IMG/VR virus record: IMGVR_UViG_2645727555_000018
Coordinates: 1 to 18,152 of that record
Length of the DNA stretch: 18,152 nucleotides
Source of the DNA: a virus
Lineage: Duplodnaviria > Heunggongvirae > Uroviricota > Caudoviricetes
Reading direction: 5' to 3' (one strand)
Positions 1 through 18,152 of the stretch are shown here, one piece after another. The notes below the pieces were generated by a model. That model ran no database searches. It was not told the origin of the DNA and was given only the letters and a program-made list of their open reading frames with translations. Numbering within the stretch: position 1 is the stretch's first letter; the number at the start of each line of letters is the position of its first letter. A program made the position numbers and the translations under genes.

Positions 1-104
1 CATATAACCACCTGAAAGACAATGACATTGCCTGTTTTTATAACGGTAATTGCAGACCATGACAAGCCGCAGCCGTCAGGCTGCCTACTCGAAATCGCCC
101 ATAT

Positions 105-479
105 TTACCACCAGGCGCAGAAGGTCAGTCTGTTATTGTGAAAGTCGTGGTTCTTAATCAGATCTTCCACAAGCTCTTTCAACTCCCCCACATCATGCCA
201 GTAACCTTCATCGTACTCCTGACTGCCGAAGAAAAAACCTTCCCGGGTAGGCAAGTACTCTTCGCAATTACTTTCGTTTATGTGCATCAAATGAGCTTTC
301 AGAAGACAAATGTCATTCATCGTTAATTCTAAAAGCTCACAATTTTCGACTTCACCTACGTTGCGCTCCATCCACCCAACGAGCGCATTGAACTTACGGA
401 AGTAAGCAACCTGCTTTCTGGATGCCTCGTTATTCAGATCGTTTTTAGGCTGTGTCTCGATATAGATATCAAGTCCCAT
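105..479 (-). CDS. hypothetical protein (accessory, phage-like); the six-frame ORF runs to 521 but the SD-backed ATG is at 479
   Basis: Long minus-strand ORF. AAGGA lies 8 nt upstream of ATG(479). The alternative starts at 515/521 fall inside the predicted -10 element (TGTGAAAAT) of its own promoter. Confidence 0.5.
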   Translation of the reverse strand: MGLDIYIETQPKNDLNNEASRKQVAYFRKFNALVGWMERNVGEVENCELLELTMNDICLLKAHLMHINESNCEEYLPTREGFFFGSQEYDEGYWHDVGELKELVEDLIKNHDFHNNRLTFCAWW

Positions 480-509
480 GATGGTTTCCTTATTAAGTTG
501 CTTCAGTGA

Positions 510-552
510 AATCATTTTCACAAATCAGATAAGGCAGAAAACAAATTGTTAT
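510..552 (-). promoter_or_regulatory. promoter/operator module: dyad GAAAACAAATTGTT (536-550) plus extended -10 TGTGAAAAT
   Basis: Same dyad recurs at least 9 times in the window. Here it sits where a -35 would be, just downstream of the terminator at 561-588 and upstream of gene 105..479. Confidence 0.4.
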
Positions 553-560
553 CGGGCATA

Positions 561-588
561 ATAAAATGGCGCGGTTTGCGCGCCATTT
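561..588 (-). terminator. intrinsic terminator after gene 597..923
   Basis: Stem AATGGCGCG/CGCGCCATT (565-587) with loop GTTTG, followed on the minus strand by UUUUAU (561-566 plus-strand A-run). Confidence 0.6.
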
Positions 589-596
589 AAAGAGGA

Positions 597-923
597 TTAA
601 GCGAATACGCTTTCAGGGATTAAGGTGTCGGCAGGAATGCCAGAGGTAATGCGCAGACCGTACTGGCCAATCCAGGTGGTGCTGGTGTTCAGGCTGGAGG
701 CGAATACGGTGTTAACCATATTCATCATGGTTTCAAACACCTCTTCATCAACCTGGCGGAAGTAGTTCTCGATTTTCAGCAGCAGCGGGTCAGTTGCATC
801 GAGAATGGACTGGTATTGAGTCGCGTACTCGCCGCCGGAGGCATCACCTTTACGCACGATCGTACTGGCCTGGACTTCGGCACCAGTTTCGGTGTTGTAC
901 GTAACAACGGTGATTTTTGCCAC
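597..923 (-). CDS. hypothetical protein; probably the 3' part of a longer gene split at an A6 tract (see 961..993)
   Basis: GTG start at 923 with GAAGGTAAG SD. The reading frame stays open upstream to 989 and encodes protein-like sequence (KKLTVDVYYASETAEGKN) that resembles the downstream sequence. Confidence 0.5.
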   Translation of the reverse strand: MAKITVVTYNTETGAEVQASTIVRKGDASGGEYATQYQSILDATDPLLLKIENYFRQVDEEVFETMMNMVNTVFASSLNTSTTWIGQYGLRITSGIPADTLIPESVFA

Positions 924-960
924 ATTCTTACCTTCGGCGGTTTCAGAGGCATAGTAAACA

Positions 961-993
961 TCAACTGTCAGTTTTTTCGCGTTTAACGGTCAT
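961..993 (-). CDS. 10-codon ORF (MTVKREKTDS) with strong SD; likely the true 5' end of gene 597..923 joined by a +1 frame change at the A6 run
   Basis: GGAGAG 8 nt upstream of ATG(993). The A6 run (plus-strand T6 at 972-977) lies exactly at the junction between the two frames. Confidence 0.35.
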   Translation of the reverse strand: MTVKREKTDS

Positions 994-1021
994 TTCACTC
1001 TCCGTAGTGTATTGGTTATTT

Positions 1022-1058
1022 TTATATTCTATGATCGTAAGTATGTACTTACAATACA
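1022..1058 (-). promoter_or_regulatory. sigma70-like promoter (TTGTAA, 17 bp, TAGAAT) with palindrome GTAAGTA-TG-TACTTAC (1037-1052) in the spacer
   Basis: Read on the minus strand: TTGTAA GTACATACTTACGATCA TAGAAT, about 25 nt upstream of the SD for ATG(993). Confidence 0.35.
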
Positions 1059-1084
1059 GAAAAGCCCCGTAAGGATGGCGGGGC
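1056..1084 (-). terminator. intrinsic terminator after gene 1120..1431
   Basis: Stem GCCCCG/CGGGGC (1064-1069 / 1079-1084) followed on the minus strand by CUUUUCUG. Confidence 0.6.
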
Positions 1085-1119
1085 TGTCGTACTGTCGACT
1101 AATTACCACTTGCACATTA

Positions 1120-1431
1120 TCAGGCTATTGCCATCACTGATGCTCTCTGAATTTCTTGCTGGGCCACGCGGTTAACTTCCATCAAAGCCAGTTCGAGCTG
1201 ATGTTCCGGCCACATTCTTTGAAATGCCATCCAGCCTTTTCCACGCTGGCGACGAACATTCATTACATAACGAGTAAAGGTGTTTTTATCGAAAGACACC
1301 GCTGTTTCACGGAACAGACGAATAGAGGTTCCATTGGCAACGATGTCCAGCAAAGTTAATTGAGCAACCAGCGCAGGCTTCTCTTTTCTCTTCTGGTCTT
1401 TGTCCAGACCAAGAACCAATGATTTTTTCAT
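1120..1431 (-). CDS. hypothetical small basic protein (103 aa); ORF runs to 1473 but the SD-backed ATG is at 1431
   Basis: GGAG 5 nt upstream of ATG(1431). The 14 upstream codons are simply the translated promoter motif. Lys/Arg-rich N-terminal region. A terminator follows the stop. Confidence 0.55.
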   Translation of the reverse strand: MKKSLVLGLDKDQKRKEKPALVAQLTLLDIVANGTSIRLFRETAVSFDKNTFTRYVMNVRRQRGKGWMAFQRMWPEHQLELALMEVNRVAQQEIQRASVMAIA

Positions 1432-1478
1432 CACAACTCCGTAAACAACTTGTTTTCTCAATGGCGTAAACAATACCA
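1432..1478 (-). promoter_or_regulatory. promoter/operator module (dyad AAACAAGTTGTTT immediately upstream of SD)
   Basis: Minus strand reads CCATTGAGAAAACAAGTTGTTTACGGAGTTGTGATG; same module family as 1915..1970, 5147..5232, 16991..17040 and 17699..17755. Confidence 0.4.
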
Positions 1479-1548
1479 GTAAGAAAACGGCTACAAAGCA
1501 TAATGATCAGGCGCATGAGCGATATGCAGGTTCTTCCCTGCGGCTATA

Positions 1549-1575
1549 GAGAAATTAAGCCAGCAATGCTGGCTT
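1549..1575 (-). terminator. intrinsic terminator after gene 1585..1914
   Basis: Stem AAGCCAG/CTGGCTT with 5-nt loop (1557-1575), followed on the minus strand by AAUUUCUC. Confidence 0.45.
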
Positions 1576-1584
1576 TGGTTGGGA

Positions 1585-1914
1585 TTACGCGAATACCTCA
1601 AGAAACTCCTGAACGTCCCAATGCTGGACGAGGTGAAGATAGACCTTAGAAATCACGTCATTTTCGCTATCGCATGTGAAGTAGTACTTCTGGCTGCGGT
1701 TGTATGTGTCCACACAAAATTCGCTCATATCCATAAAGTCAGCATCTTCACCCATGTCGCAAATCATCAAAGCAGGTGCGTCATCACGAGTCATCAGCTC
1801 CAGCACCCATCTTGAATTAATCAGAGTGGAAGACCAACCTTCCAGCTCATAGAACTGGTCAAATTCTTTTTGAGTCAATTTCTTGATTTGGTTGATGTCG
1901 ATATTTGCAAACAT
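1585..1914 (-). CDS. hypothetical acidic protein (109 aa); ORF runs to 1935 but the SD-backed ATG is at 1914
   Basis: AAGGA 7 nt upstream of ATG(1914). The first 7 ORF codons are the translated promoter dyad. Confidence 0.55.
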   Translation of the reverse strand: MFANIDINQIKKLTQKEFDQFYELEGWSSTLINSRWVLELMTRDDAPALMICDMGEDADFMDMSEFCVDTYNRSQKYYFTCDSENDVISKVYLHLVQHWDVQEFLEVFA

Positions 1915-1970
1915 AAAGGAATCCTTAAACAACATGTTTTCTTGATGGTGTTATTATCGCAATAACACAC
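1915..1970 (-). promoter_or_regulatory. promoter/operator module: extended -10 TGCGATAAT followed by dyad AAACATGTTGTTT, then SD
   Basis: Minus strand reads TTGCGATAATAACACCATCAAGAAAACATGTTGTTTAAGGA. Almost the same string precedes the methyltransferase gene at 16991..17040. Confidence 0.45.
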
Positions 1971-2277
1971 AGGCGAAAAAGGATTTTATTCCGGTGAATG
2001 TGGTTTTGGCAGTGAGTTTTCAGGTTCAGTACCGAGTACACTTTTTACATTATTCTGATTTAGTGGCCGAAAGTGGCTGGTGGGCAGAATAATCCTCTCC
2101 CCGAAAACCTACTGAAATCGATTGTGACCCGTTGGCTGTCTGGCACAATTACGCTGTAGCTGGCATTCAGAGGGAATCCAGCGGTAAGCAAGTCCGCCTG
2201 CACGTGAGCGCCTCTCTTCTTCCCGCACATTACAGGTGGGTAGCCGCAACTCTCCCTCTCGCTATACCGGTACGCCA

Positions 2278-2424
2278 CCGTTCCTGAACCGGCATCGAGC
2301 CTTTTCCCGAAATCCACACAGGCAACTCGACCGTTTCCCTGAAAACCTCCAGCCGTTCCCCGAAGGCAACCCAGCCGTTTCTGTAGCGGGATGCAGCCTT
2401 TTCCCTGTATGGACCGAAGGCTGA
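2278..2424. repeat. array of six imperfect ~22-bp tandem direct repeats (consensus CCGTTYCCYGAA-N7-8-CAG); iteron- or centromere-like
   Basis: Units start at 2278, 2300, 2331, 2353, 2375 and 2397. Three are exactly 22 bp. The period is not a multiple of 3, so the overlapping ORF 2060..2566 is unlikely to be coding. Confidence 0.55.
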
Positions 2425-2460
2425 CCGTAGGGGTGTTACGGGGGATGGAATCAGGAGTTG

Positions 2461-2494
2461 AATAAATACGAAAAAGGAGGCGACACCCCTCCTT
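2461..2494 (-). terminator. intrinsic terminator at the 3' end of the G-poor noncoding segment
   Basis: Stem AAGGAGG/CCTCCTT (2474-2480 / 2488-2494) with 7-nt loop, followed on the minus strand by UUUCGUAUUUAUU. Confidence 0.5.
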
Positions 2495-3335
2495 CCCTCT
2501 CCACTTATACATACCTGGCTTCTTCGCTATACATGTTGTGTTTTCTTCGTGTTTTATCTGTCTCAACCTCTCTATAGGCGTTAATGCTCACTCCTTCCAG
2601 AACGTTCTATACGGCGACTATTTCTGTTGGTGAATTGGGTGTGTTGTTTTCTCTGTCGGTGTATGTGGTTTCGTTAGTTTTGCGGTGGTTCTTCTATGGG
2701 GTGTTCTCGTCGTTTTGGTGATTGTTCTTCTCCGTGTATGGAGTAATGGCAGGTGGGCGAATCCTTTCGTTATTGTGTTTGAGTTGTTTGTCTGGAGTGT
2801 GAAGGGCTTTTGTAGTTATTCGTGTATTGGGTAATGGCGTTTCCCGTGATTGTTCTGTTTCGTGTCTTTTGGGATTGAGAGAATCCTTGCGGTAACAGGC
2901 TTCGTTGGGGTTTCAGTGGTTCAGGTGTTTCTTCGCTGTTTGGGTAATGGCGTGTCGTGGGTATCGCGCGTATGAATATTTTCGGATTGCCTGTGAAAGT
3001 TAGGTTGGTTGTCCGGTAGCCTGGGGAGAAGAGGTGGGTCTTTTCGGTAGCCTGCCATAAAGAGGTTGGTTGTTTTGGGGAATGGCATGTGTGTTATTTA
3101 GTTGTTTTGTTATAGCTGAAAATAAGTTGTTTATATAGTTATGTAACGCAATGGGAGTGATTTTGAGCGTGTGTTTTTGTTGGTAGTGTGTTGGGTCGTC
3201 TGTGGTGAAAATTGGACGCTGTGGCGCTGTCTGCTGCGTAGAATTACGGGTATAAGAAGTGATGTGTGAATACGTCAATTTTTTAGACCAAATCGGGTGA
3301 AAGCGTTGACGTTTCGTTGATCTGTTATTTAGTTG
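2495..3335 (-). ncRNA. candidate long noncoding transcript, C/A-rich and G-poor on the minus strand; function unknown
   Basis: No convincing ORF in any frame. Plus strand is extremely G+T rich (for 2641-2700: G20 T30 C7 A3). Bounded by a degenerate promoter motif at 3336-3370 and the terminator at 2461-2494. Contains internal repeats GGGTAATGGCG (2744, 2830, 2943, 3081) and CGGTAGCCTG (3016, 3045). Confidence 0.25.
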
Positions 3336-3370
3336 TTTTCTTATTGGTATAAACAACGTTAACCTATTGA
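3336..3370 (-). promoter_or_regulatory. degenerate copy of the promoter module (TTGTTTTCTTATTGG half-dyad)
   Basis: Matches the right half of the module (CCAATAAGAAAACAA on the minus strand) but has lost the second dyad arm and has no SD or ORF behind it. Confidence 0.3.
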
Positions 3371-3485
3371 TATTTAAAGGTGTGATTGCAGGTATGGAAG
3401 AAGAGTAGTGGCGATCAACGGATTCTTATAGAAAAGAATCAAATTGTGACCGCCATTATCAACTGATTGATTAAGCTAATTACAC

Positions 3486-4715
3486 TCAAACATCCCCGTT
3501 CTTAATCCACTGCCTGACTTGCTCGTCTTGTGCGACTTCTTTCTCATGTTTGGCAATATACAAGTCTGGCAATAGGGGTGGAGCGAATTCAGGCTCTGTC
3601 GCACGCCACTTTTCATATGCGTCACGCATGGATTTCTCAACATTCCAATGCTCCAACTCTTGGTATTCAATCGGCCAGTTATCCTGCAATCTCTTCACTG
3701 CATTAGCCAGGTCGTATCGGAAGTAAGGATTAAGACCAATGAAATTACCAGCCAGCATGTCATCAACCTCCTTCACTCTGGCAATCTTAGAAAACTTACC
3801 AATAGCAATGTTGAGGTCCCAATCTGACACGAACAACAAAAGTGCTGCAAATGCCAGAAACTTAGCTTCCCCGTATGCTCTGTCGCTAACCGTTTTTGTC
3901 TGAAACTCAATGTAATTGCCCATCACAAAACTAGTAAGCTTACAGGTCTTACTTATCTCGTCCTCCAAATGCGATGGATCGAGAATTGTGCGGTCACGAT
4001 TATTGTTTATGTGTTCTAAGATTACAGCAATGTCTCTATGTGAGACTGAAATTTCACGCAATTGCTGGAGAGTCTTGATGTGAACTCTTAGCACCTCTTT
4101 GTCAATCGCACGCTTCCAAGAAAAACCAGGCACAGTAACCTGAATGGGCGCGAAAGGTAGAATATCAGGAGTTGTCCATGCTAGATATGCATCACGTAAC
4201 CCACTAATATAATAAAGCCAGTCTAAATGCTCGCTTTCTAACCATATTTCAAATGTGGAATCCTTTCGCTTATTGAAGAACCATTCCCTCATCTGCCACA
4301 TTTTTTCTTGAGTAAATATCCCTTCCTGTATGCCGGCACAGACCAGCTTTCGTATTACCTGCGAATACTTTGTTCGATCTTTTGTGAATGAGACAAGGTG
4401 CTGCTTCACCTCAGATGTTAGTCTATCTCCATAGAAATCACATGATGGATGATGGCCTTGACCATCTTCACCGGTAAATCTGAAATGCGCCTTCTTGTGA
4501 TAGCCACCATTCCTAGTGGCTCTAACGAACGAACCACCTCCAACTTTGCAAATGGGGCAGATGATATCGTCACGGGCAATAGCATGAACCGAGCTGTCAT
4601 CTAAATTCTTTAGCGCCAAGTACTGCTCAGGATCGACTTCTTTTTGTAACGATTTTGAAAAAGCGGTATCAGTCATTCCAAGCTCCGAGCAAGGGGTTAT
4701 TTGTTCAATTATCAT
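3486..4715 (-). CDS. hypothetical 396-409 aa protein with N-terminal Cys/His zinc-ribbon-like motif; AT-rich cargo gene
   Basis: Long ORF. Motif CPICK...(29 aa)...HHPSCDF. ATG at 4676 has a GGAG SD, ATG at 4715 has none. GC content visibly lower than neighbours. None of the shared promoter modules upstream. Confidence 0.6.
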   Translation of the reverse strand: MIIEQITPCSELGMTDTAFSKSLQKEVDPEQYLALKNLDDSSVHAIARDDIICPICKVGGGSFVRATRNGGYHKKAHFRFTGEDGQGHHPSCDFYGDRLTSEVKQHLVSFTKDRTKYSQVIRKLVCAGIQEGIFTQEKMWQMREWFFNKRKDSTFEIWLESEHLDWLYYISGLRDAYLAWTTPDILPFAPIQVTVPGFSWKRAIDKEVLRVHIKTLQQLREISVSHRDIAVILEHINNNRDRTILDPSHLEDEISKTCKLTSFVMGNYIEFQTKTVSDRAYGEAKFLAFAALLLFVSDWDLNIAIGKFSKIARVKEVDDMLAGNFIGLNPYFRYDLANAVKRLQDNWPIEYQELEHWNVEKSMRDAYEKWRATEPEFAPPLLPDLYIAKHEKEVAQDEQVRQWIKNGDV

Positions 4716-4846
4716 TCGGAATTATTTACTGTCTCGCCCAGTTTCACGTCATTTTATTCCCTAGTCTAGCTTTTCTAGGGTATACAGCTTATTACAAGCT
4801 CCTCATTATTAACTGTTTCCGTAACTCATTGATCCGCTTATACACT

Positions 4847-5146
4847 CTACCAACACCAGCACTCAAGCCCTTCAACGATCGGCGCACCACAATCAAAATG
4901 TACAGAGTCAAAGCCTACATCAAGTACTTTCTGAATGTTAGCAATCGCGCCTTCGGATATACCATATCGACGCAAGTCGTCTTTCCAGACATCATCCTGT
5001 AACCCGGCGTGGACAATACAACCGCCATCAATTTGTGAAACCCAATCCAGCTCATTGCTTGCGATCATGAATCGGCGAGCATCTTCCTCTGATGTATGAG
5101 ATGAACTGATCAATGCCACCTGGTAGGCTTGGGTAATGTTCAACAT
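4847..5146 (-). CDS. hypothetical protein (about 100 aa)
   Basis: GGAG 9 nt upstream of ATG(5146); dual-dyad promoter module immediately upstream. Confidence 0.5.
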   Translation of the reverse strand: MLNITQAYQVALISSSHTSEEDARRFMIASNELDWVSQIDGGCIVHAGLQDDVWKDDLRRYGISEGAIANIQKVLDVGFDSVHFDCGAPIVEGLECWCW

Positions 5147-5232
5147 TTCAACCACTCCGAAACAATTTGTTTTCTTATGTGGCTTATTATCTCAATCAAC
5201 AAAAGGTAGAAAACAAATTGTTTTAGGGCTTG
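5147..5232 (-). promoter_or_regulatory. dual-dyad promoter module: dyad 1 (5209-5224), extended -10 TGAGATAAT, dyad 2 (5158-5173), then SD
   Basis: Minus strand reads CCCTAAAACAATTTGTTTTCTACCTTTTGTTGATTGAGATAATAAGCCACATAAGAAAACAAATTGTTTCGGAG. It aligns almost base-for-base with 14040..14115. Confidence 0.45.
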
Positions 5233-5254
5233 TGTAAATCAGGAGGGATTGTGT

Positions 5255-5288
5255 CTATATGAAAATGCCCAGCGTGTTGCCGGGCATT
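5255..5288 (-). terminator. metG intrinsic terminator
   Basis: Imperfect stem AATGCCCAGC/GCCGGGCATT followed on the minus strand by UUUUCAUAU, 20 nt past the metG stop. Confidence 0.5.
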
Positions 5289-5307
5289 GCGAACAGAGGT
5301 TGCTTAA

Positions 5308-7341
5308 TTACTTAACCTGGTGGCCAGGTTTAGCACCAGCATCCGGGCTTAACAGGAAGATATCTTTCCCGCCGGGGCCAGCAGCCATCACCATGCCTTC
5401 AGAGATACCGAAGCGCATTTTACGCGGAGCCAGGTTAGCCACCATAATGGTGTGACGACCAATCAGTGCCTGTGGATCTGGATAAGCGGAACGGATGCCT
5501 GAGAAGACATTACGCTTTTCACCACCGAGATCCAGCGTCAGGCGAAGCAGTTTGTCAGAACCTTCGACAAACTCCGCGTTTTCAATCAGCGCTACACGCA
5601 GGTCAACTTTGGCGAAGTCGTCAAAGGTGATGGTTTCCTGAATCGGGTCGTCAGCCAGTGGGCCAGTTACCGGTGCAGCTGTGGCTTTCACTTCTTCTTT
5701 GGATGCTTCCACCAGTGCTTCCACCTGTTTCATATCGATACGGTTATACAGTGCCTTGAACGGATTCACTTTATGGCCCAGCAGCGGTTGCTGGATACCA
5801 TCCCAGGTCAGTTCTGTATTCAGGAATGCTTCTGCACGTTCAGTCAGTTTCGGCAGTACCGGTTTCAGGTACGTCATCAGCACGCGGAACAGGTTAATGC
5901 CCATAGAGCAAATCGCCTGCAGATCGGCATCGCGTCCTTCCTGCTTCGCCACCACCCACGGAGCCTGTTCATCGACATAGCGGTTAGCCAGATCAGCCAG
6001 CGCCATGATTTCACGAATCGCTTTACCAAATTCGCGGCTTTCCCATGCTTCACCAATCACTTCAGCGGCATCAGTAAAGGTTTTGTACAGTTGCGGGTCA
6101 GCCAGTTCGCCTGCCAGCACACCGTCAAAACGCTTATTGATAAAGCCCGCGTTACGGGACGCCAGATTCACCACTTTGTTCACGATATCGGCATTCACGC
6201 GCTGAACGAAATCCTCCAGGTTGAGATCGATATCATCAATGCGCGAAGAGAGTTTCGCAGTGTAGTAGTAACGCAGGCTGTCAGCGTCAAAATGATTCAG
6301 CCAGGTGCTGGCTTTAATAAAGGTGCCGCGAGACTTGGACATCTTCGCACCGTTCACCGTCACATAGCCATGAACAAATAGGTTGGTCGGCTTGCGGAAG
6401 TTGCTGCCTTCCAGCATGGCAGGCCAGAACAGGCTGTGGAAGTAAACGATATCTTTACCGATGAAGTGGTACAGCTCGGCGGTGGAGTCTTTCTTCCAGT
6501 ATTCGTCGAAGCTGGTAGTGTCGCCGCGTTTGTCGCACAGATTCTTGAAGGAACCCATGTAGCCAATCGGTGCGTCCAGCCAGACGTAGAAATATTTGCC
6601 CGGTGCGTTCGGAATTTCAAAACCGAAGTACGGCGCATCGCGGGAGATATCCCACTGTTGCAGGCCAGATTCAAACCACTCCTGCATTTTGTTTGCCACC
6701 TGCTCCTGCAACGCACCGCTGCGGGTCCATGCCTGCAACATTTCGCTGAAAGAGGGCAGATCAAAGAAGAAGTGTTCGGAATCACGCATTACCGGCGTAG
6801 CACCAGAAACTACCGATTTCGGCTCGATCAGTTCAGTCGGGCTGTAAGTCGCGCCGCAGACTTCACAGTTATCGCCGTATTGATCTGGCGCTTTACATTT
6901 AGGACAGGTGCCTTTTACAAAACGGTCCGGCAGGAACATGCCTTTTTCCGGGTCGTACAACTGAGAGATAGTGCGGTTTTTAATAAAACCGTTCTCTTTC
7001 AGGCGAGTATAGATAAGCTCAGACAACTGACGGTTCTCTTCGCTGTGCGTCGAGTGATAGTTGTCATAGCTGATGTTAAAGCCTGCGAAATCAGTCTGGT
7101 GTTCCTGACTCATTTCGCCAATCATCTGCTCCGGTGTGATACCAAGTTGCTGTGCTTTCAGCATGATCGGCGTACCGTGGGCATCGTCGGCACAGATGAA
7201 ATTAACCTCGTGGCCGCGCATTCGCTGGTAACGAACCCAGACATCAGCCTGGATGTGCTCCAGCATATGGCCGAGGTGGATTGAGCCGTTAGCGTACGGC
7301 AGCGCGCACGTCACCAGAATTTTCTTCGCGACTTGGGTCAT
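5308..7341 (-). CDS. metG: methionine--tRNA ligase (677 aa)
   Basis: N-terminus [29 protein letters not shown] with the class I HIGH-type motif (HLGH), the KMSKS motif (GAKMSKSRG) and a zinc-knuckle CPKC...CEVC. ORF extends to 7470 but the conserved start is ATG(7341). Confidence 0.97.
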
Positions 7342-7498
7342 AGTAGGCATTACTTCTTTGTAGTGAAAAGGGGCTTGATAGTAACAAAATGGCCTTATGT
7401 CTGCCATGTGATAACAGCATTTCTCATAAATGATTAAATGTCGCAGCTGGAGTACACTACAAGGCGACAATTGCGCAAATTAAAATAAAGGAGACGGG
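7342..7498. promoter_or_regulatory. divergent metG / apbC promoter region
   Basis: 157-bp AT-rich intergenic spacer between the two divergent start codons; AAGGAG SD precedes the apbC ATG. Confidence 0.5.
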
Positions 7499-8599
7499 AT
7501 GAGCGAGTCCAAATCGCCGGATGCCCTGAGAGCAATGGTAGCCGGTACGCTGGCTAATTTTCAGCACCCAACCCTGAAACACAACCTGACTACGCTTAAA
7601 GCGTTACACCATGTTGCGTTGATGGATGACACACTGCATGTCGAACTAATCATGCCTTTCGTGTGGAATAAGCCTTTTGAAGACCTGAAAGAGCAATGTA
7701 GTGGTGATCTGCTCCGTATCACTGGCGCAAAGGCTATTGACTGGAAGCTGTCGTACAACATTGCCACGCTTAAGCGCGTCAAAAACCAACCAGGCATTAA
7801 TGGTGTTAAGAATATTATCGCCGTAAGCTCAGGCAAGGGCGGTGTAGGCAAATCGTCCACAGCAGTAAACTTGGCACTGGCTTTGGCTGCTGAAGGTGCG
7901 AAAGTTGGTATTTTGGATGCCGATATCTATGGTCCATCAATTCCAACCATGCTGGGCGCGGAAAACCAACGTCCAACCTCACCTGACGGTACTCACATGG
8001 CACCTATCATGTCTCATGGCCTGGCAACCAACTCTATTGGTTATCTGGTCACCGACGACAATGCAATGGTGTGGCGTGGACCGATGGCCAGCAAGGCGCT
8101 GATGCAGATGTTGCAGGAAACTCTATGGCCTGATCTGGACTATCTCGTTCTCGATATGCCGCCGGGCACTGGTGATATTCAGTTGACGCTGGCGCAGAAC
8201 ATTCCTGTAACTGGTGCGGTTGTGGTAACTACGCCGCAAGACATCGCGCTGATCGATGCGAAGAAAGGCATTGTGATGTTCGAAAAAGTCGAAGTGCCGG
8301 TACTAGGTATCGTCGAAAACATGAGTGTGCATATTTGCAGTAACTGCGATCATCACGAGCCAATTTTTGGCACCGGTGGCGCACAGAAACTGGCCGAGAA
8401 ATACAACACGCAGTTGTTAGGCCAAATGCCACTTCATATCTCTCTTCGTGAAGATCTGGATAACGGAACACCAACCGTTATTAGTCGTCCAGATAGCGAA
8501 TTTACGGCTATTTATCGTGACCTCGCAGATCGCGTTGCTGCCCAAATGTATTGGCAAGGTGAAGTAATACCTGGCGAAATCGCATTCCGCGCAGTGTGA
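7499..8599 (+). CDS. apbC: iron-sulfur cluster carrier ATPase ApbC/Mrp
   Basis: P-loop GKGGVGKS, CSNC motif, C-terminal ...GEVIPGEIAFRAV; full-length 366-aa ORF. Confidence 0.95.
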   Translation: MSESKSPDALRAMVAGTLANFQHPTLKHNLTTLKALHHVALMDDTLHVELIMPFVWNKPFEDLKEQCSGDLLRITGAKAIDWKLSYNIATLKRVKNQPGINGVKNIIAVSSGKGGVGKSSTAVNLALALAAEGAKVGILDADIYGPSIPTMLGAENQRPTSPDGTHMAPIMSHGLATNSIGYLVTDDNAMVWRGPMASKALMQMLQETLWPDLDYLVLDMPPGTGDIQLTLAQNIPVTGAVVVTTPQDIALIDAKKGIVMFEKVEVPVLGIVENMSVHICSNCDHHEPIFGTGGAQKLAEKYNTQLLGQMPLHISLREDLDNGTPTVISRPDSEFTAIYRDLADRVAAQMYWQGEVIPGEIAFRAV

Positions 8600-8624
8600 T
8601 AAAAAGGTGGTGCAATGCACCACC
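8599..8624 (-). terminator. intrinsic terminator downstream of the umuD'-like gene, in the apbC 3' spacer
   Basis: Stem GGTGGTG/CACCACC (8606-8624) with loop CAATG, followed on the minus strand by UUUUUAUC. Confidence 0.55.
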
Positions 8625-8636
8625 TAAACAGTTCTC

Positions 8637-9026
8637 CTACATCACAGGACAATCATCAAACTCGCCACTTCTTGCGTCGTTGATAATGTGAGTGATCACA
8701 CCAAACACGGCATTGCTGCCCGTGCATCCATCATCATCCTTTGGCAATGCTTCCTTCTTACCAGTTCTTAAATCCTCCAGATGCTGACGTGGATACTTCC
8801 GGTATCTTTTTACGCGATATTCCCCATCCAGAGCACATACAAGAAGAGATCCATCAACAGGAGTCAGTGAGGAATCGACCACCAGCAATGCACCCTGCAA
8901 TATTCCCTCACGATGATGACTATCAGCCGCCCTCATGAAGTAGGTCGCTGAAGGATGTCTAATTATCTGCTGATCAAGAGAAATACGGCTCTCAGCATAA
9001 TCCGCCGCAGGAGAAGGGAAGCCCAT
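8637..9026 (-). CDS. UmuD'-like S24 peptidase-family protein encoded without the N-terminal arm (humD-like)
   Basis: Begins MGFPSPAADY, i.e. at the position of the UmuD Cys24-Gly25 autocleavage site. Ser (AADSH) and Lys (EYRVKRY) of the catalytic dyad are present. C-terminal VFGVITHII matches UmuD VFGVVIHVV. No umuC-like gene is adjacent. Confidence 0.85.
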   Translation of the reverse strand: MGFPSPAADYAESRISLDQQIIRHPSATYFMRAADSHHREGILQGALLVVDSSLTPVDGSLLVCALDGEYRVKRYRKYPRQHLEDLRTGKKEALPKDDDGCTGSNAVFGVITHIINDARSGEFDDCPVM

Positions 9027-9042
9027 AATACTCGCCTCTTAA

Positions 9043-9062
9043 TACTGTATATGCATACAGTA
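9043..9062. promoter_or_regulatory. LexA (SOS) box TACTGTATATGCATACAGTA
   Basis: Perfect CTGT-N8-ACAG palindrome 17 nt upstream of the umuD'-like ATG, next to an AAGAGG SD. Confidence 0.8.
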
Positions 9063-9116
9063 TATGTTGAAGCTATATATTTTTGAACTCTATCTCTTAA
9101 AAAAGATGTTAATAAG

Positions 9117-9359
9117 ATGCTAACTATTGAAAGGCATAAATATATACAATTCCAACAAACGTTATTTTTAACAAATTTTTACTTCCCATTGACTTTCCCA
9201 GACTCCTTGTCTGAACTAATGTCCGCGGAAACCACTTTTTCCTTTACGAGTTATCCACAAAGTTATGCACTTGCACATAGTCTCTATAAATCCTATCTTA
9301 ATTCGCAAGACACTGATGTTGCGGTATTGTGGGTACATTTGGTTAAAAACGGACATTAA
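9117..9359 (+). CDS. questionable small ORF (80 aa) in an AT-rich spacer
   Basis: Only plus-strand ORF outside apbC not overlapped by a minus-strand gene; followed directly by a terminator. No convincing SD, atypical composition. Confidence 0.2.
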   Translation: MLTIERHKYIQFQQTLFLTNFYFPLTFPDSLSELMSAETTFSFTSYPQSYALAHSLYKSYLNSQDTDVAVLWVHLVKNGH

Positions 9360-9360
9360 A

Positions 9361-9389
9361 AAAGCCCAGTTGACTAGGCTGGGCTTTTT
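9361..9389 (+). terminator. intrinsic terminator (plus strand)
   Basis: Stem AGCCCAG/CTGGGCT (9363-9369 / 9379-9385), A-run upstream and UUUUU downstream. Confidence 0.55.
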
Positions 9390-9390
9390 A

Positions 9391-9417
9391 AAAGGAAACA
9401 GAGTTTGCGCCTCTGTT
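9391..9417 (-). terminator. intrinsic terminator (minus strand), back-to-back with 9361..9389
   Basis: Stem AACAGAG/CTCTGTT (9397-9403 / 9411-9417) with loop TTTGCGC; the minus-strand reading is followed by UCCUUUUAAAAA. Confidence 0.4.
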
Positions 9418-9424
9418 CCTGAGC

Positions 9425-9619
9425 CATAAGTATCTGGCGACTGAGCTAAGATTAACCGAATGTACTGGATTCATCAAGAAACGTTGAGCCGTCATGCTAG
9501 GTAATAATGACCATTTACCAAACATCGTTGTTCTCAAAGAAGATTTAAGTCCAGGTTTTTGGTGACTCTAAAACCTTACCTTAACTCGAAATCGTGCCGT
9601 AAGTATCTGGCGACTACAG
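9425..9619. repeat. direct repeats in noncoding DNA: TAAGTATCTGGCGACT (9427-9442 and 9599-9614) and AAATCGTGCCG (9589-9599 and 9708-9718)
   Basis: Exact 16-bp and 11-bp direct repeats in an ORF-free stretch between two terminators. Confidence 0.5.
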
Positions 9620-9785
9620 ATATTGCAACTGCAAAGGCAAGCTCAAAGGTATTTGCAGCTAGGTGCGATAAAACTAAGTGAGGCCTATAGTGCTTAACTT
9701 ACTTTTCAAAATCGTGCCGCCTATGTTCGCAATCATCGAAGCGATCATTGAGTACGTCAACCAGCGCCCATAATGCTAGTTGTTA

Positions 9786-9816
9786 CCGGCCCCATCCAAA
9801 TGGGGCCATTTTATTG
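9786..9816 (+). terminator. intrinsic terminator-like hairpin
   Basis: Stem GGCCCCA/TGGGGCC (9788-9794 / 9801-9807) followed by AUUUUAUU on the plus strand. Confidence 0.45.
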
Positions 9817-9822
9817 TATTGA

Positions 9823-10494
9823 CTACATACTTTCTGATCTAATTGAGTTGTTCACTGCTCTGGCAATTTTCTCCCGCAATTGCTGCGCTCCGTGGTACTG
9901 AACCGCAATATCCCGCAACTCGTTCACCAGTTCTCTAATCTGGTGATCTTTAAGCTCATTATTTGGGTGATGGGTAACAACTCTGGTTAATTCACCCTTG
10001 TCTTTTGCTCTTACGTATGCAGCTCTTGTGCATTCGACCCATGTATTACCGCCTACATTAACTTCGTAGATTAGGCTGGACTTATCTGTCAATTCGGAAC
10101 AAATACGGGCCGTGGTCTGGCAACTAGAGCATTCGCAGTTATCGCGGAAACCGTGGTCTACTGGCTTCGGTTTCACATCATCAACTTTTTCTACCCTATT
10201 GGAATTTAAATACTTCGAAGCCTTGCTATGCCAATAGCTGGTTTTAGGATCTTGTCCATCCATCAAACGCCAGGCTTCAGCGATTAACTCATAACTAGTG
10301 ACTGTAGCTTCCTGCGCATCACCAATAAGTCGTGTAATCTCTCTTTCAAGCCGACCGCCTAACTCCGTTTTAGTGCAATGTTCTGACCAATCGCCAGCCT
10401 CAAGAAGCGCGAGAATGCTTAAAATATCGTCCAATAGAACGGTAGTATTATCGACTTCCTTCTGAAACTCACCGGCTACTGATTTATGCATCAT
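9823..10494 (-). CDS. hypothetical protein (223 aa), last gene of the coupled operon
   Basis: Its ATG overlaps the stop of the upstream gene (ATGATGA); long ORF. Confidence 0.6.
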   Translation of the reverse strand: MMHKSVAGEFQKEVDNTTVLLDDILSILALLEAGDWSEHCTKTELGGRLEREITRLIGDAQEATVTSYELIAEAWRLMDGQDPKTSYWHSKASKYLNSNRVEKVDDVKPKPVDHGFRDNCECSSCQTTARICSELTDKSSLIYEVNVGGNTWVECTRAAYVRAKDKGELTRVVTHHPNNELKDHQIRELVNELRDIAVQYHGAQQLREKIARAVNNSIRSESM

Positions 10495-11144
10495 TCGTCA
10501 TCCTCATCCGAGTCATCCTCATCACAGGATGAGAGTAGTGGGTTAGTCATTCGCCCTACTTGAGTGGCGTAGCCACGCCGACAGAGATTGCGCAGCACAC
10601 TGTATATTTCGAACATCTCGGTTCGTTCATCGCCAACATCAAGCTCAGATGCTATAGCGTGGCATTCAGTCGCGAGAGCCGATATTTTCTGAAATAACTC
10701 TGCATTATTCACTGTTCGACTCCTGCGGCGTTCTGGTAGTGGCATCCAGTGTGTGACATTGCTAATCAGACCATATTCATTAGTTTGAGGATGGTTGCCG
10801 TTATCGTCTCCGTATTTAAGACTCTCCATAAAGCCATAATGCCTATTACCATTAACGCTCACAAAGCCGTAATAAGCAGGTATAACGCCGATCTCACACG
10901 TAACCAGTAAAGGAAAACTAGTTCTCCAATTTAGCTCGCCAATTACAGGCATTCGCTCACTACAGCTTATCCAACCATCCTTAGATGCGGCTGTATTGGC
11001 ATAGGCCTTACGGTGCTTCTGTAGCTCTGCTGCAATCGCTCTCACGACTTCAACTGGTGCCCTTGCAGCAAACTCAATGTTGGTGATCAGCTCATTAAGA
11101 TATTTCTCGCTTGGGTAGCATTTCTTATTGTTAACGGTGGTCAT
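10491..11144 (-). CDS. hypothetical phage protein, DUF551-like, with acidic C-terminal tail
   Basis: Motifs GWISCSERMP and THWMPLPE resemble DUF551; C-terminus CDEDDSDEDDE; TAATG overlap with the upstream gene. Confidence 0.55.
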   Translation of the reverse strand: MTTVNNKKCYPSEKYLNELITNIEFAARAPVEVVRAIAAELQKHRKAYANTAASKDGWISCSERMPVIGELNWRTSFPLLVTCEIGVIPAYYGFVSVNGNRHYGFMESLKYGDDNGNHPQTNEYGLISNVTHWMPLPERRRSRTVNNAELFQKISALATECHAIASELDVGDERTEMFEIYSVLRNLCRRGYATQVGRMTNPLLSSCDEDDSDEDDE

Positions 11145-11329
11145 TAGGCAGCTCTCTCAACAACAAGCAATTCGTCGTAGTCATAATCAGTTTCGGAACC
11201 ATCCGTACCGAACAGAGTCACTTTGTCATTTTCCATCCAAAAAGATTTAACCGCACATTGTTGACCTTTAGATGTTATGAGCACATCACCAGGGATTACG
11301 TCTTCAGCGCGAACCTCTAGTGTTCTCAT
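11144..11329 (-). CDS. hypothetical small protein (61 aa)
   Basis: ATGA overlap upstream and TAATG overlap downstream place it inside the coupled operon. Confidence 0.5.
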   Translation of the reverse strand: MRTLEVRAEDVIPGDVLITSKGQQCAVKSFWMENDKVTLFGTDGSETDYDYDELLVVERAA

Positions 11330-11856
11330 CGTGCTGCCCCCTCTTTGGTGAAAATGCCTGCTGCAATGCTGTTTATGATGCTGTCAGTGCATGGAGTAGA
11401 AAGCTGGGCATCTCCAGCAATTTTCATGACCTCAACATCCGCATATCGAATACCGAGGTGTATCAGACCGGCTATACCTGACTTAAGTCGAACATTTTCC
11501 ATAAACAGATCTTTTTCCCGCTGTTTAGCGGCTTCCAACTCCATCGACAATTTTTCCAACTGCTCTTTATGCTTCTTGTATTCCTGATATGCGTGCCAGG
11601 ACTGACCTTTGCGCACACTATCAGTAATATCAGTAATCTGTTCTGGTGTTAGCGTGGTCAGTGGCTGTGCTGGGAAAATCAGCACTTTCCCGGAATCCCA
11701 ATCAAAACCAGCGTGAATTGACTGAACCTCAACTGATGGTGTTGAACCGATGCGACCAGGCGAATGAACAACGATCGTTACATCCATATCGCGACGATGG
11801 CTGTGGTTGTTGGACAAAATACGATTCACCAACTCAGAAAATTTGGAGAATTTCAT
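11326..11856 (-). CDS. hypothetical protein (176 aa); ORF begins at TTG 11868 but the SD-backed ATG is at 11856
   Basis: GAGG 8 nt upstream of ATG(11856), which lies 8 nt after the stop of the upstream gene. Confidence 0.55.
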   Translation of the reverse strand: MKFSKFSELVNRILSNNHSHRRDMDVTIVVHSPGRIGSTPSVEVQSIHAGFDWDSGKVLIFPAQPLTTLTPEQITDITDSVRKGQSWHAYQEYKKHKEQLEKLSMELEAAKQREKDLFMENVRLKSGIAGLIHLGIRYADVEVMKIAGDAQLSTPCTDSIINSIAAGIFTKEGAAR

Positions 11857-11864
11857 GCGGAGCC

Positions 11865-12275
11865 TCAATATGCAAAATAGACCGTTGCCACGCCGTTATA
11901 GTGATCAAACGATACGGCGTTTACTTCATAGCTGGCAGGGAGCTTCGATCCGAGAACGTATCCGGGCCACGTTTTCCATGGAATTTCTCTGCGCTCACTA
12001 TCGCCATATACCGTACATCCCAGAGAGCCTACAGCTTCATTAGAACGCGTGCCGCACGTTATGAATCCCAGATTTTGCTTACTGCTCTTAATGGTGATTG
12101 GGTGAACGCTGGCTGATGCATTAGCAGCACGCTGTGCCTGTTGGTTTGTGATATTCGCAGAGTTCGCAGCAGCTACAGCAGCCGTAGTCGCGGCGGTAGA
12201 GGCTACAATAGCTGCTGAAGCATGCACTTGTTGGATATTCACCAACAATGCCGCGACAAAAATCATCTTCTTCAC
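11865..12275 (-). CDS. hypothetical secreted/periplasmic protein with N-terminal signal peptide
   Basis: GTG start with AGGAG SD. N-terminus MKKMIFVAALLVNIQQVHASAA is a typical Sec signal with AxA cleavage site. Mature part is Ala/Thr/Ser-rich. Confidence 0.6.
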   Translation of the reverse strand: MKKMIFVAALLVNIQQVHASAAIVASTAATTAAVAAANSANITNQQAQRAANASASVHPITIKSSKQNLGFITCGTRSNEAVGSLGCTVYGDSERREIPWKTWPGYVLGSKLPASYEVNAVSFDHYNGVATVYFAY

Positions 12276-12859
12276 TTGTCAGCTCCTTTGCGAATCTGTT
12301 CCGCCCATTCTTCAAGGGATTTCTCCGCATATTCACCGGACAGGCCATCAATCGGGTGCGGTTCATTAGCCAACTCTTCTTTCGCTGACAGAATCATGCG
12401 TGTAACGTCGAAAACTTCACGTAAAGACTTATTGATAAATCCGTGGTTGAAAGCAGCAGCAAGACGGCTTGCGGTATAGTTAACCCCCTCGTTGCGAGTC
12501 TCCGCACGTACTTCAGCCAGAAAAGCATCGGTGGCTGGAGTCTCCGTCAATTCGCTAACCCAATTATCTCCGTGTTCCTCGGCACACATCGCATCGAATG
12601 CTCGCTCAGATTCTTTCAGGGCTGCATTCTCCGCCGCTAATGCGTCTCTCTGCGCTCGCAACTTCTCAATTTCGGCAGCCATGTAGTAACCAACCATAGC
12701 GAAAGTGGCGAAAGGGTAGTCAGAATCATCAGGAGATACGGAGGCCATTAGCAGACCATCGTGCATGTTCTGGCTTCCATCAGTGATGGATACCGCATAA
12801 GAATCGCTGGTTTCCCGTTTATACAATACGACGACCGGGTTCTTGATTTTCTCTCTCAT
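12272..12859 (-). CDS. hypothetical protein with central coiled-coil-like segment (possibly Ead/Ea22-like)
   Basis: Heptad-like EIEKLRAQRDALAAENAALKESERA; TAATG overlap with the upstream gene. Confidence 0.55.
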   Translation of the reverse strand: MREKIKNPVVVLYKRETSDSYAVSITDGSQNMHDGLLMASVSPDDSDYPFATFAMVGYYMAAEIEKLRAQRDALAAENAALKESERAFDAMCAEEHGDNWVSELTETPATDAFLAEVRAETRNEGVNYTASRLAAAFNHGFINKSLREVFDVTRMILSAKEELANEPHPIDGLSGEYAEKSLEEWAEQIRKGADK

Positions 12860-13401
12860 TACGATGCCTCTAACTTATCTAACTCTTTCAGCCCTTCACG
12901 TACCGCGTTCACAATGCGTTCCAGATACTGGTATTTCGGGTTTGGTACCGTTGGCCAGTCGGCATACCACGGATCATCACCAAAGAGATTCAGCAGTTTG
13001 TTACCGACGCCGAAACAACAGCAGCTTTCTTTTACGTCATCGGCGTTTTCCGCCTCGTCCCACATTTCACGAGCCAGTACGGCGTCGATTTCTCTCTCTC
13101 TTCGTAACTTTATGATTTCTGACTTCACGAAAAGCAGATTTGCATCGTTGTCATCGTCGACCGTGCTTCGCAGTTGAGAGTCGAAATAGCCGATTAGATA
13201 CTCGTTGCTGACCCGCTTAATGAACGTCTGCACATCATCACCGCCCATAGCAAACCAAGCCGCAGTCCACGCTTTTCCGTAGCAGATGATGGTGATTCTT
13301 CCCTTACCAGGTTCGTAGTTTTCAATCATCACTCGAACCGGATCGAGGCGTTCCAGATCCGTCAGCACAAAGGAAAGAACATCTATTTTTTCGACCTTCA
13401 T
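12859..13401 (-). CDS. hypothetical protein (180 aa)
   Basis: ATGA overlap with the upstream HD-hydrolase gene; long ORF. Confidence 0.55.
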   Translation of the reverse strand: MKVEKIDVLSFVLTDLERLDPVRVMIENYEPGKGRITIICYGKAWTAAWFAMGGDDVQTFIKRVSNEYLIGYFDSQLRSTVDDDNDANLLFVKSEIIKLRREREIDAVLAREMWDEAENADDVKESCCCFGVGNKLLNLFGDDPWYADWPTVPNPKYQYLERIVNAVREGLKELDKLEAS

Positions 13402-14039
13402 GCAGCCTCCAACGCGCTCCAGATCAGCGATTTGTGTTTTTCATAACGTTTGATGTGTACCGGTTTCAGAAGCGCAATACCTTCAGTGACTTTCGCCATT
13501 GCGCTTAATAGCAACGGGTGTTCTATACCTATCCTCTCCATGTACTCGACAACATCAGCGTTGGCACCAATCTCTTTGCCGTGAAAGAGTACGTCCAGCA
13601 TCAGTTCTTTCTCTGCGAGGTAGACAGCTGAAAACTCGGGATCGCGACTCACGATAGAAGAGGTATTGTCGAGCAGGTCAGCCAGCTTGATCATGCGCGT
13701 CTGCATGTCGAGATTTTGCTCCAGCTCCCGGACATTGATGATGAAACGCTGTATTCGATTGCCGTCTTCTGGCCTTGCAATGTTGGTCAGAGCCTGAACC
13801 ATTTCAGCTACGCGCTCACCGAAGTGATCACGAACCATCTCTATGGTTACATGGGTGTCTTCGACCACATCATGCAGAAGCGCCGCGATTTGCATCTCCA
13901 CGGTTCCGTCATGCAATGCAACAATCTCTCGGACAGCAACCGGGTGGTTGATGTAGTCTTCGCCGGTATATTTTCTTTTCTGACCAACGCCACCATGAGC
14001 GCCAGCGGCGAACATATGAGCTTCGGAAATACTAGACAT
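13398..14039 (-). CDS. HD-domain hydrolase of the RelA/SpoT (p)ppGpp-hydrolase type (small alarmone hydrolase-like)
   Basis: GEDYINHPVAV...AALLHDVVEDT...FGERVAEMV closely mirrors the SpoT/Rel hydrolase signature (GEPYI.HP.AV / LHDV.EDT). No synthetase domain; 213 aa. Confidence 0.75.
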   Translation of the reverse strand: MSSISEAHMFAAGAHGGVGQKRKYTGEDYINHPVAVREIVALHDGTVEMQIAALLHDVVEDTHVTIEMVRDHFGERVAEMVQALTNIARPEDGNRIQRFIINVRELEQNLDMQTRMIKLADLLDNTSSIVSRDPEFSAVYLAEKELMLDVLFHGKEIGANADVVEYMERIGIEHPLLLSAMAKVTEGIALLKPVHIKRYEKHKSLIWSALEAA

Positions 14040-14115
14040 TCTTAACTCCGTTGTTTTCTAGTTGTGGTTATTTTCACAAATAAGAAAAGGTAGAAAACAA
14101 TTTATTTAAGGCCAC
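14040..14115 (-). promoter_or_regulatory. dual-dyad promoter module for the 8-gene operon
   Basis: Minus strand reads GCCTTAAATAAATTGTTTTCTACCTTTTCTTATTTGTGAAAATAACCACAACTAGAAAACAACGGAG. Aligns with 5147..5232, including the TTGTTTTCTACCTTTT block and a TGnGAAAAT extended -10. Confidence 0.45.
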
Positions 14116-14158
14116 AACTTATGGCCTTTATTTATTCATGCCGAAGGATTTGTAGCGT

Positions 14159-14539
14159 CTAATTGCCGGATAAAATGGGGTGAGGTGCTTGCCAGTAGGC
14201 TCCACCGGTCCATGTGAACCCCATGCGAATAAGAGTGTTTATTGCGGCTTTGGTAGACTCCGATTCGACACTGGCTTTTCGAAACTCTTGAACCTCTTTC
14301 GCCAACTTGTATGTAATTGTGCAGGGGACGATTGCAGCCCAGCCTTTCTCATGACTGTTAATGACCATCTGGATGTGACCATCCAGAATAGGTTGATTAG
14401 GCATGTTATTGAAAATGTCTGCCTGTTTTTGAATGTGAAGAAAAAGCCTTGCCAGCTCCATTTGCTCACTACGAGACAAGGGATTATCAAGAGGGCTTTT
14501 TGCAAAAGCGGCTATACGCTGTGCGTCAATGCCAAACAT
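14159..14539 (-). CDS. hypothetical protein (126 aa)
   Basis: TGATG overlap with the upstream gene. Confidence 0.55.
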   Translation of the reverse strand: MFGIDAQRIAAFAKSPLDNPLSRSEQMELARLFLHIQKQADIFNNMPNQPILDGHIQMVINSHEKGWAAIVPCTITYKLAKEVQEFRKASVESESTKAAINTLIRMGFTWTGGAYWQAPHPILSGN

Positions 14540-15243
14540 CAGCGCACCTCACCATCTTTATGGCTGGAGTTAACTTCCGCCATTAAATGTCTGACGTAAT
14601 CGACAAGAGAGCCACCTGGTGGAATCTGGCATTCCTCAACTAACTGGAAGTAGATATCCGCTGCATTACGTGTATTGCTACCCGCACATATTCTTTCTTC
14701 CCGAAGTGCATGAAGCTCGTTGACCAAACGGTCACACTCTCCGTTACGCTGATCCACAACGGCCTCAAGCTCTGCGACGCGTTCACCTGGCGTCTTACCT
14801 TCTTTGCGTTGGATGGTAACGACGAAATCGCCAATTGCAGGGACGTTGTAATCCAGCTCAAGGTAGTTTTTGGCACCGCTGCGGACGAACTCACCCGCGA
14901 ACATGGTGGCGAACATTGCAGAGGCCACTTCGCCGTTGAAAAGTGACTCCAGATCTAACGGAGTACCGGCAGCAAGAGCCTCTTTTGCTGTATCCATTGC
15001 ATCCATGAACCGATCAAACTCACTAGCGCGCTTTTCCAGGTCTTTCCATTGCTCGCTCCAACGTTTGGCAACGAAGTCTATGAATGTTTTCGCGGATTCA
15101 TCAAAATTCCCCTCAAACTTAACGATGCCTTTATCAATAATGATCTGGCCTACCGCATCCTCTGCATAACCTTTCAATGTAAACTTGAAAGGAAAATCAG
15201 AATGGCCTGTGACGTTAAAATGCTCTAACTGGAGGTTGTTCAT
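14539..15243 (-). CDS. hypothetical protein (234 aa)
   Basis: Long ORF 61 nt downstream of the methyltransferase gene with no promoter module between them; probably co-transcribed. Confidence 0.55.
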   Translation of the reverse strand: MNNLQLEHFNVTGHSDFPFKFTLKGYAEDAVGQIIIDKGIVKFEGNFDESAKTFIDFVAKRWSEQWKDLEKRASEFDRFMDAMDTAKEALAAGTPLDLESLFNGEVASAMFATMFAGEFVRSGAKNYLELDYNVPAIGDFVVTIQRKEGKTPGERVAELEAVVDQRNGECDRLVNELHALREERICAGSNTRNAADIYFQLVEECQIPPGGSLVDYVRHLMAEVNSSHKDGEVR

Positions 15244-15304
15244 GTGTTTTTCTCTTATCGTTTAGTAACTACATTCTTACACAAACTAAGTAAGTATTTA
15301 CCTA

Positions 15305-16990
15305 TCATTTAACGCGTTTGAAAACGTATACGCTGACTGTGATCCCTGTGTCTTCAAACTCGTTGGTAAACGACTTCCCTCTGGCATAAACGTAATTATC
15401 CATCGTCATCCAGTCCAGTATTGGTGCAGTGCCCGGCAATACTGCTACAAGACGCCCGCCGACTTTCAGATGCCCCAGCGCAGCCATCGTGTGCTCTCTA
15501 TGACGACCAAGCGAGTACGGCGGGTTCATAACGATTTTGTCGAACTGATAACCTGCGTTGTCCTCAGACCACTTTATGAAGTCGCAGCAAATCGTGTTCG
15601 TATACCCTTTTCCACGCAGGATATCAGCGAAGAGAGGTGCGATTTCTATGCAGGTAACATCTTCCAGATCGGCGTTAATATAGGCCAGAAGATCCCCACG
15701 TCCGGCTTGAGGCTCCAGCAGCTTCTCACCAGACTTCAATTCAGTGGCTCTGGCAACGTACTCAGCAATCAAGCGTGGGGTAGGGTAGAACTGGTGTGAT
15801 TTAGTATCCGGTATTAAACCGGTAGCCACAATCGTATTTAGCGTATGGCCGATGTCATACGGGAACTGCCAGTGCTTTTTCTCCTGCACGCCGCCAATGA
15901 AGCTCAGTGTGCGCTCAAGCTCTTCCACCTGCGACTTCTGGAGAGCTGAATCAGAGAAGTACCATACGCCTTTGTCTTTGCTCAATCGCCCGTCACGAAG
16001 CGCAGTGCGAACCGGCACGGAGATCGTCTTCTGGATTAACCCGAACTGCTTTGGTGCCCGTGTTTTTGGCGCAGTTCGGCATGGCGCGGGGATTGCAGCA
16101 GGCATACTGTAAGCCAGCACCTCATTCAACTTCCAGGCCACGTCAGGATGTATTTCAAAGTGAACGTTGCCGTTCTTGAACATCTTCACGCGCATCAGAT
16201 TTCCATCGACGTTCATCCAGTCACCGGTCTGGCAGTCGTTTGCCCTATACGCAGCTGATAGCACCTCAGCAGTGCGGTTGATGGTAATAAATTCTTTGTG
16301 CGCGAAGAAATGAAGCAAGACACGCAGATCGTCGATGTAGTCCTCTTTGCGATAGTTCACGCTAACGCTGTCCCGCCAGAAATCAGAAATGCAGTCAGCG
16401 ATTATCAGCCGCTCGCTGAAACCGTTTGTCTTATTTGTCTTGTGCGCAGGACTCAGCGCCTTAAACAAGCCATACACGCGCTCAGAGAGATATTTGTGCC
16501 TGTCATTCAGCAAATTAAGCATCGTGGGTATGACCGTTTCTGCTTTGAACTCCGGTACACCAACGAACTCTTTAACCTTCATCTGGTAGCCGGTTCTGTC
16601 AGTTTTGATGACTTCCTGTTTGCCCTCTATAAACTGCTCGCGCCACTCATCTCGACGGGAAGCTGGCATGATCAGCAAAACGTTAGTCATGTCCGTGACC
16701 TTCCTCCAGTACTCGGCCCAAATATTCTGTTTCACCCATTCCAGATCGACTTTATCCAACCAACCTCGATTTAAACGCGAGCGATCTTCATCTGGTCGAT
16801 GGTTTAGTCTCAGCAGGCGATTAATCATGTTGTGGCGTTCGTCGCCATAAACGAAGTCGTGTACCTGATACATGAAGGCGATCTCTTTCTCGCACTCGGC
16901 CACGATTTCGTGGATGACATTCATTTCCTGACGATAGTCGATAGCCGTGTTTGAGCTGGCATCGTCGATGATAGAAAGGGCTGTATTCAT
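15305..16990 (-). CDS. putative N6-adenine DNA methyltransferase (gamma-class motif order) with about 400-aa N-terminal extension; no obvious partner endonuclease
   Basis: C-terminal FYPTP, then LEPQAGRGDL (AdoMet motif I), then IVMNPPYS (motif IV) about 60 aa later. Confidence 0.75.
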   Translation of the reverse strand: MNTALSIIDDASSNTAIDYRQEMNVIHEIVAECEKEIAFMYQVHDFVYGDERHNMINRLLRLNHRPDEDRSRLNRGWLDKVDLEWVKQNIWAEYWRKVTDMTNVLLIMPASRRDEWREQFIEGKQEVIKTDRTGYQMKVKEFVGVPEFKAETVIPTMLNLLNDRHKYLSERVYGLFKALSPAHKTNKTNGFSERLIIADCISDFWRDSVSVNYRKEDYIDDLRVLLHFFAHKEFITINRTAEVLSAAYRANDCQTGDWMNVDGNLMRVKMFKNGNVHFEIHPDVAWKLNEVLAYSMPAAIPAPCRTAPKTRAPKQFGLIQKTISVPVRTALRDGRLSKDKGVWYFSDSALQKSQVEELERTLSFIGGVQEKKHWQFPYDIGHTLNTIVATGLIPDTKSHQFYPTPRLIAEYVARATELKSGEKLLEPQAGRGDLLAYINADLEDVTCIEIAPLFADILRGKGYTNTICCDFIKWSEDNAGYQFDKIVMNPPYSLGRHREHTMAALGHLKVGGRLVAVLPGTAPILDWMTMDNYVYARGKSFTNEFEDTGITVSVYVFKRVK

Positions 16991-17040
16991 AATTACACCA
17001 TTAAATAATTTGTTTTCTGATTGGTGTAATTATCGCAAAC
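16991..17040 (-). promoter_or_regulatory. promoter/operator module for the methyltransferase operon: TGCGATAAT extended -10 plus dyad
   Basis: Minus strand reads TTGCGATAATTACACCAATCAGAAAACAAATTATTTAATGGTGTAATT then ATG. A 10-bp inverted repeat AATTACACCA/TGGTGTAATT (16991-17000 / 17022-17031) brackets the dyad and abuts the start codon. Confidence 0.45.
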
Positions 17041-17090
17041 TTGAAAAGGCATAAAAGCTGCATTCATAGGCGTTACAGCAGATTTAAGGC

Positions 17091-17114
17091 GTAAAAATGG
17101 GGGCTTTCGCCCCC
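17091..17114 (-). terminator. intrinsic terminator after gene 17132..17698
   Basis: Stem GGGGGC/GCCCCC with loop TTTC, followed on the minus strand by AUUUUUAC. Confidence 0.6.
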
Positions 17115-17131
17115 TGTCGACTGGTGCAGTA

Positions 17132-17698
17132 TTAGAGTGCGTATTGCGTTTTGTGCGGCTGCTTATTCAAGTCATGGCGATGCGTGAGCTCCCGCATCAT
17201 GTCTTCAAGGCGACTCTTTGTGTCGTCGAGCTGGTCGGCCATTGCACCTAAAAGCTGGCGAACGGCCATCGGATCGTCGCTGTTTAGTGATGGCATTTTA
17301 TAACCTGCTTTAGAAGACATAAGGTTGATTGCAGACATCAACATCGTTAGAGAGGATTTAAGCCCGGCAATTTCACGATCTTTGCTGGCAATAATCGTCT
17401 CACTTTTGTTACCGTCATCAGTTCCTTGAGTCTCGCTCACCATATCCAAAGTCGCTTGCAACTTATCAGCTCTCTCTTTTTCAGCAAGGTAATGAACACC
17501 GAAATGGTGTGCCAAAGCTACAATCTGAGTTGGCTCTTCAAAGGTGGAATTAAAATTAAGTATTGTAAACAGTCTCTCAAATATGGAAACGTCTTCTATT
17601 CCTCGAAGAATGGATAACATTTTGACAAGTTCATTAGCATCCATTTCTTCGAATAGGGCGTTTTGTTCATCAGCTATTGCTTTGCATTTCTCGCACAT
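17132..17698 (-). CDS. hypothetical protein (188 aa) with N-terminal CxxC
   Basis: AAGGA SD; promoter module upstream; terminator downstream. Confidence 0.55.
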   Translation of the reverse strand: MCEKCKAIADEQNALFEEMDANELVKMLSILRGIEDVSIFERLFTILNFNSTFEEPTQIVALAHHFGVHYLAEKERADKLQATLDMVSETQGTDDGNKSETIIASKDREIAGLKSSLTMLMSAINLMSSKAGYKMPSLNSDDPMAVRQLLGAMADQLDDTKSRLEDMMRELTHRHDLNKQPHKTQYAL

Positions 17699-17755
17699 GT
17701 GTTTTCCTTAATGCTTAAACAAGTTGTTTTCTTATTGGTTTTATTGTGATGTGGC
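17699..17755 (-). promoter_or_regulatory. promoter/operator module (dyad AAACAAGTTGTTTTC)
   Basis: Plus strand AAACAAGTTGTTTTCTTATTGGTTTTATTGTG; same family as 1915..1970. Confidence 0.4.
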
Positions 17756-17837
17756 ATATAAGGGGAGCAAGCTAAACGTAAAGGTGCAAACTCTCTATTT
17801 CGGTCAACGAAACACAAGGGCCAAATGGCCCTTGTCA

Positions 17838-17996
17838 TTAACACTTTGCTTTACGAACTAACGGATAAGCGAAGTAGATCGCCAAACCAATGAGGACGCC
17901 ATCAGAAATGACAGACATCATCTTTCCCGTAAAATCCACCAACACCGCCATCACCAGAAGAGCAATGACGATCACAAGCCGGAATCTCTCAAGCAT
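17838..17996 (-). CDS. small hydrophobic membrane peptide (52 aa, two predicted TM segments)
   Basis: Hand translation gives MLERFRLVIVIALLVMAVLVDFTGKMMSVISDGVLIGLAIYFAYPLVRKAKC. Start overlaps an upstream frame as TAATG. Hairpin CAAGGGCC/GGCCCTTG follows the stop. Below the 60-aa ORF-track cutoff. Confidence 0.35.
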   Translation of the reverse strand: MLERFRLVIVIALLVMAVLVDFTGKMMSVISDGVLIGLAIYFAYPLVRKAKC

Positions 17997-18152
17997 TAGA
18001 GATAAGCATCCAGTGACAACTGAAGCGCCTGGGCGATCTTTTTCAGTGCCTGCTCTTCTTGTTCATCGATAGGAATTAAAACCCCAAAAAGATTAAAAAA
18101 ACATCACAAAACGGATGTTTCTTCAACACCACTTTTGCTCATATGAACGGAA

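What the first reader, a model, noticed from the sequence alone, without database searches (positions are those of the whole stretch)
923..993. Gene split across two frames at an A6 homopolymer behind a strong SD
A 10-codon ORF with a strong SD (GGAGAG) ends at 961. In the +1 frame the sequence reads straight into the 108-aa ORF, and the intervening codons encode protein-like sequence that resembles the downstream protein (TVDVYYASETAEG versus TVVTYNTETGAE). The two frames meet in the run GAAAAAAC. Removing one A gives a continuous 130-aa protein. This is a programmed +1 frameshift, a phase-variable homopolymer, or a sequencing or assembly indel.
Basis: seen in the sequence. Interest (0 to 1): 0.5.

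Follow-up and report, generated by a model that had tools for sequence, protein, structure and literature searches.

The report
One-base homopolymer indel splitting a gene
A small conserved phage-plasmid gene is cut in two here by one extra A in a run of five, seen only in this draft assembly, so it is an ordinary sequencing slip or recent mutation rather than a programmed frameshift or genetic switch.

Summary
SD GGAGAG (1002-997) and ATG (993-991) open a 10-codon ORF that stops at 963-961. The +1 frame runs without a stop into the 108-aa GTG ORF (923-597). The two frames meet in an A6 run (972-977).

Deleting one A gives a 131-aa protein (not 130). That exact sequence occurs on at least 1000 public contigs. 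It matches PHROG 2473 (function unknown) over residues 1-131.

The window is contig DF970488.1 of draft assembly GCA_001297725.1, a fragment of an SSU5/pECOH89-like E. coli phage-plasmid.

- **Run length elsewhere:** the run is A5 in 197 of 197 finished E. coli genomes with this allele, in 31 of 31 viral and metagenome contigs, and in 38 of 39 aligned relatives. Distant homologues have GAAAAT or GAAAAC.
- **Other A6 record:** only one public record has A6, and it is full of homopolymer insertions.
- **Coding constraint:** homologues down to about 30% identity are single ORFs. The 22 codons upstream of the GTG have dN/dS of 0.19-0.37. The GTG itself is GTA or GTT elsewhere.

Programmed frameshifting and phase variation are therefore not supported. 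What remains is a private one-base insertion, either a base-calling error or a very recent slippage mutation. Only the reads can tell these apart. Interest is low.

The parts
597..993 (-). The whole disrupted gene. It is 397 nt here and 396 nt in relatives. It encodes a conserved 131-aa phage-plasmid protein of unknown function (PHROG 2473; equals WP_001717183.1 in relatives; homologues are SSU5 gp114 and phiKO2 Gp62).
   Evidence: Relatives annotate one 396-nt CDS here. The repaired translation is identical to theirs. PHROG 2473 matches at E = 7e-56 over residues 1-131.
997..1002 (-). Shine-Dalgarno sequence GGAGAG, four nt upstream of the ATG.
   Evidence: Read directly. It is conserved in relatives, including SSU5 (GGAGA).
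961..993 (-). Remnant 5' ORF: ATG plus 9 codons (MTVKREKTDS) and a TGA. The first 7 residues are the true N-terminus. The rest is out of frame.
972..977 (-). A6 homopolymer (T6 on the + strand), one base longer than the A5 of relatives. This is the lesion.
   Evidence: Alignments. 38 of 39 relatives lack one base here. An A6-only 40-mer finds 0 finished E. coli genomes and 1 plasmid, which is error-riddled. An A5-only 39-mer finds 197 genomes.
597..923 (-). 108-aa GTG ORF, equal to residues 24-131 of the intact protein (V24 read as fMet). AAGG lies 7 nt upstream and could act as a weak SD. The product would lack predicted strand beta-1.
   Evidence: The GTG is GTA or GTT in homologues, so it is not a conserved start.
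1026..1054 (-). Promoter-like site TTGTAA-17-TAGAAT upstream of the SD. This is a consensus match only.
   Evidence: 1 site found against 1.9 expected in shuffles, so it is not significant on its own. The sequence is conserved in close relatives.

Best explanation
This is an unprogrammed one-base insertion (A5 to A6) in codons 6-7 of an otherwise intact, conserved 131-aa gene. It is private to draft contig DF970488.1 of GCA_001297725.1.

The insertion moves the ribosome into a frame that stops after 10 codons. The remaining 108 codons are left as an orphan GTG ORF.

The extra base has one of two origins. It is either a homopolymer-length miscall or assembly error, or a very recent slipped-strand replication mutation that made a pseudogene. 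Sequence comparison cannot separate these. I put about 0.5 on artefact and about 0.4 on real mutation.

If the mutation is real, the following is inferred and not shown:
- Expression of the full protein is essentially lost.
- A trace could be restored because tRNA-Lys on AAA (A3-A5 of the run) can re-pair perfectly one base on (A4-A6). That gives exactly the wild-type MTVKREK-LTVD.
- RNA polymerase occasionally dropping an A would have the same effect.
- A truncated 108-aa product lacking strand beta-1 might start at the GTG behind a weak AAGG.
For: **Intact ORF in relatives**
- Close relatives at 99% identity have A5 and one 131-aa CDS.
- The repaired protein is residue-for-residue identical to one seen on at least 1000 contigs. 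The 108-aa ORF was called on only 3-8 contigs.

**Run length**
- A5 in 197 of 197 finished E. coli genomes seeded by an A5-only probe.
- A6 in 0 genomes and A4 in 0 genomes.
- In PLSDB plasmids, A6 occurs once and A4 never.
- The one A6 plasmid is E. albertii CP099878, which carries 10 one-base insertions in 742 aligned bases.
- A5 in 18 of 18 viral and 13 of 13 metagenome contigs.

**The split is not ancestral**
- 925 of 930 plasmid records and 22 of 23 phage records hold one uninterrupted match to at least 80% of the fused protein. This holds down to about 30% identity.
- Full-length family members align from residue 1-4.
- Codons 2-23 have dN/dS of 0.19-0.37.
- The homologous codons are GAA AAT or GAA AAC in distant relatives. 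The GTG is GTA or GTT there.

**Very recent or artefactual**
- The gene has no other change relative to the common allele.
- The window carries only one other private indel, also a homopolymer length change: G3 to G2 at 2162-2164, in 28 of 29 relatives. The same deeply covered 3.8 kb holds 5 private substitutions.

**Loss of the gene is tolerated**
- Independent disruptions exist elsewhere: K4 to stop in GCA_002291025.1, A4 in GCA_025593845.1, and Q80 to stop in CP022167.
Against: Nothing argues against an unprogrammed indel as such. On its origin the evidence pulls both ways.

Against an artefact:
- The other 59 runs of at least 5 nt in the window agree with relatives over about 17.3 kb.
- G3 to G2 is not a typical long-homopolymer miscall.
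- The 1.5-kb region around that second indel is naturally rich in indels among relatives.

Against a real mutation:
- It is seen in a single draft assembly and nowhere else.
- There is no secondary decay of the gene.

The sequencing platform could not be found.
Confidence: 0.92

Rival explanations
1. Phase-variable (contingency) homopolymer. Under this reading the A-run changes length at high frequency and switches the gene on (A5) and off (A4 or A6) within populations.
For: Three lengths of the same run exist in public data. A4 is in GCA_025593845.1, an otherwise clean contig. A5 is the norm. A6 is in this window. The run is the only homopolymer of at least 4 nt in the 69 nt upstream of the GTG.
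Against: - The tract is short (5-6 nt).
- 197 of 197 finished genomes, 31 of 31 viral and metagenome contigs and 38 of 39 aligned relatives are A5.
- Finished genomes show no A4 and no A6.
- Distant homologues interrupt the run (GAAAAT/GAAAAC).
- The A4 and A6 cases were found by asking for the truncated 108-aa ORF. That query can only recover lesions upstream of the GTG, so recurrence at this run is expected from ascertainment.
Confidence: 0.04
2. Programmed recoding. Under this reading the full protein is made from the A6 allele either by +1 ribosomal frameshifting on A-AAA-AAC or by transcriptional slippage. The split architecture would be the functional form.
For: tRNA-Lys can re-pair perfectly in the +1 frame, and the product would be exactly the wild-type sequence (read). 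A strong SD drives the short ORF.
Against: - No orthologue has the split architecture.
- The slippery run is absent from distant relatives.
- The 0-frame codon after AAA is an ordinary ACU, not a stop or rare codon.
- No SD-like stimulator lies just upstream of the run, where the sequence is AAACGCG.
- From general knowledge of dnaX in Thermus, mxiE and IS elements, A6 is below the roughly 7-9 nt at which transcriptional slippage becomes appreciable.
- No Rfam element is present.
Confidence: 0.02
3. Two genuinely separate genes: a 10-codon leader peptide and an independently initiated 108-aa protein.
For: GTG with AAGG 7 nt upstream. Gene callers did call the 108-aa ORF on this and a few other contigs.
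Against: - The GTG is GTA or GTT in homologues.
- The upstream 22 codons are under purifying selection in the fused frame.
- The family profile begins at the ATG.
- Every other contig with the 108-aa call has its own lesion upstream: a nonsense codon, A4, an N-gap or a rearrangement.
- Predicted strand beta-1 (residues 8-19) belongs to the sheet.
Confidence: 0.01

Closest known systems
Ordinary homopolymer frameshift: a 'frameshifted' pseudogene or a homopolymer-length miscall in a draft assembly
   Same: A one-base length change in a short mononucleotide run. Intact orthologues differ only by that base. The repaired ORF is identical to the common allele. The change is private to one assembly.
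   Different: Nothing distinguishes it. The only open point is whether the extra base is in the DNA or only in the record.
prfB (RF2) programmed +1 ribosomal frameshift
   Same: A short upstream ORF continues in the +1 frame, and the P-site tRNA can re-pair one base downstream.
   Different: There is no conserved split in orthologues, no stop or hungry codon in the A site, and no SD stimulator 3 nt upstream. The slippery run is not conserved.
Contingency loci: phase-variable homopolymers of Neisseria, Haemophilus and Campylobacter
   Same: A homopolymer early in a coding sequence whose length decides the frame.
   Different: The tract is only 5-6 nt. Its length is fixed at A5 in essentially all strains. 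The tract is interrupted in homologues.
SSU5 gp114 (AFL47041.1), phiKO2 Gp62 (AAR83078.1) and PHROG 2473
   Same: The repaired protein belongs to this small family of proteins of about 130-145 aa from enterobacterial phage-plasmids and N15-like phages. It is 54% identical to SSU5 gp114 and 32% to phiKO2 Gp62.
   Different: The family has no known function. The window copy is interrupted.

Membership tests
Programmed +1 ribosomal frameshift (prfB type) | The split two-frame architecture is conserved in orthologues. | tested here: not met
   All relatives, from 99% down to about 30% identity, are single ORFs.
Programmed +1 ribosomal frameshift (prfB type) | A slippery P-site codon followed by a slow 0-frame A-site codon (stop or rare), with an internal SD a few nt upstream. 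| tested here: not met
   AAA can re-pair at +1. However, the next 0-frame codon is ACU, and the upstream bases are AAACGCG with no SD-like element.
Programmed transcriptional slippage (Thermus dnaX, Shigella mxiE, IS elements) | A long A/T run (about 7-9 nt or more) conserved together with the out-of-frame architecture. | tested here: not met
   The run is A6 here, A5 in close relatives and A4 in distant ones. The length threshold comes from general knowledge, not from a tool.
Phase-variable contingency locus | Tract length is polymorphic among and within strains at appreciable frequency. | tested here: not met
   - A5 in 197 of 197 finished E. coli genomes.
- A6 in 0 and A4 in 0 finished genomes.
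- A5 in 31 of 31 viral and metagenome contigs.
- Within-strain heterogeneity cannot be tested without reads.
Frameshifted pseudogene or homopolymer indel | Removing or adding one base of a homopolymer restores an ORF collinear with, and homologous to, intact orthologues over its full length. | tested here: met
   The repaired ORF is 131 aa and 100% identical to the CP056300 and AP024133 proteins. The same protein is seen on at least 1000 contigs.
Sequencing or assembly artefact | The reads do not support the extra base. | not testable with these tools
   There is no read access. The indirect evidence is mixed. One further private homopolymer indel lies at 2162-2164, but the other 59 runs of at least 5 nt are concordant with relatives.
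PHROG 2473 (phage protein family, function unknown) | A significant full-length match to the family profile. | tested here: met
   E = 7e-56, residues 1-131 against profile positions 1-132 of 139.

The most novel reading that the evidence does not exclude
The A-run at codons 6-7 is a recurrent on/off mutational hotspot of a dispensable phage-plasmid accessory gene, since A4, A5 and A6 are all seen in nature. The A6 'off' allele would stay leaky through +1 re-pairing of tRNA-Lys on A-AAA-AAC, which regenerates the exact wild-type protein. That would amount to a crude low-frequency expression switch.
Probability: 0.04. Interest if true: 0.3.

Novelty: already known. Interest (0 to 1): 0.08.

Why it matters
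It matters little biologically. In practice this locus should be annotated as one frameshifted 131-aa gene, or corrected if the reads show A5. It should not be annotated as a leader peptide plus a 108-aa protein, and it should not be counted as a recoding or phase-variation candidate.

The case also shows that a strong SD followed by a short ORF and a homopolymer is the expected look of any N-terminal frameshift. It is not a signature of programmed recoding.

Tried and rejected
**Function of the protein.** Nothing was assigned.
- Pfam, NCBIfam, PADLOC and PDB sequence searches gave nothing significant.
- The AFDB50 fold library was unavailable.

**Sequencing platform of GCA_001297725.1.** Two literature searches on the accession numbers returned nothing relevant.

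**Structure prediction.** It was redone with database hits.

**Other searches.**
- A genome-contig scan for the locus found nothing, because that collection holds one genome per species.
- Rfam found no RNA element anywhere in the window.
- No tandem repeats or convincing iterons were found in the neighbouring gene-free 1.5 kb.
- My first script for private indels returned none because BLAST places the gap at different ends of the run. A per-event tally fixed this.

Full report
**1. What is in the sequence**

The feature is on the minus strand.
- GGAGAG at 1002-997 is followed four bases later by ATG at 993-991.
- The ORF reads MTVKREKTDS and stops at TGA 963-961.
- The frame one base downstream is open from 991 onward. 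It passes GTG 923-921, where the mechanical ORF list starts a 108-aa ORF ending at 597.
- The two frames share the run G-AAAAAA-C at 978-971. The A6 run is 972-977.
- Deleting one A gives a 131-aa ORF beginning MTVKREKLTVDVYYASETAEGKNVAKITVV....
- An open 23-codon stretch is not in itself unusual (about 1 in 3 by chance), so the case rests on comparison with relatives.

**2. Where the window comes from**

- The region matches about 110-kb non-mobilizable E. coli plasmids of the SSU5/pECOH89 phage-plasmid type at 97-99.6% identity. It also matches the phages Cyrano, CMS-2020a and PhiR41_1.
- An exact-protein look-up of the 108-aa ORF returned an 18,152-bp contig, DF970488.1 of NCBI assembly GCA_001297725.1. 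Its end is the reverse complement of window 1-3923. The window is therefore a whole contig of a draft assembly.

**3. Relatives have one intact gene**

- Every close relative examined annotates one 396-nt CDS here (WP_001717183.1 and equivalents). They have A5 where the window has A6, and the flanks are identical.
- The repaired window protein is 100% identical to theirs. That exact sequence is recorded on at least 1000 contigs, while the 108-aa ORF was called on 3-8 contigs.
- It matches PHROG 2473 (function unknown) over residues 1-131, at E = 7e-56.
- tblastn with the fused protein finds one uninterrupted match covering at least 80% of it in 925 of 930 plasmid records and 22 of 23 phage records. 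These include SSU5 gp114 (54% identity), Klebsiella phage-plasmids (about 35%), phiKO2 Gp62 (32%) and a Proteus phage (29%).
- In a protein alignment, M1, L8, Y14, A15 and S16 are invariant.
- An HMM search of 1.84 billion representatives finds only 36 relatives. The full-length ones align from their residue 1-4.
- Codons 2-23, the part upstream of the GTG, have dN/dS of 0.19, 0.19 and 0.37 against PhiR41_1, pP59A-2 and SSU5.
- The GTG is GTA or GTT in those homologues, so it is not a conserved start.
This is one gene that is split.

**4. Is the run special?**

It is not.
- Probes built so that every 28-mer seed spans the whole run gave the following in finished E. coli genomes: A5 in 197 genomes, A6 in 0 and A4 in 0.
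- In PLSDB plasmids, A6 occurs once and A4 never.
- The one A6 plasmid is E. albertii CP099878. It carries 10 one-base insertions in 742 aligned bases, so it is a low-quality record.
- A pattern allowing A4 to A8 found 18 viral and 13 metagenome contigs, all A5.
- Among 39 aligned relatives, 38 lack one base relative to the window. The 39th has an N-gap there.
- More distant homologues read GAA AAT or GAA AAC (Glu-Asn), so the run is only A4 and the Lys codon is not conserved.

**5. Programmed recoding**

- None of the defining features is present. No orthologue has a conserved split.
- The 0-frame A-site codon after AAA is an ordinary ACU.
- No SD-like stimulator lies just upstream of the run.
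- No Rfam element is present.
- From general knowledge, A6 is shorter than the runs used for programmed transcriptional slippage.
- One thing can be read directly from the sequence: tRNA-Lys on A3-A5 could re-pair on A4-A6. That would yield exactly the wild-type peptide, so a real A6 allele could be slightly leaky. This is inference and was not measured.

**6. Artefact or real mutation?**

Over about 17.3 kb aligned to the two closest plasmids, the window has only three indel events.
- One is this insertion.
- One is a GC dinucleotide shared with other lineages.
- One is a one-base deletion at about 2162.

Against 29-39 relatives, exactly two indels are private to the window, and both are homopolymer length changes. 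They are A5 to A6 at 972-977 and G3 to G2 at 2162-2164 (28 of 29 relatives). The same deeply covered 3.8 kb holds five private substitutions.

That ratio, the absence of any other change in the gene, and the draft status of the assembly all lean towards a miscall.

Other points lean the opposite way.
- The other 59 runs of at least 5 nt are concordant with relatives.
- G3 to G2 is not a classic long-homopolymer error.
- The surrounding non-coding 1.5 kb is naturally rich in indels.
- Genuine independent knock-outs of this gene exist elsewhere:
  - AAA to TAA at codon 4 in GCA_002291025.1.
  - A4 in the otherwise clean GCA_025593845.1 contig.
  - CAG to TAG at Q80 in CP022167.

The sequencing platform could not be traced. 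I put artefact at about 0.5 and real recent mutation at about 0.4. Only the reads can decide.

**7. Consequence if real**

- An AlphaFold model of the intact protein has pLDDT 79 and pTM 0.74, from a 6-sequence alignment.
- It predicts four long antiparallel strands (8-19, 22-33, 39-50, 53-63), two helices (69-79, 83-100) and a fifth strand (113-120).
- A product started at the GTG (residue 24) would lack strand 1 and the start of strand 2. It would probably not fold properly (inference).
- No function could be assigned.

**8. Verdict**

This is an ordinary one-base homopolymer lesion in a conserved hypothetical gene of a phage-plasmid, private to one draft contig. Interest is low.

Noticed in passing
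window 2162-2164: A second private one-base homopolymer change in this contig. The window has GG where 28 of 29 relatives have GGG. It lies in a stretch with no annotated gene. It bears on whether the contig carries homopolymer miscalls.
   Followed up: partly
window about 1940-3480: About 1.5 kb with no CDS annotated in any relative examined. It is rich in indel polymorphism between relatives. It has no Rfam hit, no tandem repeats and only weak direct repeats. Its role is unknown; it might be an origin, a partition site or a regulatory region.
   Followed up: partly
window 11858-12500: The segment between the two BLAST pieces is replaced relative to the closest plasmids. About 641 nt here correspond to about 853 nt in NZ_CP027358 and pECOH89. 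This looks like a local mosaic exchange.
   Followed up: no
L045 (GCA_002291025.1) 2895-3025; L046 (GCA_025593845.1) 2895-3025; L025 (CP022167) 575-1025: The same gene is independently disrupted in other plasmids: AAA to TAA at codon 4, an A5 to A4 deletion in the same run, and CAG to TAG at Q80. The gene appears dispensable for plasmid carriage.
   Followed up: partly
L024 (E. albertii plasmid NZ_CP099878.1) 1-1241: This public record is riddled with one-base homopolymer insertions (10 in 742 bases, and more upstream). Its genes in this region are fragmented, so it should not be used as evidence of natural variation.
   Followed up: yes
window 1059-1085 and 560-584 (minus strand): GC-rich hairpins followed by T-runs flank the gene. 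One is AGCCCCG-9 nt-CGGGGCT-TTTT, downstream of the preceding gene. The other is GGCGCG-CAAAC-CGCGCC-ATTTTATT, after the stop codon. Together with a promoter-like site at 1054-1026, they suggest each small gene here is its own transcription unit. The hairpins were read by eye; the scan did not list them.
   Followed up: no
window about 5300-8600 (by alignment to L004/L005): In the relatives' annotation the phage-plasmid carries full-length metG (methionine-tRNA ligase) and apbC homologues. These are unusual cargo, typical of SSU5-like elements.
   Followed up: no

What the first reader, a model, noticed from the sequence alone, without database searches (positions are those of the whole stretch)
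2278..2424. Six ~22-bp tandem direct repeats next to the skewed segment
The consensus CCGTTYCCYGAA-N7-8-CAG repeats with a period of about two helical turns, and one half of each unit is conserved while the other half varies. This is the architecture of iterons bound by a replication initiator, or of a partition-protein site. The repeats are contiguous, so this is not CRISPR. No recognisable Rep or Par gene is adjacent; the nearest candidate is the uncharacterised 409-aa zinc-ribbon protein about 1 kb away. A perfect Chi octamer GCTGGTGG lies at 2076-2083.
Basis: seen in the sequence. Interest (0 to 1): 0.6.

Follow-up and report, generated by a model that had tools for sequence, protein, structure and literature searches.

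The report
Conserved orphan iteron-like repeat array
The repeats are real: six phased copies of a short DNA motif, kept in place across a whole family of phage-plasmids, that are not the plasmid's replication-origin repeats and probably act as a docking site for an unidentified DNA-binding protein, possibly a partition protein.

Summary
The window comes from an SSU5-like phage-plasmid of E. coli, about 97% identical to phage Cyrano/pLF82.

**Observation.** Six units start at 2278, 2300, 2331, 2353, 2375 and 2397 (spacings 22, 31, 22, 22, 22). They share the core CCKTTYC(C). None of 5000 local shuffles gave six hits.

**Conservation.** The array lies in a 1.5-kb gene-free region. It is kept at the same place from E. 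coli to Moellerella: core about 94% identical, spacers about 63%, and units lost in exact 22-bp steps. A second, 3-unit array of the same motif lies 3.1 kb to the left, just outside the window. The two arrays bracket a small leftward operon.

**What it is not.**
- Coding sequence, CRISPR, or a structured RNA.
- The RepA origin. RepA sits 35 kb away with different iterons (GTATGCTGTCAGCGGT) and a DnaA box. In Moellerella the RepA iterons have changed completely while this motif has not.
- A site for the 409-aa neighbour, which is accessory.

**Best reading (about 0.3).** A phased protein-binding array serving as a remote centromere for an orphan ParA plus RHH-like pair that has no repeat array of its own.

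**Rivals.** A boundary or looping element, a lytic-origin element, or a host-factor site.

This is a new member of a known kind, and its function is untested.

The parts
2278..2299 (+). Unit 1: CCGTTCCTGAACCGGCATCGAG
   Evidence: Motif hit. Conserved position in all 6-unit lineages.
2300..2330 (+). Unit 2: a long, 31-bp unit, CCTTTTCCCGAAATCCACACAGGCAACTCGA
   Evidence: The 31-bp spacing is kept in the E. coli, Salmonella and Enterobacter lineages and is 22 bp in the Klebsiella lineage.
2331..2352 (+). Unit 3: CCGTTTCCCTGAAAACCTCCAG. This is the best-conserved unit; all 22 bp are identical in SSU5.
2353..2374 (+). Unit 4: CCGTTCCCCGAAGGCAACCCAG
   Evidence: One 22-bp unit-length stretch starting in unit 3 (window 2343-2364) is missing in phage PhiR41_1, which leaves 5 units.
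2375..2396 (+). Unit 5: CCGTTTCTGTAGCGGGATGCAG
2397..2418 (+). Unit 6: CCTTTTCCCTGTATGGACCGAA
2094..2112 (+). Outlying degenerate unit, CCTCTCCCCGAAAACCTAC, inside a conserved block that begins with Chi
   Evidence: family D4. The block 2075-2130 is conserved in most lineages.
2076..2083 (+). Chi octamer GCTGGTGG. It is conserved in most lineages. The genome is Chi-rich overall.
2435..2463 (+). Conserved flank GTTACGGGGGAT...TTGAAT between the array and the terminator; its role is unknown
   Evidence: Invariant columns. TTGAAT plus flanking sequence is also present in the pCAV-type and K. ozaenae relatives.
2471..2497 (-). Intrinsic terminator hairpin of leftward transcription, ending about 45 bp before the array
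   Evidence: The fold is more stable on the minus strand in every lineage, with G-U pairs and changed stem sequences. Alifold z = -7.3 on the minus strand versus -1.2 on the plus strand.
1927..1961 (-). Promoter-like module of the small-gene operon downstream of the array: extended -10 TGcGATAAT (1961->1953) and palindrome AAACAACATGTTT (1927-1939)

Best explanation
**What it is.** The array is a set of phased binding sites on double-stranded DNA for one sequence-specific protein that is not the plasmid initiator RepA. Each unit offers a core of about 8-12 bp, (C)AG-CCKTTYCC(C). Cores sit two helical turns apart, or three for the long unit, which in the main E. coli, Salmonella, Enterobacter and Klebsiella lineages puts bound proteins roughly on one face of the helix, where they could form a higher-order complex. 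In the distant relatives the spacings are 28-36 bp and this phasing does not hold.

**Second array.** A 3-unit array of the same motif and orientation lies 3.1 kb to the left, just outside the window. The two arrays bracket a small leftward operon, and each lies just downstream of a leftward terminator (about 45 bp for array 1, about 30 bp for array 2).

**Most likely role (inferred, not shown).** The two arrays are centromere-like sites of the phage-plasmid. They would be bound by the small basic RHH-like protein encoded next to a 222-aa ParA-type ATPase. That pair has no repeat array of its own. The resulting complex would be moved by ParA so that the roughly 3-copy plasmid prophage is segregated.

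**How sure.** About 0.8 that this is a DNA-level protein-binding array unrelated to RepA. About 0.3 for the partition role.
For: **DNA-level site array**
- Significant clustering and a 22-bp period.
- Present at the syntenic place in every SSU5-like lineage examined: E. coli, Shigella, Salmonella SSU5/pHCM2, Enterobacter, Citrobacter, Klebsiella pKPHS1, pCAV1015-111, a K. ozaenae plasmid and Moellerella.
- Window versus SSU5: cores 45/48 identical, spacers 53/84 (counted).
- Spacings across lineages are 22 (rarely 21 or 23), 31, 33/34 and 43. Units are lost in exact 22-bp steps.
- No conserved RNA structure in the array on either strand, and no Rfam match.
- RefSeq leaves the region unannotated in relatives.

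**Not RepA**
- RepA and its unrelated iterons lie elsewhere.
- The iterons differ in Moellerella while the array motif does not.

**Partition role**
- The ParA matches NF041546 'ParA family partition ATPase' end to end.
- Its 117-aa partner has a disordered basic N-terminal tail followed by a strand-helix-helix pattern. It gives a weak hit to an RHH family.
- The residues expected to read DNA (KSRTMS.EDE and RSDVIRAAI) are invariant across the 14 enterobacterial cluster representatives aligned; in Moellerella they carry substitutions (KSRTVSMEDE, RSDVFRAAL).
- No repeat array lies next to that operon. Its promoter carries the generic palindromic operator instead.
- Both arrays are kept in a 62-kb derivative that has lost all virion genes but keeps RepA and the ParA/RHH-like pair.
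- Copy number of about 3 is reported for Cyrano (bioRxiv 10.1101/2022.10.28.514194).
Against: - The candidate partner genes are 67 kb away. In characterised type Ib systems the centromere adjoins the operon (established knowledge).
- The RHH fold is not confirmed. The AlphaFold monomer model has mean pLDDT 70, and Foldseek against the PDB found nothing.
- pMT1 of Y. pestis appears to lack the RHH-like protein: no Yersinia among the 797 tblastn hits. Yet it keeps array 2 intact. This may only reflect recent divergence.
- In the most distant relatives the spacings are 28, 34 and 36 bp and there are only 2-3 units, so strict two-turn phasing is not universal.
- Other conserved DNA-binding candidates exist: two ParB_N-domain proteins with an ABC ATPase 5-8 kb away, and host factors.
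- No binding, stability or incompatibility data exist.
Confidence: 0.3

Rival explanations
1. Boundary or looping element. A phage-plasmid or host protein binds both arrays and bridges them. This would enclose the small leftward operon in a loop, or act as a roadblock that reinforces the terminators just upstream of each array, insulating that operon from the long leftward transcription unit.
For: - Each array lies just downstream (leftward) of a minus-strand intrinsic terminator: about 45 bp for array 1 and about 30 bp for array 2.
- The two arrays bracket one operon in every lineage, although the genes inside vary.
- Upstream of array 1 lies about 850 nt of ORF-less, C-rich and G-poor leftward transcript, which looks like a Rho-loading zone.
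Against: - The operon already has its own promoter with the generic palindromic operator.
- Array 1 is 310-470 bp from that promoter.
- No regulator has been tied to the motif.
- This reading does not explain why the motif is invariant while the operator diverges in Moellerella.
Confidence: 0.22
2. Phage-mode (lytic) origin element. The arrays would be binding sites of a lytic initiator, arranged as two separated clusters like ori and crr of phage P4 or oriL and oriR of SPP1.
For: - The element encodes its own replisome (DnaB-like helicase, primase, Pol III alpha, ligase), but no lytic origin is assigned.
- There are two clusters of one motif, kilobases apart and in the same orientation.
- A compositionally unique segment lies next to array 1.
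- No repeats were found in or near the gene upstream of the helicase, where lambdoid origins lie.
Against: - There is no AT-rich unwinding region next to either side of array 1: GC is 0.54-0.57 across the array windows and 0.46 just to its right.
- No DnaA boxes.
- No initiator gene is adjacent.
- The replication genes are more than 40 kb away.
- Leftward transcription of the skewed segment would give C-rich RNA, which is not R-loop prone (inference).
Confidence: 0.13
3. Docking array for a conserved host protein of Enterobacterales, such as a nucleoid-associated protein or transcription factor, exploited by the phage-plasmid.
For: - The motif is invariant from Escherichia to Moellerella (Morganellaceae), while the element's own RepA/iteron pair and palindromic operator have diverged.
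- Array 2 survives in pMT1, and both arrays survive in the 62-kb derivative, although different element-encoded candidates are missing in each.
Against: - I could not match the core to any host-factor consensus I know (from memory, not tested).
- In the 110-kb genome the motif is clustered only at these two loci.
Confidence: 0.12
4. RNA-level element. A transcript carrying repeated CCGUUUCCC (plus strand) or GGGAAACGG (minus strand) would act as an unstructured protein sponge, a Rho-loading site, or an sRNA.
For: - On the minus strand, five of the six units contain GGA.
- The plus strand of the array is C-rich (GC skew -0.19).
- The element encodes a FljA-like RNA-binding repressor homologue.
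Against: - No promoter was found that would transcribe the array.
- On the minus strand the array lies after a conserved terminator.
- No conserved structure and no Rfam match.
- The long unit adds about one helical turn, which is a DNA-level constraint.
- The FljA homologue is absent from Moellerella, which keeps the arrays.
Confidence: 0.07
5. Iterons or copy-control sites of the plasmid initiator RepA, acting like incA of P1.
For: - The 22-bp period and half-conserved units look like Rep_3-type iterons.
- The short string CAGCCGT resembles CAGCGGT inside the true iteron.
Against: - The true iterons, GTATGCTGTCAGCGGT, flank repA 35 kb away together with a DnaA box.
- The Moellerella RepA has the different iteron CGACCACTATAGAGAGCA, yet the array motif is unchanged.
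- No DnaA box lies nearby.
Confidence: 0.03

Closest known systems
Type Ib/II plasmid centromeres made of direct repeats (parC1/parC2 of pB171, parH of TP228, parC of pSK41 with four 20-bp repeats), and the dispersed centromeres of phage-plasmid N15
   Same: - Clusters of short direct repeats at roughly helical phase.
- Two clusters in one element.
- A small ParA plus a small basic, RHH-like partner is encoded by the element.
- N15 shows that phage-plasmid centromeres can lie far from the par genes.

These comparisons are from memory of the literature and were not tested here.
   Different: - The arrays are 67 kb from the ParA operon and flank unrelated small genes.
- Only about 8 of 22 bp per unit are conserved.
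- Binding by the partner protein has not been shown, and its RHH fold is unconfirmed.
Iterons of Rep_3/RepA-type theta replicons (P1 oriR/incA, R6K, pPS10, RK2)
   Same: A 22-bp period, same-orientation tandem units, and one conserved half per unit.
   Different: - No adjacent rep gene, no DnaA box and no AT-rich region.
- The element's real RepA iterons are elsewhere and unrelated.
- The array does not co-vary with RepA.
Bipartite phage origins with separated iteron clusters (P4 ori/crr; SPP1 oriL/oriR)
   Same: Two clusters of one motif a few kilobases apart in the same orientation, in a phage that carries its own replication genes.
   Different: - No initiator has been identified.
- No unwinding element lies beside the arrays.
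- There is no experimental link to replication.
Dispersed operator regulons of plasmid prophages (P1 C1 operators; stoperators of cluster A mycobacteriophages)
   Same: Non-palindromic sites recur in one orientation relative to transcription.
   Different: - This element already has such a regulon built on a different sequence, the palindrome AAACAAnTTGTTT at promoters.
- The CCKTTYCC units are clustered at only two loci and do not overlap promoters.

Membership tests
Rep_3/RepA-type origin iterons | Tandem same-orientation repeats of about 17-22 bp at helical phase | tested here: met
Rep_3/RepA-type origin iterons | A cognate initiator gene next to the repeats, or repeats identical to those at the initiator gene | tested here: not met
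   RepA lies at NZ_CP027358.1 52266-53480, 35 kb away. Its iterons GTATGCTGTCAGCGGT are unrelated.
Rep_3/RepA-type origin iterons | A DnaA box and an AT-rich unwinding element beside the repeats | tested here: not met
   No DnaA box with up to 1 mismatch lies between 1 and 5400. GC is 0.54-0.57 across the array windows and 0.46 just to its right.
Rep_3/RepA-type origin iterons | Repeat sequence changes together with initiator specificity | tested here: not met
   The Moellerella RepA is 50% identical and has the new iteron CGACCACTATAGAGAGCA. The array motif CCGTTTCCCGAAACC is unchanged.
Rep_3/RepA-type origin iterons | The fragment supports autonomous replication or exerts incompatibility | not testable with these tools
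   Needs cloning and transformation assays.
Plasmid partition centromere (type Ib-like) | A cluster of repeated short sites | tested here: met
   6 (+1) units in the window and 3 in the second array.
Plasmid partition centromere (type Ib-like) | A ParA ATPase and a small centromere-binding protein encoded by the same element | tested here: inconclusive
   The ParA matches NF041546 over its full length but scores below the curated cut-off (115.7 versus 180 bits). The partner is RHH-like by sequence pattern and a weak aCcr1 hit only; structure search was uninformative.
Plasmid partition centromere (type Ib-like) | The site adjoins the par operon | tested here: not met
   The ParA operon is at 84257-85284 and the arrays at 14434 and 17563 of NZ_CP027358.1. 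No repeats lie beside the operon.
Plasmid partition centromere (type Ib-like) | The site co-occurs with the binding protein across elements | tested here: inconclusive
   They co-occur in all complete SSU5-like elements examined, including Moellerella. However, pMT1 keeps array 2 without a detectable RHH-like homologue.
Plasmid partition centromere (type Ib-like) | The site is bound by the partner protein and stabilises a replicon in cis | not testable with these tools
   Needs EMSA or ChIP and stability assays.
CRISPR array | Identical repeats separated by unique spacers of similar length, usually with cas genes | tested here: not met
   Units are contiguous, only about 7 positions are shared, the same 'spacers' are conserved between lineages, and there are no cas genes.
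Structured non-coding RNA | A conserved secondary structure with compensatory changes, or an Rfam match | tested here: not met
   Alifold z is -0.8 (plus) and -2.3 (minus) for the array. Rfam gives no hit at E up to 1. Only the neighbouring terminator behaves as RNA.
Protein-coding tandem repeat | A conserved open reading frame, with indels in multiples of three | tested here: not met
   The period is 22 bp. There are 22-bp and 1-bp indels between close relatives. The ORF 2060..2566(-) has no PHROG or Pfam family. RefSeq annotates no gene there.

The most novel reading that the evidence does not exclude
The two arrays would be a remote, split centromere, or more generally a nucleoprotein 'handle'. 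It would be used by a type Ib-like ParA system whose genes lie 67 kb away, and it would be conserved unchanged across the whole SSU5/pHCM2/pKpn/pSLy3/pCAV supergroup, and beyond it in Moellerella, while the replication and immunity specificities of these elements diverged.

This would be a shared partition or incompatibility determinant for roughly 800 sequenced clinical plasmids. Its placement at the end of the long lytic transcription unit might couple segregation to the lysis-lysogeny state.
Probability: 0.25. Interest if true: 0.6.

Novelty: new member of a known kind. Interest (0 to 1): 0.45.

Why it matters
SSU5-like phage-plasmids (pHCM2 of S. Typhi, pKPHS1-type Klebsiella plasmids, pLF82/Cyrano, relatives of Y. 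pestis pMT1) are common in clinical Enterobacterales and can carry resistance genes. Their maintenance and regulatory sites are almost uncharacterised. I found no paper that describes this region.

A cis element that stays invariant across the whole group, while RepA/iteron and operator specificities diverge, is a good candidate for a shared partition, incompatibility or host-interaction determinant. It is also small enough to test directly.

The analysis also separates this array from the true oriR. That matters to anyone building mini-replicons or typing schemes from these elements.

Tried and rejected
**Repeat and RNA tools**
- Tandem Repeats Finder does not detect the array, even at score 30.
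- Rfam at E up to 1 finds nothing in the window.
- RNAalifold on both strands, with column shuffles, finds no structure in the array.

**Collection scans**
A repeat-based pattern in viral contigs did recover many SSU5-like loci, but no array in any other kind of element.

**Protein searches**
- Pfam, PHROGs and PDB sequence searches of the small proteins between the arrays found no DNA-binding domain.
- AlphaFold2 plus Foldseek on the RHH-like protein gave a helical monomer model and no significant PDB match.

**Ideas considered and rejected**
- A sigma-54 promoter at 2142-2157: the GG-N10-GC spacing holds only in the E. coli lineage.
- A sigma-70 promoter using the conserved TTGAAT and TATAC boxes: their spacing is about 40 bp.
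- A pac or cos site: the ends of the Cyrano record map near the terminase genes, about 10 kb from the nearer array 2 and about 13 kb from array 1 (by my coordinate estimate).
- Integrase arm sites: the integrase gene is more than 50 kb away and the arrays are 3 kb apart.
- An R-loop origin in the GT-rich segment: the likely leftward transcript would be C-rich.
- The CobS/CobT-like AAA+ and VWA genes: they are not a partition system.

**Uninformative or unavailable**
- A 49-kb Klebsiella record turned out to be an incomplete contig.
- The 2026 preprint on phage-plasmid heteroresistance, which discusses repA, could not be opened.

Full report
**Context**

The window is part of an SSU5-like phage-plasmid of Escherichia. 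Bases 1900-3500 are 96-97% identical to phage Cyrano (pLF82) and to CMS-2020a, and 92% identical to PhiR41_1. They are 98.8% identical to E. coli plasmid NZ_CP027358.1. I fetched that plasmid whole as a reference; window position x corresponds to record position x + 15286.

Nearly all genes of this 110-kb element point leftward, on the minus strand. The exception is a short rightward block at 9.3-13.9 kb of the reference.

- CC[GT]TT[TC]C[CT] occurs at 2278, 2300, 2331, 2353, 2375 and 2397.
- None of 5000 dinucleotide-preserving shuffles of 2240-2440 gives six hits (maximum 3).
- Self-identity peaks at lags 22 and 44.
- Among the six units only C-C-.-T-T-.-C is invariant.
- One interval is 31 bp rather than 22 bp.
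- TRF misses the array.
- A degenerate seventh unit lies at 2094-2112, beside the Chi octamer at 2076-2083.

**It is non-coding and acts at the DNA level**

The array lies in a gene-free stretch of about 1.5 kb (1936-3485). RefSeq leaves this stretch unannotated in E. coli, Salmonella and pHCM2 relatives. The mechanical ORFs across it have no PHROG or Pfam family. The period is not a multiple of three, and close relatives differ by 22-bp and 1-bp indels.

RNAalifold on 19 non-redundant lineages finds no conserved structure in the array on either strand (z = -0.8 and -2.3). Rfam finds nothing.

The hairpin at 2497->2471 is different: it behaves as RNA on the minus strand. It is more stable there in every lineage, uses G-U pairs, and changes stem sequence between lineages. 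It is the intrinsic terminator of leftward transcription.

**Conservation pattern**

BLAST finds the region in 717 PLSDB plasmids and 12 phage records. In distant relatives the part that still aligns (about 70% identity) is precisely the array plus the terminator.

In alignments of E. coli, Shigella, SSU5, pHCM2, Enterobacter, Salmonella Tennessee, pKPHS1 and IMG/VR contigs, the units keep their positions.
- Window versus SSU5: cores 45/48 identical, spacers 53/84 (counted).
- Spacings across lineages are 22 (occasionally 21 or 23), 31, 33/34 or 43.
- PhiR41_1 and one IMG/VR contig each lack exactly one 22-bp unit.
- The extra length of the long unit is about one helical turn. That is a constraint on DNA, not on RNA.

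More distant elements keep the core at the syntenic place with fewer units. These are a K. ozaenae plasmid, pCAV1015-111 and a Moellerella plasmid. Their cores read CCGTTTCCCG or CCGTTTCCCGAAACC, they carry 2-3 units, and the spacings are 28-36 bp.

**A second array**

Scanning the whole reference plasmid shows the motif is not enriched overall (20 plus-strand hits against 18 expected). Nine of the 20, however, fall in two windows of about 125 bp. One is the array; the other is a cluster at 14434-14537 (3 units plus one chance hit in a terminator hairpin), 3.1 kb to the left, on the same strand and just outside the window.

This second array is present in every lineage, including pMT1 of Y. 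pestis and Moellerella. Its layout is 22 + 33/34 bp.

The two arrays always bracket a leftward operon of small genes of unknown function, whose content varies between lineages. Each array lies just downstream of a leftward terminator, about 45 bp for array 1 and about 30 bp for array 2.

**Not the replication origin**

The plasmid initiator, a RepB-family RepA, is at 52266-53480 of the reference. It is flanked by at least 14 copies of GTATGCTGTCAGCGGT at 21-bp spacing, with a DnaA box and GATC repeats.

No DnaA box lies near the array, and the neighbouring DNA is not AT-rich.

In Moellerella, RepA is 50% identical and its iterons have become CGACCACTATAGAGAGCA, yet the array motif is unchanged. 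The array therefore does not follow RepA specificity.

The 409-aa neighbour is accessory. It is absent from Cyrano and PhiR41_1 and has no family match.

**Who might bind it**

The small operon's promoter is an extended -10 (TGcGATAAT, 1961->1953) followed by the palindrome AAACAACATGTTT. The same -10 plus palindrome module recurs at 9 sites in the window and 18 in the plasmid, against 0.4 expected. It looks like a global operator regulon, so the arrays are not that operator.

The palindrome is not conserved in Moellerella, whereas the array motif is. The array's binder must therefore be unusually conserved in specificity, or be a host protein.

Candidates encoded by the element:
- **(a) The 117-aa protein next to a 222-aa ParA.**
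  - The ParA matches NF041546 'ParA family partition ATPase' over its full length.
  - The small protein has a disordered basic tail, then a strand-helix-helix pattern, and a weak hit to an RHH family.
  - Its presumed DNA-reading residues are invariant across the 14 enterobacterial cluster representatives aligned, with substitutions in Moellerella (KSRTVSMEDE, RSDVFRAAL).
  - No repeat array lies next to that operon.
- **(b) Two ParB_N-domain proteins with an ABC ATPase**, 5-8 kb from the arrays.
- **Excluded as required partners:** the FljA-like protein and the 160-aa protein beside array 2, because Moellerella lacks both.

Natural variants do not discriminate between (a) and (b).
- A 62-kb E. 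albertii derivative lacks all virion genes and the ParB_N/ABC genes. It keeps RepA, ParA with its partner, and both arrays.
- pMT1 keeps the ParB_N/ABC genes and array 2. It seems to lack the RHH-like protein, and the array 1 region is replaced by IS1541.
- Both cases are recent events, so retention says little about selection.

**Verdict**

The array is a genuine, deeply conserved array of phased protein-binding sites on DNA, of the iteron or centromere kind, and it is an orphan. I am about 0.8 confident of that.

Its role is not established.
- My best guess is a remote centromere for the orphan ParA/RHH-like pair (about 0.3). That system needs a site and has none nearby, the array has the form of known repeat centromeres, and the copy number is about 3.
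- Rivals are a boundary or looping element around the bracketed operon (0.22), a lytic-origin element (0.13), a host-factor site (0.12), an RNA-level element (0.07) and RepA control sites (0.03).

I found no description of this region in the literature.

Noticed in passing
Window 539-551, 1443-1455, 1927-1939, 3120-3132, 5160-5172, 5211-5223, 14095-14107, 17003-17015, 17717-17729: The palindrome AAACAAnTTGTTT lies a few to about 13 nt downstream of a GATAAT-type -10 box on the minus strand, ahead of many leftward genes. There are 9 sites in the window (0 of 200 shuffles reach 9) and 18 in the whole plasmid against 0.4 expected, including the parA promoter. It looks like the operator of a global repressor regulon. 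It is not conserved in the Moellerella relative.
   Followed up: partly
Window about 2550-3300: A GT-skewed, ORF-less segment (GC skew up to +0.53, AT skew down to -0.53). It is the only such outlier in the 110-kb plasmid. The composition is conserved from E. coli to Moellerella. It carries repeated GGGTAATGGC-type modules. The leftward transcript would be C/A-rich and G-poor, ending at the 2497->2471 terminator, so it may be a Rho-loading zone or a long non-coding RNA.
   Followed up: partly
NZ_CP027358.1 14434-14510 (L009), 3.1 kb left of the array and outside the window: A second, 3-unit array of the same motif in the same orientation. It is flanked by inverted Chi sites at 14391 (-) and 14515 (+). 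It is conserved in all lineages, including Y. pestis pMT1.
   Followed up: yes
Window 2076-2083 and the whole reference plasmid: Chi (GCTGGTGG) occurs 22 times in 110 kb (9 plus, 13 minus) against about 3.4 expected. The copy at 2076 is conserved in most lineages.
   Followed up: partly
Window 3092-3146 and 3323-3377: Two copies of TGTTATTTAGTTGTTTT(G/C)TTAT... at the right end of the gene-free region. They resemble the promoter-proximal leader (ATAAGAAAACAAC) of the operator-bearing promoters but lack a good -10 box. They may be degenerate promoter or operator copies.
   Followed up: partly
Window 3486-4715 (-): A 409-aa protein with a Cys/His cluster. It is a member of phrog_12525 but has no Pfam, NCBIfam or PADLOC match. 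It occupies a variable slot: another gene replaces it in Cyrano, and the slot is empty in PhiR41_1.
   Followed up: partly
Window 5308-7470 (-), 7499-8599 (+), 8637-9026 (-): Cargo genes: a full-length methionyl-tRNA synthetase, an ApbC/Mrp-type Fe-S carrier ATPase (a ParA-fold protein, but not a partition protein), and an S24 peptidase (UmuD/LexA-like) lacking a DNA-binding domain.
   Followed up: no
NZ_CP027358.1 84257-85284 (L010 34257-35284): An orphan partition-like pair: a 222-aa ParA (NF041546-like) and a 117-aa basic, RHH-like protein. The family is restricted to SSU5-like elements (32 clusters, no Pfam). No repeat array lies beside the operon.
   Followed up: partly
NZ_CP027358.1 11669-12193 (L009): A homologue of FljA, the Salmonella repressor of phase-1 flagellin (PF03614, E = 1.5e-84, with a weak Hfq-like hit), lies in the rightward block next to array 2. 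It is absent from the Moellerella relative.
   Followed up: no
NZ_CP027358.1 14020-14320 (L009): The intergenic region left of array 2 holds several GCGTTA/AACGCG-type repeats and a perfect 18-bp palindrome, TAATCACATATGTGATTA. These may be further protein-binding sites.
   Followed up: no
CP043251.1 / CP043243.1 (L373, L374): 62-kb E. albertii plasmids are deletion derivatives. They have lost all virion genes and the ParB_N/ABC genes but keep RepA, ParA plus its RHH-like partner, both arrays, and added toxin-antitoxin genes.
   Followed up: partly
Window 15305-16990 (-): A 561-aa DUF4942-type protein gives PADLOC hits to mad2 and to type II methyltransferase models. It may be a DNA-modification or anti-defence gene.
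   Followed up: no

What the first reader, a model, noticed from the sequence alone, without database searches (positions are those of the whole stretch)
2495..3370. About 0.9 kb ORF-free segment with extreme strand skew, flanked by a promoter remnant and a terminator
The plus strand of 2580-3350 is overwhelmingly G+T (about 80 percent in sampled 60-nt blocks). No frame carries a credible ORF. The only listed ORF (3000..3356) is the translated promoter motif followed by low-complexity Q/T/P. The segment starts at a degenerate promoter module (3336-3370) and ends at a clean minus-strand terminator (2461-2494). It also contains internal repeats (GGGTAATGGCG four times; CGGTAGCCTG twice). A minus-strand transcript would be C/A-rich and G-poor, which is typical of Rho loading (rut) regions. 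The plus-strand RNA would be G/U-rich, the kind of sequence that forms R-loops at some replication origins. Either reading is unusual for a compact accessory element.
Basis: partly seen in the sequence, partly recalled or inferred. Interest (0 to 1): 0.75.

Follow-up and report, generated by a model that had tools for sequence, protein, structure and literature searches.

The report
Conserved non-coding C-rich transcription stop zone
This 0.9-kb gene-free stretch is a conserved core part of SSU5-type phage-plasmids, and its sense strand is so C/A-rich and G-poor that it most likely makes the termination factor Rho stop transcription leaving a swappable cargo gene before it reaches the silent early phage genes.

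Summary
On the + strand, 2580-3350 is 71% G+T (up to 84% per 100 nt). It is the only such kilobase in the 110-kb replicon.

The window is an SSU5/pHCM2-type phage-plasmid. The segment is not a decayed gene. It occurs in 840 plasmids of seven or more enterobacterial genera, and the skew is kept in all of them. It forms a low-diversity island between two slots of variable genes.

Read on the − strand, it starts at the upstream gene's stop codon with a conserved stem-loop that has no U-tract. An unbroken 920-nt C>G bubble follows, with an area of 15,845 %·bp (in vitro all templates above 700 terminated). It ends at a hairpin terminator whose G·U pairs work only in − strand RNA.

In a 96%-identical relative (Cyrano), public RNA-seq shows the upstream gene at 50-590 FPKM and the segment at the floor.

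Best reading (about 0.4): a Rho-dependent termination zone with an intrinsic terminator as back-up, shielding repeat arrays and early genes. This does not explain the embedded conserved repeats and operator-like modules, so a lytic-phase RNA or a DNA cis-element remains possible. The R-loop reading is not supported. I found no description of it in the papers I searched.

The parts
3486..4715 (-). Upstream cargo gene (409 aa, PHROG 12525, function unknown). It sits in a variable slot.
   Evidence: One search gives the ORF; searches find no known family. Relatives carry at least 8 unrelated genes here, nearly always co-oriented, with the stop codon 22-45 nt before the conserved block.
3404..3458 (-). 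Conserved two-part RNA stem-loop with no U-tract after it. Outer stem 3454-3447 / 3417-3410; inner stem 3440-3434 / 3427-3421. Proposed protective 3' stem-loop for the cargo mRNA.
   Evidence: It folds at -11 to -21 kcal/mol in 12 representative sequences. The outer stem is invariant or nearly so. The inner stem differs between clades but still folds, with U·G pairs in the SSU5 type. Diversity within the E. coli clade is 0.023, against 0.51 just upstream.
2566..3485 (-). Single unbroken C>G bubble on the non-template strand: the candidate Rho-loading and termination zone.
   Evidence: 843 consecutive 78-nt windows have %C>=%G. Area 15,845 %·bp, mean C-G 18.8%. The median C/G ratio is 2.33 inside against 0.89 in the rest of the window. 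Threshold from PMC6144790.
3323..3377 (-). Degenerate promoter/operator module, copy 1 (AAGAAAACAACTAAATAACA on the − strand).
   Evidence: It is a direct repeat of 3092-3146 (71% over 55 nt; 17 nt exact) and is related to the module family of early-gene promoters. It is invariant in alignment A1.
3268..3316 (.). Inverted repeat GTTGACGTTTCG (3305-3316, + strand) / ATTGACGTATTC (3279-3268, − strand). Probably a regulator-binding site.
   Evidence: Read from the sequence. It is the most conserved block of the island, 0.92-0.93 identity across 41 homologs.
3250..3278 (-). Weak sigma-70-like promoter candidate: -35 TTGACG (3278-3273), 17-nt spacer, -10 TTATAC (3255-3250).
   Evidence: Both hexamers are invariant in seven BLAST-derived homologs. 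The consensus scan did not call it because there is no T at -7. In Cyrano lysogens the region just downstream is at the RNA-seq floor.
3092..3146 (-). Promoter/operator module copy 2. In SSU5-type relatives it holds a compact palindrome, TTGTTTTC-N8-GAAAACAA.
3014..3075 (+). Two tandem 31-nt units (CGGTAGCCTG...GAGGTGGGTC); relatives have three.
   Evidence: CAGGCTAC and ACCTCTT are invariant across clades. CAGGCT occurs 10 times against 0.5 expected.
2741..3087 (+). Four same-orientation copies of GTAATGGC, at 2741, 2829, 2942 and 3077. On the − strand the unit reads GCCATTACyCmATACACGGAGAAGAACA. Relatives have 4-6 copies, and spacing is not conserved.
   Evidence: GCCATT occurs 21 times against 0.5 expected in five clade representatives. 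The copy at 2712-2771 is the best conserved stretch of the body.
2580..3250 (-). C/A-rich body (A 40, C 32, G 13, U 15% as RNA). It is non-coding and has very little predicted structure.
   Evidence: Composition. Folding energy is -110.7 kcal/mol for 791 nt, z = +0.09 against shuffles. Homologs differ by 1-nt indels and ORFs are not conserved. The skew is kept in all clades.
2525..2574 (-). About 50 nt of sequence specific to the E. coli clade, between the body and the terminator.
   Evidence: This stretch is a gap in 42-46% of homologs (alignment).
2471..2497 (-). Intrinsic terminator closing the unit: GGAAGGAGGGGTGTCGCCTCC plus TTTTT.
   Evidence: The hairpin is kept in 20 sequence variants, with many G·U pairs and one GC/AU/GU compensatory pair, so it works in − strand RNA. 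The U-tract is good only in the E. coli clade.
2270..2420 (.). Neighbouring element: six 22-bp-periodic repeats (GCC(G/T)TT(T/C)CC) inside a G+C-rich block at 2060-2460.
   Evidence: Neither strand folds better than shuffles. A second cluster lies 3.1 kb away.

Best explanation
The segment is an autonomous, conserved, non-coding transcription-stop module of SSU5-type phage-plasmids. It works in the − direction.

Proposed sequence of events:
1. RNA polymerase leaves the cargo gene, which is expressed in the lysogen, and transcribes a stable stem-loop with no U-tract.
2. [quoted passage not shown]
3. Rho loads on this RNA and releases the polymerase.
4. Exonucleases trim the mRNA back to the stem-loop.
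5. Any polymerase that escapes, or that starts inside the segment, meets the intrinsic terminator at 2497-2471.

The module would shield the 22-bp repeat arrays and the repressed early genes downstream from read-through.

Shown here: the composition, the boundaries, conservation in 840 plasmids, non-coding status, RNA-level conservation of the closing hairpin, and the transcript drop in a close relative.

Inferred: that Rho is the agent, and that protecting the downstream block is the selected benefit.

Not explained: the 4-6 GCCATTAC units, the CAGGCTAC units and the two operator-like modules inside the body. I take these to be binding sites for a phage regulator (a roadblock or a controlled internal promoter), but that is a guess.
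For: - The C>G bubble runs 3485 to 2566: 843 window starts, area 15,845 %·bp. That is four times the next largest on that strand of the 110-kb replicon, and it starts at the stop codon. In PMC6144790 every tested template with a bubble over 78 bp, or an area over 700 %·bp, gave Rho-dependent termination. The top descriptors there were %C, %G, %CA, %ACA, %CAC and weak folding.
- The RNA is structure-poor: -0.14 kcal/mol per nt, z = 0.09.
- A [(YC)N9-13] chain of 7 is present, and there are 121 YC dimers against 88±11 in other windows.
- A stem-loop without a U-tract sits just upstream of the C-rich RNA. This is the published layout of Rho-dependent 3' ends (PMC6061677).
- RNA-seq of Cyrano (96% identical in this segment): CYRAN_102 is at log2 5.6-9.2, while CYRAN_103, which starts 110 nt downstream inside the segment, is at 2.32-4.27 in all 10 samples.
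- The upstream slot is a cargo hotspot, and the gene in it is nearly always co-oriented with the segment.
- Composition is maintained while sequence drifts. Between clades (59-70% identity) the substitution mix looks like draws from the skewed composition, and the skew is kept in every clade.
- Recent polymorphisms show no + strand deamination bias, so selection rather than mutation keeps the skew.
- The closing hairpin is conserved through G·U pairs and a compensatory pair valid only in − strand RNA.
- The segment is as prevalent as the flanking core genes: 243 against 239 E. coli plasmids.
Against: - About 100-150 nt of C-rich RNA would be enough to terminate. A 0.9-kb zone kept in a size-limited phage genome needs a further reason.
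- The body contains conserved sequence-specific islands (GCCATTAC units, CAGGCTAC units, inverted repeats, operator-like modules). Rho loading does not need them.
- In Klebsiella-type relatives the adjacent genes point away from the segment, yet it is retained.
- The YC-chain measure is not exceptional: 7, against up to 8 elsewhere.
- The RNA-seq comes from a relative. It is counted per annotated ORF, and I could not check its strandedness or any Rho-inhibited condition.
- No experiment here shows Rho dependence.
Confidence: 0.4

Rival explanations
1. The segment is a lytic-phase non-coding RNA gene. An operator-controlled internal promoter (3278-3250 and/or the two modules) fires after induction. 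It makes a roughly 0.78-kb unstructured C/A-rich RNA that ends at the 2497-2471 terminator. The RNA acts in trans as a decoy or sponge. It could act through its repeated GCCAUUAC...CGGAGAAGAAC units (binding a protein or sRNA), or through its bulk composition (titrating Rho, or G/U-rich sRNA seeds such as GcvB R1).
For: - The layout looks like a gene cassette: promoter-like block, body, then an RNA-level conserved terminator.
- The modules resemble those of neighbouring early genes, which are repressed in lysogens.
- There are 4-6 same-orientation motif copies whose spacing is neither conserved nor in helical phase. That fits RNA sites better than cooperative DNA sites.
- The motifs are strongly over-represented.
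- The segment is retained where no upstream gene reads into it.
- From my own knowledge: prophage-encoded anti-sRNAs (AgvB) and the GcvB sponge SroC are precedents.
Against: - The promoter candidate lacks the -7 T and was not called by the scan.
- The first 250 nt of the putative RNA are at the RNA-seq floor in all 10 Cyrano samples. This includes samples where neighbouring early genes rise about 8-fold.
- An untranslated C-rich RNA should itself be terminated by Rho.
- Complementarity to GcvB R1 is no better than in shuffles (-18.05 against -17.56±0.62) and only about 0.7 SD better than the rest of the window.
- GGA (CsrA) and ACA (MazF) motifs are not enriched.
- There is no excess antisense complementarity to the plasmid's own transcripts.
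Confidence: 0.22
2. The whole 1.4-kb conserved island (3460-2080) is a cis-acting DNA element, for example the lytic replication origin or another protein-assembly site. The motif arrays, inverted repeats, the two AT-rich 17-mer islands and the 22-bp iteron-like repeats would bind phage proteins. The strand asymmetry would serve a strand-specific step such as helicase loading or structure-free single-stranded DNA. The RNA hairpins would simply insulate the element from transcription.
For: - The island is a low-diversity stretch (pi 0.02-0.05) between two mosaic gene slots (pi 0.2-0.5), as expected of an essential cis site.
- It is transcriptionally silent in lysogens.
- Six repeats sit at 22-bp spacing, and a second cluster lies 3.1 kb away. 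From my own knowledge, this recalls the ori/crr pair of phage P4.
- It holds many distinct repeated motifs and palindromes.
- C/A-only and G/T-only strands cannot fold or carry -10 hexamers, so the DNA is free of structure and of promoters.
- The replicon encodes its own DnaE, primase, DnaB-like helicase, UvsW-like helicase and RNase HI, and no lytic origin has been assigned.
Against: - No initiator gene is recognisable nearby; all neighbours are of unknown function.
- The plasmid's RepB replicon is 34 kb away.
- There are no DnaA boxes.
- The segment is not AT-rich (GC 43-48%).
- Motif spacing varies between clades and is not in helical phase.
- No known origin needs 750 bp of keto skew.
- The skew stops at RNA landmarks (the stop codon, and about 70 nt before the terminator), which points to a transcription unit.
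- Polymorphisms show no single-strand deamination signature.
Confidence: 0.2
3. The + strand is transcribed into G/U-rich RNA, which forms a persistent R-loop that primes replication.
For: - + strand GC skew of +0.4 to +0.6 is in the range used to predict R-loop-prone DNA.
- The element encodes RNase HI and a UvsW-like helicase.
- Iteron-like repeats lie next to the segment.
Against: - There is no + strand promoter at the left end (reading of 2430-2620).
- The conserved hairpins are valid only in − strand RNA.
- There is no + strand C>T excess among recent polymorphisms.
- RNA-seq is at the floor.
Confidence: 0.05
4. The segment encodes protein. Either it is a decayed or recoded − strand gene (P/T/Q/N-rich), or it carries small hydrophobic + strand peptides starting at each GGGTAATGGC (like type I toxins).
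For: - The − strand frames are fairly open: 141 and 107 codons.
- Each GTAATGGC contains an ATG opening a 14-18-codon hydrophobic ORF.
- Two phage records annotate ORFs here.
Against: - Long open frames are expected in T- and G-poor sequence.
- Homologs differ by many 1-nt indels.
- The + strand peptides vary from 10 to 63 aa, and their sequence is not conserved beyond 'MA'. Conservation lies upstream of the ATG, not in the ORF.
- The only annotated ORF here with expression data, CYRAN_103, is at the RNA-seq floor.
- No intact gene occupies this position in any of 41 homologs.
Confidence: 0.04

Closest known systems
E. coli Rho-dependent terminators (C>G bubble / rut region preceded by a protective stem-loop, as in Dar & Sorek 2018 and Nadiras et al. 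2018; lambda tR1 as the classic phage case)
   Same: [quoted passage not shown]
   Different: It is about ten times longer than the 60-80 nt that Rho needs. It is conserved as a discrete module across genera. It holds repeated sequence-specific motifs and operator-like modules, and it is closed by its own intrinsic terminator. Rho dependence is untested.
Terminators that insulate expressed 'moron' genes in temperate phages
   Same: It sits directly downstream of a variable gene that is expressed in the lysogen, inside an otherwise repressed prophage, and it stops that gene's transcript.
   Different: Morons usually bring their own short intrinsic terminator. Here the stop signal belongs to the conserved backbone, is 0.9 kb long and is based on composition.
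sRNA/protein sponge RNAs (CsrB/CsrC, SroC, prophage AgvB)
   Same: Shared features: non-coding, several copies of a short motif in single-stranded context, and an intrinsic terminator at the 3' end. C/A-rich sequence is the target type of the GcvB R1 seed (my own knowledge).
   Different: It is not expressed in lysogens. GGA is not enriched. GcvB pairing is no better than in shuffles. It is 3-10 times longer than known sponges. There is no Rfam match.
R-loop-primed or iteron-type replication origins (ColE1 RNA II, T4 oriF, P4 ori/crr, P1 oriL)
   Same: Shared features: a promoter-like block followed by a long untranslated stretch that ends next to iteron-like repeats; two repeat clusters a few kb apart; and an element-encoded RNase HI and UvsW-like helicase.
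   Different: The sense RNA is C-rich rather than G-rich. There is no hybrid energy advantage, no adjacent initiator, no DnaA boxes and no AT-rich unwinding region inside the body.

Membership tests
Rho-dependent terminator (E. coli type) | Uninterrupted C>G bubble of at least ~78-80 nt on the non-template strand | tested here: met
   3485 to 2566 on the − strand: 843 window starts, area 15,845 %·bp. Criterion from PMC6144790.
Rho-dependent terminator (E. coli type) | The RNA is not translated, so it is free of ribosomes | tested here: met
   There is no conserved ORF on either strand, homologs differ by 1-nt indels, and the zone starts at a stop codon.
Rho-dependent terminator (E. coli type) | Weak RNA secondary structure and suitably spaced YC dimers ([(YC)N9-13]n, n>=4) | tested here: met
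   -110.7 kcal/mol over 791 nt. Chain n = 7 and 121 YC dimers. The chain length is not exceptional for this replicon.
Rho-dependent terminator (E. coli type) | Stable stem-loop without a U-tract just upstream of the rut region, marking the steady-state 3' end | tested here: met
   The stem-loop at 3458-3404 folds at -11 to -21 kcal/mol in 12 representatives and is followed by C/U-rich sequence rather than a U-tract. Feature from PMC6061677. The actual 3' end has not been mapped.
Rho-dependent terminator (E. coli type) | Read-through when Rho is inhibited (bicyclomycin or rho/nusG mutants), or Rho-dependent truncation in vitro | not testable with these tools
   The only indirect evidence is the 10- to 100-fold RNA-seq drop between CYRAN_102 and CYRAN_103 in a relative.
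Intrinsic (Rho-independent) terminator, 2497-2471 | G+C-rich hairpin followed directly by a U-run | tested here: met
   The window and the E. coli clade meet this: 10-pair stem plus TTTTT. In SSU5 and Klebsiella clades the hairpin is kept but the U-run is absorbed into the stem or lost.
R-loop-primed origin (ColE1 / T4 oriF type) | A promoter producing RNA whose hybrid with the template is favoured over the DNA duplex | tested here: not met
   No + strand promoter. Hybrid-minus-duplex energy is +0.029 kcal/mol per nt for the G/U-rich RNA and -0.046 for the C/A-rich RNA, against -0.033±0.019 elsewhere (parameters from memory).
Iteron-type replication origin | Direct repeats in helical phase, next to an initiator gene, with DnaA boxes or an AT-rich unwinding element | tested here: inconclusive
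   Phased 22-bp repeats exist, but in the neighbouring block at 2270-2420, not in the skewed body. No recognisable initiator is nearby. RepB is 34 kb away. There is no DnaA box.
Protein/sRNA sponge RNA (CsrB-like, GcvB sponge) | Enrichment of the cognate motif beyond composition, and expression of the RNA | tested here: not met
   GGA occurs 8 times against 6.1±2.2 expected. GcvB R1 duplex energy equals that of shuffles. The RNA is at the floor in lysogens. Lytic-phase expression is untested.
Protein-coding gene, pseudogene or type I toxin peptide | A reading frame conserved among homologs | tested here: not met
   frame-breaking indels, peptide lengths of 10-63 aa, and no sequence conservation beyond the ATG motif.
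Known RNA family (Rfam 15) | A match at or near the gathering score | tested here: not met
   No match at the gathering threshold. Only two chance-level hits (E = 2.9 and 4.8) outside the body.

The most novel reading that the evidence does not exclude
The segment is a new kind of phage-plasmid RNA gene: a roughly 0.8-kb, structure-free, C/A-rich RNA made only after induction. It would work through its composition and its repeated GCCAUUAC...GGAGAAGAAC units as a decoy. The target could be Rho itself, which would lift Rho-dependent silencing of the phage genome, or a G/U-rich host sRNA or RNA-binding protein. An RNA that inhibits Rho has not been described in any phage.
Probability: 0.15. Interest if true: 0.8.

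Novelty: new variant of a known kind. Interest (0 to 1): 0.55.

Why it matters
- SSU5/pHCM2-type phage-plasmids are common in clinical E. coli, Klebsiella, Salmonella and Enterobacter, and they carry resistance and defence genes. How they keep the prophage silent is essentially unstudied.
- This module is a core backbone element. It is as prevalent as the flanking genes, and it sits exactly at the boundary of a cargo-insertion hotspot.
- If it is a Rho-based firewall, it shows how a mobile element can accept arbitrary expressed cargo without waking its lytic genes. It also predicts that Rho inhibition would destabilise these lysogens.
- If it is instead a lytic-phase RNA or the lytic origin, it fills a gap in the biology of this group.
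- In all cases it is a clean, testable natural example of selection on strand composition rather than on sequence.

Tried and rejected
- **Rfam:** gathering and E-value searches found nothing. No tRNA or tmRNA. No tandem repeats.
- **Structured RNA:** neither strand of the body (z = +0.09 and +1.61) nor of the G+C-rich block (z = +0.76 and +0.84) folds better than shuffles.
- **CsrA sponge:** GGA and ANGGA are not enriched.
- **MazF decoy:** ACA matches the compositional expectation.
- **GcvB sponge:** pairing to the R1 seed equals that of shuffles and is only about 0.7 SD better than the rest of the window. The single 10-nt perfect match is about what chance gives, and it lies in a clade-specific insertion.
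- **Antisense regulator of the plasmid's own mRNAs:** no k-mer excess.
- **Chi hotspot:** no Chi in the body and only one 1-mismatch match; Chi shows no orientation bias plasmid-wide.
- **DnaA boxes:** none.
- **Mutational origin of the skew:** no + strand C>T excess over G>A among 71 polarised polymorphisms.
- **Global replication skew switch:** the segment is a lone spike, not a switch point.
- **Distant relatives through a flanking protein:** that family is narrow, with only 11 hits at 54% identity or more, so this led nowhere.
- **Column-wise covariation for the inner stem of the upstream hairpin:** not possible, because the clades pair in different registers.
- **Literature:** searches on SSU5, pHCM2 and phage-plasmid non-coding elements found no description of this segment. 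One poorly targeted search was wasted, and one script call returned nothing.
Full report
**What the window is.** The segment matches plasmids only, never chromosomes: 243 E. coli plasmids, 213 of them over at least 80% of its length. NZ_CP027358.1, a 110-kb circular plasmid, is 100% identical over 2450-3400. The phage collection returns SSU5-like phage-plasmids (Cyrano, CMS-2020a, PhiR41_1 at 95-97%; SSU5 and Klebsiella phages at about 70%). Annotation of the whole replicon shows a siphovirus structural module, its own replication genes (dnaE, primase, DnaB-like helicase, ligase, RNase HI, UvsW-like helicase) and a RepB/IncFIB plasmid replicon 34 kb from the segment. Nearly all genes are on the − strand.

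**The observation.**
- On the + strand, 2580-3350 is A 16, C 12.5, G 31, T 40%, so G+T is 71%. The highest 100-nt window reaches 84%.
- The 770-nt value is about 5 SD above all other windows. GC skew is +0.4 to +0.6 and AT skew -0.3 to -0.6.
- It is the only kilobase with keto content above 0.6 in the whole replicon. Its sign is opposite to the mild G>C skew of the − strand genes around it.
- The − strand terminator at 2497-2471 is found by the scan.
- The repeat claims are partly right. GGGTAATGGCG is exact twice and has two mismatches twice; CGGTAGCCTG is exact twice.
- PGAP annotates nothing between 1936 and 3485. So the gene-free stretch is 1.55 kb and includes a G+C-rich block (2060-2460) with six repeats at 22-bp spacing.

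**It is conserved and autonomous, not a decayed gene.**
- A distant BLAST finds the segment in 840 plasmids of Klebsiella, Escherichia, Enterobacter, Salmonella, Citrobacter, Cronobacter, Shigella and others; 812 are non-mobilizable.
- The skew is present in every clade examined, with G+T at 66-71% over 450-900 nt.
- I gathered 41 distinct homologs and aligned them. Conservation starts abruptly at about 3474 and runs to about 1925.
- Between the window and SSU5 the body is 69% identical on aligned columns, comparable to flanking genes at 60-65% nt.
- Within the E. coli clade, diversity is 0.02-0.05 across 3460-2080. It jumps to 0.51 upstream and 0.2-0.4 downstream, where different genes replace one another.
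- The slot just upstream holds at least eight unrelated genes in different relatives. They are nearly always co-oriented, with the stop codon 22-45 nt before the conserved block (annotations).
- The segment is therefore a backbone island between two mosaic slots. It is as prevalent as the flanking core genes (243 against 239 E. coli plasmids).

**It is non-coding.**
- The − strand frames are fairly open, as expected for T- and G-poor sequence. However, homologs differ by many single-base indels.
- Each GTAATGGC on the + strand opens a short hydrophobic ORF. These vary from 10 to 63 codons and share little beyond 'MA'. The conserved bases lie upstream of the ATG, not inside the ORF.
- No Rfam family matches.
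- Neither strand folds better than shuffles. The C/A-rich RNA has only -0.14 kcal/mol per nt.

**Anatomy on the − strand.**
1. The cargo gene's stop codon is at 3486.
2. A conserved two-part stem-loop lies at 3458-3404, with no U-tract after it. Its outer stem is invariant. Its inner stem differs between clades but still folds, with U·G pairs in the SSU5 type.
3. A short C-rich stretch follows.
4. Next is an AT-rich block holding a degenerate copy of the early-gene promoter/operator module, an inverted repeat (GTCAAC...GTTGAC) and a weak -35/-10 pair at 3278-3250.
5. The C/A-rich body follows. It contains a second module copy (3146-3092), two or three 31-nt CAGGCTAC units, and four to six same-orientation GCCATTACyCmATACACGGAGAAGAACA units. 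Their spacing varies between clades and is not in helical phase.
6. A hairpin terminator closes the unit at 2497-2471.
7. The 22-bp repeat block comes next, and then the promoter of the next gene.

The closing hairpin is kept in 20 sequence variants through many G·U pairs and one GC/AU/GU compensatory pair. This works only in − strand RNA, so the − strand is the transcribed strand.

**Selection or mutation?**
- Between clades, substitutions in the body have roughly the mix expected from drawing bases at random from the skewed composition: A-C 30%, A-G 21%, C-T 16%, G-T 4% for the window against Klebsiella. The motif islands stay invariant. Composition is therefore held while sequence drifts.
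- Among 71 polarised polymorphisms in the E. coli clade there is no + strand C>T excess (0.068 per site, against 0.088 for G>A). Single-strand deamination of the + strand therefore does not explain the skew.
- Transcription-coupled deamination would enrich G+T on the sense strand, which is the opposite of what is seen.
- I conclude that the C/A-rich, G/U-poor sense strand is selected.

**Rho.**
- I used the published definition: 78-nt windows with %C>=%G throughout. On that measure the − strand carries a single bubble from 3485 to 2566. It spans 843 window starts, has an area of 15,845 %·bp and a mean C-G of 18.8%.
- The next largest bubble on that strand of the 110-kb replicon is 4,018 %·bp, and it lies antisense to a gene.
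- Nadiras et al. report that every tested template with a bubble over 78 bp, or an area over 700 %·bp, gave Rho-dependent termination. Their most discriminating descriptors were %C, %G, %CA, %ACA, %CAC, G-rich motifs and weak folding (PMC6144790).
- Dar and Sorek show that E. coli Rho-dependent transcripts end just after stable stem-loops that lack U-tracts, with rut sites immediately downstream (PMC6061677). That is exactly the order found here, starting at a stop codon.

**Public expression data.**
- Misson et al. re-analysed ten LF82 RNA-seq samples on Cyrano, whose segment is 96% identical to the window.
- CYRAN_102, the cargo gene ending about 11 nt before the stem-loop, is at log2 5.6-9.2 and is listed as a moron at six times background.
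- CYRAN_103, an ORF call equivalent to window 3000-3356, is at 2.32-4.27 in all samples. The floor of the table is 2.32.
- CYRAN_104, over the repeat block, is at 2.6-4.7.
- Downstream early genes rise about eight-fold in the later conditions, but CYRAN_103 does not follow.
- So transcription from the expressed cargo gene stops within about 110 nt, and no stable RNA from the segment accumulates in lysogens. I could not check the strandedness of the library, and no Rho-inhibited or fully induced condition exists.

**Interpretation.**
- The best-supported mechanism is a Rho-dependent termination zone with a protective 5' stem-loop and a back-up intrinsic terminator. It insulates the repeat arrays and repressed early genes from the cargo slot, which is expressed in the lysogen.
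- This accounts for the composition, the exact boundaries, the lack of structure and coding, the orientation, the position next to a cargo hotspot, and the RNA-seq step.
- It does not account for the length, which is ten times what Rho needs. It also does not explain the conserved sequence-specific motifs and operator-like modules, or retention in Klebsiella relatives whose neighbours point away. I therefore give it about 0.4.
- Two rivals remain at about 0.2 each. One is a lytic-phase C/A-rich RNA acting as a decoy. The other is a DNA cis-element such as the unassigned lytic origin, with the neighbouring 22-bp repeats and a second cluster 3.1 kb away.
- The R-loop reading is weak.
- I tested and did not support several specific ideas: a CsrA sponge, a MazF decoy, a GcvB sponge, an antisense regulator of the plasmid's own transcripts, and a Chi or DnaA-box cluster.

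**Novelty.** Searches of the held literature on SSU5, pHCM2 and phage-plasmids found no description of this element. If the main reading holds, it is an unusually large, conserved and motif-bearing variant of a known mechanism. If the RNA-decoy reading holds, it would be a new kind of phage RNA.

Noticed in passing
window 2270-2420 (block 2060-2460); second cluster L001 4690-4770 (NZ_CP027358.1 14425-14490): There are six copies of GCC(G/T)TT(T/C)CC at start-to-start spacing 22, 31, 22, 22, 22 bp in a G+C-rich block. Neither strand shows an RNA-fold signal. Three or four more copies of the same repeat lie 3.1 kb away in the convergent intergenic region. Together the two arrays bracket five small early genes of unknown function. 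They look like iterons or a cooperative operator array.
   Followed up: partly
window 495-555, 1934-1994, 5167-5227, 14051-14111, 17010-17070 (− strand): A family of about 60-nt promoter modules has an extended -10 (TGnGATAAT / TGnGAAAAT) flanked by the 9-bp inverted repeat TTGTTTTCT...AGAAAACAA. This is probably the operator of the phage's main repressor. Degenerate copies lie inside the segment.
   Followed up: partly
window 3486-4715 and the equivalent position in 35 related loci: This is a cargo hotspot. At least eight unrelated genes occupy the slot between the DUF5983 gene and the conserved stem-loop, including a PHROG-12525 protein, several proteins with signal-peptide-like N-termini, and DUF262 plus a type I restriction-modification system in Klebsiella. 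The slot downstream of 2080 is also mosaic within the E. coli clade.
   Followed up: partly
window 5308-8599: The divergent metG-apbC pair is 80-90% identical to the chromosomal locus of 5,334 E. coli genomes, and 95% or more identical in about 215 plasmids. It is a captured host block carried by this phage-plasmid lineage.
   Followed up: partly
L009 3001-3469 (K. michiganensis NZ_CP102105.1) and hits H60-H65: Only the promoter-proximal half of the segment (window 3014-3463) survives in large multi-replicon Klebsiella plasmids of 140-230 kb. In the one locus examined (L009) it lies between IS903-family copies.
   Followed up: partly
window 2533-2542 (− strand), inside the insertion at 2525-2574: AACACAACAU is a perfect 10-nt complement to the G/U-rich R1 seed of the host sRNA GcvB and matches its known target consensus. 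It lies about 45 nt upstream of the terminator, in sequence found only in the E. coli clade. About 0.7 such matches are expected by chance.
   Followed up: partly
window 3403-3413 (+) and 3451-3461 (−): The two outer arms of the upstream stem-loop each contain a near-copy of the repeated TAATGGCG motif, in inverted orientation. The hairpin's 3' arm is thus one more copy of the body motif (CGCCAyUAC) and its 5' arm is the complement. I found no covariation that would show pairing between the 5' arm and the downstream copies.
   Followed up: partly
window 8637-9026 (− strand); Cyrano CYRAN_98 and CYRAN_43: In Cyrano RNA-seq the S24 LexA/UmuD-like peptidase gene is among the most highly expressed phage-plasmid genes and rises strongly in the later conditions. 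A 555-nt 'hypothetical protein' (CYRAN_43, outside this window) is 723 times background and may be an RNA rather than a protein gene.
   Followed up: no

What the first reader, a model, noticed from the sequence alone, without database searches (positions are those of the whole stretch)
3486..4715. AT-rich 409-aa zinc-ribbon protein as cargo without the shared promoter module
It is the largest accessory gene on the left flank and has clearly lower GC than its neighbours. It carries a CPICK...HHPSCDF Cys/His cluster near the N-terminus. Unlike its neighbours it has none of the shared promoter modules, and it sits directly upstream of the noncoding segment and the repeats. I cannot assign it to any family from memory. 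A compositionally distinct single gene in a phage-like element is a typical signature of a moron, often an anti-phage defence or superinfection-exclusion function.
Basis: inference. Interest (0 to 1): 0.55.

Follow-up and report, generated by a model that had tools for sequence, protein, structure and literature searches.

The report
Orphan zinc-ribbon cargo gene, defence-island family
This is a real, conserved but dispensable gene sitting in a swap-able slot of an SSU5-type phage-plasmid; it belongs to a small uncharacterised protein family with no match among solved (PDB) or BFVD viral structures. Elsewhere the family sits again and again beside known anti-phage systems, above all Gabija, so it is a good candidate for a new immunity-related protein, though no function has been shown.

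Summary
The ORF is real (3486-4715, minus strand). The true start is probably M14 (ATG at 4676, 396 aa). The Cys/His cluster is an invariant CxxC...H-x3-C set. The window is an SSU5/pHCM2-type phage-plasmid, about the same as pECOH89.

The gene has no Pfam, NCBIfam or PADLOC match. A confident AlphaFold2 model (pLDDT 89.5) matches nothing in PDB or BFVD.

It is not a compositional outlier (43.4% GC; several neighbours are equal). It is not a recent import either: SSU5, pHCM2 and Klebsiella relatives carry syntenic orthologues that have diverged in step with the backbone.

It is dispensable cargo. A sharply bounded 1385-bp cassette (3463-4847) is present in only 36 of about 230-250 E. coli SSU5-like plasmids, and is replaced by other genes or by almost nothing in two plasmids inspected.

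Distant homologues (26-33% identity) occur only on temperate or mobile elements and in genomic islands. GajA-like genes lie within five ORFs in 24 of 57 loci. That is 7 of 24 lineages, at least four GajA subfamilies and five gene orders. Others lie next to Hachiman, Lamassu-like, Shedu, RT-SLATT, Abi or NACHT genes. The family is absent from 50,697 phage genomes except SSU5-type elements.

Best reading: a novel immunity-related, probably defensive, protein. The mechanism is unknown. A replication-initiator role is rejected.

The parts
3486..4676 (-). Most likely coding sequence of the protein ('X'), 396 aa plus stop. The ORF as listed, and as annotated in RefSeq WP_249518623.1, extends to 4715 (409 aa).
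   Evidence: Orthologues and PHROG 12525 start at M14. An ungapped codon alignment with the Kluyvera orthologue from M14 gives dN/dS 0.11.
4623..4676 (-). Codons 1-18, carrying the N-terminal motif M-x-x-T-A-[YF]-S...[KR]-E-x-D-x-x-Q. It is among the most conserved stretches (S7, E13, D15 and Q18 are invariant).
   Evidence: Alignment A1. Predicted as two short strands followed by a helix.
4440..4559 (-). Codons 40-79, the CCHC zinc-ribbon-like cluster: C40-P-x-C43 ... H64-F-R-F ... H75-x3-C79.
   Evidence: C40, C43, F65, F67, H75 and C79 are invariant; H64 and R66 are conserved in at least 90% of sequences. Four short beta strands are predicted at residues 48-67. Only weak zinc-ribbon Pfam hits appear, in a few family members.
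3726..3863 (-). Codons 272-317: a conserved hydrophobic helix (LLAFxALLLFVSDW) and the loop/strand GNxIGLNP[FY], which is the signature of the C-terminal helical domain.
   Evidence: A275, L281, N311, G314 and L315 are invariant. pLDDT is 93-98 here. This pattern retrieved 56 genomic and 26 viral loci.
4677..4847 (-). The 171-nt upstream region that travels with the gene inside the cassette. It holds an SD sequence GGAG (4683-4686) and one weak promoter-like site: GAGACA (4735-4730), 16 nt, GATAAT (4713-4708). It has no copy of the shared operator.
   Evidence: The promoter-like site is a consensus match only; the region has fewer such sites than shuffled sequence does.
3463..4847 (.). The exchangeable cassette (1385 bp). 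Homology with X-less sister plasmids stops at 3462/3463 and resumes at 4848. The DUF5983 stop codon lies at 4847-4849.
   Evidence: BLASTN of the window against pRM9975-1 (L017) and pNT1N28-108k (L018). Alignment A2. Annotations.
4847..5155 (-). DUF5983-family gene immediately upstream on the same strand. X may be co-transcribed with it.
   Evidence: Pfam PF19419, E 5e-10. PHROG 5003.
5160..5226 (-). The nearest copy of the shared promoter/operator module: two AAACAAnTTGTTT palindromes flanking a GATAAT -10 element.

Best explanation
X is a dispensable cargo gene occupying a recombination hotspot at the distal end of a small operon of an SSU5-type phage-plasmid. It encodes a roughly 380-400-aa protein of a previously undescribed family. 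The N-terminal domain carries a CCHC zinc ribbon and an invariant S/E/D/Q motif. A large helical C-terminal domain follows. The predicted fold has no match among solved (PDB) or BFVD viral structures.

I think it is most likely an immunity-related protein that benefits the resident element and its host by excluding other phages or mobile DNA. It acts as a single polypeptide. The zinc-ribbon domain would recognise invader DNA, DNA ends or a protein, and the helical domain would execute or transmit the response. In other bacteria it appears to work alongside nuclease-helicase systems of the Gabija type.

Shown: the gene is real, is under purifying selection, is dispensable and exchangeable, belongs to a novel family, and is recurrently adjacent to defence systems.

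Inferred: any defence activity, and every step of the mechanism.
For: - Real and constrained. dN/dS is 0.11 against the Kluyvera orthologue. Motifs are conserved down to 25% identity across Proteobacteria, Cyanobacteria and Bacteroidota.
- Dispensable hotspot cargo. It is in 36 of about 228-251 E. coli SSU5-like plasmids. The same borders are used by other inserts. Frameshifted or truncated alleles exist.
- Defence neighbourhood. GajA-like genes lie within +-5 ORFs in 24 of 57 loci and GajB in 16. PADLOC confirms this with four different GajA models at E values of 1e-190 to 1e-279. Five gene orders are seen, including co-directional gajA-gajB-X and X-gajA-gajB. After dereplication at 70% identity, 7 of 24 lineages have Gabija nearby and 4 more have other defence genes. 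Two further contigs have Gabija farther off: two genes beyond an RT-SLATT pair in the Patiriisocius contig and 4.4 kb away in a metagenome contig. Other neighbours are Hachiman HamAB, LmuB-like genes, Shedu, RT+SLATT, and Abi_2 and NACHT on IncX1 plasmids.
- Temperate or mobile elements only. These include P2-like prophage ends and the lambdoid nin region, where X has 310- and 127-nt gaps around it while neighbouring genes abut. They also include ICEs and integrase islands. Among 50,697 phage genomes only SSU5-type elements carry it.
- No conserved partner gene across the family, so it acts alone.
Against: - There is no experimental evidence and no recognisable effector domain or catalytic motif.
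- PADLOC 2023 does not detect it, and DefenseFinder 1.3 apparently does not either.
- The Gabija association is concentrated in alphaproteobacterial islands that share integrase/YhcG modules. Part of it may therefore be co-transfer rather than function.
- The clade containing this window never has Gabija nearby.
- In the phage-plasmid the gene lies downstream of an operator-controlled promoter shared by many small genes that look like early or establishment genes. It may therefore be repressed in the resident state.
- One ICE copy lies between ArdC/ParB and DUF736, a region typical of establishment or anti-restriction functions.
Confidence: 0.42

Rival explanations
1. Counter-defence. X is carried by mobile elements to neutralise a host immune system. 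Gabija or another OLD-family nuclease-helicase system is the obvious candidate. The chromosomal copies next to Gabija would be cognate regulators or immunity factors, comparable to orphan methyltransferases or antitoxin mimics.
For: Solo copies lie on a phage-plasmid, on IncX1 plasmids and in an ICE next to ArdC. X is linked to Gabija in 7 of 24 lineages, whereas only 56 loci were retrieved from one genome for each of 185,579 species; Gabija is reported in more than 15% of genomes, so most Gabija loci must lack X. The phage-plasmid copy sits downstream of an operator-controlled promoter among small early-like genes. The alternative cassette in pRM9975-1 carries a 61-aa gene with a weak, sub-threshold similarity to the T7 gp5.9 RecBCD inhibitor.
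Against: X is absent from all sequenced phages other than SSU5-type phage-plasmids, unlike known anti-defence genes. It is co-directional and adjacent to gajAB in chromosomal islands, and it is also adjacent to Hachiman, Lamassu and other systems. It has no structural similarity to any PDB entry, which should include the Gad1-Gabija complexes. It is large for an inhibitor.
Confidence: 0.18
2. Accessory component or regulator of neighbouring defence systems. It would be a zinc-ribbon DNA-binding factor, analogous in role to BrxR/WYL regulators, that tunes or extends nuclease-helicase systems. It would have little activity on its own.
For: X lies next to several unrelated systems, with a strong bias to Gabija, in variable gene orders and with 70-210-nt gaps compatible with operons.
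Against: Many lineages, including this window's, have no recognised defence system nearby. No HTH or known regulator domain is detected. The protein is much larger than typical regulators.
Confidence: 0.15
3. A housekeeping or establishment function of mobile elements unrelated to immunity, for example a DNA-binding factor for entry, recombination or copy control. Defence genes would be mere co-cargo.
For: X often lies at the boundary between the core genes (integrase, YhcG, AlpA, Rep-like) and the cargo of integrative islands. It also lies in the lambdoid nin region among recombination genes and in an ICE near ParB/ArdC.
Against: Most E. coli SSU5-like plasmids do without it and have unrelated genes in its place. 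The element types carrying it are too diverse to share one housekeeping need. It forms no conserved module with any core gene.
Confidence: 0.17
4. Replication initiator acting on the adjacent non-coding, repeat-bearing segment.
For: It lies next to a 1.5-kb non-coding segment with repeats and has a zinc ribbon that could bind DNA.
Against: The non-coding segment is retained in sister plasmids that lack X (pRM9975-1 at 95% identity, pNT1N28 at 73%). One study uses separate repB and parB genes as markers of SSU5-type elements. There is no similarity to any Rep family in sequence or structure. Homologues sit in chromosomal islands and in IncX1 plasmids, which are typed by their own IncX1 replicon.
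Confidence: 0.02

Closest known systems
RAZR / PD-T7-4 (single-protein abortive-infection system; PMC13017515)
   Same: It is a single polypeptide with a small N-terminal zinc-finger domain, used to sense phage proteins, followed by a helical C-terminal domain. It is carried on mobile DNA of enterobacteria.
   Different: The C-terminal domain of RAZR is a DUF4145/HEPN RNase. X matches neither DUF4145 nor any PADLOC model. X has no invariant histidine in its C-terminal half, which a HEPN Rx4-6H motif would require. X is about 150 aa longer and shows no structural match in the PDB. The resemblance is architectural only.
Gabija (GajA OLD-family ATPase-TOPRIM nuclease + GajB UvrD-like helicase)
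   Same: It is the commonest neighbour of X homologues, in five gene orders and with at least four GajA subfamilies.
   Different: X is homologous to neither GajA nor GajB. The window and its plasmid relatives show no gajAB next to X. The published 'GajC' is a MazF-like protein that replaces GajA and is unrelated to X.
Morons and defence hotspots of temperate phages (P2/P4 hotspots, lambdoid nin-region inserts)
   Same: X shows presence/absence polymorphism at fixed borders between otherwise collinear genomes. Unrelated genes alternate in the same slot. Homologues sit at P2-like prophage ends and as a gapped insert in the nin region.
   Different: X shows no compositional deviation and is an old resident of the SSU5 lineage. 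An independent promoter and terminator have not been demonstrated.
CoiA-type N-terminal zinc finger (CPxC...HFxH...C); recalled from memory, not tested
   Same: It has a similar spacing of a CPxC knuckle, an HF-containing strand and a distal Cys.
   Different: No Pfam hit to CoiA families appears in any of the 49 members scanned. X has no PD-(D/E)xK nuclease domain.

Membership tests
Zinc-ribbon / CCHC zinc-binding domain | Two pairs of metal ligands (CxxC plus H/C-x3-C) that are conserved across the family. | tested here: met
   C40, C43, H75 and C79 are invariant in 49 sequences.
Zinc-ribbon / CCHC zinc-binding domain | Short beta-strands between the two ligand knuckles. | tested here: met
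   Strands are predicted at 48-51, 54-56, 59-61 and 64-67 in a model with pLDDT 73-90 over this stretch.
Zinc-ribbon / CCHC zinc-binding domain | Actual zinc binding. | not testable with these tools
   This needs metal analysis of purified protein.
Known anti-phage defence families (PADLOC-DB 2.0) | A significant match to a defence-protein HMM. | tested here: not met
   The only hit is SP_VI at E 0.007 over 30 residues.
Defence-island gene (guilt by association) | A large fraction of family members lie next to known defence genes, and this holds after dereplication. | tested here: met
   11 of 24 lineages (70% identity clusters) have Gabija, Hachiman, Lamassu-like, Abi/NACHT or RT-SLATT genes within 5 ORFs. 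No formal background model was run.
Gabija system component | Obligate co-occurrence with gajA and gajB in one locus. | tested here: not met
   There is no gajAB beside X in the window, in SSU5, or in the IncX1, cyanobacterial and Burkholderia clades.
Moron (autonomous lysogenic-conversion gene) | Present or absent between otherwise collinear relatives; not needed for the element. | tested here: met
   36 of about 228-251 E. coli plasmids carry it, and the cassette borders are 3463 and 4847.
Moron (autonomous lysogenic-conversion gene) | Its own promoter and terminator. | tested here: inconclusive
   There is one weak promoter-like site and no intrinsic terminator on either side. A module promoter lies one gene upstream.
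Moron (autonomous lysogenic-conversion gene) | Base composition that deviates from the element. | tested here: not met
   GC is 43.4% against a window mean of 46.5%, and four neighbouring genes are at 42-45%.
Plasmid/phage replication initiator | Homology to a Rep family, and presence in all members of the replicon group. | tested here: not met
   No Rep hit by sequence or fold. The gene is absent from most E. coli relatives, and the two inspected keep the adjacent non-coding DNA.
RAZR / PD-T7-4 | A C-terminal DUF4145/HEPN domain with an Rx4-6H motif. | tested here: not met
   No DUF4145 hit in any member. No invariant His in the C-terminal half.
Gad1-type anti-Gabija protein | Structural similarity to solved Gad1. 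| tested here: not met

The most novel reading that the evidence does not exclude
X founds a new, structurally novel class of single-protein immune factor that is functionally coupled to Gabija-type nuclease-helicase systems. It could be a sensor, guard or amplifier. Temperate elements such as SSU5-type phage-plasmids would carry it solo, either to arm their hosts or to manipulate host Gabija.
Probability: 0.25. Interest if true: 0.8.

Novelty: new variant of a known kind. Interest (0 to 1): 0.6.

Why it matters
SSU5/pHCM2-type phage-plasmids are common in clinical E. coli, Salmonella Typhi, Shigella and Klebsiella, and they carry resistance genes. What their variable cargo does to phage susceptibility and plasmid uptake is largely unknown.

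This gene gives three things:
- a defined exchange hotspot in these elements;
- a compact orphan family, about 220 clusters at 50% identity among 1.8 billion proteins, with a confident predicted structure unlike any solved one;
- an unreported, recurrent genomic link to Gabija, one of the commonest bacterial immune systems, whose self/non-self discrimination and partners are still debated.

A simple cloning and phage-challenge experiment, with and without Gabija, would settle whether it is a new defence protein, a Gabija partner or a counter-defence.

Tried and rejected
- Sequence families. Pfam, NCBIfam and PADLOC gave nothing for X. Pfam on all 49 aligned members gave only scattered sub-threshold zinc-ribbon hits. 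PHROGs gave only family 12525 of unknown function.
- Solved structures by sequence. The single sequence and the profile both found nothing.
- Profile searches. A search of 5.8 billion and another of 1.84 billion proteins found only same-length 'hypothetical' relatives, with no fusions and no annotated domains.
- Conserved partner gene. Upstream genes of about 200-260 aa in Xanthomonas, Patiriisocius and Sphingobium are unrelated to each other. A conserved -1 neighbour exists only in one alphaproteobacterial subclade. There are no tandem paralogues.
- Replication-initiator idea. Rejected because X-less sister plasmids keep the non-coding segment.
- Literature. There are no papers on WP_000156234, SSU5_107 or phrog_12525. 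'GajC' is a different, MazF-like protein. RAZR is only an architectural analogue.
- RNA scans. Rfam and tRNA scans of the window were empty.
- Not attempted. I considered testing whether X+ plasmids are enriched in Gabija-positive E. coli hosts. The collection offers no protein search and lists too few rows for this.

Full report
**What the window is.** Region 3300-5300 is 100% identical to 110-kb E. coli plasmids such as pEcoFMU073332c. Its annotation shows ParB-like partition genes, metG, apbC, an S24 peptidase and many hypothetical genes. Relatives include Salmonella phage SSU5, pHCM2-size Salmonella plasmids and Klebsiella phage-plasmids. The DUF4942 gene at the right of the window is 100% identical to that of pECOH89. 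So the window comes from an SSU5-type phage-plasmid.

**The observation.** The ORF 3486..4715 (minus strand) is intact and is the largest ORF left of metG. Its product contains CPICK...AHFRF...HHPSCDF.
- The first 13 codons are not conserved in Enterobacter or Salmonella orthologues.
- Homologues and PHROG 12525 start at the second Met.
- A GGAG lies 6 nt before that ATG at 4676.
- The protein is therefore most likely 396 aa.
- GC is 43.4% against 46.5% for the window. Neighbouring genes at 42.2-44.9% are just as AT-rich, and only metG and apbC (50-51%) stand out. The compositional claim fails.

**The shared module.** The module is real.
- AAACAAnTTGTTT occurs 9 times against 1.6 expected.
- In the seven upstream regions aligned, it sits just after a TGnGATAAT-type -10 element in most of them.
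- None lies in the 171 nt before X, but one precedes the DUF5983 gene immediately upstream (5160-5226). No convincing terminator separates the two genes.
- In SSU5 the orthologue follows the preceding gene by 32 nt.
- Autonomous expression is therefore not established.

**The protein.** Pfam, NCBIfam and PADLOC find nothing, and PHROGs gives only an unknown-function family.
- Homologues number 86-90 clusters in 5.8 billion proteins, and 221 clusters at 50% identity in 1.84 billion. All are about 360-410 aa or fragments, all are 'hypothetical', and none has a Pfam domain or a fusion.
- An alignment of 49 members, down to 25% identity, shows an invariant N-terminal motif (S7, E13, D15, Q18).
- It also shows an invariant CCHC set (C40, C43, H75, C79) around a conserved HFRF strand.
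- It further shows a VCxGI...MRxWF helix, a hydrophobic helix LLAFxALLLF, and a GNxIGLNP loop.
- dN/dS against the Kluyvera orthologue is 0.11.
- AlphaFold2 gives a confident model (pLDDT 89.5, pTM 0.81). It has a small beta-rich N-terminal part followed by about 15 helices.
- The family is thus an orphan in both sequence and predicted fold. The AlphaFold-database libraries could not be searched.

**Cargo in a hotspot, but an old one.** Megablast of the ORF finds it in only 36 E. coli genomes, all on plasmids and all at least 99% identical.
- Its flanks occur in 228 genomes, and a backbone gene occurs in 251.
- In pRM9975-1 the flanks are 95-97% identical, but 3463-4847 is replaced by a 959-bp segment. 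That segment encodes an unrelated 186-aa protein and a 61-aa protein.
- In pNT1N28-108k the same interval holds only 230 bp.
- The right border lies at the DUF5983 stop codon (4847-4849; homology resumes at 4848). The left border lies 23 nt after the X stop codon.
- Frameshifted or truncated alleles exist.
- The 1.5-kb non-coding segment is retained without X. This, together with the lack of any Rep similarity, rejects a replication-initiator role.
- X is nevertheless not a recent arrival. SSU5_107 is a syntenic orthologue, and its DNA identity to the window (about 65%) equals that of the adjacent backbone. pHCM2-size Salmonella, Enterobacter, Klebsiella, Cronobacter and Serratia plasmids also carry it.

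**Where the family lives elsewhere.** Every context examined is a mobile or temperate element or a genomic island. These include:
- IncX1 plasmids, between the dqlB toxin gene and Abi_2 or NACHT genes;
- Pseudomonas P2-like prophage ends, next to umuDC;
- integrase islands in Xanthomonas, Sphingobium, Burkholderia and a flavobacterial metagenome contig;
- an ICE, between ArdC/ParB and DUF736/relaxase;
- lambdoid prophages, where X sits in the nin region (O, DnaC-like, Ren-like..., X..., NinB, NinG, Q) with 310- and 127-nt gaps around it while the neighbouring genes abut.

A tblastn of 50,697 phage genomes finds X only in SSU5 and two Klebsiella phage-plasmids. It is therefore not a gene of virulent phages.

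**The Gabija link.** A scan of one genome for each of 185,579 species retrieved 56 loci.
- I called ORFs and clustered the five neighbours on each side for 57 loci. These were 47 of the 56 scan loci plus 10 fetched earlier.
- The two largest neighbour families occur in 19 and 16 loci. PADLOC identifies them as GajA and GajB. A further group of 5 loci carries another GajA type.
- Four different GajA models match at E values of 1e-190 to 1e-279.
- Five gene orders occur: X convergent with gajB-gajA; the same with a 387-aa gene in between; gajA-gajB-X; X-gajA-gajB; and X-Shedu-gajBA.
- Other neighbours are Hachiman HamAB directly upstream, and LmuB-like ATPases.
- Two further contigs have Gabija farther off: two genes beyond an RT-SLATT pair next to X in the Patiriisocius contig, and 4.4 kb from X in a metagenome contig.
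- After dereplication at 70% identity, 7 of 24 X lineages have a GajA-like gene within five ORFs. Four more have other known defence genes.
- The association sits in three separate branches of the X tree. It is densest in alphaproteobacterial islands that also share integrase and YhcG genes, so some co-transfer is likely. The SSU5, IncX1, Burkholderia and cyanobacterial clades lack it.
- No partner gene is conserved across the family.
- The literature search found no description of this link. The published 'GajC' is a MazF-like replacement of GajA.

**Interpretation.** The evidence shows a real, constrained and dispensable cargo gene of a novel family. Its relatives live in defence islands and in the hotspots of temperate elements.
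- The mechanism is unknown. There is a zinc ribbon and an invariant acidic/polar N-terminal motif, but no recognisable effector.
- RAZR/PD-T7-4 (zinc finger plus HEPN) is an architectural analogue only.
- Two facts keep counter-defence or establishment roles alive. The first is the position downstream of an operator-controlled promoter among small early-like genes. The second is the ICE copy beside ArdC. Absence from virulent phages and the co-directional placement beside gajAB argue against a classic anti-defence gene.
- I put immunity (defence) at about 0.42, a Gabija-type accessory or regulator at 0.15, counter-defence at 0.18, other mobile-element functions at 0.17, and replication at 0.02.

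Noticed in passing
window 1936-3462: A 1.5-kb segment with no annotated gene and extreme strand asymmetry (GC skew up to +0.49 and AT skew down to -0.51, so G+T-rich on the + strand). It carries a tandem 31-nt repeat at 3014-3075 and, by eye, four GGTAATGGCG-like motifs spaced about 100-130 bp apart (near 2742, 2832, 2945 and 3082). It is conserved in sister plasmids whether or not X is present (95% in pRM9975-1, 73% in pNT1N28, about 65% in SSU5). There is no Rfam hit.
   Followed up: partly
window 539, 1443, 1927, 3120, 5160, 5211, 14095, 17003, 17717: The palindrome AAACAAnTTGTTT occurs 9 times against 1.6 expected. In the seven upstream regions aligned it lies just downstream of a TGnGATAAT-type -10 element in most of them. 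This suggests a dispersed regulon under one repressor, reminiscent of the C1 operators of phage P1.
   Followed up: partly
window 5308-8599: Host-like metG (methionine-tRNA ligase) and apbC genes are carried on the phage-plasmid at 50-51% GC. They are present in pRM9975-1 but absent from pNT1N28-108k.
   Followed up: no
L017 7679-8637 (pRM9975-1), same slot as window 3463-4847: The alternative cassette encodes a 186-aa protein with hydrophobic stretches and no family match. It also encodes a 61-aa protein with a weak, sub-threshold similarity to the T7 gp5.9 RecBCD inhibitor (E 0.006). The 61-aa gene is also present in pNT1N28.
   Followed up: partly
window 3400-3490 (minus strand): Just after the X stop codon, mostly in the conserved flank, the RNA folds into a nested hairpin (-24.5 kcal/mol, z -3.9). 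It has no U-tract, so it is not a classic intrinsic terminator.
   Followed up: no
L001 20435-26473 (pEcoFMU073332c): This otherwise identical plasmid carries a complete type I restriction-modification system (hsdM, hsdS, hsdR) after the pol III theta gene. The window has other genes at that place, which suggests a second variable cargo site.
   Followed up: no
L013 7189-7959; L050 9054-9938; L034, L038, L039, L041, L046 (position -1): In one alphaproteobacterial subclade X is always preceded, within 0-50 nt, by a conserved gene of 256-294 aa with no Pfam or PADLOC match. In L034, L051, L058 and L059 it is followed by a conserved 387-aa gene. These may be lineage-specific partners.
   Followed up: partly
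L096 10001-11219; NZ_CP101923/NZ_CP137698 80455-81683: Decayed copies of X exist. One is split into 232 and 188 codons in a lambdoid prophage. Two E. coli plasmids carry a 1-nt-shorter allele annotated as two genes.
   Followed up: no

What the first reader, a model, noticed from the sequence alone, without database searches (positions are those of the whole stretch)
5147..5232. At least nine copies of one promoter/operator module drive most accessory genes on both flanks
A dyad AAACAAnTTGTTT (often GAAAACAAnTTGTTTTC) recurs at 536-550, 1443-1458, 1927-1942, 3336-3350, 5158-5173, 5209-5224, 14047-14060, 14093-14107, 17005-17020 and 17716-17731. In most copies it sits 0-12 nt upstream of the SD and about 10 nt downstream of an extended -10 (TGCGATAAT, TGAGATAAT, TGTGAAAAT). 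At 5147-5232 and 14040-14115 a second dyad copy lies where a -35 would be, with a conserved TTGTTTTCTACCTTTT block. The operons at 5146 and 14039 therefore carry two operators bracketing the promoter. This implies a single regulon under one dimeric DNA-binding protein, not identified here. The motif also explains why several six-frame ORFs begin with translated promoter sequence (MF.P.RKQ), so annotated starts at 1473, 1935, 521 and 3356 are artefacts.
Basis: seen in the sequence. Interest (0 to 1): 0.75.

Follow-up and report, generated by a model that had tools for sequence, protein, structure and literature searches.

The report
Repeated promoter-operator module in phage-plasmid
A 13-base palindrome placed at a fixed distance from strong promoters recurs about 20 times across an SSU5-type phage-plasmid and all its relatives; it most likely lets one plasmid-encoded repressor keep these genes silent while the element sits in the cell as a plasmid.

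Summary
AAACAAnTTGTTT occurs 9 times in the window at one mismatch or fewer (0.07 expected), plus two half-sites.

The window is an SSU5-like phage-plasmid, 99% identical to pECOH89-type E. coli plasmids and 97% to phage Cyrano. The regulon spans the whole genome. Cyrano has 18 copies, 16 of them intergenic, in front of terS, parA, helicase, cobT, nrdB and many accessory genes. SSU5 has 20 and a Klebsiella relative 14. Lineages only about 70% identical keep the dyad while the flanks and downstream genes differ.

The dyad sits 10±1 nt after an extended -10 (centre about +14), or exactly 19 nt before it (centre about -38). Its distance to the start codon varies from 11 to 40 nt. Variants are never compensatory, and the RNA hairpin folds no better than shuffled sequence. 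It is therefore a DNA operator.

Published lysogen RNA-seq puts nearly all first genes at background, which fits repression.

The binding protein is not identified. My best guess (about 0.3) is the conserved ribbon-helix-helix-like protein encoded after parA, annotated RelE/ParE in Cyrano. I found no publication describing the motif.

The parts
5211..5223 (-). Upstream-type dyad of the double-operator promoter of gene 4847..5146. Its centre is about -38 and the full palindrome is AAAACAAATTGTTTT.
   Evidence: Exact match. It lies 19 nt from the -10 hexamer, as in all 14 non-redundant upstream-type contexts.
5186..5194 (-). Extended -10 element TGAGATAAT.
   Evidence: Coordinates. TGnGATAAT is nearly invariant in upstream-type contexts.
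5160..5172 (-). Downstream-type dyad with centre about +14 (AGAAAACAAATTGTTT on the sense strand). The SD GGAG follows at 5155-5158 and the ATG at 5146.
   Evidence: It lies 51 bp centre-to-centre from the upstream dyad.
5268..5286 (-). Terminator-like hairpin of the upstream gene metG, immediately 5' of the module.
   Evidence: Read from the sequence. The same arrangement of hairpin then module is seen at 14108-14128 and 568-584.
4847..5146 (-). First gene of the module, a DUF5983 protein of 99 aa.
   Evidence: Pfam PF19419, E=7e-11. RefSeq annotation.
14095..14107 (-). Upstream-type dyad (1 mismatch) of the promoter of the operon 14039..9823.
14070..14078 (-). Extended -10 element TGTGAAAAT.
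14048..14060 (-). Downstream position holding only the left half-site GAAAACAA (TTGTTTTC at 14051-14058). The right half is replaced by the SD.
539..551 (-). Upstream-type dyad (1 mismatch) for gene 105..479. The extended -10 TGTGAAAAT is at 514-522 and there is no downstream dyad.
1443..1455 (-). Downstream-type dyad (exact) for gene 1120..1431. The -10 TGGTATTGT is at 1470-1478.
1927..1939 (-). Downstream-type dyad (1 mismatch) for gene 1585..1914. The -10 TGCGATAAT is at 1953-1961.
17003..17015 (-). Downstream-type dyad (1 mismatch) for the DUF4942 methylase-like gene 15305..16990. The -10 TGCGATAAT is at 17029-17037.
17717..17729 (-). Downstream-type dyad (exact) for gene 17132..17698. The -10-like CACAAT lies within 17740-17748.
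3333..3350 (-). Half-site promoter module (AAGAAAACAACTAAATAAC) at the head of a 1.4-kb stretch with no convincing gene.
   Evidence: The sequence after it is conserved in the diverged lineage L022.
3120..3132 (.). Additional dyad (1 mismatch) inside the non-coding stretch. Its role is unclear.

Best explanation
The dyad AAACAAnTTGTTT (16-nt unit AGAAAACAAnTTGTTT) is a double-stranded DNA operator built into host sigma-70 promoters of the extended -10 type on an SSU5-like phage-plasmid.

A symmetric, element-encoded repressor binds at about +14, at about -38, or at both sites 51 bp apart on the same face of the helix. This keeps roughly 20 promoters shut while the element is maintained as a plasmid. 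The controlled genes include accessory cassettes, replication and nucleotide-metabolism genes, parA and the terS leader.

Shown here:
- the sites exist and are far more frequent than chance
- their position is fixed relative to the -10
- they are conserved across diverged lineages
- the first genes are silent in a lysogen

Inferred: that a protein binds the dyad, and that its action is repression.

Most likely binder (about 0.3): the 119-aa protein encoded immediately after parA, CYRAN_29, which lies outside this window. It appears to be a ParG/omega-type ribbon-helix-helix partner of a small ParA. If so, it would autoregulate parA through the same dyad and silence the rest of the regulon.
For: - Enrichment: 9 sites in the window against 0.07 expected. 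Cyrano has 18 sites against 0.4 expected, 16 of them intergenic in a genome that is 87% coding; the binomial P computed (15 or more of 18 intergenic) is 3e-11.
- Same motif elsewhere: 20 copies in SSU5 and 14 in Klebsiella phage p4727. Up to 10 copies per 11-14 kb occur in IMG/VR relatives that share only 6-17% alignable DNA in that region.
- Orthologous parA, cobT, helicase, nrdB and terS promoters keep the dyad as an island of identity.
- Position: the downstream type lies 10 nt (range 8-11) after the -10 hexamer. The upstream type keeps a fixed place in an ungapped alignment of 14 contexts. Distance to the ATG ranges from 11 to 40 nt.
- Variants break pairing and are never compensated. The RNA hairpin has an MFE of -1.5 to -3.3 kcal/mol with z-scores of -0.4 to +1.1.
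- Lysogen RNA-seq (PMC9928086 Table S1) has a background median of 9.8. Values: terS 7.1, cobT 7.8, C58 5.7, tciA 7.0, C87 7.1, C101 7.5, C105 12.8, C106 12.2, C108 5.7, C110 6.7.
- The module is plasmid-only in E. coli.

Evidence for CYRAN_29 as the binder:
- Its gene abuts a 222-aa ParA. A homologue at 32% identity also follows a ParA.
- The core QGRPTRGK..I.SRTMS.EDE...FTRSDVIRAAI is invariant down to 48% overall identity.
- There are sub-threshold RHH matches: RHH_1 at E=0.005 and aCcr1 at E=2e-4.
- The N-terminus is disordered.
- It is 91-93% identical in SSU5 and p4727.
- It is expressed at 9 times background in the lysogen.
- The parA promoter keeps the dyad in six lineages even where the rest of the promoter is unrelated.
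Against: - No binding data exist for any protein.
- No transcription start sites are mapped, so +14 and -38 are inferred from the -10 elements.
- Silence in the lysogen would also fit promoters that need an activator.
- parA (49.8), helicase (21) and C111 (25) lie above background although their dyads are consensus.

Against CYRAN_29 specifically:
- The RHH fold is not established. Matches are below the curated cut-offs, and the AF2 monomer has pLDDT 64 with no strand.
- The parA promoter carries one dyad, not the iterated array typical of type Ib centromeres.
- C106, the FljA-like protein, C123 and C117 are also present in every complete relative checked, so phylogenetic profiles do not discriminate.
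Confidence: 0.65

Rival explanations
1. The transcribed copy of the dyad in the 5' UTR is an RNA operator. The conserved FljA-family protein of the element (CYRAN_114) binds it, blocks translation and destabilises the mRNA, as Salmonella FljA does on fliC mRNA.
For: - CYRAN_114 matches Pfam Flag1_repress at E=1e-80, with a weak Hfq/LSm resemblance.
- Among phage records it occurs only in SSU5-like elements, including those of Klebsiella. From my own knowledge Klebsiella is normally non-flagellate, so an internal target is plausible.
- FljA acts on the fliC 5' UTR (PMC2652032).
- The Salmonella/Citrobacter fliC leader shares the 8-mer CAAGTTGT with the dyad.
- 31 of 55 contexts lie between the predicted start site and the SD.
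Against: - 14 of 55 contexts lie upstream of the -10, directly after a terminator, and three promoters have only that copy.
- Spacing is fixed to the -10, not to the SD or ATG.
- A strict palindrome has no rationale for a single-stranded RNA site, and the hairpin is unstable and shows no covariation.
- The protein is only 35-39% identical in lineages where the dyad is unchanged.
- Its mRNA is 1.8 times background in the lysogen.
- The shared 8-mer has a chance probability of roughly 0.02 by my estimate.
Confidence: 0.12
2. The mechanism is the same DNA operator, but the repressor is the reader's candidate: the basic 103-aa protein at 1120..1431 (CYRAN_106), acting as a dimer through its C-terminal helix.
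For: - Its own promoter carries an exact dyad, and in a diverged lineage an upstream-type dyad with extra half-sites.
- The family is confined to SSU5-like elements.
Against: - Its mRNA is at background in the lysogen (12.2 against a median of 9.8), which is hard to reconcile with holding 100 or more operator copies per cell.
- It is only 51-63% identical across lineages with an invariant dyad.
- Many other regulon genes also carry the dyad, so the dyad at its own promoter is not specific evidence.
Confidence: 0.1
3. The dyad is a site for a lytic-phase activator or antiterminator, not a repressor. The promoters are silent in the lysogen because that factor is absent.
For: - The upstream copy at about -38 is a classic activator position.
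- The first genes are at background in the lysogen.
- The terS leader has dyads followed by a conserved hairpin, which suggests antitermination control.
Against: - Most copies are at about +14, a position that blocks rather than helps RNA polymerase.
- The promoters have near-consensus extended -10 elements that normally need no activator.
- parA, which must be expressed in the plasmid state, carries the same site and is expressed.
Confidence: 0.07
4. No dedicated binding protein exists. The module is a portable promoter cassette kept uniform by recombination between copies, and it serves as a joint for shuffling accessory genes.
For: - A 58-nt module is 100% identical between the window and IMG/VR locus L085 but is fused to unrelated genes, with homology ending at the end of the dyad.
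- Four further pairs have 80-85% identical upstream parts and unrelated downstream parts.
- Each cassette is bounded by a terminator hairpin plus the module.
Against: - Recombination alone does not explain a perfect palindrome.
- It does not explain retention of only the 16-nt unit in orthologous core-gene promoters whose flanks have diverged.
- It does not explain the inverted upstream copies at fixed spacing.
- This role is compatible with the operator function rather than an alternative to it.
Confidence: 0.06

Closest known systems
Phage-plasmid P1: C1 repressor with 22 operators dispersed over the genome
   Same: Both are phage-plasmids of enterobacteria in which many separate lytic and accessory operons each carry a copy of one operator at the promoter. 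One protein can therefore hold the whole genome silent in the plasmid state (P1 facts from PMC8546580).
   Different: The P1 operator is an asymmetric 17-mer, ATTGCTCTAATAAATTT. Here the site is a 13-bp palindrome. I did not search for a C1 homologue. The HTH protein annotated as putative repressor in Cyrano (CYRAN_45) has a different palindrome at its own promoter and is absent from SSU5, which still has 20 dyads.
Omega of pSM19035 and ParG of TP228: type Ib ribbon-helix-helix partition proteins that are also transcriptional repressors
   Same: These systems pair a small ParA with a small protein that has a flexible N-terminal tail and a beta-alpha-alpha core. In pSM19035 the binding sites lie in several separate promoter regions, which also serve as centromeres (PMC5016525; PMC3130281). 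CYRAN_29 has the same gene position and layout, and the dyad sits in its operon's promoter.
   Different: Omega and ParG bind arrays of 7-10 heptads or about 12 tetramer boxes. Here the sites are single 13-bp dyads or pairs 51 bp apart, spread over about 20 promoters. The RHH fold and binding of CYRAN_29 are not demonstrated.
KorA/KorB regulon of IncP plasmid RK2
   Same: Short palindromic operators are dispersed over a plasmid and coordinate replication, partition and other operons. The KorB operator is a 6-1-6 palindrome like this one (my own knowledge; not checked in a paper here).
   Different: KorB is a ParB-family HTH protein. The ParB-like genes of this element (CYRAN_119 and CYRAN_120) are at background in the lysogen, so they are unlikely to be the repressor.
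FljA and the fliC 5' UTR of Salmonella
   Same: In both, a regulatory site with dyad character lies between the promoter and the SD. An FljA-family protein is encoded by the element.
   Different: FljA acts on mRNA. Here a quarter of the sites are upstream of the -10 and the spacing follows the promoter, not the ribosome-binding site.
Promoter-early stem-loop (PeSL) cassettes of T4-type phages
   Same: Repeated promoter plus hairpin units sit at the borders of small accessory genes and may act as recombination joints (my own knowledge). One pair here shows homology ending at the module edge.
   Different: This is a different phage type, and the defining element here is an operator-like palindrome at fixed spacing to the -10. 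Circular recombination intermediates were not examined.

Membership tests
Sigma-70 promoter of the extended -10 type | A TG dinucleotide one base upstream of a -10 hexamer close to TATAAT | tested here: met
   TGCGATAAT, TGAGATAAT, TGTGAAAAT and TGGTATTGT at the coordinates. TGnGATAAT is nearly invariant in 14 upstream-type contexts. The generic -35/-10 scan does not detect them because they lack a good -35.
Sigma-70 promoter of the extended -10 type | A transcription start 5-9 nt downstream of the hexamer | not testable with these tools
   No 5'-end data were available. The published RNA-seq is gene-level only.
Repressor operator overlapping a promoter | Dyad symmetry and fixed position relative to core promoter elements | tested here: met
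   A 13-bp palindrome. It lies 10±1 nt after the -10 or 19 nt before it, while its distance to the ATG varies from 11 to 40 nt.
Repressor operator overlapping a promoter | Target genes are off when the repressor is present | tested here: inconclusive
   First genes are at background in the LF82 lysogen. No comparison without the repressor is available.
Repressor operator overlapping a promoter | Demonstrated binding of a protein | not testable with these tools
   Needs EMSA, footprinting or ChIP.
P1 C1-type dispersed operator system | Many operator copies dispersed over a phage-plasmid genome | tested here: met
   18 copies in Cyrano, 20 in SSU5 and 14 in p4727.
P1 C1-type dispersed operator system | Asymmetric 17-bp consensus ATTGCTCTAATAAATTT | tested here: not met
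   The site is the palindrome AAACAAnTTGTTT. The P1 consensus is from PMC8546580.
Type Ib partition protein (ParG/omega) acting as operator and centromere binder | A small ParA without an N-terminal DNA-binding domain, followed directly by a small partner gene | tested here: met
   ParA is 212-226 aa with CbiA/ParA/MipZ hits, and the partner gene abuts it in Cyrano, SSU5, L123, L145, L147, L148 and L149.
Type Ib partition protein (ParG/omega) acting as operator and centromere binder | A disordered N-terminal tail plus a beta1-alpha1-alpha2 ribbon-helix-helix core | tested here: inconclusive
   AF2 residues 1-47 have no secondary structure and pLDDT is below 50 for residues 1-26, and helices fall where alpha1 and alpha2 are expected, but mean pLDDT is 64 and no strand appears in the monomer. 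RHH_1 gives E=0.005, 0.3 and 0.3 for three members, and aCcr1 gives E=2e-4; all are below the cut-offs.
Type Ib partition protein (ParG/omega) acting as operator and centromere binder | An array of iterated sub-sites next to the operon | tested here: not met
   There is one dyad in the parA promoter and no repeat array in Cyrano 28700-31400. Half-site arrays exist only at some promoters of a diverged lineage.
FljA-type 5' UTR translational operator | An FljA-family protein is present | tested here: met
   PF03614 at E=1e-80. It is a core gene of SSU5-like phages.
FljA-type 5' UTR translational operator | The site lies in the transcript and is positioned relative to the ribosome-binding site | tested here: not met
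   14 of 55 contexts lie upstream of the -10, and the distance to the ATG varies from 11 to 40 nt.

The most novel reading that the evidence does not exclude
The partition adaptor of the phage-plasmid, the small RHH-like protein encoded after parA, is also its global silencer. The roughly 20 dispersed dyads would then be both operators and a dispersed centromere. Plasmid segregation, replication genes, accessory cassettes and the packaging operon would all be tied to the level of one protein. Loss or titration of that protein would both destabilise the plasmid and open the lytic programme.
Probability: 0.3. Interest if true: 0.75.

Novelty: new member of a known kind. Interest (0 to 1): 0.5.

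Why it matters
SSU5-like phage-plasmids are common. The module alone is found in 245 of 5426 complete E. coli genomes. Published surveys report that phage-plasmids, including SSU5-like ones, often carry resistance genes (PMC9600943, seen by abstract only). Their gene regulation is essentially undescribed: four of the eight full-text searches targeted this motif or SSU5 regulation, and none found a paper on it.

A single 16-nt unit that marks about 20 promoters has four uses:
- It maps transcription units directly.
- It corrects several annotated start codons.
- It explains why strong-looking promoters are silent in lysogens.
- It provides a short DNA bait for finding the protein that controls the plasmid-to-phage switch.

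It also suggests how new accessory genes come under control, namely by landing behind a ready-made promoter-operator cassette.

Tried and rejected
- **RNA hairpin or 5' UTR structure.** Folding of five leaders gave MFEs of -1.5 to -3.3 kcal/mol, no better than shuffles. All variants are single-sided. Rejected as a structural element.
- **Rfam scan of the window.** No family matched.
- **Generic promoter scan.** It does not detect the modules because they lack a -35, so I measured the -10 spacing myself.
- **IMG/VR scan for the exact 16-mer.** Most of the 120 loci were chance hits in unrelated viruses. Only SSU5-like contigs had clusters. L021, L038 and others were inspected and dismissed, and one giant-virus contig has its own unrelated repeat.
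- **CYRAN_45 (HTH 'putative repressor') as binder.** Disfavoured. Its promoter region lacks the dyad and has a different palindrome. SSU5 lacks the gene but keeps 20 dyads.
- **CYRAN_37.** Absent from p4727, which keeps 14 dyads.
- **ParB-like CYRAN_119/120 and wHTH CYRAN_123.** At background in the lysogen.
- **CYRAN_117.** RHH-like by eye and expressed, but its strand region is not conserved between lineages.
- **PDB sequence searches for C106, FljA-like, C123 and the CYRAN_29 family.** Nothing informative.
- **Structure search of C106.** No convincing DNA-binding match.
- **Whole Raoultella-lineage genome, to test co-variation of strand and dyad.** No close record exists in the plasmid collection.
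- **Literature searches for the motif or for SSU5 regulation.** Nothing found.

Full report
**What the window is**

The 18.2-kb window is part of an SSU5-like phage-plasmid. It matches about 110-kb E. coli plasmids such as pECOH89 at 99% over 96% of its length. It matches Escherichia phage Cyrano (pLF82) at 97% over 78%. Most genes are on the minus strand.

**The observation**

AAACAANTTGTTT at one mismatch or fewer occurs 9 times, against 0.07 expected from shuffles. With three mismatches allowed, the count is not clearly above chance: 23 against 14.6 expected, and 6 of 200 shuffles reach 23. The signal is therefore carried by near-perfect copies.

The sites at 3336-3350 and 14047-14060 keep only the left half, GAAAACAA.

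**Scope**

I assembled the whole Cyrano genome from three fetches and scanned it.
- It holds 18 dyads at one mismatch or fewer, against 0.4 expected.
- 16 of them are intergenic in a genome that is 87% coding.
- They precede terS (two copies), parA, the replicative helicase, cobT, nrdB, tciA and about ten small genes of unknown function.
- The downstream-type units point the same way as the gene they precede; the upstream-type copies are inverted.

The regulon is therefore genome-wide and is not confined to the accessory flanks.

SSU5 has 20 copies and Klebsiella phage p4727 has 14, at orthologous promoters.

A scan of IMG/VR for the exact 16-mer mostly returned chance hits. Contigs of 50-112 kb related to Cyrano, however, carried up to 10 copies per 11-14 kb. 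In those regions only 6-17% of the DNA aligns with Cyrano, at about 70% identity.

In complete E. coli genomes the double-operator module occurs in 245 of 5426 genomes, at 299 places, all on plasmids.

**Anatomy**

I collected 55 non-redundant contexts. The conserved unit is AGAAAACAAnTTGTTT.
- In 31 contexts it lies downstream of a -10 element, followed by an SD and an ATG.
- In 14 contexts it lies upstream and inverted, so that the AGA arm again faces the -10. The consensus there is gCCTTAAACAAnTTGTTTTCTGCCTTaTCT....TGnGATAAT.
- The remaining 10 were not classified by my rule.

Taking the start site as 7 nt after the hexamer, the downstream dyad is centred near +14 and the upstream one near -38. 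That is 51 bp apart, about five helical turns.

The gap from the hexamer to the downstream unit is 8-11 nt, most often 10. The upstream copies align without gaps to the -10. The distance from the dyad to the ATG ranges from 11 to 40 nt. The element is thus positioned relative to the promoter and not to the ribosome-binding site.

**DNA or RNA**

Several observations point to recognition of duplex DNA by a symmetric protein.
- All observed variants change one arm only. Most would break a base pair and none is compensated.
- Five leaders folded as RNA gave -1.5 to -3.3 kcal/mol, with z-scores from -0.4 to +1.1.
- The upstream copies lie between a terminator hairpin and the -10, outside the transcript of their own promoter.

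**Conservation**

Alignments of the parA, cobT, helicase, nrdB and terS promoters from three to seven lineages each show the 16-nt unit as the main island of identity. In two further lineages (L148 and L149) the parA upstream sequence is unrelated to Cyrano's. It still carries AAGAAAACAAGTTGTTT or AAGAAAACATCTTGTTT at the same place.

**Function**

A published RNA-seq data set for the Cyrano lysogen LF82 (PMC9928086, Table S1) has a median of 9.8 normalised counts.

| First gene behind a dyad promoter | Count |
|---|---|
| terS | 7.1 |
| cobT | 7.8 |
| C58 | 5.7 |
| tciA | 7.0 |
| C87 | 7.1 |
| C101 | 7.5 |
| C105 | 12.8 |
| C106 | 12.2 |
| C108 | 5.7 |
| C110 | 6.7 |
| nrdB | 12.9 |
| parA (exception) | 49.8 |
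| helicase (exception) | 21 |
| C111 (exception) | 25 |

The genes after parA in its operon read 89 and 55.

Near-consensus extended -10 promoters that are silent in the plasmid state fit repression. An activator requirement is not excluded, but a site at +14 argues against it.

**Who binds**

This is not settled. I screened the small proteins of Cyrano.
- **CYRAN_45** is the HTH protein annotated as putative repressor. It has no dyad near its gene. It has a perfect copy of a different palindrome, GGTAAGTGCTTACC. SSU5 lacks the gene yet keeps 20 dyads.
- **CYRAN_37** is missing from p4727.
- **The ParB-like proteins and CYRAN_123** are at background in the lysogen.
Its family is restricted to these elements. 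The model is confident (pLDDT 81): four strands plus a long helix. Its best structural matches are a capsid protein, NTF2-like folds, and only modestly AP2 or integrase arm-binding domains. Its mRNA is at background (12.2).
- **CYRAN_114** is an FljA-family protein (E=1e-80). It is present in every SSU5-like phage, including Klebsiella ones. FljA acts on the fliC leader RNA, and that leader shares CAAGTTGT with the dyad. It is a real rival, but the positional evidence above argues against an RNA site. The protein is also only 35-39% identical in lineages where the dyad is unchanged.
- **CYRAN_29** is the best candidate, encoded directly after parA and annotated RelE/ParE.
  - Its family keeps QGRPTRGK..I.SRTMS.EDE...FTRSDVIRAAI invariant down to 48% overall identity.
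  - It has a disordered N-terminus with a conserved MGDLAK start.
  - It gives sub-threshold matches to ribbon-helix-helix models.
  - A homologue at 32% identity again sits right after a ParA. That homologue has a different strand (KRLTFSLSQ) and different repeats, AGCTTGC three times, in its parA promoter.
  - It is 91-93% identical in SSU5 and p4727.
  - It is expressed at 9 times background in the lysogen.
  - In the one lineage with an altered strand (Raoultella, SRSLSIEDE), the parA and helicase dyads are degenerate.

This layout matches type Ib partition adaptors such as ParG and omega. Omega also represses several promoters that double as centromeres.

Against CYRAN_29: the fold is not proven, and no repeat array lies next to parA. 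I put this identification at about 0.3.

**Comparison with known systems**

The closest working analogue is P1, whose C1 repressor binds 22 dispersed operators. The P1 site is an asymmetric 17-mer, so this is not a member of that family. Omega/ParG, KorB and FljA each share some features and fail others; the membership table lists them. Eight full-text searches, four of them aimed at this motif or SSU5 regulation, found no description of either. That library is incomplete.

**Verdict**

The finding is real and correctly read as a promoter-operator regulon. It is a new member of a known kind. Interest is moderate, and would be higher if the partition protein proves to be the silencer.

Noticed in passing
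window 1040-1053 and 15285-15306; Cyrano genome-wide (L002-L004): A second dispersed palindrome has consensus about GATAGGTAAGTAcTTACcTATC. Cyrano has 23 matches to the 20-mer at 5 mismatches or fewer, 22 of them intergenic, against 1.7 expected. The copies precede structural, lysis and DNA-metabolism genes. A perfect core copy lies in the promoter region of the HTH 'putative repressor' CYRAN_45. It looks like a second promoter or operator class.
   Followed up: partly
window 2060-3480: About 1.4 kb has no convincing gene and is strongly strand-biased (GT-rich on the + strand). In the minus sense it begins at a half-site promoter module (3333-3350), and the sequence after that module is conserved in a diverged lineage (L022 near 11169). 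There is no Rfam match and no tandem repeat. Cyrano annotates two ORFs here and RefSeq annotates none.
   Followed up: partly
window 972-977: A run of six T (A6 on the sense strand) replaces A5 in pECOH89 and Cyrano. This gives a +1 frameshift 18 nt into gene 597..992. It may be a sequencing error, a pseudogene or a slippery tract.
   Followed up: partly
window 513-515 and 1933-1935; Cyrano CYRAN_105, CYRAN_108 and CYRAN_110: Annotated start codons fall inside the -10 element or inside the dyad. The shorter starts with a proper SD are better supported: MGLDIY at about 479 and MFANID at 1914.
   Followed up: partly
Cyrano 29975-30334 (L002), outside the window: The gene annotated 'RelE/ParE putative toxin' directly after parA looks like a ParG/omega-type ribbon-helix-helix partition adaptor, not a toxin.
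   Followed up: yes
Cyrano 100780-101301 (L004); SSU5 96897-97415: A full-length FljA-family gene (repressor of phase-1 flagellin) is conserved in every SSU5-like phage record found, including those of Klebsiella. From my own knowledge Klebsiella is normally non-flagellate, so its target may lie in the element itself.
   Followed up: partly
Cyrano 54-135 (L002) and orthologues in SSU5, p4727, L023 and L105: The terS leader carries one or two dyads. A hairpin follows that is kept by compensatory changes between lineages (GAGCGC..GCGCTC against GGCGTC..GATGCC), just before the terS start codon.
   Followed up: partly
Cyrano 43040-43100 (L002) and orthologues: Upstream of the cobT promoter, an inverted repeat (CCTGCGCGAA...TTCGCGCAG) is maintained by compensatory substitutions across lineages.
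   Followed up: no
window 5160-5232 against L085:91-148: The double-operator module is 100% identical over 58 nt in the two elements but is fused to unrelated genes. Homology ends exactly at the end of the downstream dyad, which suggests cassette exchange at the module.
   Followed up: partly
Cyrano 40268-40822 (CYRAN_43), outside the window: This gene of unknown function is by far the most expressed in the lysogen, at 7084 counts or about 720 times background in the published data. It is absent from SSU5 and p4727.
   Followed up: no

Follow-up and report, generated by a model that had tools for sequence, protein, structure and literature searches.

Phage-plasmids are temperate phages that are kept as plasmids. 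Auxiliary aminoacyl-tRNA synthetases also occur on mobile elements, as with plasmid-borne ileS2/mupA, which gives mupirocin resistance. The described systems closest to the locus examined here are pECOH89 (HG530657), termed an SSU5-like phage-like plasmid in the literature, p09EL50 and pLF82, which is phage Cyrano (OV696614); Cyrano is reported to make virions, to be inducible with ciprofloxacin and to be present at 5.5 copies per chromosome (PMC9928086). A discussion of the metG/apbC pair on these plasmids was not found in the literature searched.

Replicon identity and layout

The window, the whole stretch of 18,152 nt that was analysed, is very probably the variable accessory region of an Escherichia SSU5-like phage-plasmid (pECOH89/p09EL50/pLF82-Cyrano type) with a captured metG-apbC pair. 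Positions 93-18064 match ~110-kb circular E. coli phage-plasmids of the pECOH89/pLF82-Cyrano type at 97-99% identity, and pECOH89, p09EL50 and Cyrano share this nucleotide identity over the interval, a like gene order that includes metG, apbC and humD, and an identical dyad operator. NZ_CP027358.1 matches 96% of the window with 99.1% identity; at least 80% of it is covered, at 97-99%, by 29 E. coli records, and the matches listed are all circular plasmids of ~110 kb. Among phages, Cyrano, PhiR41_1 and CMS-2020a each account for 73-79% of the window (Cyrano, 78% at 96.7%), and the cargo is partly unlike that of Cyrano, differing at 3462-4848 and 11526-14065. The backbone is matched at 254 places, 2 of them on chromosomes, and occurs in 244 records; metG was counted on plasmids at 220 places, such that ~90% of the E. 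coli plasmids of this family (~220/~244) keep the pair. Phage structural genes and a plasmid replication/partition module lie outside the 18-kb window; the literature places them on the matching complete replicons.

Salmonella phage SSU5 (JQ965645) and pHCM2-type plasmids have backbone genes and dyad/extended -10 modules in common with the window at 65-87% nt. The SSU5 backbone genes in the window (the HD gene, the DUF4942 methylase-like gene, the 409-aa gene and the small genes) are 65-87% identical with their order kept, and SSU5 lacks metG, apbC, humD and the ea22 block. The main features of the window are as follows.

1-92: right end of an IS200/IS605-like element (~1.86 kb); start codon of its 138-aa transposase (minus strand) at nt 1-3
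105-5155, minus: left block, with small genes (phrog_7971, 2473, 5125 and 7645), a 409-aa gene (phrog_12525) and a DUF5983 gene (4847-5155)
5160-5172 and 5211-5223, minus: promoter/operator module of two dyads that flank the extended -10 TGAGATAAT
5262-5290, minus: putative terminator beyond the metG stop (hairpin followed by T-run), read from the sequence and absent from the automatic terminator scan
5308-7341, minus: metG, methionyl-tRNA synthetase (MetRS), 677 aa, intact (Pfam tRNA-synt_1g, E = 4.6e-166; Anticodon_3; tRNA_bind)
7342-7498: divergent promoter region between metG and apbC, chromosomal type, without dyad
7499-8599, plus: apbC (mrp), Fe-S cluster carrier ATPase, 366 aa, intact, divergent (Pfam PF10609, E = 4.6e-102)
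8605-8625, minus: hairpin terminator between convergent apbC and humD
8637-9026, minus: humD, UmuD'-like S24 peptidase of phage P1 type (phrog_811, E = 2.7e-54; Pfam Peptidase_S24)
9043-9062: perfect LexA (SOS) box taCTGTatatgcataCAGta upstream of humD, read from the sequence
9117-9359: 80-aa ORF (phrog_28987)
9356-9392: bidirectional hairpin
9678-9773, plus: 31-aa hydrophobic ORF
9788-9807, plus: terminator
9823-12859, minus: lambdoid/P1-like ea22/eaa-type genes, cargo and not SSU5 backbone
12859-17698, minus: right backbone, with 180-aa, HD-domain (13398-14039), 126-aa, 234-aa, DUF4942 methylase-like (15305-16990) and 188-aa genes
14095, 17003 and 17717: dyads of the right backbone
18065-18152: left end of the IS200/IS605-like element, 97.7% identical to L092 2501-2587

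Unlike pECOH89, p09EL50 and Cyrano, the window copy is bracketed by the two ends of this IS200/IS605-like element. The first 92 nt are 100% identical to pMRE600-1 (L092 4269-4360) and do not match the phage-plasmids; at the other end, the IS interrupts a TciA-like gene (L001 CDS 21119-21544). Because the terminal 88-92 nt on each side are IS sequence, a circular extrachromosomal replicon is the presumed rather than the proven carrier of this very copy. A tRNA scan of the window was empty and no integrase was found among its annotated genes, as the first-pass annotation had reported; the absence of integrase and att sites is expected for a phage-plasmid, which is extrachromosomal and non-integrating. 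The cargo is bordered by a promoter module and by its own stop codons, unlike an integrative element. An Rfam search of the whole window (E ≤ 1) returned no match. A chimeric query (K-12 molR flank, Ns and plasmid apbC) for a plasmid integrated at chromosomal metG gave no joined match, with a joining limit of 1,997 nt, shorter than the 2,034-nt gap.

Flanking blocks and borders of the cargo

The dyad AAACAAnTTGTTT (≤2 mismatches) occurs at 9 sites in the window versus 1.64 expected, a number reached in 0 of 200 shuffles. All but one (8/9) are intergenic, upstream of minus-strand genes and between a TGnGAtAAT-type extended -10 and the Shine-Dalgarno. Elsewhere, 13 were counted in the homologous SSU5 region, 11 in Cyrano and 1 in 623 kb of chromosomal sequence (80 enterobacterial loci). 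The flanking blocks are early/accessory operons of one replicon, each opening with an extended -10 promoter overlapped by this palindromic operator. We infer that the dyad is the binding site of a dimeric phage-plasmid repressor, for which the putative Cyrano repressor CYRAN_45 is one candidate. Since the dyads are a family-wide operator, the two blocks belong to one replicon and not to two elements. The left block is homologous to SSU5 at 528-1502 and 2244-4677, and the right backbone is 83-87% identical to SSU5 (nt). The left block also contains a ~1.5-kb unannotated stretch (~1940-3485); predicted RNA folding of 2060-2640 (minus strand) did not exceed that of shuffled sequence in stability (z = +1.2), and no tandem repeats were found in 1900-3500.

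Homology to SSU5 ends at 4677 and restarts at 12885, and 5233-12885 is lineage-specific cargo in place of ~1.5 kb of SSU5. The module at 5160-5223, which drives the DUF5983 gene, marks the left edge of the cargo and has an SSU5 counterpart at L002 8951-9019 (88.6% identical); between this module and SSU5_100, SSU5 encodes SSU5_103, ydfZ and SSU5_101 instead. The cargo that took the place of these SSU5-type genes consists of the chromosomal pair metG-apbC in divergent orientation, humD of P1 type under SOS control and genes resembling lambdoid ea22. No dyad lies between 5233 and 14094: the genes at 9823-12859 lack dyads of their own, and the first module to the right of the cargo is at 14095. 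The earlier observation that metG/apbC sits between two co-oriented blocks with one regulatory architecture holds, as the pair is intact and dyads with extended -10 promoters are found on both flanks. Its left limit, ~25 bp from the metG terminator, is also sound (the module ends near 5228-5233, with the hairpin ~25-30 bp further on). The right block was said to begin directly after apbC, which is incorrect: humD, the LexA box, the 80-aa ORF and ~440 bp of small ORFs and terminators come first.

The LexA box consensus is CTGT-N8-ACAG, which taCTGTatatgcataCAGta fits. The humD locus of phages P1 and P7 is 84-88% identical to that of the window (nt) across humD and the LexA-box region, and the likeness to P1 is confined to this short humD segment. 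The 80-aa ORF was considered as a fragment of P1 lxr and ruled out, being unrelated to the P1 Lxr protein.

Contrasting evolution of metG and apbC

Homology to the E. coli chromosome is limited to 5307-8595 (onset 5301-5308), so that the hairpin at 5262-5290 lies outside it. The plasmid MetRS has a complete domain set (PF09334, residues 8-397; PF19303, 415-540; PF01588, 581-674), and metG is 98.7% (aa) and 93.7% (nt) identical to that of K-12, with dS of 0.315 and dN/dS of 0.02. In a second sublineage (L088-L091), metG is 96.9% identical to K-12 and reaches 99-100% in some windows, and metG of p2013C-4991 has K-12 states at ~10 consecutive informative sites (gene positions 1653-1830). Both sublineages share ~25 plasmid-specific metG differences from K-12 beside K-12-identical tracts. 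These tracts seem to reflect gene conversion from host chromosomes. Run-length permutation tests, restricted to five plasmid alleles and one E. coli reference, were weak (P = 0.044 for the second sublineage; other alleles not significant). The low dN/dS of metG may have been imported along with the chromosomal tracts. Like ileS2/mupA, plasmid metG is a second copy of an essential synthetase gene, carried by a mobile replicon in addition to the chromosomal copy; unlike ileS2/mupA, its product is 98.7% identical to the host enzyme and nothing points to inhibitor resistance. Neofunctionalization or inhibitor resistance of MetRS is unsupported, as it differs from K-12 at 9 aa, most of which are ancestral enterobacterial states.

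ApbC is a full NUBPL/Mrp ATPase, with the Walker A motif (GKGGVGKS) and CxxC intact here and in all plasmid copies. It is 94.3% (aa) and 81.7% (nt) identical to K-12, with dS of ~1.8, and ~82% identical (nt) to every chromosome compared. Amino acid identity is 81% between plasmid sublineages and 79-94% to the host protein. Substitution ratios indicate that plasmid apbC is under purifying selection (dN/dS of 0.009-0.03 within a lineage and 0.067 between sublineages). The promoter region at 7342-7498 is Escherichia-like in only the first 47 bp beside metG. In a donor search across 80 species loci, chromosomal copies reached at most 88% nt identity over the full segment; apbC by itself reached 82% nt in these loci and 95% aa in a search of 5.8 billion proteins with ApbC.

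The second sublineage has the DUF5983-metG-apbC junction in common with the window (contiguous match, 4856-8592), as well as ApbC-specific residues. A single capture is inferred because this left junction and these residues are common to both sublineages; the pair would have been acquired once, long ago, by illegitimate recombination and trimmed to the stop codon on both sides. After capture, metG seems to have been patched repeatedly by homologous recombination with host chromosomal metG, and apbC has diverged past the reach of recombination under persisting purifying selection. In a bolder reading, possible but slightly less likely than not, plasmid metG evolves in concert with the chromosome of whichever Escherichia hosts it, by repeated conversion, and apbC has escaped to become a plasmid-specific, lysogen-expressed Fe-S carrier paralogue. 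Instead of capture and conversion, metG could derive from Escherichia and apbC with its promoter region from a more distant enterobacterium, consistent with the sharp change in divergence ~47 bp upstream of the metG start and with apbC and most of the spacer being no nearer to Escherichia than to Citrobacter or Salmonella. However, the native divergent layout of the pair is exactly preserved, and homologous replacement is more parsimonious than a second, precise insertion that restored the arrangement of the chromosome; the plasmid-specific metG differences common to both sublineages, together with K-12-identical tracts, fit an old allele overwritten piecemeal. Two donors are therefore unlikely.

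Expression, retention and role of the pair

The pair retains a chromosomal-type divergent promoter of its own, without a dyad, and metG-apbC is thus likely to be active in the plasmid-prophage state, at the copy number of the plasmid. Such expression has been reported for Cyrano apbC (CYRAN_99, 9-fold over prophage background in a lysogen) and would extend to metG (CYRAN_100), which is missing from the published list of lysogen-expressed Cyrano morons (PMC9928086). The most likely role would be that of a moron-type supplement, supplying an extra MetRS and a plasmid-specific Fe-S carrier ATPase to the lysogen or the phage. The cargo could also be neutral hitch-hiking DNA, or chiefly provide a stretch homologous to the host chromosome, with proteins that confer no benefit: no phenotype is known, metG is not among the expressed morons and recombination with the chromosome evidently occurs. 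We consider this improbable, as neither ORF is disrupted in any copy examined, ~90% of the family members in E. coli retain the pair and apbC, reported as transcribed in the lysogen, is beyond rescue by conversion yet keeps its catalytic motifs intact, with dN/dS of 0.009-0.07, across deep plasmid sublineages.

The first-pass annotation had taken the window for an Escherichia chromosomal locus that is normally contiguous backbone. This premise is wrong, as sequence outside the region of chromosomal homology matches phage-plasmids, and in a synteny check none of the K-12 surroundings of the pair (yehI-molR-metG/apbC-yehE-yehDCB) is present. It had left three explanations side by side, among which capture of metG/apbC by a large mobile replicon stands, and two flanking elements or one split element do not. 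A chromosomal pair with related mobile elements on either side, or with one element split around it, would account for the intact genes in native divergent arrangement and for flanks resembling the same kind of element, but can be dismissed because yehI/molR and yehE are missing, chromosomal homology stops at both stop codons, the metG allele is ≤94.8% identical to any of ~5,424 E. coli chromosomal copies versus 97-99.6% to plasmid copies, and all 18 kb are collinear with circular 110-kb plasmids.

A false lead is thereby removed, as nothing is inserted around chromosomal metG. The replicon family is already known. The metG/apbC arrangement has an explanation and is for the most part ordinary; its one modest twist concerns the evolution of the two captured genes. 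This phage-plasmid family is clinically widespread (~4.5% of complete E. coli genomes), with blaCTX-M-15 carried in some members, and shared metG homology could also mediate plasmid-chromosome cointegration. Nearly all Escherichia members of the family keep a second MetRS and a divergent ApbC with contrasting evolutionary modes, which makes the pair a tractable system for studying the retention of housekeeping genes by temperate elements and the recombination of such elements with essential host genes.

Identity of the replicon

From about 88 to 18065, the window is 97-99% identical to circular Escherichia coli plasmids of ~110 kb, the best match being NZ_CP027358.1 (96% coverage, 99.1% identity), and phages Cyrano, PhiR41_1 and CMS-2020a cover 73-79% of it. 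pECOH89 is reported in the literature as an SSU5-like phage-plasmid, and Cyrano (= pLF82) is reported as a ciprofloxacin-inducible, virion-forming plasmid-prophage present at 5.5 copies per chromosome (PMC9928086). These comparisons assign the window sequence to the SSU5-like phage-plasmids, temperate phages kept as plasmids. All 5426 complete E. coli genomes match the window only across 5307-8595 (~88%), and the K-12 neighbours of the metG/apbC pair, yehI/molR and yehE-yehDCB, are all absent from it; the window is therefore not chromosomal backbone, which the first-pass annotation had described as the normal setting of this locus. Its third option, a replicon that had captured metG/apbC, agrees with the near-full plasmid match. 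apbC is the only sizeable gene on the plus strand, and scans of the whole window returned no tRNA and no Rfam family. ORF lists and family scans gave two intact, divergent genes:

5308-7341, minus strand, metG, 677 aa with all MetRS domains
7499-8599, plus strand, apbC, 366 aa

Positions 1-92 and 18065-18152 carry the right and the left end, respectively, of a single ~1.86-kb IS200/IS605-like element, as in pMRE600-1 (locus positions 2501-4360, 138-aa transposase), so that either two direct IS copies bracket the 18-kb stretch or the window represents an entire short-read contig ending in IS repeats. The right copy splits a TciA-like gene. Because the terminal 88-92 nt are IS ends, we infer the replicon carrying exactly this copy from its near-identical relatives.

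In a search of E. coli genomes, the backbone segment 14100-17700 was found at 254 places (244 records, 243 genomes) and plasmid-borne metG at 220, so that about 90% of the family's E. coli members keep the metG/apbC pair. One SSU5-type E. coli plasmid lacks both genes. A chromosomal metG is always present alongside the plasmid copy, which is therefore supplementary. Two of the 254 backbone-matching places are on chromosomes; these could be integrated copies, possibly via metG homology.

Dyad operator and mosaic cargo

The palindrome AAACAAnTTGTTT, a putative operator, occurs at 9 sites with ≤2 mismatches (1.64 expected; 0 of 200 shuffles reached 9), 8 of them intergenic and upstream of minus-strand genes. 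On that strand its place is between an extended -10 (TGnGAtAAT type) and a Shine-Dalgarno sequence, and at some promoters another dyad is found farther upstream (5211-5223 with 5160-5172, for instance). As first proposed, dyads occur on both sides of metG/apbC (left at 539, 1443, 1927, 5160 and 5211; right at 14095, 17003 and 17717), and the blocks share this architecture as neighbouring operons of a single replicon. None lies between 5211 and 14095, and the ea22-type genes have no dyads of their own. At ≤1 mismatch, SSU5 has 13 dyads in its homologous 21 kb and Cyrano has 11, but chromosomal loci of 80 enterobacterial species, 623 kb in all, have just one; the dyad is a hallmark of the SSU5-like family.

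SSU5 homology covers 528-1502, 2244-4677, 12885-14138 and 14289-17389, and the double-dyad module 5160-5228 corresponds to SSU5 locus 8951-9019, so 5233-12885 stands in for ~1.5 kb of SSU5 holding SSU5_103, ydfZ and SSU5_101. The left module stops ~25-30 bp before a hairpin and T-run downstream of metG, close to where the left block had been placed. The right block had been thought to begin directly after apbC; this position is instead occupied by a P1-like humD and its LexA box, then by an 80-aa ORF and by ~440 bp in which small ORFs and terminators lie, and the ea22-type genes come after these. The cargo is itself a mosaic, in which metG-apbC derives from a chromosome and humD, with the LexA box, from P1-like phage-plasmids (84-88% identity), and the third part consists of lambdoid ea22/eaa-type genes. 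Given its P1/P7-derived humD segment, this SSU5-like plasmid carries an SOS-controlled UmuD' homologue taken from another phage-plasmid family. Features to the right of apbC are:

9043-9062, perfect LexA box separating humD from the 80-aa ORF
9423-9442 and 9596-9615, 20-nt direct repeats
9678-9773, plus strand, 31-aa hydrophobic ORF with a good Shine-Dalgarno sequence
9760->9732, antisense promoter-like site
9788-9807, plus strand, terminator 3' of the 31-aa ORF

The layout of 9380-9820 resembles a type I toxin-antitoxin locus; Rfam gave no matches there. In Escherichia fergusonii plasmid NZ_CP079892.1 (locus positions 9084-16249), the place of the ea22-HD-DUF4942 block after humD is taken by a DNA polymerase III theta (hot-like) gene together with a complete type I restriction-modification system. 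The site right of humD is a cargo hotspot.

Two further stretches lie in the left block. About 1.5 kb (~1940-3485, especially 2600-3350) have no annotated gene in matching plasmids, with GC skew of +0.49, AT skew of -0.5, a C/A-rich, almost G-free minus strand, loose direct repeats and ~65% conservation with SSU5; no tandem array, Rfam match or unusual RNA stability was detected. This stretch may act as an origin or in Rho loading (a rut-like tract), or may encode a non-coding RNA. At 597-992, a gene annotated with 396 bp in the reference plasmid has a stop codon within the corresponding span here, and is possibly a pseudogene or has a different start.

Histories and function of metG and apbC

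Window metG is 93.7% identical to K-12 in nucleotides and 98.7% in amino acids (dS 0.315, comparable to 0.278 between E. coli and Escherichia sp. E1V33), and its identity to E. coli chromosomes reaches at most 94.8%. Window apbC has ~82% nucleotide identity to each of E. coli, Citrobacter and Salmonella (dS 1.5-1.9, dN 0.034), and the divergence shift is abrupt, ~47 bp upstream of the metG start. A second sublineage of phage-plasmids in E. coli assemblies has the same DUF5983-metG-apbC left junction and different right-hand cargo, namely genes for a BOF-domain protein, Hok/Gef toxin, cytochrome c peroxidase and cytochrome b562 (GCA_016987495.1 and others). An IS605-type TnpB lies left of its junction. 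Its ApbC is 81% identical to window ApbC and 79% to K-12 (amino acids), and both plasmid proteins have intact catalytic motifs, an N-terminus 3 aa shorter and plasmid-specific residues (WNKPFE, RPDSEF, YRDLADRV, AQMYW and EIAFRA). Compared with K-12, its metG has 96.9% identity overall and 99-100% in some 150-nt windows, and the first sublineage shares ~25 of the 64 differences that separate it from K-12. The four first-sublineage metG alleles have 103 polymorphic sites with many incompatibilities, and p2013C-4991 metG has K-12 states at ~10 consecutive informative sites (gene positions 1653-1830); the conversion analysis used five alleles and one reference, with a permutation P of 0.044 at best. 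These patterns are consistent with one old capture of the pair by a phage-plasmid, after which metG may have been repeatedly gene-converted from host chromosomes and apbC would have diverged unassisted. Separate acquisition of metG and apbC, in two events, remains a rival to this single capture.

Both genes look functional: the within-lineage dN/dS of apbC is 0.009-0.03 and that between sublineages 0.067, and plasmid MetRS has 9 residue differences from K-12, most of them ancestral states. The 157-bp metG-apbC spacer has no dyad, and expression of the two genes is accordingly predicted to be independent of the phage-plasmid regulon. The apbC homologue CYRAN_99, which carries the annotation septum site-determining protein, is listed among the LF82 genes expressed 9-fold above prophage background, and metG is absent from the same list (PMC9928086). 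Our literature search found no paper discussing the metG/apbC cargo of these plasmids.

The replicon family, these sequences and their annotations are already public, and a known element explains the flanked metG/apbC arrangement; the contrast between metG and apbC is a modest new observation. We infer that the pair is moron-type cargo, supplying an extra MetRS and a plasmid-specific Fe-S carrier, of putative benefit.

What the first reader, a model, noticed from the sequence alone, without database searches (positions are those of the whole stretch)
8637..9062. Standalone pre-processed UmuD' analogue under a perfect LexA box
The ORF starts MGFPSPAADY, the residues that follow the Cys24-Gly25 RecA-stimulated autocleavage site of UmuD. 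The protein is therefore made directly in the active UmuD' form while keeping the Ser/Lys dyad. The consensus SOS box TACTGTATATGCATACAGTA sits 17 nt upstream. No umuC/polV partner is nearby; the gene is wedged tail-to-tail against apbC. This matches the phage P1 humD concept: a mobile element supplying UmuD' to host Pol V on SOS induction.
Basis: partly seen in the sequence, partly recalled or inferred. Interest (0 to 1): 0.6.

Follow-up and report, generated by a model that had tools for sequence, protein, structure and literature searches.

The report
Phage-plasmid HumD gene, already known
This is an ordinary, already catalogued copy of humD, the phage P1-type gene that makes a ready-cleaved UmuD' subunit for the host's error-prone DNA polymerase V when DNA is damaged; here it sits on an SSU5-like phage-plasmid of E. 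coli.

Summary
A 129-aa ORF (9026..8637, minus strand) starts MGFPSPAADY, matching UmuD from Gly25. An in-frame TAA five codons upstream rules out an N-terminal arm. The LexA box TACTGTATGCATATACAGTA (9062..9043) overlaps a -10 hexamer, 16 nt before the ATG.

The protein matches the NCBIfam equivalog "HumD family translesion DNA polymerase" end to end (219.8 bits, cutoff 120). It is 91.5-92% identical to P1/P7 HumD and 100% identical to a gene of Escherichia phage Cyrano. RefSeq already names it HumD family.

The window is not chromosome. It is a ~110-kb SSU5-like phage-plasmid carrying its own metG and apbC copies. The near-identical complete element has no umuC, whereas 5423 of 5426 complete E. 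coli genomes do.

dN/dS against P1 humD is 0.04, so the gene is maintained. LexA boxes precede humD in every phage lineage examined.

One correction: the Ser/Lys pair is present, but the Ser position alternates with Thr across the family and the GDSM motif is lost.

One unexplained feature is a near-invariant C-terminal tail, EFDDCPVM, seen only in arm-less forms. Interest is low.

The parts
8637..9026 (-). humD coding sequence (129 aa plus stop). It encodes an arm-less UmuD'-type S24-fold protein. Ser36 and Lys73 correspond to UmuD Ser60 and Lys97.
   Evidence: ORF listing and translation. NF051876 HumD equivalog, 219.8 bits. PF00717. phrog_811 'UmuD-like protein', E 2.7e-54. UmuD' structure 1UMU by sequence, E 6.7e-23. 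91.5-92.2% aa identity to P1/P7 HumD. dN/dS 0.043 against P1 humD.
8640..8672 (-). Codons for the C-terminal tail RSGEFDDCPVM (residues 119-129). The tail is specific to the HumD family and absent from UmuD/UmuD'. Its function is unknown.
   Evidence: E122 and D124 are invariant, and F123, D125, C126, P127 and V128 are at least 90% conserved in 96 family members. The tail is present in P1, N15, phiKO2, HK639 and Citrobacter copies. The motif occurs in 6 of 20 arm-less representatives and 0 of 68 arm-bearing ones.
9035..9040 (-). Shine-Dalgarno sequence AAGAGG, 8 nt before the ATG.
   Evidence: Read directly from the sequence.
9043..9062 (.). LexA (SOS) box TACTGTATGCATATACAGTA, a palindromic operator.
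   Evidence: Expectation 0.0014 per window. The identical 20-mer lies upstream of phiKO2 gp23 and of Klebsiella N15-like humD copies. Homology with P1 starts exactly at this box. P1 annotates the equivalent site as LexA binding.
9059..9087 (-). Sigma-70-like promoter: -35 TTCAAA (9087..9082), 17-nt spacer, -10 TATACT (9064..9059). The -10 hexamer overlaps the first 4 nt of the LexA box.
   Evidence: Consensus scan, 9 of 12 matches. This is a consensus match only, not proof of function.
8605..8625 (-). Intrinsic terminator hairpin of humD, followed by a T-run. It lies between the humD and apbC stop codons.
   Evidence: Terminator scan. RNA fold -15.3 kcal/mol, z -2.75.
9356..9392 (.). Bidirectional hairpin (AAAAAGCCCAG...CTGGGCTTTTT). 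It would insulate humD from upstream minus-strand transcription, making humD its own LexA-controlled unit.
   Evidence: Inverted repeat I2, 93% complementary. Terminator-like site 9380..9363 on the minus strand.

Best explanation
The locus is humD carried on an SSU5-like E. coli phage-plasmid. It is a single-gene, self-contained SOS cassette: promoter, LexA operator, RBS, ORF and terminator.

Proposed mechanism:
1. In undamaged lysogens, host LexA binds the operator that overlaps the -10 hexamer and keeps the gene off.
2. When DNA damage activates RecA* and LexA is cleaved, HumD is made directly in the UmuD' form. It has no N-terminal arm and needs no RecA*-dependent self-cleavage.
3. HumD dimerises and joins the host's chromosomal UmuC (and RecA-ATP) to give a Pol V-like translesion polymerase. 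This raises damage tolerance and mutagenesis of the host and the element.

What is shown here: the gene's anatomy, orthology to P1 HumD, absence of a cognate umuC on the element, near-universal presence of umuC in E. coli, purifying selection, and conserved LexA boxes across HumD loci.

What is inferred: LexA repression at this particular promoter, and the UmuC partnership. These rest on experiments with P1 HumD (McLenigan et al. 1999, J Bacteriol 181:7005, recalled from memory; the paper is cited and summarised in the P1 GenBank note).
For: - Family assignment: full-length match to the NCBIfam HumD equivalog at 219.8 bits against a cutoff of 120.
- Sequence identity: 100% aa to phage Cyrano CYRAN_98, 91.5-92.2% to P1/P7 HumD, and 64-71% to N15 gp26, phiKO2 gp23, HK140 and HK639.
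- Existing annotation: the P1 record annotates a LexA binding site 19 nt before humD and states 'functionally complements E. coli UmuD''. PMC9603915 calls humD a LexA-regulated SOS gene.
- Shared cassette: homology with P1 covers exactly box-to-stop (window 9062..8638, 83% nt), so operator and gene travel together.
- Conserved operators: exact CTGT-N8-ACAG boxes lie upstream of humD in Cyrano, P1, N15, phiKO2, HK140, HK639 and three Klebsiella N15-like contigs. A Citrobacter prophage has a one-mismatch box.
- Local signals: the promoter -10 overlaps the box, and a terminator follows the gene.
- Selection: dN/dS is 0.043 with dS about 1 against P1 humD.
- Partner: no UmuC homologue is found in the window or in the 99.7%-identical complete 111.7-kb plasmid (best tblastn E 0.64; annotation). 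umuC is in 5423 of 5426 complete E. coli genomes.
- Fold: sequence homology to solved UmuD' structures (1UMU, E 6.7e-23).
Against: No experiment exists on this copy, and nothing here measures LexA binding, induction or UmuC interaction.

From memory of McLenigan 1999, P1 HumD was poorly expressed and complemented well only from a high-copy plasmid, so the physiological role of HumD is not settled even for P1.

The family carries a strongly conserved C-terminal tail that UmuD' lacks. In other phages humD is paired with dinI. Both facts hint that 'just a pre-cut UmuD'' may be incomplete.

The element encodes its own RecA and DnaE, whose relation to HumD is unknown.
Confidence: 0.8

Rival explanations
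1. HumD mainly tunes RecA* filaments rather than acting as a polymerase subunit. It would bind activated RecA filaments, as UmuD'2C and DinI do, and so modulate LexA or repressor cleavage and recombination during SOS. The benefit would be to the phage's induction decision, and Pol V activation would be a side effect.
For: In phiKO2, HK140, Klebsiella N15-like plasmids and Citrobacter prophages, humD sits divergently next to dinI, a RecA-filament binder, under a shared LexA box. In P1 the divergent partner is lxr, 'LexA regulated function'. HumD loci never carry umuC. From memory, P1 HumD binds RecA nucleoprotein filaments in vitro (McLenigan 1999).
Against: Per the GenBank note, P1 HumD restores UmuD'-dependent functions, so the Pol V role is real at least when HumD is overexpressed. 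The window's copy has no dinI or lxr partner. The two roles are not mutually exclusive.
Confidence: 0.12
2. HumD is an active S24 protease working in trans. For example, it could cleave the arm of host UmuD within HumD/UmuD heterodimers, or cleave another substrate, using the retained Ser36/Lys73 pair.
For: Lys is kept in 118 of 121 family members and a hydroxyl residue (Ser or Thr) in 119 of 121. From memory, UmuD cleavage is known to be intermolecular (McDonald et al. 1998-99).
Against: The nucleophile position alternates between Ser (76) and Thr (43). The flanking GDSM motif is lost: D59 is hypervariable, M61 is replaced by His, and there is a one-residue deletion. HK639 has Met at the Lys position. 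This pattern fits a structural hydrogen-bond pair better than a conserved catalytic centre. The UmuD subfamily model scores below its cutoff (87 against 110).
Confidence: 0.05
3. The ORF is a decaying remnant of a umuDC operon that lost its 5' end and umuC, and has no function.
For: It lacks the arm and has no umuC.
Against: dN/dS is 0.043 at dS about 1. 561 90%-identity clusters matched (E<=1e-5); of the 120 listed, 107 start M-GFPSP and most end in the tail. The gene has its own operator, RBS and terminator. It meets the curated equivalog model.
Confidence: 0.01

Closest known systems
Bacteriophage P1/P7 HumD (P1_gp103, YP_006569.1)
   Same: 129 aa with 91.5-92.2% identity. Same MGFPSP start, same C-terminal tail, a LexA box 16-19 nt upstream, and no umuC partner. 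Carried on a phage-plasmid.
   Different: The host element is an unrelated phage-plasmid type: SSU5-like siphovirus against the P1 myovirus. Here the neighbours are apbC downstream and no lxr upstream, whereas P1 has hot-lxr upstream and phd-doc downstream. The box sequence is closer to the consensus (TACTGTATGCATATACAGTA against TACTGTATAAATGAACAGTA in P1). Synonymous sites are nearly saturated (dS about 1).
N15 gp26, phiKO2 gp23, HK140 gp28 and HK639 UmuD-like proteins (HumD family in lambdoid and linear-plasmid prophages)
   Same: Arm-less, 127-129 aa, 64-71% identity, the same tail, and a LexA box upstream. phiKO2 carries the identical 20-nt box.
   Different: These usually sit at the tail-fibre/partition or attP end of the prophage. 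They are often divergent from dinI, and sometimes a small ORF lies between the box and humD. The Ser60-equivalent is Thr in these four.
E. coli UmuD' (residues 25-139 of UmuD; PDB 1UMU, 1I4V, 1AY9)
   Same: Same fold family. 42% identity over residues 2-118. The nine residues after the cleavage site are identical. Ser and Lys positions are aligned.
   Different: UmuD' arises by RecA*-stimulated self-cleavage of a 139-aa precursor encoded in an operon with umuC. HumD is translated directly, is monocistronic, lacks the GDSM motif, and has an extra 10-11-residue tail. It scores below the UmuD subfamily cutoff (87 against 110).
Plasmid and ICE UmuD homologues (MucA, ImpA, RumA)
   Same: UmuD-type proteins carried on mobile elements and regulated by SOS (own knowledge).
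   Different: From established knowledge, these keep the cleavable arm and are encoded with their own UmuC-type polymerase (MucB, ImpB, RumB). In the 50%-identity representative set, 68 arm-bearing relatives lack the HumD tail.

Membership tests
HumD family (NCBIfam NF051876, equivalog) | Full-length score above the curated cutoff of the family model | tested here: met
   219.8 bits against a cutoff of 120; residues 1-129 cover model positions 1-129 of 129.
HumD family | Translation starts at the residue equivalent to UmuD Gly25, with no N-terminal arm and no Cys/Ala-Gly cleavage site | tested here: met
   M-GFPSPAADY aligns to UmuD 25-33. There is an in-frame TAA at 9041..9039 and no start codon between it and the ATG. 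107 of 120 family representatives likewise have one residue before GFPSP.
HumD family | Not in an operon with a umuC-type polymerase gene | tested here: met
   No UmuC hit in the window or in the whole near-identical plasmid (tblastn, best E 0.64). None is annotated. The same holds in P1, N15, phiKO2, HK140, HK639, Citrobacter and Klebsiella loci.
HumD family | LexA operator in the promoter region | tested here: met
   The box at 9043..9062 overlaps a -10 hexamer. Equivalent boxes occur in all compared loci. Actual LexA binding and induction could not be tested.
HumD family | Family-specific C-terminal tail ...EFDDCPV[MIL] | tested here: met
   The window protein ends SGEFDDCPVM. The tail is invariant or at least 90% conserved across 96 members.
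HumD family | Functional substitution for UmuD' (UV mutagenesis, binding to UmuC and RecA filaments) | not testable with these tools
   Known only for P1 HumD (GenBank note; McLenigan 1999 cited; the paper is not held in the library).
UmuD, autoproteolytic Pol V subunit (NCBIfam NF007621 / PRK10276) | Score above the subfamily cutoff, a cleavable N-terminal arm, and the GDSM catalytic motif | tested here: not met
   87 bits against a cutoff of 110. No arm. The motif reads ADSHH with a one-residue deletion.
LexA / CI-type S24 repressors (TIGR00498) | N-terminal DNA-binding domain plus a cleavable linker | tested here: not met
   27.2 bits against a cutoff of 110.95, and only the C-terminal domain region aligns. 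The protein has 129 aa and no N-terminal domain.
Peptidase S24 fold (PF00717) | Domain match above the gathering threshold and homology to a solved structure | tested here: met
   37.9 bits against 23.3. UmuD' 1UMU, E 6.7e-23. My own AlphaFold model was too poor to add anything (pLDDT 41.5).

The most novel reading that the evidence does not exclude
HumD may be more than a pre-cleaved UmuD'. The family has acquired a near-invariant acidic C-terminal peptide, (S/N)(G/A)EFDDCPV(M/I/L). One distant arm-less relative ends in GEFDDTPF. The peptide is found only in arm-less, umuC-less forms.

It resembles the C-terminal tip of bacterial SSB (DFDDDIPF; own knowledge). It could therefore be a docking peptide that recruits HumD, or HumD-UmuC, to SSB-interacting replication and repair proteins, or that competes with SSB for them. 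That would give the phage protein a function the host UmuD' lacks.
Probability: 0.1. Interest if true: 0.55.

Novelty: already known. Interest (0 to 1): 0.14.

Why it matters
As it stands, the finding matters little. It confirms that a known SOS-inducible mutagenesis accessory gene, humD, is carried by SSU5-like phage-plasmids as well as by P1-like ones.

The scale is worth noting. humD-like DNA is present in 765 of 5426 complete E. coli genomes, mostly on ~80-113-kb plasmids. Some of these elements also carry resistance genes. The nearest complete relative of this window carries blaCTX-M-15 and dfrA51. A damage-inducible supply of ready-made UmuD' on resistance-bearing phage-plasmids could be relevant to stress-induced mutagenesis, but that idea is not new.

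The only open question raised here is the role of the conserved C-terminal tail.

Tried and rejected
- **AlphaFold2 model.** Built from 96 family members, it gave mean pLDDT 41.5. The alignment is too shallow (about 70% identity throughout). The model was not used and no fold search was run. Fold assignment rests on sequence homology to solved UmuD' structures.
- **Primary papers.** McLenigan 1999 (PMC94175) and the P1 genome paper (PMC523184) are not held in the library. Their content is cited from the GenBank notes, from secondary papers and from memory, marked as such.
- **RNA and defence scans.** Rfam found nothing in the window and there are no tRNAs. PADLOC gave no defence-system hit for HumD.
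- **409-aa ORF 3486..4715 as a diverged UmuC.** Rejected: it has no Pfam domain, matches phrog_12525 of unknown function, and gives no tblastn match to UmuC.
- **N-terminally longer database entries (148-223 aa) as real arm-bearing HumDs.** Rejected as start-codon or fusion artefacts. The 148-aa form (P0024) carries about 19 extra residues before the M-GFPSP start, apparently read from the upstream LexA-box/RBS region. The longer ones are fused to the small upstream ORF seen in HK140-type loci.
- **80-aa ORF 9117..9359 as a divergent LexA-controlled partner (dinI- or lxr-like).** It has no Pfam hit, matches only a PHROG of unknown function, and no plus-strand promoter was found by the scan. 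Left open.
- **LF82/Cyrano paper.** It does not mention this gene, LexA or UmuD.

Full report
**1.

The minus strand carries an ATG ORF at 9026..8637. It encodes 129 aa, MGFPSPAADYAESRISLDQQIIRHPSATYFMRAADSHHREGILQG...NDARSGEFDDCPVM. Residues 2-10 are identical to UmuD Gly25-Tyr33, the residues just after the Cys24-Gly25 autocleavage site.

Five codons upstream in frame is a TAA (9041..9039). None of the codons between it and the ATG is a start codon, so an N-terminal arm cannot be made.

The 20-mer TACTGTATATGCATACAGTA lies at 9043..9062. On the coding strand it reads TACTGTATGCATATACAGTA. It is the only TACTGT-N8-ACAGTA site in the window even when two mismatches are allowed. An exact match is expected 0.0014 times per window from base composition. 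The spacer to the ATG is 16 nt.

Several signals surround the gene:
- A good Shine-Dalgarno sequence (AAGAGG) lies 8 nt before the ATG.
- A sigma-70-like promoter has a -35 TTCAAA, a 17-nt spacer and a -10 TATACT. The -10 hexamer overlaps the first four bases of the box.
- A 9-bp GC-rich hairpin with a T-run follows the stop codon (8625..8605; -15.3 kcal/mol, z -2.75).
- A bidirectional hairpin at 9356..9392 separates the gene from upstream minus-strand genes.

The locus is therefore a compact one-gene unit.

**2. What the gene is**

The protein matches the NCBIfam equivalog NF051876, "HumD family translesion DNA polymerase", over its whole length. The score is 219.8 bits against a cutoff of 120.

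It falls below the cutoffs for two related families: the autoproteolytic UmuD subfamily (87 against 110) and LexA (27 against 111).

Other matches agree. Pfam gives Peptidase_S24. PHROGs gives "UmuD-like protein". The closest solved structures by sequence are UmuD' (1UMU, E 6.7e-23, 42% identity).

tblastn against phage genomes gives these protein identities:
- 100% to Escherichia phage Cyrano
- 98-99% to related phage-plasmids
- 91.5-92.2% to P1 and P7 HumD
- 64-71% to N15 gp26, phiKO2 gp23, HK140 and HK639

The P1 GenBank record annotates "LexA binding site in the regulatory region of lxr and humD" 19 nt before humD. It also states that HumD "functionally complements E. coli UmuD'". A review of P1-like phage-plasmids calls humD a LexA-regulated SOS gene (PMC9603915). 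RefSeq already names this exact protein (WP_000506720.1) "HumD family translesion DNA polymerase" on a plasmid that is 99.7% identical over the region searched (window 8300-10500).

**3.

The window is not chromosomal. It matches ~106-113-kb E. coli plasmids at up to 99.7-100%.

The annotated complete relative, EC08 plasmid p2 (111.7 kb), carries:
- RepB and ParB
- terminase, portal, capsid, tape-measure and tail genes
- its own recA, dnaE, dnaB-like helicase, primase, ligase, nrdAB, thyA and four tRNAs
- dfrA51 and blaCTX-M-15

Cyrano is the SSU5-like phage-plasmid pLF82 of E. coli LF82 (PMC9928086). metG and apbC are therefore cargo of the element itself.

tblastn with E. coli UmuC finds nothing in the window or across the whole near-identical plasmid (best E 0.64). 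In contrast, umuC is present in 5423 of 5426 complete E. coli genomes. Any Pol V partner must therefore be the host's.

humD-like DNA occurs in 765 of 5426 genomes. It is found at 691 places on plasmids and 113 on chromosomes.

**4. Comparative evidence for function and regulation**

Nucleotide homology between the window and P1 starts exactly at the LexA box and ends at the stop codon (window 9062..8638, 83% identity). phiKO2 and related Klebsiella linear plasmids carry the identical 20-nt box.

Exact CTGT-N8-ACAG boxes lie upstream of humD in Cyrano, P1, N15, phiKO2, HK140, HK639 and three Klebsiella contigs. In HK140 the box is 262 nt away, in front of a small leader ORF. A Citrobacter prophage has a one-mismatch box, TACTGGATGGATATACAGTA.

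Against P1 humD, pS is 0.55 and pN is 0.04, giving dN/dS of 0.043. This is strong purifying selection and excludes a decaying remnant.

The family is large. It comprises 561 clusters at 90% identity. The top 120 are nearly all 126-130 aa, and 107 of the 120 have exactly one residue (Met) before GFPSP. The longer database entries are start-site or fusion artefacts.

In many lineages humD is divergent from dinI under the shared box. In P1 the divergent gene is lxr. Here neither is present.

**5. Correction on the Ser/Lys dyad**

Across 121 sequences, however, the Ser position is S 76 / T 43 / A 2. The preceding Asp is hypervariable. The following Met is replaced by His in 108 of 121. One residue of the GDSM loop is deleted. 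HK639 has Met at the Lys position. Lys is otherwise kept in 118 of 121.

This pattern suggests a retained structural pair rather than a conserved protease centre. That fits a protein that never needs to cleave itself.

**6. An unexplained extra feature**

All HumD-type proteins end in a tail that UmuD' lacks: (S/N)(G/A)EFDDCPV(M/I/L). E122 and D124 are invariant, and F123, D125, C126, P127 and V128 are at least 90% conserved, in a family whose mean column identity is 79%.

An exhaustive HMMER search of 50%-identity representatives returned 3416 hits. Among representatives of at least 115 aa in which the GFPSP-type motif could be located (88 of 107), 20 start MGFPSP and 68 carry an arm. The tail motif is present in 6 of 20 arm-less forms and 0 of 68 arm-bearing forms. 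Fisher's test gives 7e-5, which is descriptive only because the clusters are not independent. Other arm-less forms have related acidic tails, one ending GEFDDTPF.

The resemblance to the SSB C-terminal tip (DFDDDIPF, from memory) is a lead, not a result. I offer it only as the novel case. An AlphaFold model that might have placed the tail failed (pLDDT 41.5).

**7. Mechanism and verdict**

The best-supported mechanism has three steps:
1. Host LexA represses the promoter through the operator that overlaps the -10 hexamer.
2. SOS induction derepresses it.
3. HumD, made directly in the UmuD' form, joins host UmuC (with RecA-ATP) to give Pol V-type translesion synthesis without the slow RecA*-dependent UmuD cleavage step.

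The anatomy, orthology, partner availability and selection are shown here. LexA control and the UmuC partnership are inferred from P1 HumD work.

There are three rivals: a RecA*-tuning role, a trans-protease role, and a pseudogene. They have confidence 0.12, 0.05 and 0.01.

Interest is low. Only the conserved tail and the gene's prevalence on resistance-bearing phage-plasmids are worth a note.

Noticed in passing
window 5308..8599 (metG on the minus strand, annotated start near 7341; apbC 7499..8599 on the plus strand): The phage-plasmid carries its own divergently arranged metG (methionyl-tRNA synthetase) and apbC (Fe-S cluster carrier) copies, the same arrangement as at the E. coli chromosomal locus. 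The short apbC 3' segment included in the query matched every complete E. coli genome, but only at 60-90% nucleotide identity, so these look like diverged housekeeping paralogues kept as phage cargo. Cyrano's annotation calls apbC 'MinD'.
   Followed up: partly
window 9152..9275, including 9251..9259 TTATCCACA and 9263..9271 TTATGCACT: A perfect DnaA box and a near-perfect one lie about 190 nt upstream of humD. This stretch is 72% identical to the P1 upfO / 'two predicted DnaA boxes' / late-promoter LPhot region. In P1, hot and lxr lie between this region and humD. Here they are absent.
   Followed up: partly
window 9117..9359 (plus strand): An 80-aa ORF divergent from humD ends at the bidirectional hairpin 9356..9392. 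It matches phrog_28987 (unknown function, E 1.5e-39) but no Pfam family, is rich in F, Y, L, T and S, and is not annotated in Cyrano or RefSeq. It may be non-coding. If it is real, it could share the LexA box the way lxr (P1) or dinI (phiKO2) do.
   Followed up: partly
L009 7390..8463 and 11441..14959 (EC08 plasmid p2, near-identical element; outside the window): The element encodes its own RecA homologue and a full-length DnaA-independent-looking replication set: DnaE, DnaB-like helicase, toprim primase, ligase, RNase HI, NrdAB and ThyA. A phage-plasmid with its own RecA plus a LexA-controlled UmuD' analogue raises the question of which RecA activates the HumD-UmuC complex.
   Followed up: no
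window 9423..9442 and 9596..9615; 9586..9599 and 9706..9719: Two pairs of short direct repeats (20 nt at 95% identity, spacing 173; 14 nt at 93% identity, spacing 120) lie in the ~800-bp gene-free stretch between humD and the next minus-strand gene (9823..10494). Their meaning is unknown, and two-copy families are often chance matches.
   Followed up: no
L012 5439..6390, L016 5682..6384, L006 910..1890: In Citrobacter prophages, Klebsiella N15-like linear plasmids and HK140, humD forms a conserved divergent pair with dinI around one LexA box. Sometimes an 80-aa leader ORF is translationally coupled to humD. DinI blocks UmuD cleavage (own knowledge), so pairing it with a pre-cleaved UmuD' looks like a coherent module.
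   Followed up: partly
window 9823..14039 (minus strand): A run of small phage early-region-type genes (DUF551; Ead/Ea22-, Eaa- and Eae-like in Cyrano's annotation) is mosaic between close relatives. EC08 p2 has pseudogenised DUF551 and Ea22 fragments where the window has intact ORFs.
   Followed up: no

What the first reader, a model, noticed from the sequence alone, without database searches (positions are those of the whole stretch)
9361..9820. Structured noncoding stretch with direct repeats and opposed terminators
The stretch holds two hairpin terminators facing opposite directions at 9361-9417 and a further terminator-like hairpin at 9786-9816. It also has exact direct repeats (TAAGTATCTGGCGACT twice; AAATCGTGCCG twice), an inverted repeat CTGCAAA/TTTGCAG (9629-9657), and only tiny ORFs, for example a 16-codon ORF at 9723-9773 that ends just before the hairpin. 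This could be a small-RNA locus, a long 3' UTR of the upstream operon, or an element boundary with duplicated att-like sequence.
Basis: seen in the sequence. Interest (0 to 1): 0.45.

Follow-up and report, generated by a model that had tools for sequence, protein, structure and literature searches.

The report
Hidden type I toxin-antitoxin module
The "noncoding" stretch is most likely an unannotated gene pair: a 27-amino-acid hydrophobic peptide gene and a divergent small RNA that base-pairs with its messenger. This is the layout plasmids and phages use as toxin-antitoxin modules, and it matches no described family.

Summary
Window 9357-9816 lies on an SSU5/pECOH89-like E. coli phage-plasmid. 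RefSeq annotates nothing there and Rfam finds nothing at its thresholds.

- **Peptide gene.** The "16-codon ORF" is the end of a 27-codon ORF (GTG 9690, SD GAGG 9680-9683, stop 9771-9773). It encodes a hydrophobic peptide under purifying selection: variable columns by codon position are 6/1/13.
- **Small RNA.** The hairpins at 9359-9420 are stem-loop 2 and the terminator of an ~86-nt minus-strand RNA (9442 to ~9357). Its promoter is conserved (TTGATG-17-TAATCT).
- **Comparative support.** Across 11 sequence types from Escherichia, Citrobacter, Enterobacter and Klebsiella elements and metagenomes, the two copies co-vary (8 of 24 pairs change on both sides). Every one-sided difference within nt 1-20 is a G·U wobble in that strand assignment.

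E. coli tisB/istR-1 shows the same DNA signature. The architecture matches the TisB/IstR-1, ZorO/OrzO class, but the peptide, RNA and DNA match no known family. Transcription and toxicity are untested. The att-site and 3'-UTR readings are not supported.

The parts
9357..9442 (-). Predicted antitoxin-like small RNA (~86 nt). It has a 5' pairing region, two stem-loops and an intrinsic terminator.
   Evidence: The window sequence folds at -32.9 kcal/mol, z = -4.4, with 0 of 200 shuffles as stable. The consensus fold of 12 distinct homologs has 3 helices, 96.5% of cells paired and 5 pairs changed on both sides; 0 of 500 shuffles reach the observed covariation score. The only Rfam signal is a sub-threshold RNAI-like match (24 bits against gathering 47). 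The 5' end is inferred from the promoter geometry, not measured.
9449..9477 (-). Promoter of the small RNA: -35 TTGATG (9477-9472), 17-nt spacer, -10 TAATCT (9454-9449), 6-nt discriminator, +1 at 9442.
   Evidence: In the 16 correctly anchored of 17 distinct sequence types, the hexamers TTGA(A/T)G (TTGTAG in one) and TAA(G/T)(C/A)T keep a fixed 17-nt spacing while the spacer and discriminator sequences vary. Complementarity to the target begins at the inferred +1.
9359..9392 (.). Terminator hairpin. It ends the minus-strand small RNA and, in this window, also the upstream plus-strand 80-aa ORF.
   Evidence: Terminator scan on the minus strand at 9380-9363 plus T-run. Compensatory A-U to G-C changes. 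In relatives the stem uses G·U pairs that exist only in the minus-strand RNA, and the plus-strand T-run is lost.
9393..9420 (-).
   Evidence: Eight pairs, three of them with changes on both sides. There is no usable T-run on the plus strand.
9423..9442 (-). Repeat copy 1: nt 1-20 of the small RNA, the pairing region (5'-AGUCGCCAGAUACUUAUGGC).
9500..9552 (+). Region expected to hold the peptide-mRNA promoter and start site (not resolved).
   Evidence: Weak sigma-70-like candidates have a -10 ending 3-19 nt upstream of hairpin A in most relatives. The window's best candidate is poor (TTACCA-18-GAAGAT). This part is inferred only.
9553..9576 (+). 5' hairpin A of the peptide mRNA leader (AGGUUUU/AAAACCU), with the invariant loop motif UUGGUGA.
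   Evidence: Consensus fold with U-A to C-G and A-U to G-C double changes, plus U·G wobbles possible only in plus-strand RNA.
9592..9615 (+). [quoted passage not shown]
   Evidence: Duplex test on 11 distinct types. nt 1-20 are always paired and 8 of 24 pairs change on both sides. All one-sided changes within nt 1-20 are G·U (one more, a U·G, lies at nt 22), and 0 of 500 shuffles reach the observed values. This is the best trans site for the RNA's first 30 nt in the whole window (-38.5 against about -29 kcal/mol background).
9602..9624 (+). Target hairpin (AGUAUCUG / CAGAUAUU). Its loop GCGACUA is complementary to the first bases of the small RNA.
   Evidence: 92% of cells paired and 3 of 8 pairs changed on both sides, against 17-59% paired in slid controls.
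9592..9668 (+). Outer leader stem UCGUGCC (9592-9598) / GGUGCGA (9662-9668). It encloses the target hairpin and the invariant hairpin.
   Evidence: Consensus fold. There are only one-sided (wobble) changes, so support is moderate.
9629..9658 (+). Hairpin CUGCAAA-(16 nt, AAAGG/AAGG-rich loop)-UUUGCAG, with an invariant stem. Its role is unknown; a standby or processing site is a guess.
   Evidence: The stem is identical in the five loci found by similarity search. The pattern then retrieved 2 + 26 + 15 further loci. Because relatives were retrieved with this pattern, invariance among them is partly by construction, and no covariation is possible.
9680..9683 (+). Shine-Dalgarno GAGG of the peptide ORF, 6 nt before the start codon.
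   Evidence: An SD-like motif (GAGG/AAGG/GGAG) precedes the ORF in every locus.
9690..9773 (+). 27-codon ORF (GTG start): MLNLLFKIVPPMFAIIEAIIEYVNQRP. This is the candidate toxin.
   Evidence: Most relatives start with ATG at the same position. There are six distinct nucleotide versions; variable columns by codon position are 6/1/13 and replacements are mostly conservative. tblastn finds it in 94 plasmids, 93 at 80% or more of its length, and never annotated. GRAVY is 0.86, and 1.46 over the first 22 residues.
9788..9816 (+). Intrinsic terminator of the peptide mRNA (GGCCCCAU/AUGGGGCC plus a U-run). It is unidirectional.
   Evidence: Relatives have different stem sequences at the same place after the last small ORF.

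Best explanation
Window 9357-9816 is a self-contained, unannotated type I toxin-antitoxin-like module carried by an SSU5/pECOH89-like phage-plasmid.

A plus-strand mRNA starts somewhere around 9500-9552 and ends at the 9788-9816 terminator. It has a structured leader of about 140 nt and encodes a 27-aa hydrophobic peptide (9690-9773). A divergent minus-strand small RNA of about 86 nt (9442 to ~9357) comes from a conserved promoter.

The first 20-24 nt of the small RNA are complementary to leader positions 9592-9615. Contact probably starts between the RNA's unpaired 5' end (AGUCGC) and the loop (GCGACU) of the target hairpin, then extends to a 20-bp duplex.

By analogy with IstR-1/tisB and OrzO/zorO, the duplex would block ribosome loading far upstream of the start codon, or trigger RNase III cleavage, or both. 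That would keep the peptide off while the element is present. If the RNA is the less stable partner, loss of the element would release peptide synthesis.

Shown here (computationally): the ORF and its selective constraint, the RNA gene's promoter, structure and terminator, the co-varying complementarity, and the cassette-like distribution. Inferred: transcription itself, the mRNA start, the mode of repression, the toxicity of the peptide, and the biological role (maintenance, or defence).
For: - **Context.** The window is a ~110-kb phage-plasmid of the SSU5/pECOH89/Cyrano type. The stretch has no annotation in any record.
- **ORF.** Every locus has a conserved SD plus a 26-28-codon hydrophobic ORF. 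The bias to third codon positions is 6/1/13.
- **Small RNA.** It has three helices with covariation and a window fold z-score of -4.4. Promoter hexamers are conserved at fixed spacing while the spacers vary.
- **Pairing.** nt 1-20 are paired in all 11 sequence types, 8 pairs change on both sides, and 0 of 500 shuffles reach the observed values. In a Klebsiella IncFIB plasmid six repeat positions differ from the other relatives, identically in both copies, and the target hairpin is kept.
- **Strand direction.** Within the 20-nt core, every difference between the two copies is A>G or C>T from copy 1 to copy 2. These are G·U wobbles only if the RNA comes from the minus strand of copy 1 and the target from the plus strand of copy 2.
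- **Target hairpin.** It co-varies with the repeats.
- **Specificity.** 9593-9615 is the best trans site in the 18-kb window, by about 10 kcal/mol.
- **Positive control.** E. coli K-12 tisB/istR-1 shows the same DNA signature: a 22-nt direct repeat between the 5' end of the divergent sRNA gene and the toxin leader, with one A>G difference.
- **Geometry.** It matches zorO/orzO: 18 nt at the sRNA 5' end, with the target 73-91 nt upstream of the start (PMC3919570). It also matches the class definition used by T1TAdb: asRNA 5' of the mRNA, non-overlapping, less than 300 nt apart, at least 15 nt of pairing (PMC8594479).
- **Mobility.** The module recurs as a unit between unrelated flanking genes.
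Against: - There are no transcription data, so both RNA ends and the mRNA promoter are predictions. The window's plus-strand promoter candidates are weak.
- Toxicity is untested. The peptide is less hydrophobic than TisB (GRAVY 0.86 against 1.62) and has a central Pro-Pro.
- There are no matches to any toxin family in Pfam, NCBIfam, PHROGs or PADLOC, nor to any antitoxin RNA family in Rfam. Membership of the class therefore rests on architecture alone.
- Identity between two direct repeats could in principle be kept by gene conversion rather than by selection for pairing. The wobble-direction argument rests on roughly six independent events.
- A proposed SD-sequestering pairing showed no covariation.
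Confidence: 0.7

Rival explanations
1. Same two genes and same RNA-RNA pairing, but the peptide is not a toxin. It would be a small membrane protein with a phage or plasmid accessory role (for example modulating lysis, exclusion or a transporter) whose synthesis is tuned by the small RNA.
For: The peptide matches no toxin family. It is only moderately hydrophobic and has a Pro-Pro kink. Many sRNA-regulated small membrane proteins are not toxic (general knowledge).
Against: The full architecture is that of the known toxin loci: a divergent constitutive-looking sRNA, a 20-nt 5'-end pairing far upstream in a long structured leader, tandem paralogous peptide ORFs in relatives, cassette-like mobility and a location on plasmids. 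Other toxin-antitoxin modules are common on these elements (PMC9928086).
Confidence: 0.17
2. Mechanistic variant. The small RNA acts by blocking translation of a leader ORF (TTG 9559 to TGA 9679-9681). That ORF ends on the peptide's Shine-Dalgarno and would be translationally coupled to it, as in mok/hok, rather than acting through a standby site.
For: A 40-codon frame is open across the leader and stops inside AAGUGAGG, overlapping the SD. In many relatives an in-frame ATG lies inside the target site (AAUGUAUC). An AGG lies upstream of the TTG/GTG in the invariant motif of hairpin A.
Against: The frame is broken by 1-nt indels in L004, L006, L034 and L045. The TTG/GTG start sits in a hairpin loop with a poor SD. 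Conservation there is explained by RNA structure, and there is no third-position pattern.
Confidence: 0.12
3. The direct repeats act at the DNA level, as att-like recombination junctions, iterons or operator sites for a DNA-binding protein. The hairpins would be ordinary terminators between convergent and divergent genes.
For: There are exact 16-20-nt direct repeats. In one Citrobacter plasmid the module lies about 460 nt (the repeats about 800 nt) from a RepB gene. Short 10-bp repeats occur nearby in some relatives.
Against: There is no further copy in the window. One copy begins at the +1 of a conserved promoter. Differences between copies are only strand-specific wobble-compatible transitions. 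A third sequence, the 3' arm of the target hairpin, co-varies with the repeats, which only RNA folding explains. Flanking genes differ between hosts, so the repeats do not mark an insertion boundary.
Confidence: 0.04
4. Functionless spacer, or a long 3' UTR of the upstream gene. The conservation would reflect only recent common descent of the plasmids.
For: Most E. coli copies are 93-100% identical, so conservation within that clade alone says little.
Against: The module is still recognisable in elements whose 657-nt extracts are only 49-63% identical to the window's. Synonymous drift is confined to the ORF, stems carry compensatory changes, and a terminator separates the module from the upstream ORF.
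Confidence: 0.03

Closest known systems
TisB/IstR-1 (E. coli chromosomal type I toxin-antitoxin)
   Same: The small RNA is divergent and does not overlap the toxin mRNA. Its 5' end pairs with about 21 nt far upstream of the start codon in a long structured toxin leader. The DNA signature is the same: a ~20-nt direct repeat with one A>G (wobble) difference. The peptide is small, helical and hydrophobic with a few charged residues.
   Different: There is no sequence relationship: BLASTP finds no alignment, and Pfam TisB_toxin does not match although it detects real TisB. No IstR match in Rfam. No LexA box in the module; the only one in the window is at 9043-9062. It sits on phage-plasmids and plasmids, not the chromosome. 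Some relatives carry two tandem peptide ORFs.
ZorO/OrzO (E. coli O157 type I toxin-antitoxin)
   Same: Near-identical geometry. The sRNA is divergent and its 5' end carries the complementarity: 18 nt in OrzO, 20 nt here. [quoted passage not shown] Peptides are of similar size: 29 aa in ZorO, 27 aa here. Conserved leader elements of unknown role occur in both (PMC11264685).
   Different: blastn at E<=0.01 against 5,426 complete E. coli genomes hits no chromosomal type I locus. There are no NCBIfam or Pfam matches. The leader structure is different.
ShoB/OhsC and DinQ/AgrB
   Same: [quoted passage not shown]
   Different: No sequence or Rfam match. No LexA control signal, unlike dinQ (the dinQ part is from general knowledge).
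Hok/Sok (plasmid R1 post-segregational killing)
   Same: Plasmid-borne. The single-stranded 5' end of the antisense RNA attacks a target hairpin loop. The likely role is stable inheritance. A possible leader ORF ends on the toxin's ribosome-binding site.
   Different: The antisense gene does not overlap the mRNA. The peptide is half the size and unrelated. The leader ORF frame is not conserved. No fold-back 5'-3' structure was found.
RNAI of ColE1-type plasmids (Rfam RF00106)
   Same: An antisense RNA of about 90 nt with three stem-loops. This is the best Rfam near-hit.
   Different: The score is 24 bits against a gathering score of 47, E = 0.054. No replication primer or origin lies opposite. 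The resemblance is only the generic three-hairpin shape.

Membership tests
Type I toxin-antitoxin systems (general) | Small (<60 aa), usually hydrophobic protein-coding gene | tested here: met
   27-codon ORF 9690-9773 with an SD. It is conserved in all loci and under purifying selection. GRAVY 0.86, and 1.46 over residues 1-22.
Type I toxin-antitoxin systems (general) | Adjacent small RNA with at least 15 nt complementarity to the toxin mRNA | tested here: met
   20-24 nt of complementarity between the predicted RNA's 5' end and 9592-9615. The pairing co-varies across 11 sequence types. This is computational only; the RNAs themselves have not been observed.
Type I toxin-antitoxin systems (general) | Overproduction of the protein is toxic | not testable with these tools
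   Needs an expression experiment.
Type I toxin-antitoxin systems (general) | The RNA represses toxin synthesis and rescues cells | not testable with these tools
   Needs rescue and compensatory-mutation experiments.
Non-overlapping divergent class (TisB/IstR-1, Zor/Orz, ShoB/OhsC, DinQ/AgrB) | Antisense RNA gene lies 5' of the mRNA, on the opposite strand, without overlap and within 300 nt (PMC8594479) | tested here: met
   The RNA gene is at 9442-9357 (-) and the target at 9592-9615 (+), 154 nt from the RNA's +1. The promoter layout is and the class definition.
TisB/IstR-1 | Toxin belongs to TisB_toxin (PF13939) | tested here: not met
   No Pfam or NCBIfam hit at E<=10. Real TisB scores E = 2.5e-9 as a positive control. 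BLASTP finds no alignment.
TisB/IstR-1 | LexA box controlling the toxin promoter | tested here: not met
   The only LexA-box match in the window is 9043-9062, outside the module.
TisB/IstR-1, Zor/Orz, ShoB/OhsC, DinQ/AgrB, Hok/Sok, Ldr/Rdl, Ibs/Sib | Antitoxin RNA matches the family's Rfam model | tested here: not met
   No match at gathering thresholds in the window. No antitoxin family appears even at E<=10 in 9000-10000.
Zor/Orz and other chromosomal E. coli type I loci | Nucleotide similarity to the chromosomal loci | tested here: not met
   blastn (word 11, E<=0.01) of 9361-9822 against 5,426 genomes hits only 115 genomes, all carrying this same element, and none of the chromosomal loci.
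Hok/Sok | Overlapping leader ORF (mok) needed for toxin translation and targeted by the antisense RNA | tested here: inconclusive
   A 40-codon leader frame ends on the SD, but the frame is broken in 4 sequence types.
Hok/Sok | Hok-family toxin; antisense RNA encoded opposite the mRNA leader (cis) | tested here: not met
   No Pfam hit. The RNA gene does not overlap the mRNA leader it targets.
RNAI (RF00106) | Score at or above the Rfam gathering threshold | tested here: not met
   24 bits against 47.
Attachment-site / element boundary | Repeat copies flank an inserted segment, with a further junction copy elsewhere | tested here: not met
   There are only two copies, 173 nt apart, inside one conserved cassette. 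The cassette recurs whole in different contexts.

The most novel reading that the evidence does not exclude
This is a previously undescribed family of type I toxin-antitoxin modules. The toxins come in two paralogous peptide types, sometimes in tandem on one mRNA, and are controlled by one divergent small RNA. The leader contains an invariant hairpin of unknown function. The module moves as a cassette among SSU5-like phage-plasmids, other enterobacterial phage-plasmids and conjugative IncF plasmids. It may be the unrecognised addiction (or anti-phage) module that helps ESBL-carrying phage-plasmids such as pECOH89 persist.
Probability: 0.55. Interest if true: 0.55.

Novelty: new member of a known kind. 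Interest (0 to 1): 0.45.

Why it matters
SSU5-like phage-plasmids are common in clinical and animal E. coli: 114 of 5,426 complete genomes carry this module at full length. They include carriers of CTX-M-15 (pECOH89) and the plasmid of the Crohn's-associated strain LF82. What stabilises them is only partly known.

An unannotated RNA-controlled toxin module would be a candidate maintenance or defence function. It would also add a family to the short list of enterobacterial type I systems with a trans-acting, divergently encoded antitoxin. Natural covariation already maps the pairing rules, and the invariant leader hairpin could inform the standby-ribosome or processing question.

Practically, current annotation pipelines miss both genes in every record examined.

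Tried and rejected
- **Rfam.** Nothing at gathering thresholds across the whole window. At E<=10 on 9000-10000 there were only sub-threshold generic hairpin hits, the best being RNAI at 24/47 bits.
- **tRNA/tmRNA scan.** Nothing.
- **Peptide family searches.** Pfam, NCBIfam, PHROGs and PADLOC gave no hits, apart from one insignificant PHROG at E = 0.16.
- **Large protein database.** It could not be searched because the peptide is below the 40-aa minimum.
- **LexA control.** No box in the module.
- **Peptide-mRNA promoter.** A simple sigma-70 scoring gave only weak candidates of inconsistent quality, so it was left unresolved.
- **Anti-SD pairing CCUUAC (9574-9579) with GUGAGG (9678-9683).** 86% of cells pair, but there is no covariation signal (419 of 500 shuffles as good), so it is inconclusive.
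- **Second short repeat (AAATCGTGCCG).** Copy 1 is one arm of a leader stem. Copy 2 is coding (K-I-V-P) and drifts at third positions in relatives. The repeat as such is therefore probably not functional, and may be a vestige of duplication.
- **Leader ORF.** The frame is not conserved.
- **Literature.** Full-text searches for the peptide sequences and for type I systems on phage-plasmids found no description. The supplement of Fozo et al. 2010, which lists more than 2,000 untested candidate ORFs, is not held, so prior computational listing cannot be excluded.
- **LF82/Cyrano paper.** It lists expressed TA genes but leaves this interval unannotated.
Full report
**Context**

The 18-kb window is part of an E. 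coli phage-plasmid of about 110 kb, of the SSU5/pECOH89/Cyrano (pLF82) type. The query 9117-10000, which covers the finding region and its flanks, is 99.7% identical to several complete E. coli plasmids. It is 90-95% identical to phages CMS-2020a and Cyrano.

The neighbourhood carries host-like metG and apbC, an S24 peptidase gene, and a long minus-strand operon of small phage-type genes. In every annotated record examined, the interval corresponding to 9361-9822 carries no feature. Rfam has no match at its thresholds and there is no tRNA or tmRNA.

**Checking the observation**

- The 16-nt repeat is exact, at 9427-9442 and 9600-9615, and unlikely by chance: expected 0.07 matches, and 1 of 200 shuffles reached two. 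It extends to 20 nt.
- The 11-nt repeat, at 9589-9599 and 9709-9719, is real but not significant alone (13 of 200 shuffles).
- The hairpins are real. However, the second hairpin of the "opposed terminator pair" is not a terminator.
- The "16-codon ORF" is a fragment of a longer conserved ORF (see below).

**Relatives**

- blastn against plasmids found full-length copies in Escherichia and Shigella. It also found partial matches of 67-82% identity in intergenic gaps of 85-99-kb non-mobilizable Citrobacter and Enterobacter plasmids.
- A first alignment showed that the whole unit is conserved, from the left terminator to the right one.
- I used the conserved hairpin pattern (AACTGCAAAGG...TTTGCAGC) to scan the collections. 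It retrieved 2 genome, 26 viral and 15 metagenome loci.
- tblastn with the peptide found a Klebsiella IncFIB conjugative plasmid, where the module sits next to an IS3 element.
- Flanking genes differ between these hosts: an 80-aa ORF here, and RepB, DUF6884, a DNA-binding protein or an IS3 transposase elsewhere. The unit therefore behaves as a mobile cassette.

**The protein-coding part**

Every locus has a 26-28-codon ORF preceded by GAGG, AAGG or GGAG. In the window it starts at GTG 9690, where most relatives have ATG at the same position. It ends at TAA 9771-9773 and encodes MLNLLFKIVPPMFAIIEAIIEYVNQRP.

Among six distinct nucleotide versions of the 27-codon type, variable columns fall 6/1/13 on codon positions 1/2/3. 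Replacements are conservative (L/V, I/V, F/V, A/V, I/L), apart from one E/K change. That is the signature of a translated gene.

Relatives encode two paralogous peptide types. Type A reads ...KLAHPVAVIIMTLLGYWKDR, and type B reads MV.LL.K..PP....I.DY.NKR. Some loci carry both in tandem, each with its own SD. The window has only type B.

The peptides match nothing in Pfam, NCBIfam, PHROGs or PADLOC. Real TisB, of similar length, is detected by Pfam at E = 2.5e-9, so the negative result is meaningful.

**The small RNA**

On the minus strand, a promoter TTGATG (9477-9472), a 17-nt spacer, and TAATCT (9454-9449) are followed 6 nt later by position 9442. In the 16 correctly anchored of 17 distinct sequence types, the two hexamers and their spacing are conserved while the spacer and discriminator vary.

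From 9442 the RNA would run about 86 nt to the U-run after the 9389-9359 hairpin. The window sequence folds into three hairpins at -32.9 kcal/mol, z = -4.4.

The consensus fold of 12 distinct homologs keeps 96.5% of cells paired, and five pairs change on both sides. No shuffle of 500 reaches the observed covariation score, and the slid controls collapse to 31-63% paired.

In relatives the terminator stem uses G·U pairs that exist only in the minus-strand RNA, and the plus-strand T-run disappears. The hairpin's primary job is therefore to end the minus-strand RNA.

**What the direct repeat is**

Copy 1 (9423-9442) is the first 20 nt of this RNA. Copy 2 (9596-9615) lies on the plus strand, 75-94 nt upstream of the peptide start codon. 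A direct repeat in DNA means that an RNA read from the opposite strand of one copy is complementary to an RNA read from the other.

I joined RNA nt 1-24 to the target for 11 distinct sequence types and counted pairs:

- nt 1-20 are paired in every type.
- 8 of 24 pairs show changes on both sides.
- All one-sided changes within nt 1-20 are G·U.
- Mismatches appear only at nt 21-23.
- No shuffle of 500 reaches the observed values, and the slid controls give 29-35% pairing.

Independent double changes are:

- AAT to TAA in the E. coli clade.
- T to C in L005.
- GA to AG in L004 and L006.
- G to T in L042.
- Six positions at once in the Klebsiella plasmid.

The direction of the one-sided differences is informative. 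They are always A>G or C>T going from copy 1 to copy 2. These are tolerated as wobbles only if the small RNA comes from the minus strand of copy 1 and the target RNA from the plus strand of copy 2. The opposite assignment, or a DNA-binding-site model, predicts no such asymmetry.

The RNA's first 30 nt have no comparable partner anywhere else in the window: -38.5 kcal/mol at 9593, against about -29 for the best background site.

**The mRNA leader**

The consensus fold of 12 leaders gives:

- A 5' hairpin (9553-9576) with double changes and plus-strand-only wobbles.
- An outer stem, UCGUGCC (9592-9598) with GGUGCGA (9662-9668).
- Within the outer stem, the target hairpin (9602-9609 / 9617-9624, loop GCGACUA).
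- Also within it, the hairpin with the invariant stem (9629-9658).

The target hairpin co-varies with the repeats: 3 of 8 pairs change on both sides. In the Klebsiella variant it is rebuilt from the palindrome GUUAAC. Its loop is complementary to the extreme 5' end of the small RNA. That is the classic arrangement for fast antisense recognition.

A plus-strand terminator (9788-9816) follows the ORF, and relatives have other stems at the same place. The mRNA promoter is not resolved. Most relatives have a plausible sigma-70 site whose -10 ends 3-19 nt before the 5' hairpin, but the window's candidates are weak.

**Comparison with known systems**

As a control, I ran the same repeat finder on E. 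coli K-12 tisB/istR-1. It returns a 22-nt direct repeat between the 5' end of the istR-1 gene and the tisB leader, with a single A>G difference. That is the same signature.

For zorO/orzO, the published geometry is a divergent sRNA with 18 nt at its 5' end, a target 73-91 nt upstream of the start, a ~180-nt leader and a 29-aa toxin (PMC3919570). This is almost superimposable on the present locus.

T1TAdb defines this organisational class for ShoB/OhsC, TisB/IstR-1, Zor/Orz and DinQ/AgrB (PMC8594479).

Membership in any of those families fails on every sequence test:

- No protein-family hit.
- No BLASTP alignment to TisB.
- No Rfam antitoxin match.
- No blastn similarity to any chromosomal locus in 5,426 E. 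coli genomes.
- No LexA box; the only one in the window is at 9043-9062.

Full-text searches for the peptide sequences and for type I systems on phage-plasmids found nothing. The large untested candidate list of Fozo et al. 2010 could not be inspected.

**Interpretation**

The best explanation is a type I toxin-antitoxin-like module of a new sequence family. It works like tisB/istR-1 and zorO/orzO: a small RNA pairs by its 5' end with a hairpin in the leader, far upstream of the ribosome-binding site. That would prevent ribosome loading, or trigger cleavage, or both.

The steps shown are all comparative or computational. Transcription, toxicity, the mode of repression and the biological role are inferred.

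The main rival keeps the same genes but denies toxicity. A mok-like leader-ORF mechanism is possible but weakly supported. DNA-level (att, iteron) and "mere spacer or 3' UTR" readings are contradicted by the strand-specific wobble pattern, the three-way covariation, and the cassette distribution.

**Verdict**

The finding is a probable new member of a well-known kind of system. It is of moderate interest because it is unannotated in every record examined (114 of 5,426 complete E. coli genomes carry it at full length) and sits on clinically relevant phage-plasmids.

Noticed in passing
window 9043-9062: There is a near-consensus LexA box, TACTGTATATGCATACAGTA (2 mismatches to the 20-mer, none expected by chance). 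It lies between the divergent S24-peptidase (HumD/UmuD-like) gene 8637-9026 (-) and the 80-aa ORF 9117-9359 (+). This pair is probably SOS-regulated.
   Followed up: partly
window 9158-9275: Part of the 80-aa ORF is about 89% identical to the chromosomal ypaB region in 5,423 of 5,426 complete E. coli genomes. The start of the query (about 9117-9275) is also about 87% identical to an unannotated or upf91.x region of phages P1, P7 and SJ46. The ORF has no Pfam match.
   Followed up: partly
window 5308-8599: The phage-plasmid carries host-like metG (methionyl-tRNA synthetase, minus strand) and apbC/mrp (plus strand), arranged divergently.
   Followed up: no
window 9559-9681: A 40-codon open frame in the peptide-mRNA leader runs from TTG 9559 to TGA 9679-9681, overlapping the SD. 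The frame is kept in most sequence types but broken by 1-nt indels in L004, L006, L034 and L045. It could be a mok/tisA-like leader ORF or a by-product of RNA conservation.
   Followed up: partly
window 9629-9658 and 9560-9566: The hairpin stem CUGCAAA/UUUGCAG, with an AAAGG/AAGG-rich loop, is identical in all retrieved relatives (retrieval used this pattern). The loop motif UUGGUGA of the 5' hairpin is nearly invariant (UUUGUGA in L006). This holds even where the extracts are about 50% identical overall. Their function is unknown.
   Followed up: partly
L003, L004, L006, L017, L034 (e.g. L034 2392-2581): Relatives carry two tandem small hydrophobic ORFs (types A and B) on the same predicted mRNA, each with its own SD. 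L002 and L005 have only type A. The window has only type B.
   Followed up: partly
L018, L025 and L003, upstream of the 5' hairpin (alignment columns ~190-230): There are two to three direct ~10-bp repeats (GGTTTAGAAC-like) just upstream of the putative peptide-mRNA promoter. They may be an operator for an unknown regulator. The window does not have them in this form.
   Followed up: no
window 9580-9599 versus 9692-9719: The leader segment CTTAACTCGAAATCGTGCCG resembles the 5' part of the ORF (CTTAACT...AAAATCGTGCCG). This suggests that the leader, and perhaps the small-RNA gene, arose by duplication of a peptide-coding unit.
   Followed up: no
window 9788-9823, minus strand: The long minus-strand operon ends at 9823, but on that strand the 9807-9788 hairpin has no U-run. 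Operon transcription could therefore read through, antisense to the whole peptide gene, as far as the 9380-9357 terminator.
   Followed up: no
L007 (JAEWTL010000044.1): A contig labelled 'MAG: Bacillota bacterium' is 91% identical to this E. coli phage-plasmid region. It is probably a mis-binned contig.
   Followed up: no
window 10491-11144: The window has one 217-aa ORF with a DUF551 match. The 99.7%-identical RefSeq plasmid annotates a 222-nt gene plus a DUF551 pseudogene fragment over the corresponding interval. The gene models disagree.
   Followed up: no

Follow-up and report, generated by a model that had tools for sequence, protein, structure and literature searches.

A predicted PaSpo-type small alarmone hydrolase in an accessory cassette of an SSU5-like phage-plasmid

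What does a phage-plasmid gain from a stand-alone alarmone hydrolase? The question is raised by a 213-aa ORF in the stretch of viral DNA analysed here (18,152 nt in full, hereafter the window), which an earlier note had described as a SpoT-type (p)ppGpp hydrolase lacking a synthetase domain. toxSAS such as CapRel halt phage infection via tRNA pyrophosphorylation or (pp)pApp synthesis, and the obvious way for a virus to respond is to bring a hydrolase able to undo both chemistries. The earlier observation is confirmed, and its interpretation is supported element by element in what follows. The ORF has exactly the coordinates given for it, 13398–14039; the strand, on which the note was silent, is minus, with the ATG start at 14039–14037 and the TGA stop at 13400–13398. 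The two signature motifs that had been quoted, EDYINHPVAVREIV and IAALLHDVVEDTHV, are both present in the translation. From the ORF and its translation, profile matches and fold, we annotate the gene as a putative PaSpo-type small alarmone hydrolase (SAH).

The Pfam HD_4 profile (PF13328) matches residues 8–135 with E = 1.1e-18 (67.8 bits against a cut-off of 27.2), and the 687-position NCBIfam model TIGR00691 (spoT_relA) is matched at its N-terminal positions 1–123 only, with E = 1.4e-24. These profiles of the RelA/SpoT HD type were the check that had been proposed, and the HD-domain match is far above chance. Pfam gives only HD_4 and HD in the 213-aa protein, with no synthetase (RelA_SpoT, PF04607), TGS or ACT domain, and the protein is in this respect a hydrolase-only RSH, that is, an SAH. 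A sequence search of the PDB listed 22 matches, each of them to an RSH hydrolase domain, a stand-alone alarmone hydrolase or a closely related HD-domain protein.

Alignment to human MESH1 (3nr1) maps the predicted catalytic residues to R22, H32, H56-D57, E60-D61, D121 and N125. Positions H32, H56, D57 and D121 fall on H35, H61, D62 and D122 of MESH1, which we take to be its metal-ligand set (His...His-Asp...Asp; Sun et al. 2010), and the loss of metal-binding residues that would have spoken against the earlier description is not found in this alignment. R22, E60-D61 and N125 align with MESH1 R24, E65-D66 and N126, residues that are specific to the RSH family and lie beyond the generic HD motif. 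Among 30 relatives with identities down to 43%, R22, H32, H56, E60, D61, D121 and N125 are invariant and D57 is nearly so (at least 90%). The AF2 model (pLDDT 96.2, pTM 0.92) is one compact, all-helical domain of 12 helices, and the best 50 Foldseek matches in the PDB are all RSH-family chains, either RSH hydrolase domains or RelA containing one. MESH1, SAH, RelH, Rel and SpoT are the top matches named, with target-normalised TM-scores of 0.6–0.77 for the single-domain SAH and MESH1 chains. Profile, metal set, catalytic set and fold all place the protein in the RSH hydrolase domain family (HD_4, PF13328), and the description as a SpoT-type hydrolase without synthetase is borne out by domain matches, metal and catalytic residues and fold together.

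The closest characterized protein is SSU5_099 of Salmonella phage SSU5 (YP_006906731.1), also of 213 aa, with 185 of the 213 residues identical over the full length (87%) and 89% nucleotide identity at the gene level. The 28 residues that differ are mostly in the C-terminal third. Because the SSU5 genome has a single locus matching the hydrolase, annotated as guanosine polyphosphate pyrophosphohydrolase, we take SSU5_099 to be the PaSpo protein classified as a stand-alone phage SAH by Jimmy et al. (PMC7229694), and a phage-borne SAH of the PaSpo type is in this sense already known and published. PaSpo neutralises all five toxSAS tested, CapRel, PhRel, PhRel2, FaRel2 and FaRel (Jimmy et al. 2020, Table 1; PMC7229694). 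FaRel2 is neutralised even by leaky PaSpo expression, an action that the authors attribute to removal of the tRNA modification, and later papers use PaSpo as a detoxifying tool for FaRel2, PhRel2 and CapRel-SJ46. In the literature consulted, the evidence on PaSpo itself is in vivo neutralisation of toxicity; the in vitro hydrolysis data come from the related SAHs MESH1 and ATfaRel, which restore aminoacylation of pyrophosphorylated tRNA. The best-documented SAH targets now include 3′-pyrophosphorylated tRNA besides free (p)ppGpp and (p)ppApp.

The 87% identity to one classified member points to the PaSpo subfamily (Atkinson 2011; Jimmy 2020), and on sequence grounds the window's protein is very probably a catalytically competent SAH of that subfamily, the Escherichia coli orthologue of SSU5 PaSpo. 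By analogy with the SSU5 protein, it would be expected to neutralise toxSAS. The suggestion that the gene might neutralise alarmone-based toxins or defences accordingly has an experimental counterpart in the 87%-identical orthologue (PMC7229694). The two loci are alike in their position behind a DUF4942 methyltransferase unit and in the promoter block, hairpin and overlapping downstream gene; they differ in that the window's gene comes from E. coli and from an element kept as a circular plasmid, whereas SSU5 is a Salmonella phage.

Other known hydrolases share the fold but stand further away. Human and Drosophila MESH1 (PDB 3nr1, 5vxa and 3nqw) are the best structural and among the best sequence matches, their Mn2+ ligands and R/ED/N catalytic residues correspond one to one with those of the phage protein, and MESH1 can both relieve the toxicity of toxSAS and repair pyrophosphorylated tRNA. 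Their identity to the phage protein is, however, only 25–28%; the latter exceeds them by ~35 residues and has additional helices at its C-terminal end (residues 161–212), and NADPH phosphatase activity has been reported for MESH1. ATfaRel (PbcSpo subfamily, Cellulomonas marina) and the SAH of Salmonella phage PVP-SE1 are likewise single-domain RSH hydrolases, which neutralise every toxSAS tested without binding the toxins, but they belong to another SAH subfamily. ATfaRel strips the 3′-pyrophosphate from tRNA in vitro; its gene adjoins that of its toxin (a type IV antitoxin arrangement), whereas the window's element has no toxin gene. The Pseudomonas aeruginosa SAH (6yvc), Corynebacterium glutamicum RelH (7qod) and a Bacteroides (p)ppApp hydrolase (7smg) are hydrolase-only proteins with the same fold, but show 20–24% identity and are encoded by chromosomal housekeeping or immunity genes, none of them phage-borne. 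The long RSHs SpoT and Rel (7qpr, 6s2v and 1vj7) give the best PDB sequence matches (E about 1e-13) and share the catalytic motifs; unlike the window's protein, which has no regulatory domain and aligns with them over only its first ~135 residues, they carry their own synthetase, TGS and ACT/RRM domains.

The carrier is, as had been proposed, a phage-like mobile element. The window is 99.6% identical to pAVS0225-A, a 111.7-kb circular E. coli plasmid with genes for RepB, ParB, capsid, portal, terminase and tail proteins, DNA replication and nucleotide metabolism. With its Rep/Par and siphovirus structural modules and a size within ~100–115 kb, the element falls in the SSU5 group of phage-plasmids (defined in PMC7969092), and the window is part of one such element. 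The hydrolase gene lies in its early/accessory, co-directional gene block. About three quarters of the related E. coli plasmids (~122 of 158) are without this hydrolase allele at this site, and the gene is therefore dispensable.

The surroundings of the hydrolase vary, its neighbours differing from relative to relative. The earlier note had called it the first gene of an operon, which is true in the window: behind a 119-nt upstream gap comes a compact run of eight ORFs, reading from 14039 to 9823, in which successive stop and start codons overlap or abut. Klebsiella-type relatives and more distant ones have a preceding gene that is overlapped by the start of the hydrolase, and there the hydrolase is not first in its unit, so that the first-gene position is a property of the window's lineage and not of the hydrolase family. 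The second gene of the unit (12859–13401, minus strand) encodes a 180-aa protein of the PF26211/phrog_3451 family, of unknown function, whose ATG overlaps the hydrolase stop codon (ATGA). The remainder of the unit consists of six packed accessory genes (9823–12859, minus strand), including Ea22-like and DUF551 genes, and the promoter motif described below has no copies between these downstream genes. In the window's lineage, the hydrolase and its 180-aa neighbour make up a cassette of two genes, inserted immediately behind the −10 element, and the 180-aa gene is missing along with the hydrolase in two relatives (L012 and L013). Their linkage is seen only in the lineage of SSU5, the window and pJN2-26. 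We considered the neighbour as an obligate partner or toxin and rejected it, as it gives no informative family match and is often encoded by chromosomal prophages without any hydrolase.

The 119-nt gap between the hydrolase and the upstream gene (14040–14158) contains a stem-loop, a −10-like element and a Shine-Dalgarno (SD) sequence. The SD sequence, GGAG at 14046–14049 on the minus strand, is 6 nt before the ATG and is kept in SSU5 and pJN2-26. The −10-like element with its upstream TG, TGTGAAAAT, lies at 14070–14078 on the minus strand (hexamer GAAAAT, 14075–14070) and aligns with TATAAT and TAGAGT in the relatives L010 and L006, respectively. The dual-operator promoter of the earlier note can be seen in the sequence: TTGTTTTCT stands on each side of this element, its two copies being inverted and spaced by 41 bp. 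The promoter-proximal copy (14051–14059; TTGTTTTCT on the plus strand and AGAAAACAA on the coding, minus, strand) is near the predicted +1 and early leader and is a half-site, with the SD sequence standing where the second half of the palindrome would be. The promoter-distal copy, which reads AATAAATTGTTTTCT on the coding strand (14092–14106, minus, with TTGTTTTCT at 14100–14092), overlaps the −35 region. The inverted pair recurs with 40- or 41-bp spacing in SSU5, in Klebsiella-type plasmids and in more distant relatives.

The motif is not confined to this gap. Where 0.35 copies of the 9-mer TTGTTTTCT would be expected, the window has 10, a count reached in none of 200 shuffles; the related 111.7-kb plasmid has 18 where 1.3 would be expected. 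In pAVS0225-A, AGAAAACAA is found at 11 other intergenic sites, mostly extended as nTTGTT(T), at 7–11 nt past a −10-like hexamer and mostly 10–45 nt before a start codon. The −10-like element of the hydrolase unit is placed with respect to AGAAAACAA just as the hexamers at these other sites are, and 14070–14078 is the best candidate for the promoter of the hydrolase-led unit, both promoter and start being predicted, the latter near 14060–14066. A generic promoter scan gives no minus-strand match in the gap, the element having been missed because its −35 region is weak; the single match there, on the opposite strand, is probably due to chance.

Two further symmetries in the gap were considered as operators and rejected. 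The inverted 8-mers AGTTGTGG (14060–14067 and 14112–14119) are not conserved in pJN2-26, L006, L010 or the plasmids without hydrolase, and one of the copies merely belongs to the hairpin; the palindrome TTGTG-N8-CACAA (14062–14079; CRP-like TGTGA-N6-CCACA) is likewise not conserved in those relatives. The sequence that does recur is TTGTTTTCT/AAACAAnTTGTTT. Its inverted pair is most likely the binding site of a regulator encoded by the phage-plasmid, WP_001282576.1 of pAVS0225-A being one candidate, which would control the hydrolase unit together with about a dozen other early units. Nothing relevant to a repressor or operator of SSU5 emerged from the literature searched. The stem-loop (AAGGCCA-loop-TGGCCTT, 14108–14128, no strand assigned) is conserved through compensatory changes, GGCTA/TAGCC in pJN2-26 and a G-U to A-U change in L013, and is probably a weak terminator or 3′-end structure of the upstream, methyltransferase-containing unit. 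An Rfam scan of the window returned no family. The RNA fold of the 119-nt gap is computed at −25.9 kcal/mol (z = −3.2), and this modelled fold suggests that the SD sequence could be sequestered in read-through transcripts.

How might the element use such an enzyme? We suppose that it would make the hydrolase early after entry or induction, and that the enzyme would remove 3′-pyrophosphate, with Mn2+, from (p)ppGpp, (pp)pApp and pyrophosphorylated tRNA ends. Abortive infection of the toxSAS type, for example by CapRel of competing prophages in the same hosts, would thereby be disarmed and alarmone levels held low. CapRel systems occur in prophages of Salmonella, E. coli, Enterobacter and Klebsiella, the host genera of the hydrolase. 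In another E. coli lineage, the hydrolase lies behind a copy of the promoter module that adjoins metG, and in the Klebsiella types it is inside other units. We tentatively propose that the hydrolase and its downstream gene are a mobile counter-defence cassette, inserted repeatedly after the −10 element of a reusable, regulator-controlled early promoter module; the proposal has a reasonable chance of being right, if somewhat short of an even one.

The enzyme may instead serve mainly host physiology, an option already named in the earlier note, by hydrolysing host (p)ppGpp and blunting the stringent response so that replication of the element and its nucleotide supply continue under starvation or stress. 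The enzyme class would be the same and the catalytic residues are intact, and the plasmid does invest heavily in replication and nucleotide supply, carrying nrdAB, thyA, dfrA51, dnaE, a DnaB-like helicase, a ligase, tRNAs and metG; Jimmy et al. also cite work in which infection by phages is tied to a build-up of alarmones and to the stringent response, a connection that, as they note, may not be universal (PMC7229694). Most of the related E. coli plasmids, however, keep the replication genes yet have no hydrolase, which fits an arms-race accessory better. We consider host physiology possible but rather unlikely as the main role; the two roles are compatible and not mutually exclusive.

A benefit to the host in the lysogenic state is also conceivable, in which the carrier would be shielded from (p)ppApp-synthetase toxins that competitors inject (Tas1-like type VI effectors) or from toxSAS set off by other phages. 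(p)ppApp synthetases do serve as interbacterial toxins and the orthologue neutralises the ppApp producer FaRel (PMC7229694), but the gene's place in a block of early-type units, whose shared operator-like motif covers the predicted +1, would point to repression while the element is a plasmid, and we regard such protection as improbable. Nor does it appear at all probable that the protein is a generic HD phosphohydrolase whose true substrate is another phosphorylated metabolite, such as NADPH for human MESH1. The closest structures by Foldseek E-value are indeed MESH1 complexes, including those with NADPH and PAPS, and non-alarmone activity has been reported for MESH1. The RSH-specific R22, E60-D61 and N125 are nevertheless conserved, the sequence matches are to RSH hydrolase domains only, and the orthologue neutralises five toxSAS of two chemistries in vivo (PMC7229694), which requires removal of the 3′-pyrophosphate. 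It is scarcely credible that the hydrolase is the type IV antitoxin of a toxSAS module on the same element: SAHs do act as antitoxins in FaRel operons, as ATfaRel does beside FaRel, and the ATGA overlap with the next gene is a TA-like arrangement, but there is no conserved operon with a synthetase gene, since the overlapping PF26211 neighbour has no similarity to synthetases and is common in hydrolase-free prophages, the neighbours (none with a synthetase-type match by Pfam or PADLOC) differ among relatives, no RelA/SpoT synthetase is annotated on the 111.7-kb plasmid and the SSU5 enzyme is treated as a stand-alone phage SAH (PMC7229694).

The SSU5 enzyme is the field's standard toxSAS detoxifying tool, and the window brings no new principle; what it does show is the hydrolase as an accessory, movable cassette wired to a shared early promoter/operator module. 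If the counter-defence proposal is correct, presence or absence of the cassette would track toxSAS defences of the CapRel, tRNA-pyrophosphorylating type in the host population, and in the hydrolase a natural counter-defence against toxSAS would for the first time have been demonstrated in the course of infection. It might then act jointly with the tRNA genes and metG of the element in keeping translation running. Phage-plasmids with the hydrolase offer a natural system for a direct test of phage SAHs as anti-defence genes. The hydrolase is common on phage-plasmids of E. coli, Salmonella, Klebsiella and Enterobacter that have clinical relevance, and CTX-M-15 is carried by some of these phage-plasmids.

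The open reading frame at 13398–14039 is real and lies on the minus strand, its 213 codons running from ATG (14039–14037) to TGA (13400–13398), and the peptide contains both strings quoted in an earlier note on this DNA, YINHPVAV and AALLHDVVEDT. That note had called the product a SpoT-type hydrolase without a synthetase, and profile searches agree: the protein matches Pfam HD_4 (PF13328) with 67.8 bits (cut-off 27.2) and covers only positions 1–123 of 687 in the NCBIfam full-length RelA/SpoT model, indicating a SpoT-type hydrolase domain without a synthetase, TGS or ACT part. This hydrolase-only RelA/SpoT homologue (RSH) domain is intact and is carried on a phage-plasmid behind a predicted early-type promoter.

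A HMMER alignment to human MESH1 (3nr1; MESH1 numbering is the seqres index +1) pairs R22, H32, H56–D57, E60–D61, D121 and N125 of the hydrolase with MESH1 R24, H35, H61–D62, E65–D66, D122 and N126, which Sun et al. 2010 are said to have described as Mn2+ ligands and catalytic residues. The His/Asp signature (H32, H56–D57 and D121) is thus preserved, with no metal-binding residue lost. Across an alignment of 30 relatives, with identity down to 43%, R22, Y24, T25, Y29, H32, P33, H56, E60, D61, T62, R98, K118, D121, N125 and E143 are invariant and D57 is nearly so. The AlphaFold2 model built from this alignment is all-helical and of very high confidence (pLDDT 96.2, pTM 0.92). The 50 PDB matches listed by Foldseek, at 18–28% identity, are without exception RSH-family chains: MESH1, the P. 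aeruginosa small alarmone hydrolase (SAH), C. glutamicum RelH, a (p)ppApp hydrolase, Rel, SpoT and a single RelA bound to the ribosome; they include no PaSpo structure. The phage-plasmid clade differs from shorter relatives (160–190 aa) by ∼35–45 additional residues, modeled as helices at 161–212.

An already characterized counterpart is SSU5_099, the only locus in Salmonella phage SSU5 that matches the hydrolase, labeled guanosine polyphosphate pyrophosphohydrolase in GenBank. The two proteins are 87% identical (185/213 residues, no gaps). Jimmy et al. 2020 (PMC7229694) showed that the ‘Salmonella phage SSU5 SAH (PaSpo)’ neutralized all of their validated toxic small alarmone synthetases (toxSAS), namely CapRel, PhRel2, FaRel2, PhRel and FaRel, and proposed that such hydrolases let incoming phages bypass alarmone-mediated defense. 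The neutralization of alarmone-based toxins suggested in the earlier note is therefore supported through this orthologue. PaSpo(SSU5) has since served as the standard detoxifier for PhRel2, CapRel-SJ46 and FaRel2; leaky expression was enough against FaRel2, where the authors describe its action as removal of a tRNA modification. Expressed alone, PaSpo undoes the effects of toxSAS of both kinds, those that produce (pp)pApp/ppGpp and those that pyrophosphorylate tRNA. The related SAHs MESH1 and ATfaRel restored aminoacylation of 3′-CCA-pyrophosphorylated tRNA in vitro; for PaSpo itself we found no in vitro kinetics in the accessible literature. The observation correctly rediscovers something already known: published work covers the enzyme family, its phage context, the exact orthologue and the anti-toxSAS idea. 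Secondary novelties are the cassette polymorphism, an insertion point just past the −10 and a shared promoter/operator module.

Most likely, the enzyme would remove 3′-pyrophosphate from nucleotides and tRNA CCA ends in a Mn2+-dependent manner, and its early deployment would defeat toxSAS abortive-infection systems. CapRel systems are found in prophages of Salmonella, E. coli, Enterobacter and Klebsiella, and hydrolase carriers occur on ∼110-kb plasmids in the same genera. Damping of the host stringent response is compatible as a second role of the hydrolase. An antitoxin reading is rejected, since neither the neighboring genes nor the plasmid annotation include a toxSAS gene on the element.

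The 111.7-kb circular E. coli plasmid pAVS0225-A is 99.6% identical to window 8600–18152, as are ∼20 similar plasmids. It encodes RepB and ParB, a full siphovirus structural module and a large replication and nucleotide-metabolism set, and is on these grounds an SSU5-group phage-plasmid (group described in PMC7969092). At the DNA level the hydrolase gene is 89.4% identical to SSU5_099 and 74% identical to a gene of Klebsiella phage pJN2-26, and plasmid NZ_CP027358.1 encodes a 100% identical protein. pAVS0225-A, the closest relative of the window, also carries ISEcp1 with blaCTX-M-15 (its positions 3483–5876) and dfrA51, making elements that bear this hydrolase vehicles of clinically relevant resistance genes.

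A gap of 119 nt separates the hydrolase from the upstream gene (14159–14539). Read on the coding strand, it holds a stem-loop (14128–14108), AATAAATTGTTTTCT (14106–14092), TGTGAAAAT (14078–14070) with its −10-like hexamer, AGAAAACAA (14059–14051) and GGAG (14049–14046), followed by the ATG. The stem-loop is preserved through compensatory changes in pJN2-26 and in one hydrolase-less E. coli plasmid (L013), the stretch that begins with TTGTTTTCT and ends at the −10 is near-invariant even at 74% coding-sequence identity, and more distant relatives have TATAAT or TAGAGT at the aligned position of the hexamer GAAAAT. As RNA, the gap (14040–14158, minus strand) has a more stable fold than shuffled sequences (−25.9 kcal/mol, z = −3.2), pairing TTGTTTTCTA with TAGAAAACAA and CUUCG with the SD-containing CGGAG, so that read-through transcripts from the upstream unit might translate the hydrolase poorly.

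The 9-mer TTGTTTTCT, which belongs to the palindrome AAACAAnTTGTTT, is a genuine recurrent signal. The window has 10 copies where 0.35 would be expected (0/200 shuffles), at 536–544, 1450–1458, 2644–2652, 3333–3341, 5167–5175, 5208–5216, 14051–14059, 14092–14100, 17010–17018 and 17724–17732, and pAVS0225-A has 18 against 1.3 expected. Its coding-strand form, which precedes the start codons of many minus-strand genes, is most often the palindrome-containing AGAAAACAAnTTGTT(T), with the right half degenerate or absent at a few sites, the hydrolase's own included. At 12 intergenic sites the motif lies 7–11 nt past a −10-like hexamer (GATAAT, TAATTA, TATTAT and similar), and at most of these the start codon follows 10–45 nt downstream, which places the motif over the predicted +1 and early leader. 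At some promoters, including that of the hydrolase, a second, inverted copy covers the −35 region. The 40–41 bp spacing of the inverted pair is shared by SSU5, Klebsiella-type plasmids and a relative with a 41%-identical hydrolase; the ‘dual-operator promoter’ of the earlier note is thus a real, conserved sequence module of the group. We infer a putative operator for an element-encoded regulator, and the whole looks like a common early promoter/operator module of SSU5-group phage-plasmids, of which our literature search found no published description. No copy of TTGTTTTCT occurs between 14051 and 5216, and eight ORFs overlap or abut from 14039 to 9823, so the hydrolase is plausibly, as had been proposed, the first gene of its operon, here an eight-gene unit.

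The gene itself is a movable accessory cassette. A 761-nt query (hydrolase gene plus gap) was covered to at least 80% in only 36 of the 158 matching E. coli plasmids; in the partial matches sampled, coverage comprised the gap only, or the gap and the very start of the gene. Two hydrolase-less plasmids inspected are identical to the window down to ∼14066, a few bases past the −10. Beyond that point they have another leader, followed by an Ea22-like gene whose homologue in the window lies at 12272–12859, and they lack both the hydrolase and the 180-aa gene at 12859–13401. In another E. coli lineage, metG is directly followed by a further copy of the promoter block and a 63%-identical hydrolase. 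Klebsiella-type and more distant relatives have the hydrolase upstream, not downstream, of the DUF4942 methyltransferase; the hydrolase start overlaps a preceding gene there, making the hydrolase second or third of its unit. An accessory function in an arms race would account for such patchy presence better than a core one. The 180-aa gene (PF26211) was considered as a partner but is instead a fellow passenger, being widespread in hydrolase-less chromosomal prophages. Upstream of the hydrolase, the 234-aa protein (14539–15243) matches the N-terminal part of PHROG family 3451 (287 positions); downstream, the 180-aa protein matches the C-terminal part. Some phages carry these two parts as one protein, which suggests that recombination or domain shuffling has taken place near the insertion site.

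Several other regions deserve mention. The 409-aa protein at 3486–4715 (minus strand), conserved in SSU5 as SSU5_107, is CxxC...HxxC-like in its N-terminal region; NCBIfam and PADLOC searches gave no match. Window 1936–3485, ∼1.5 kb without an annotated gene in the near-identical RefSeq plasmid, is strongly asymmetric between strands (GC skew +0.24 to +0.32; AT skew falling to −0.42 at 2400–3600) and has several degenerate direct repeats, two promoter-motif copies and no Rfam match. Candidate explanations are an origin, a long non-coding transcript and gene remnants. An orphan 561-aa DNA methyltransferase (15305–16990, minus strand) combines an N-terminal DUF4942 with a C-terminal N6-adenine methyltransferase-like region; PADLOC gives matches to its mad2 and Type II MTase models. 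Across relatives no other neighbor of the hydrolase is as constant, although gene order flips, and the methyltransferase likely serves anti-restriction within the same early block. A HumD-family protein (8637–9026, minus strand) matches NF051876 over its full length (220 bits); HumD is a pre-processed UmuD′-like translesion subunit, as in phage P1. Finally, metG (methionyl-tRNA synthetase) and apbC are divergently transcribed in window 5308–8599, arranged as they are in the chromosome. The pair is only ∼89.6% identical to the E. coli chromosomal copy and is found at 223 places on plasmids of the E. coli collection, indicating an old rather than a recent capture.
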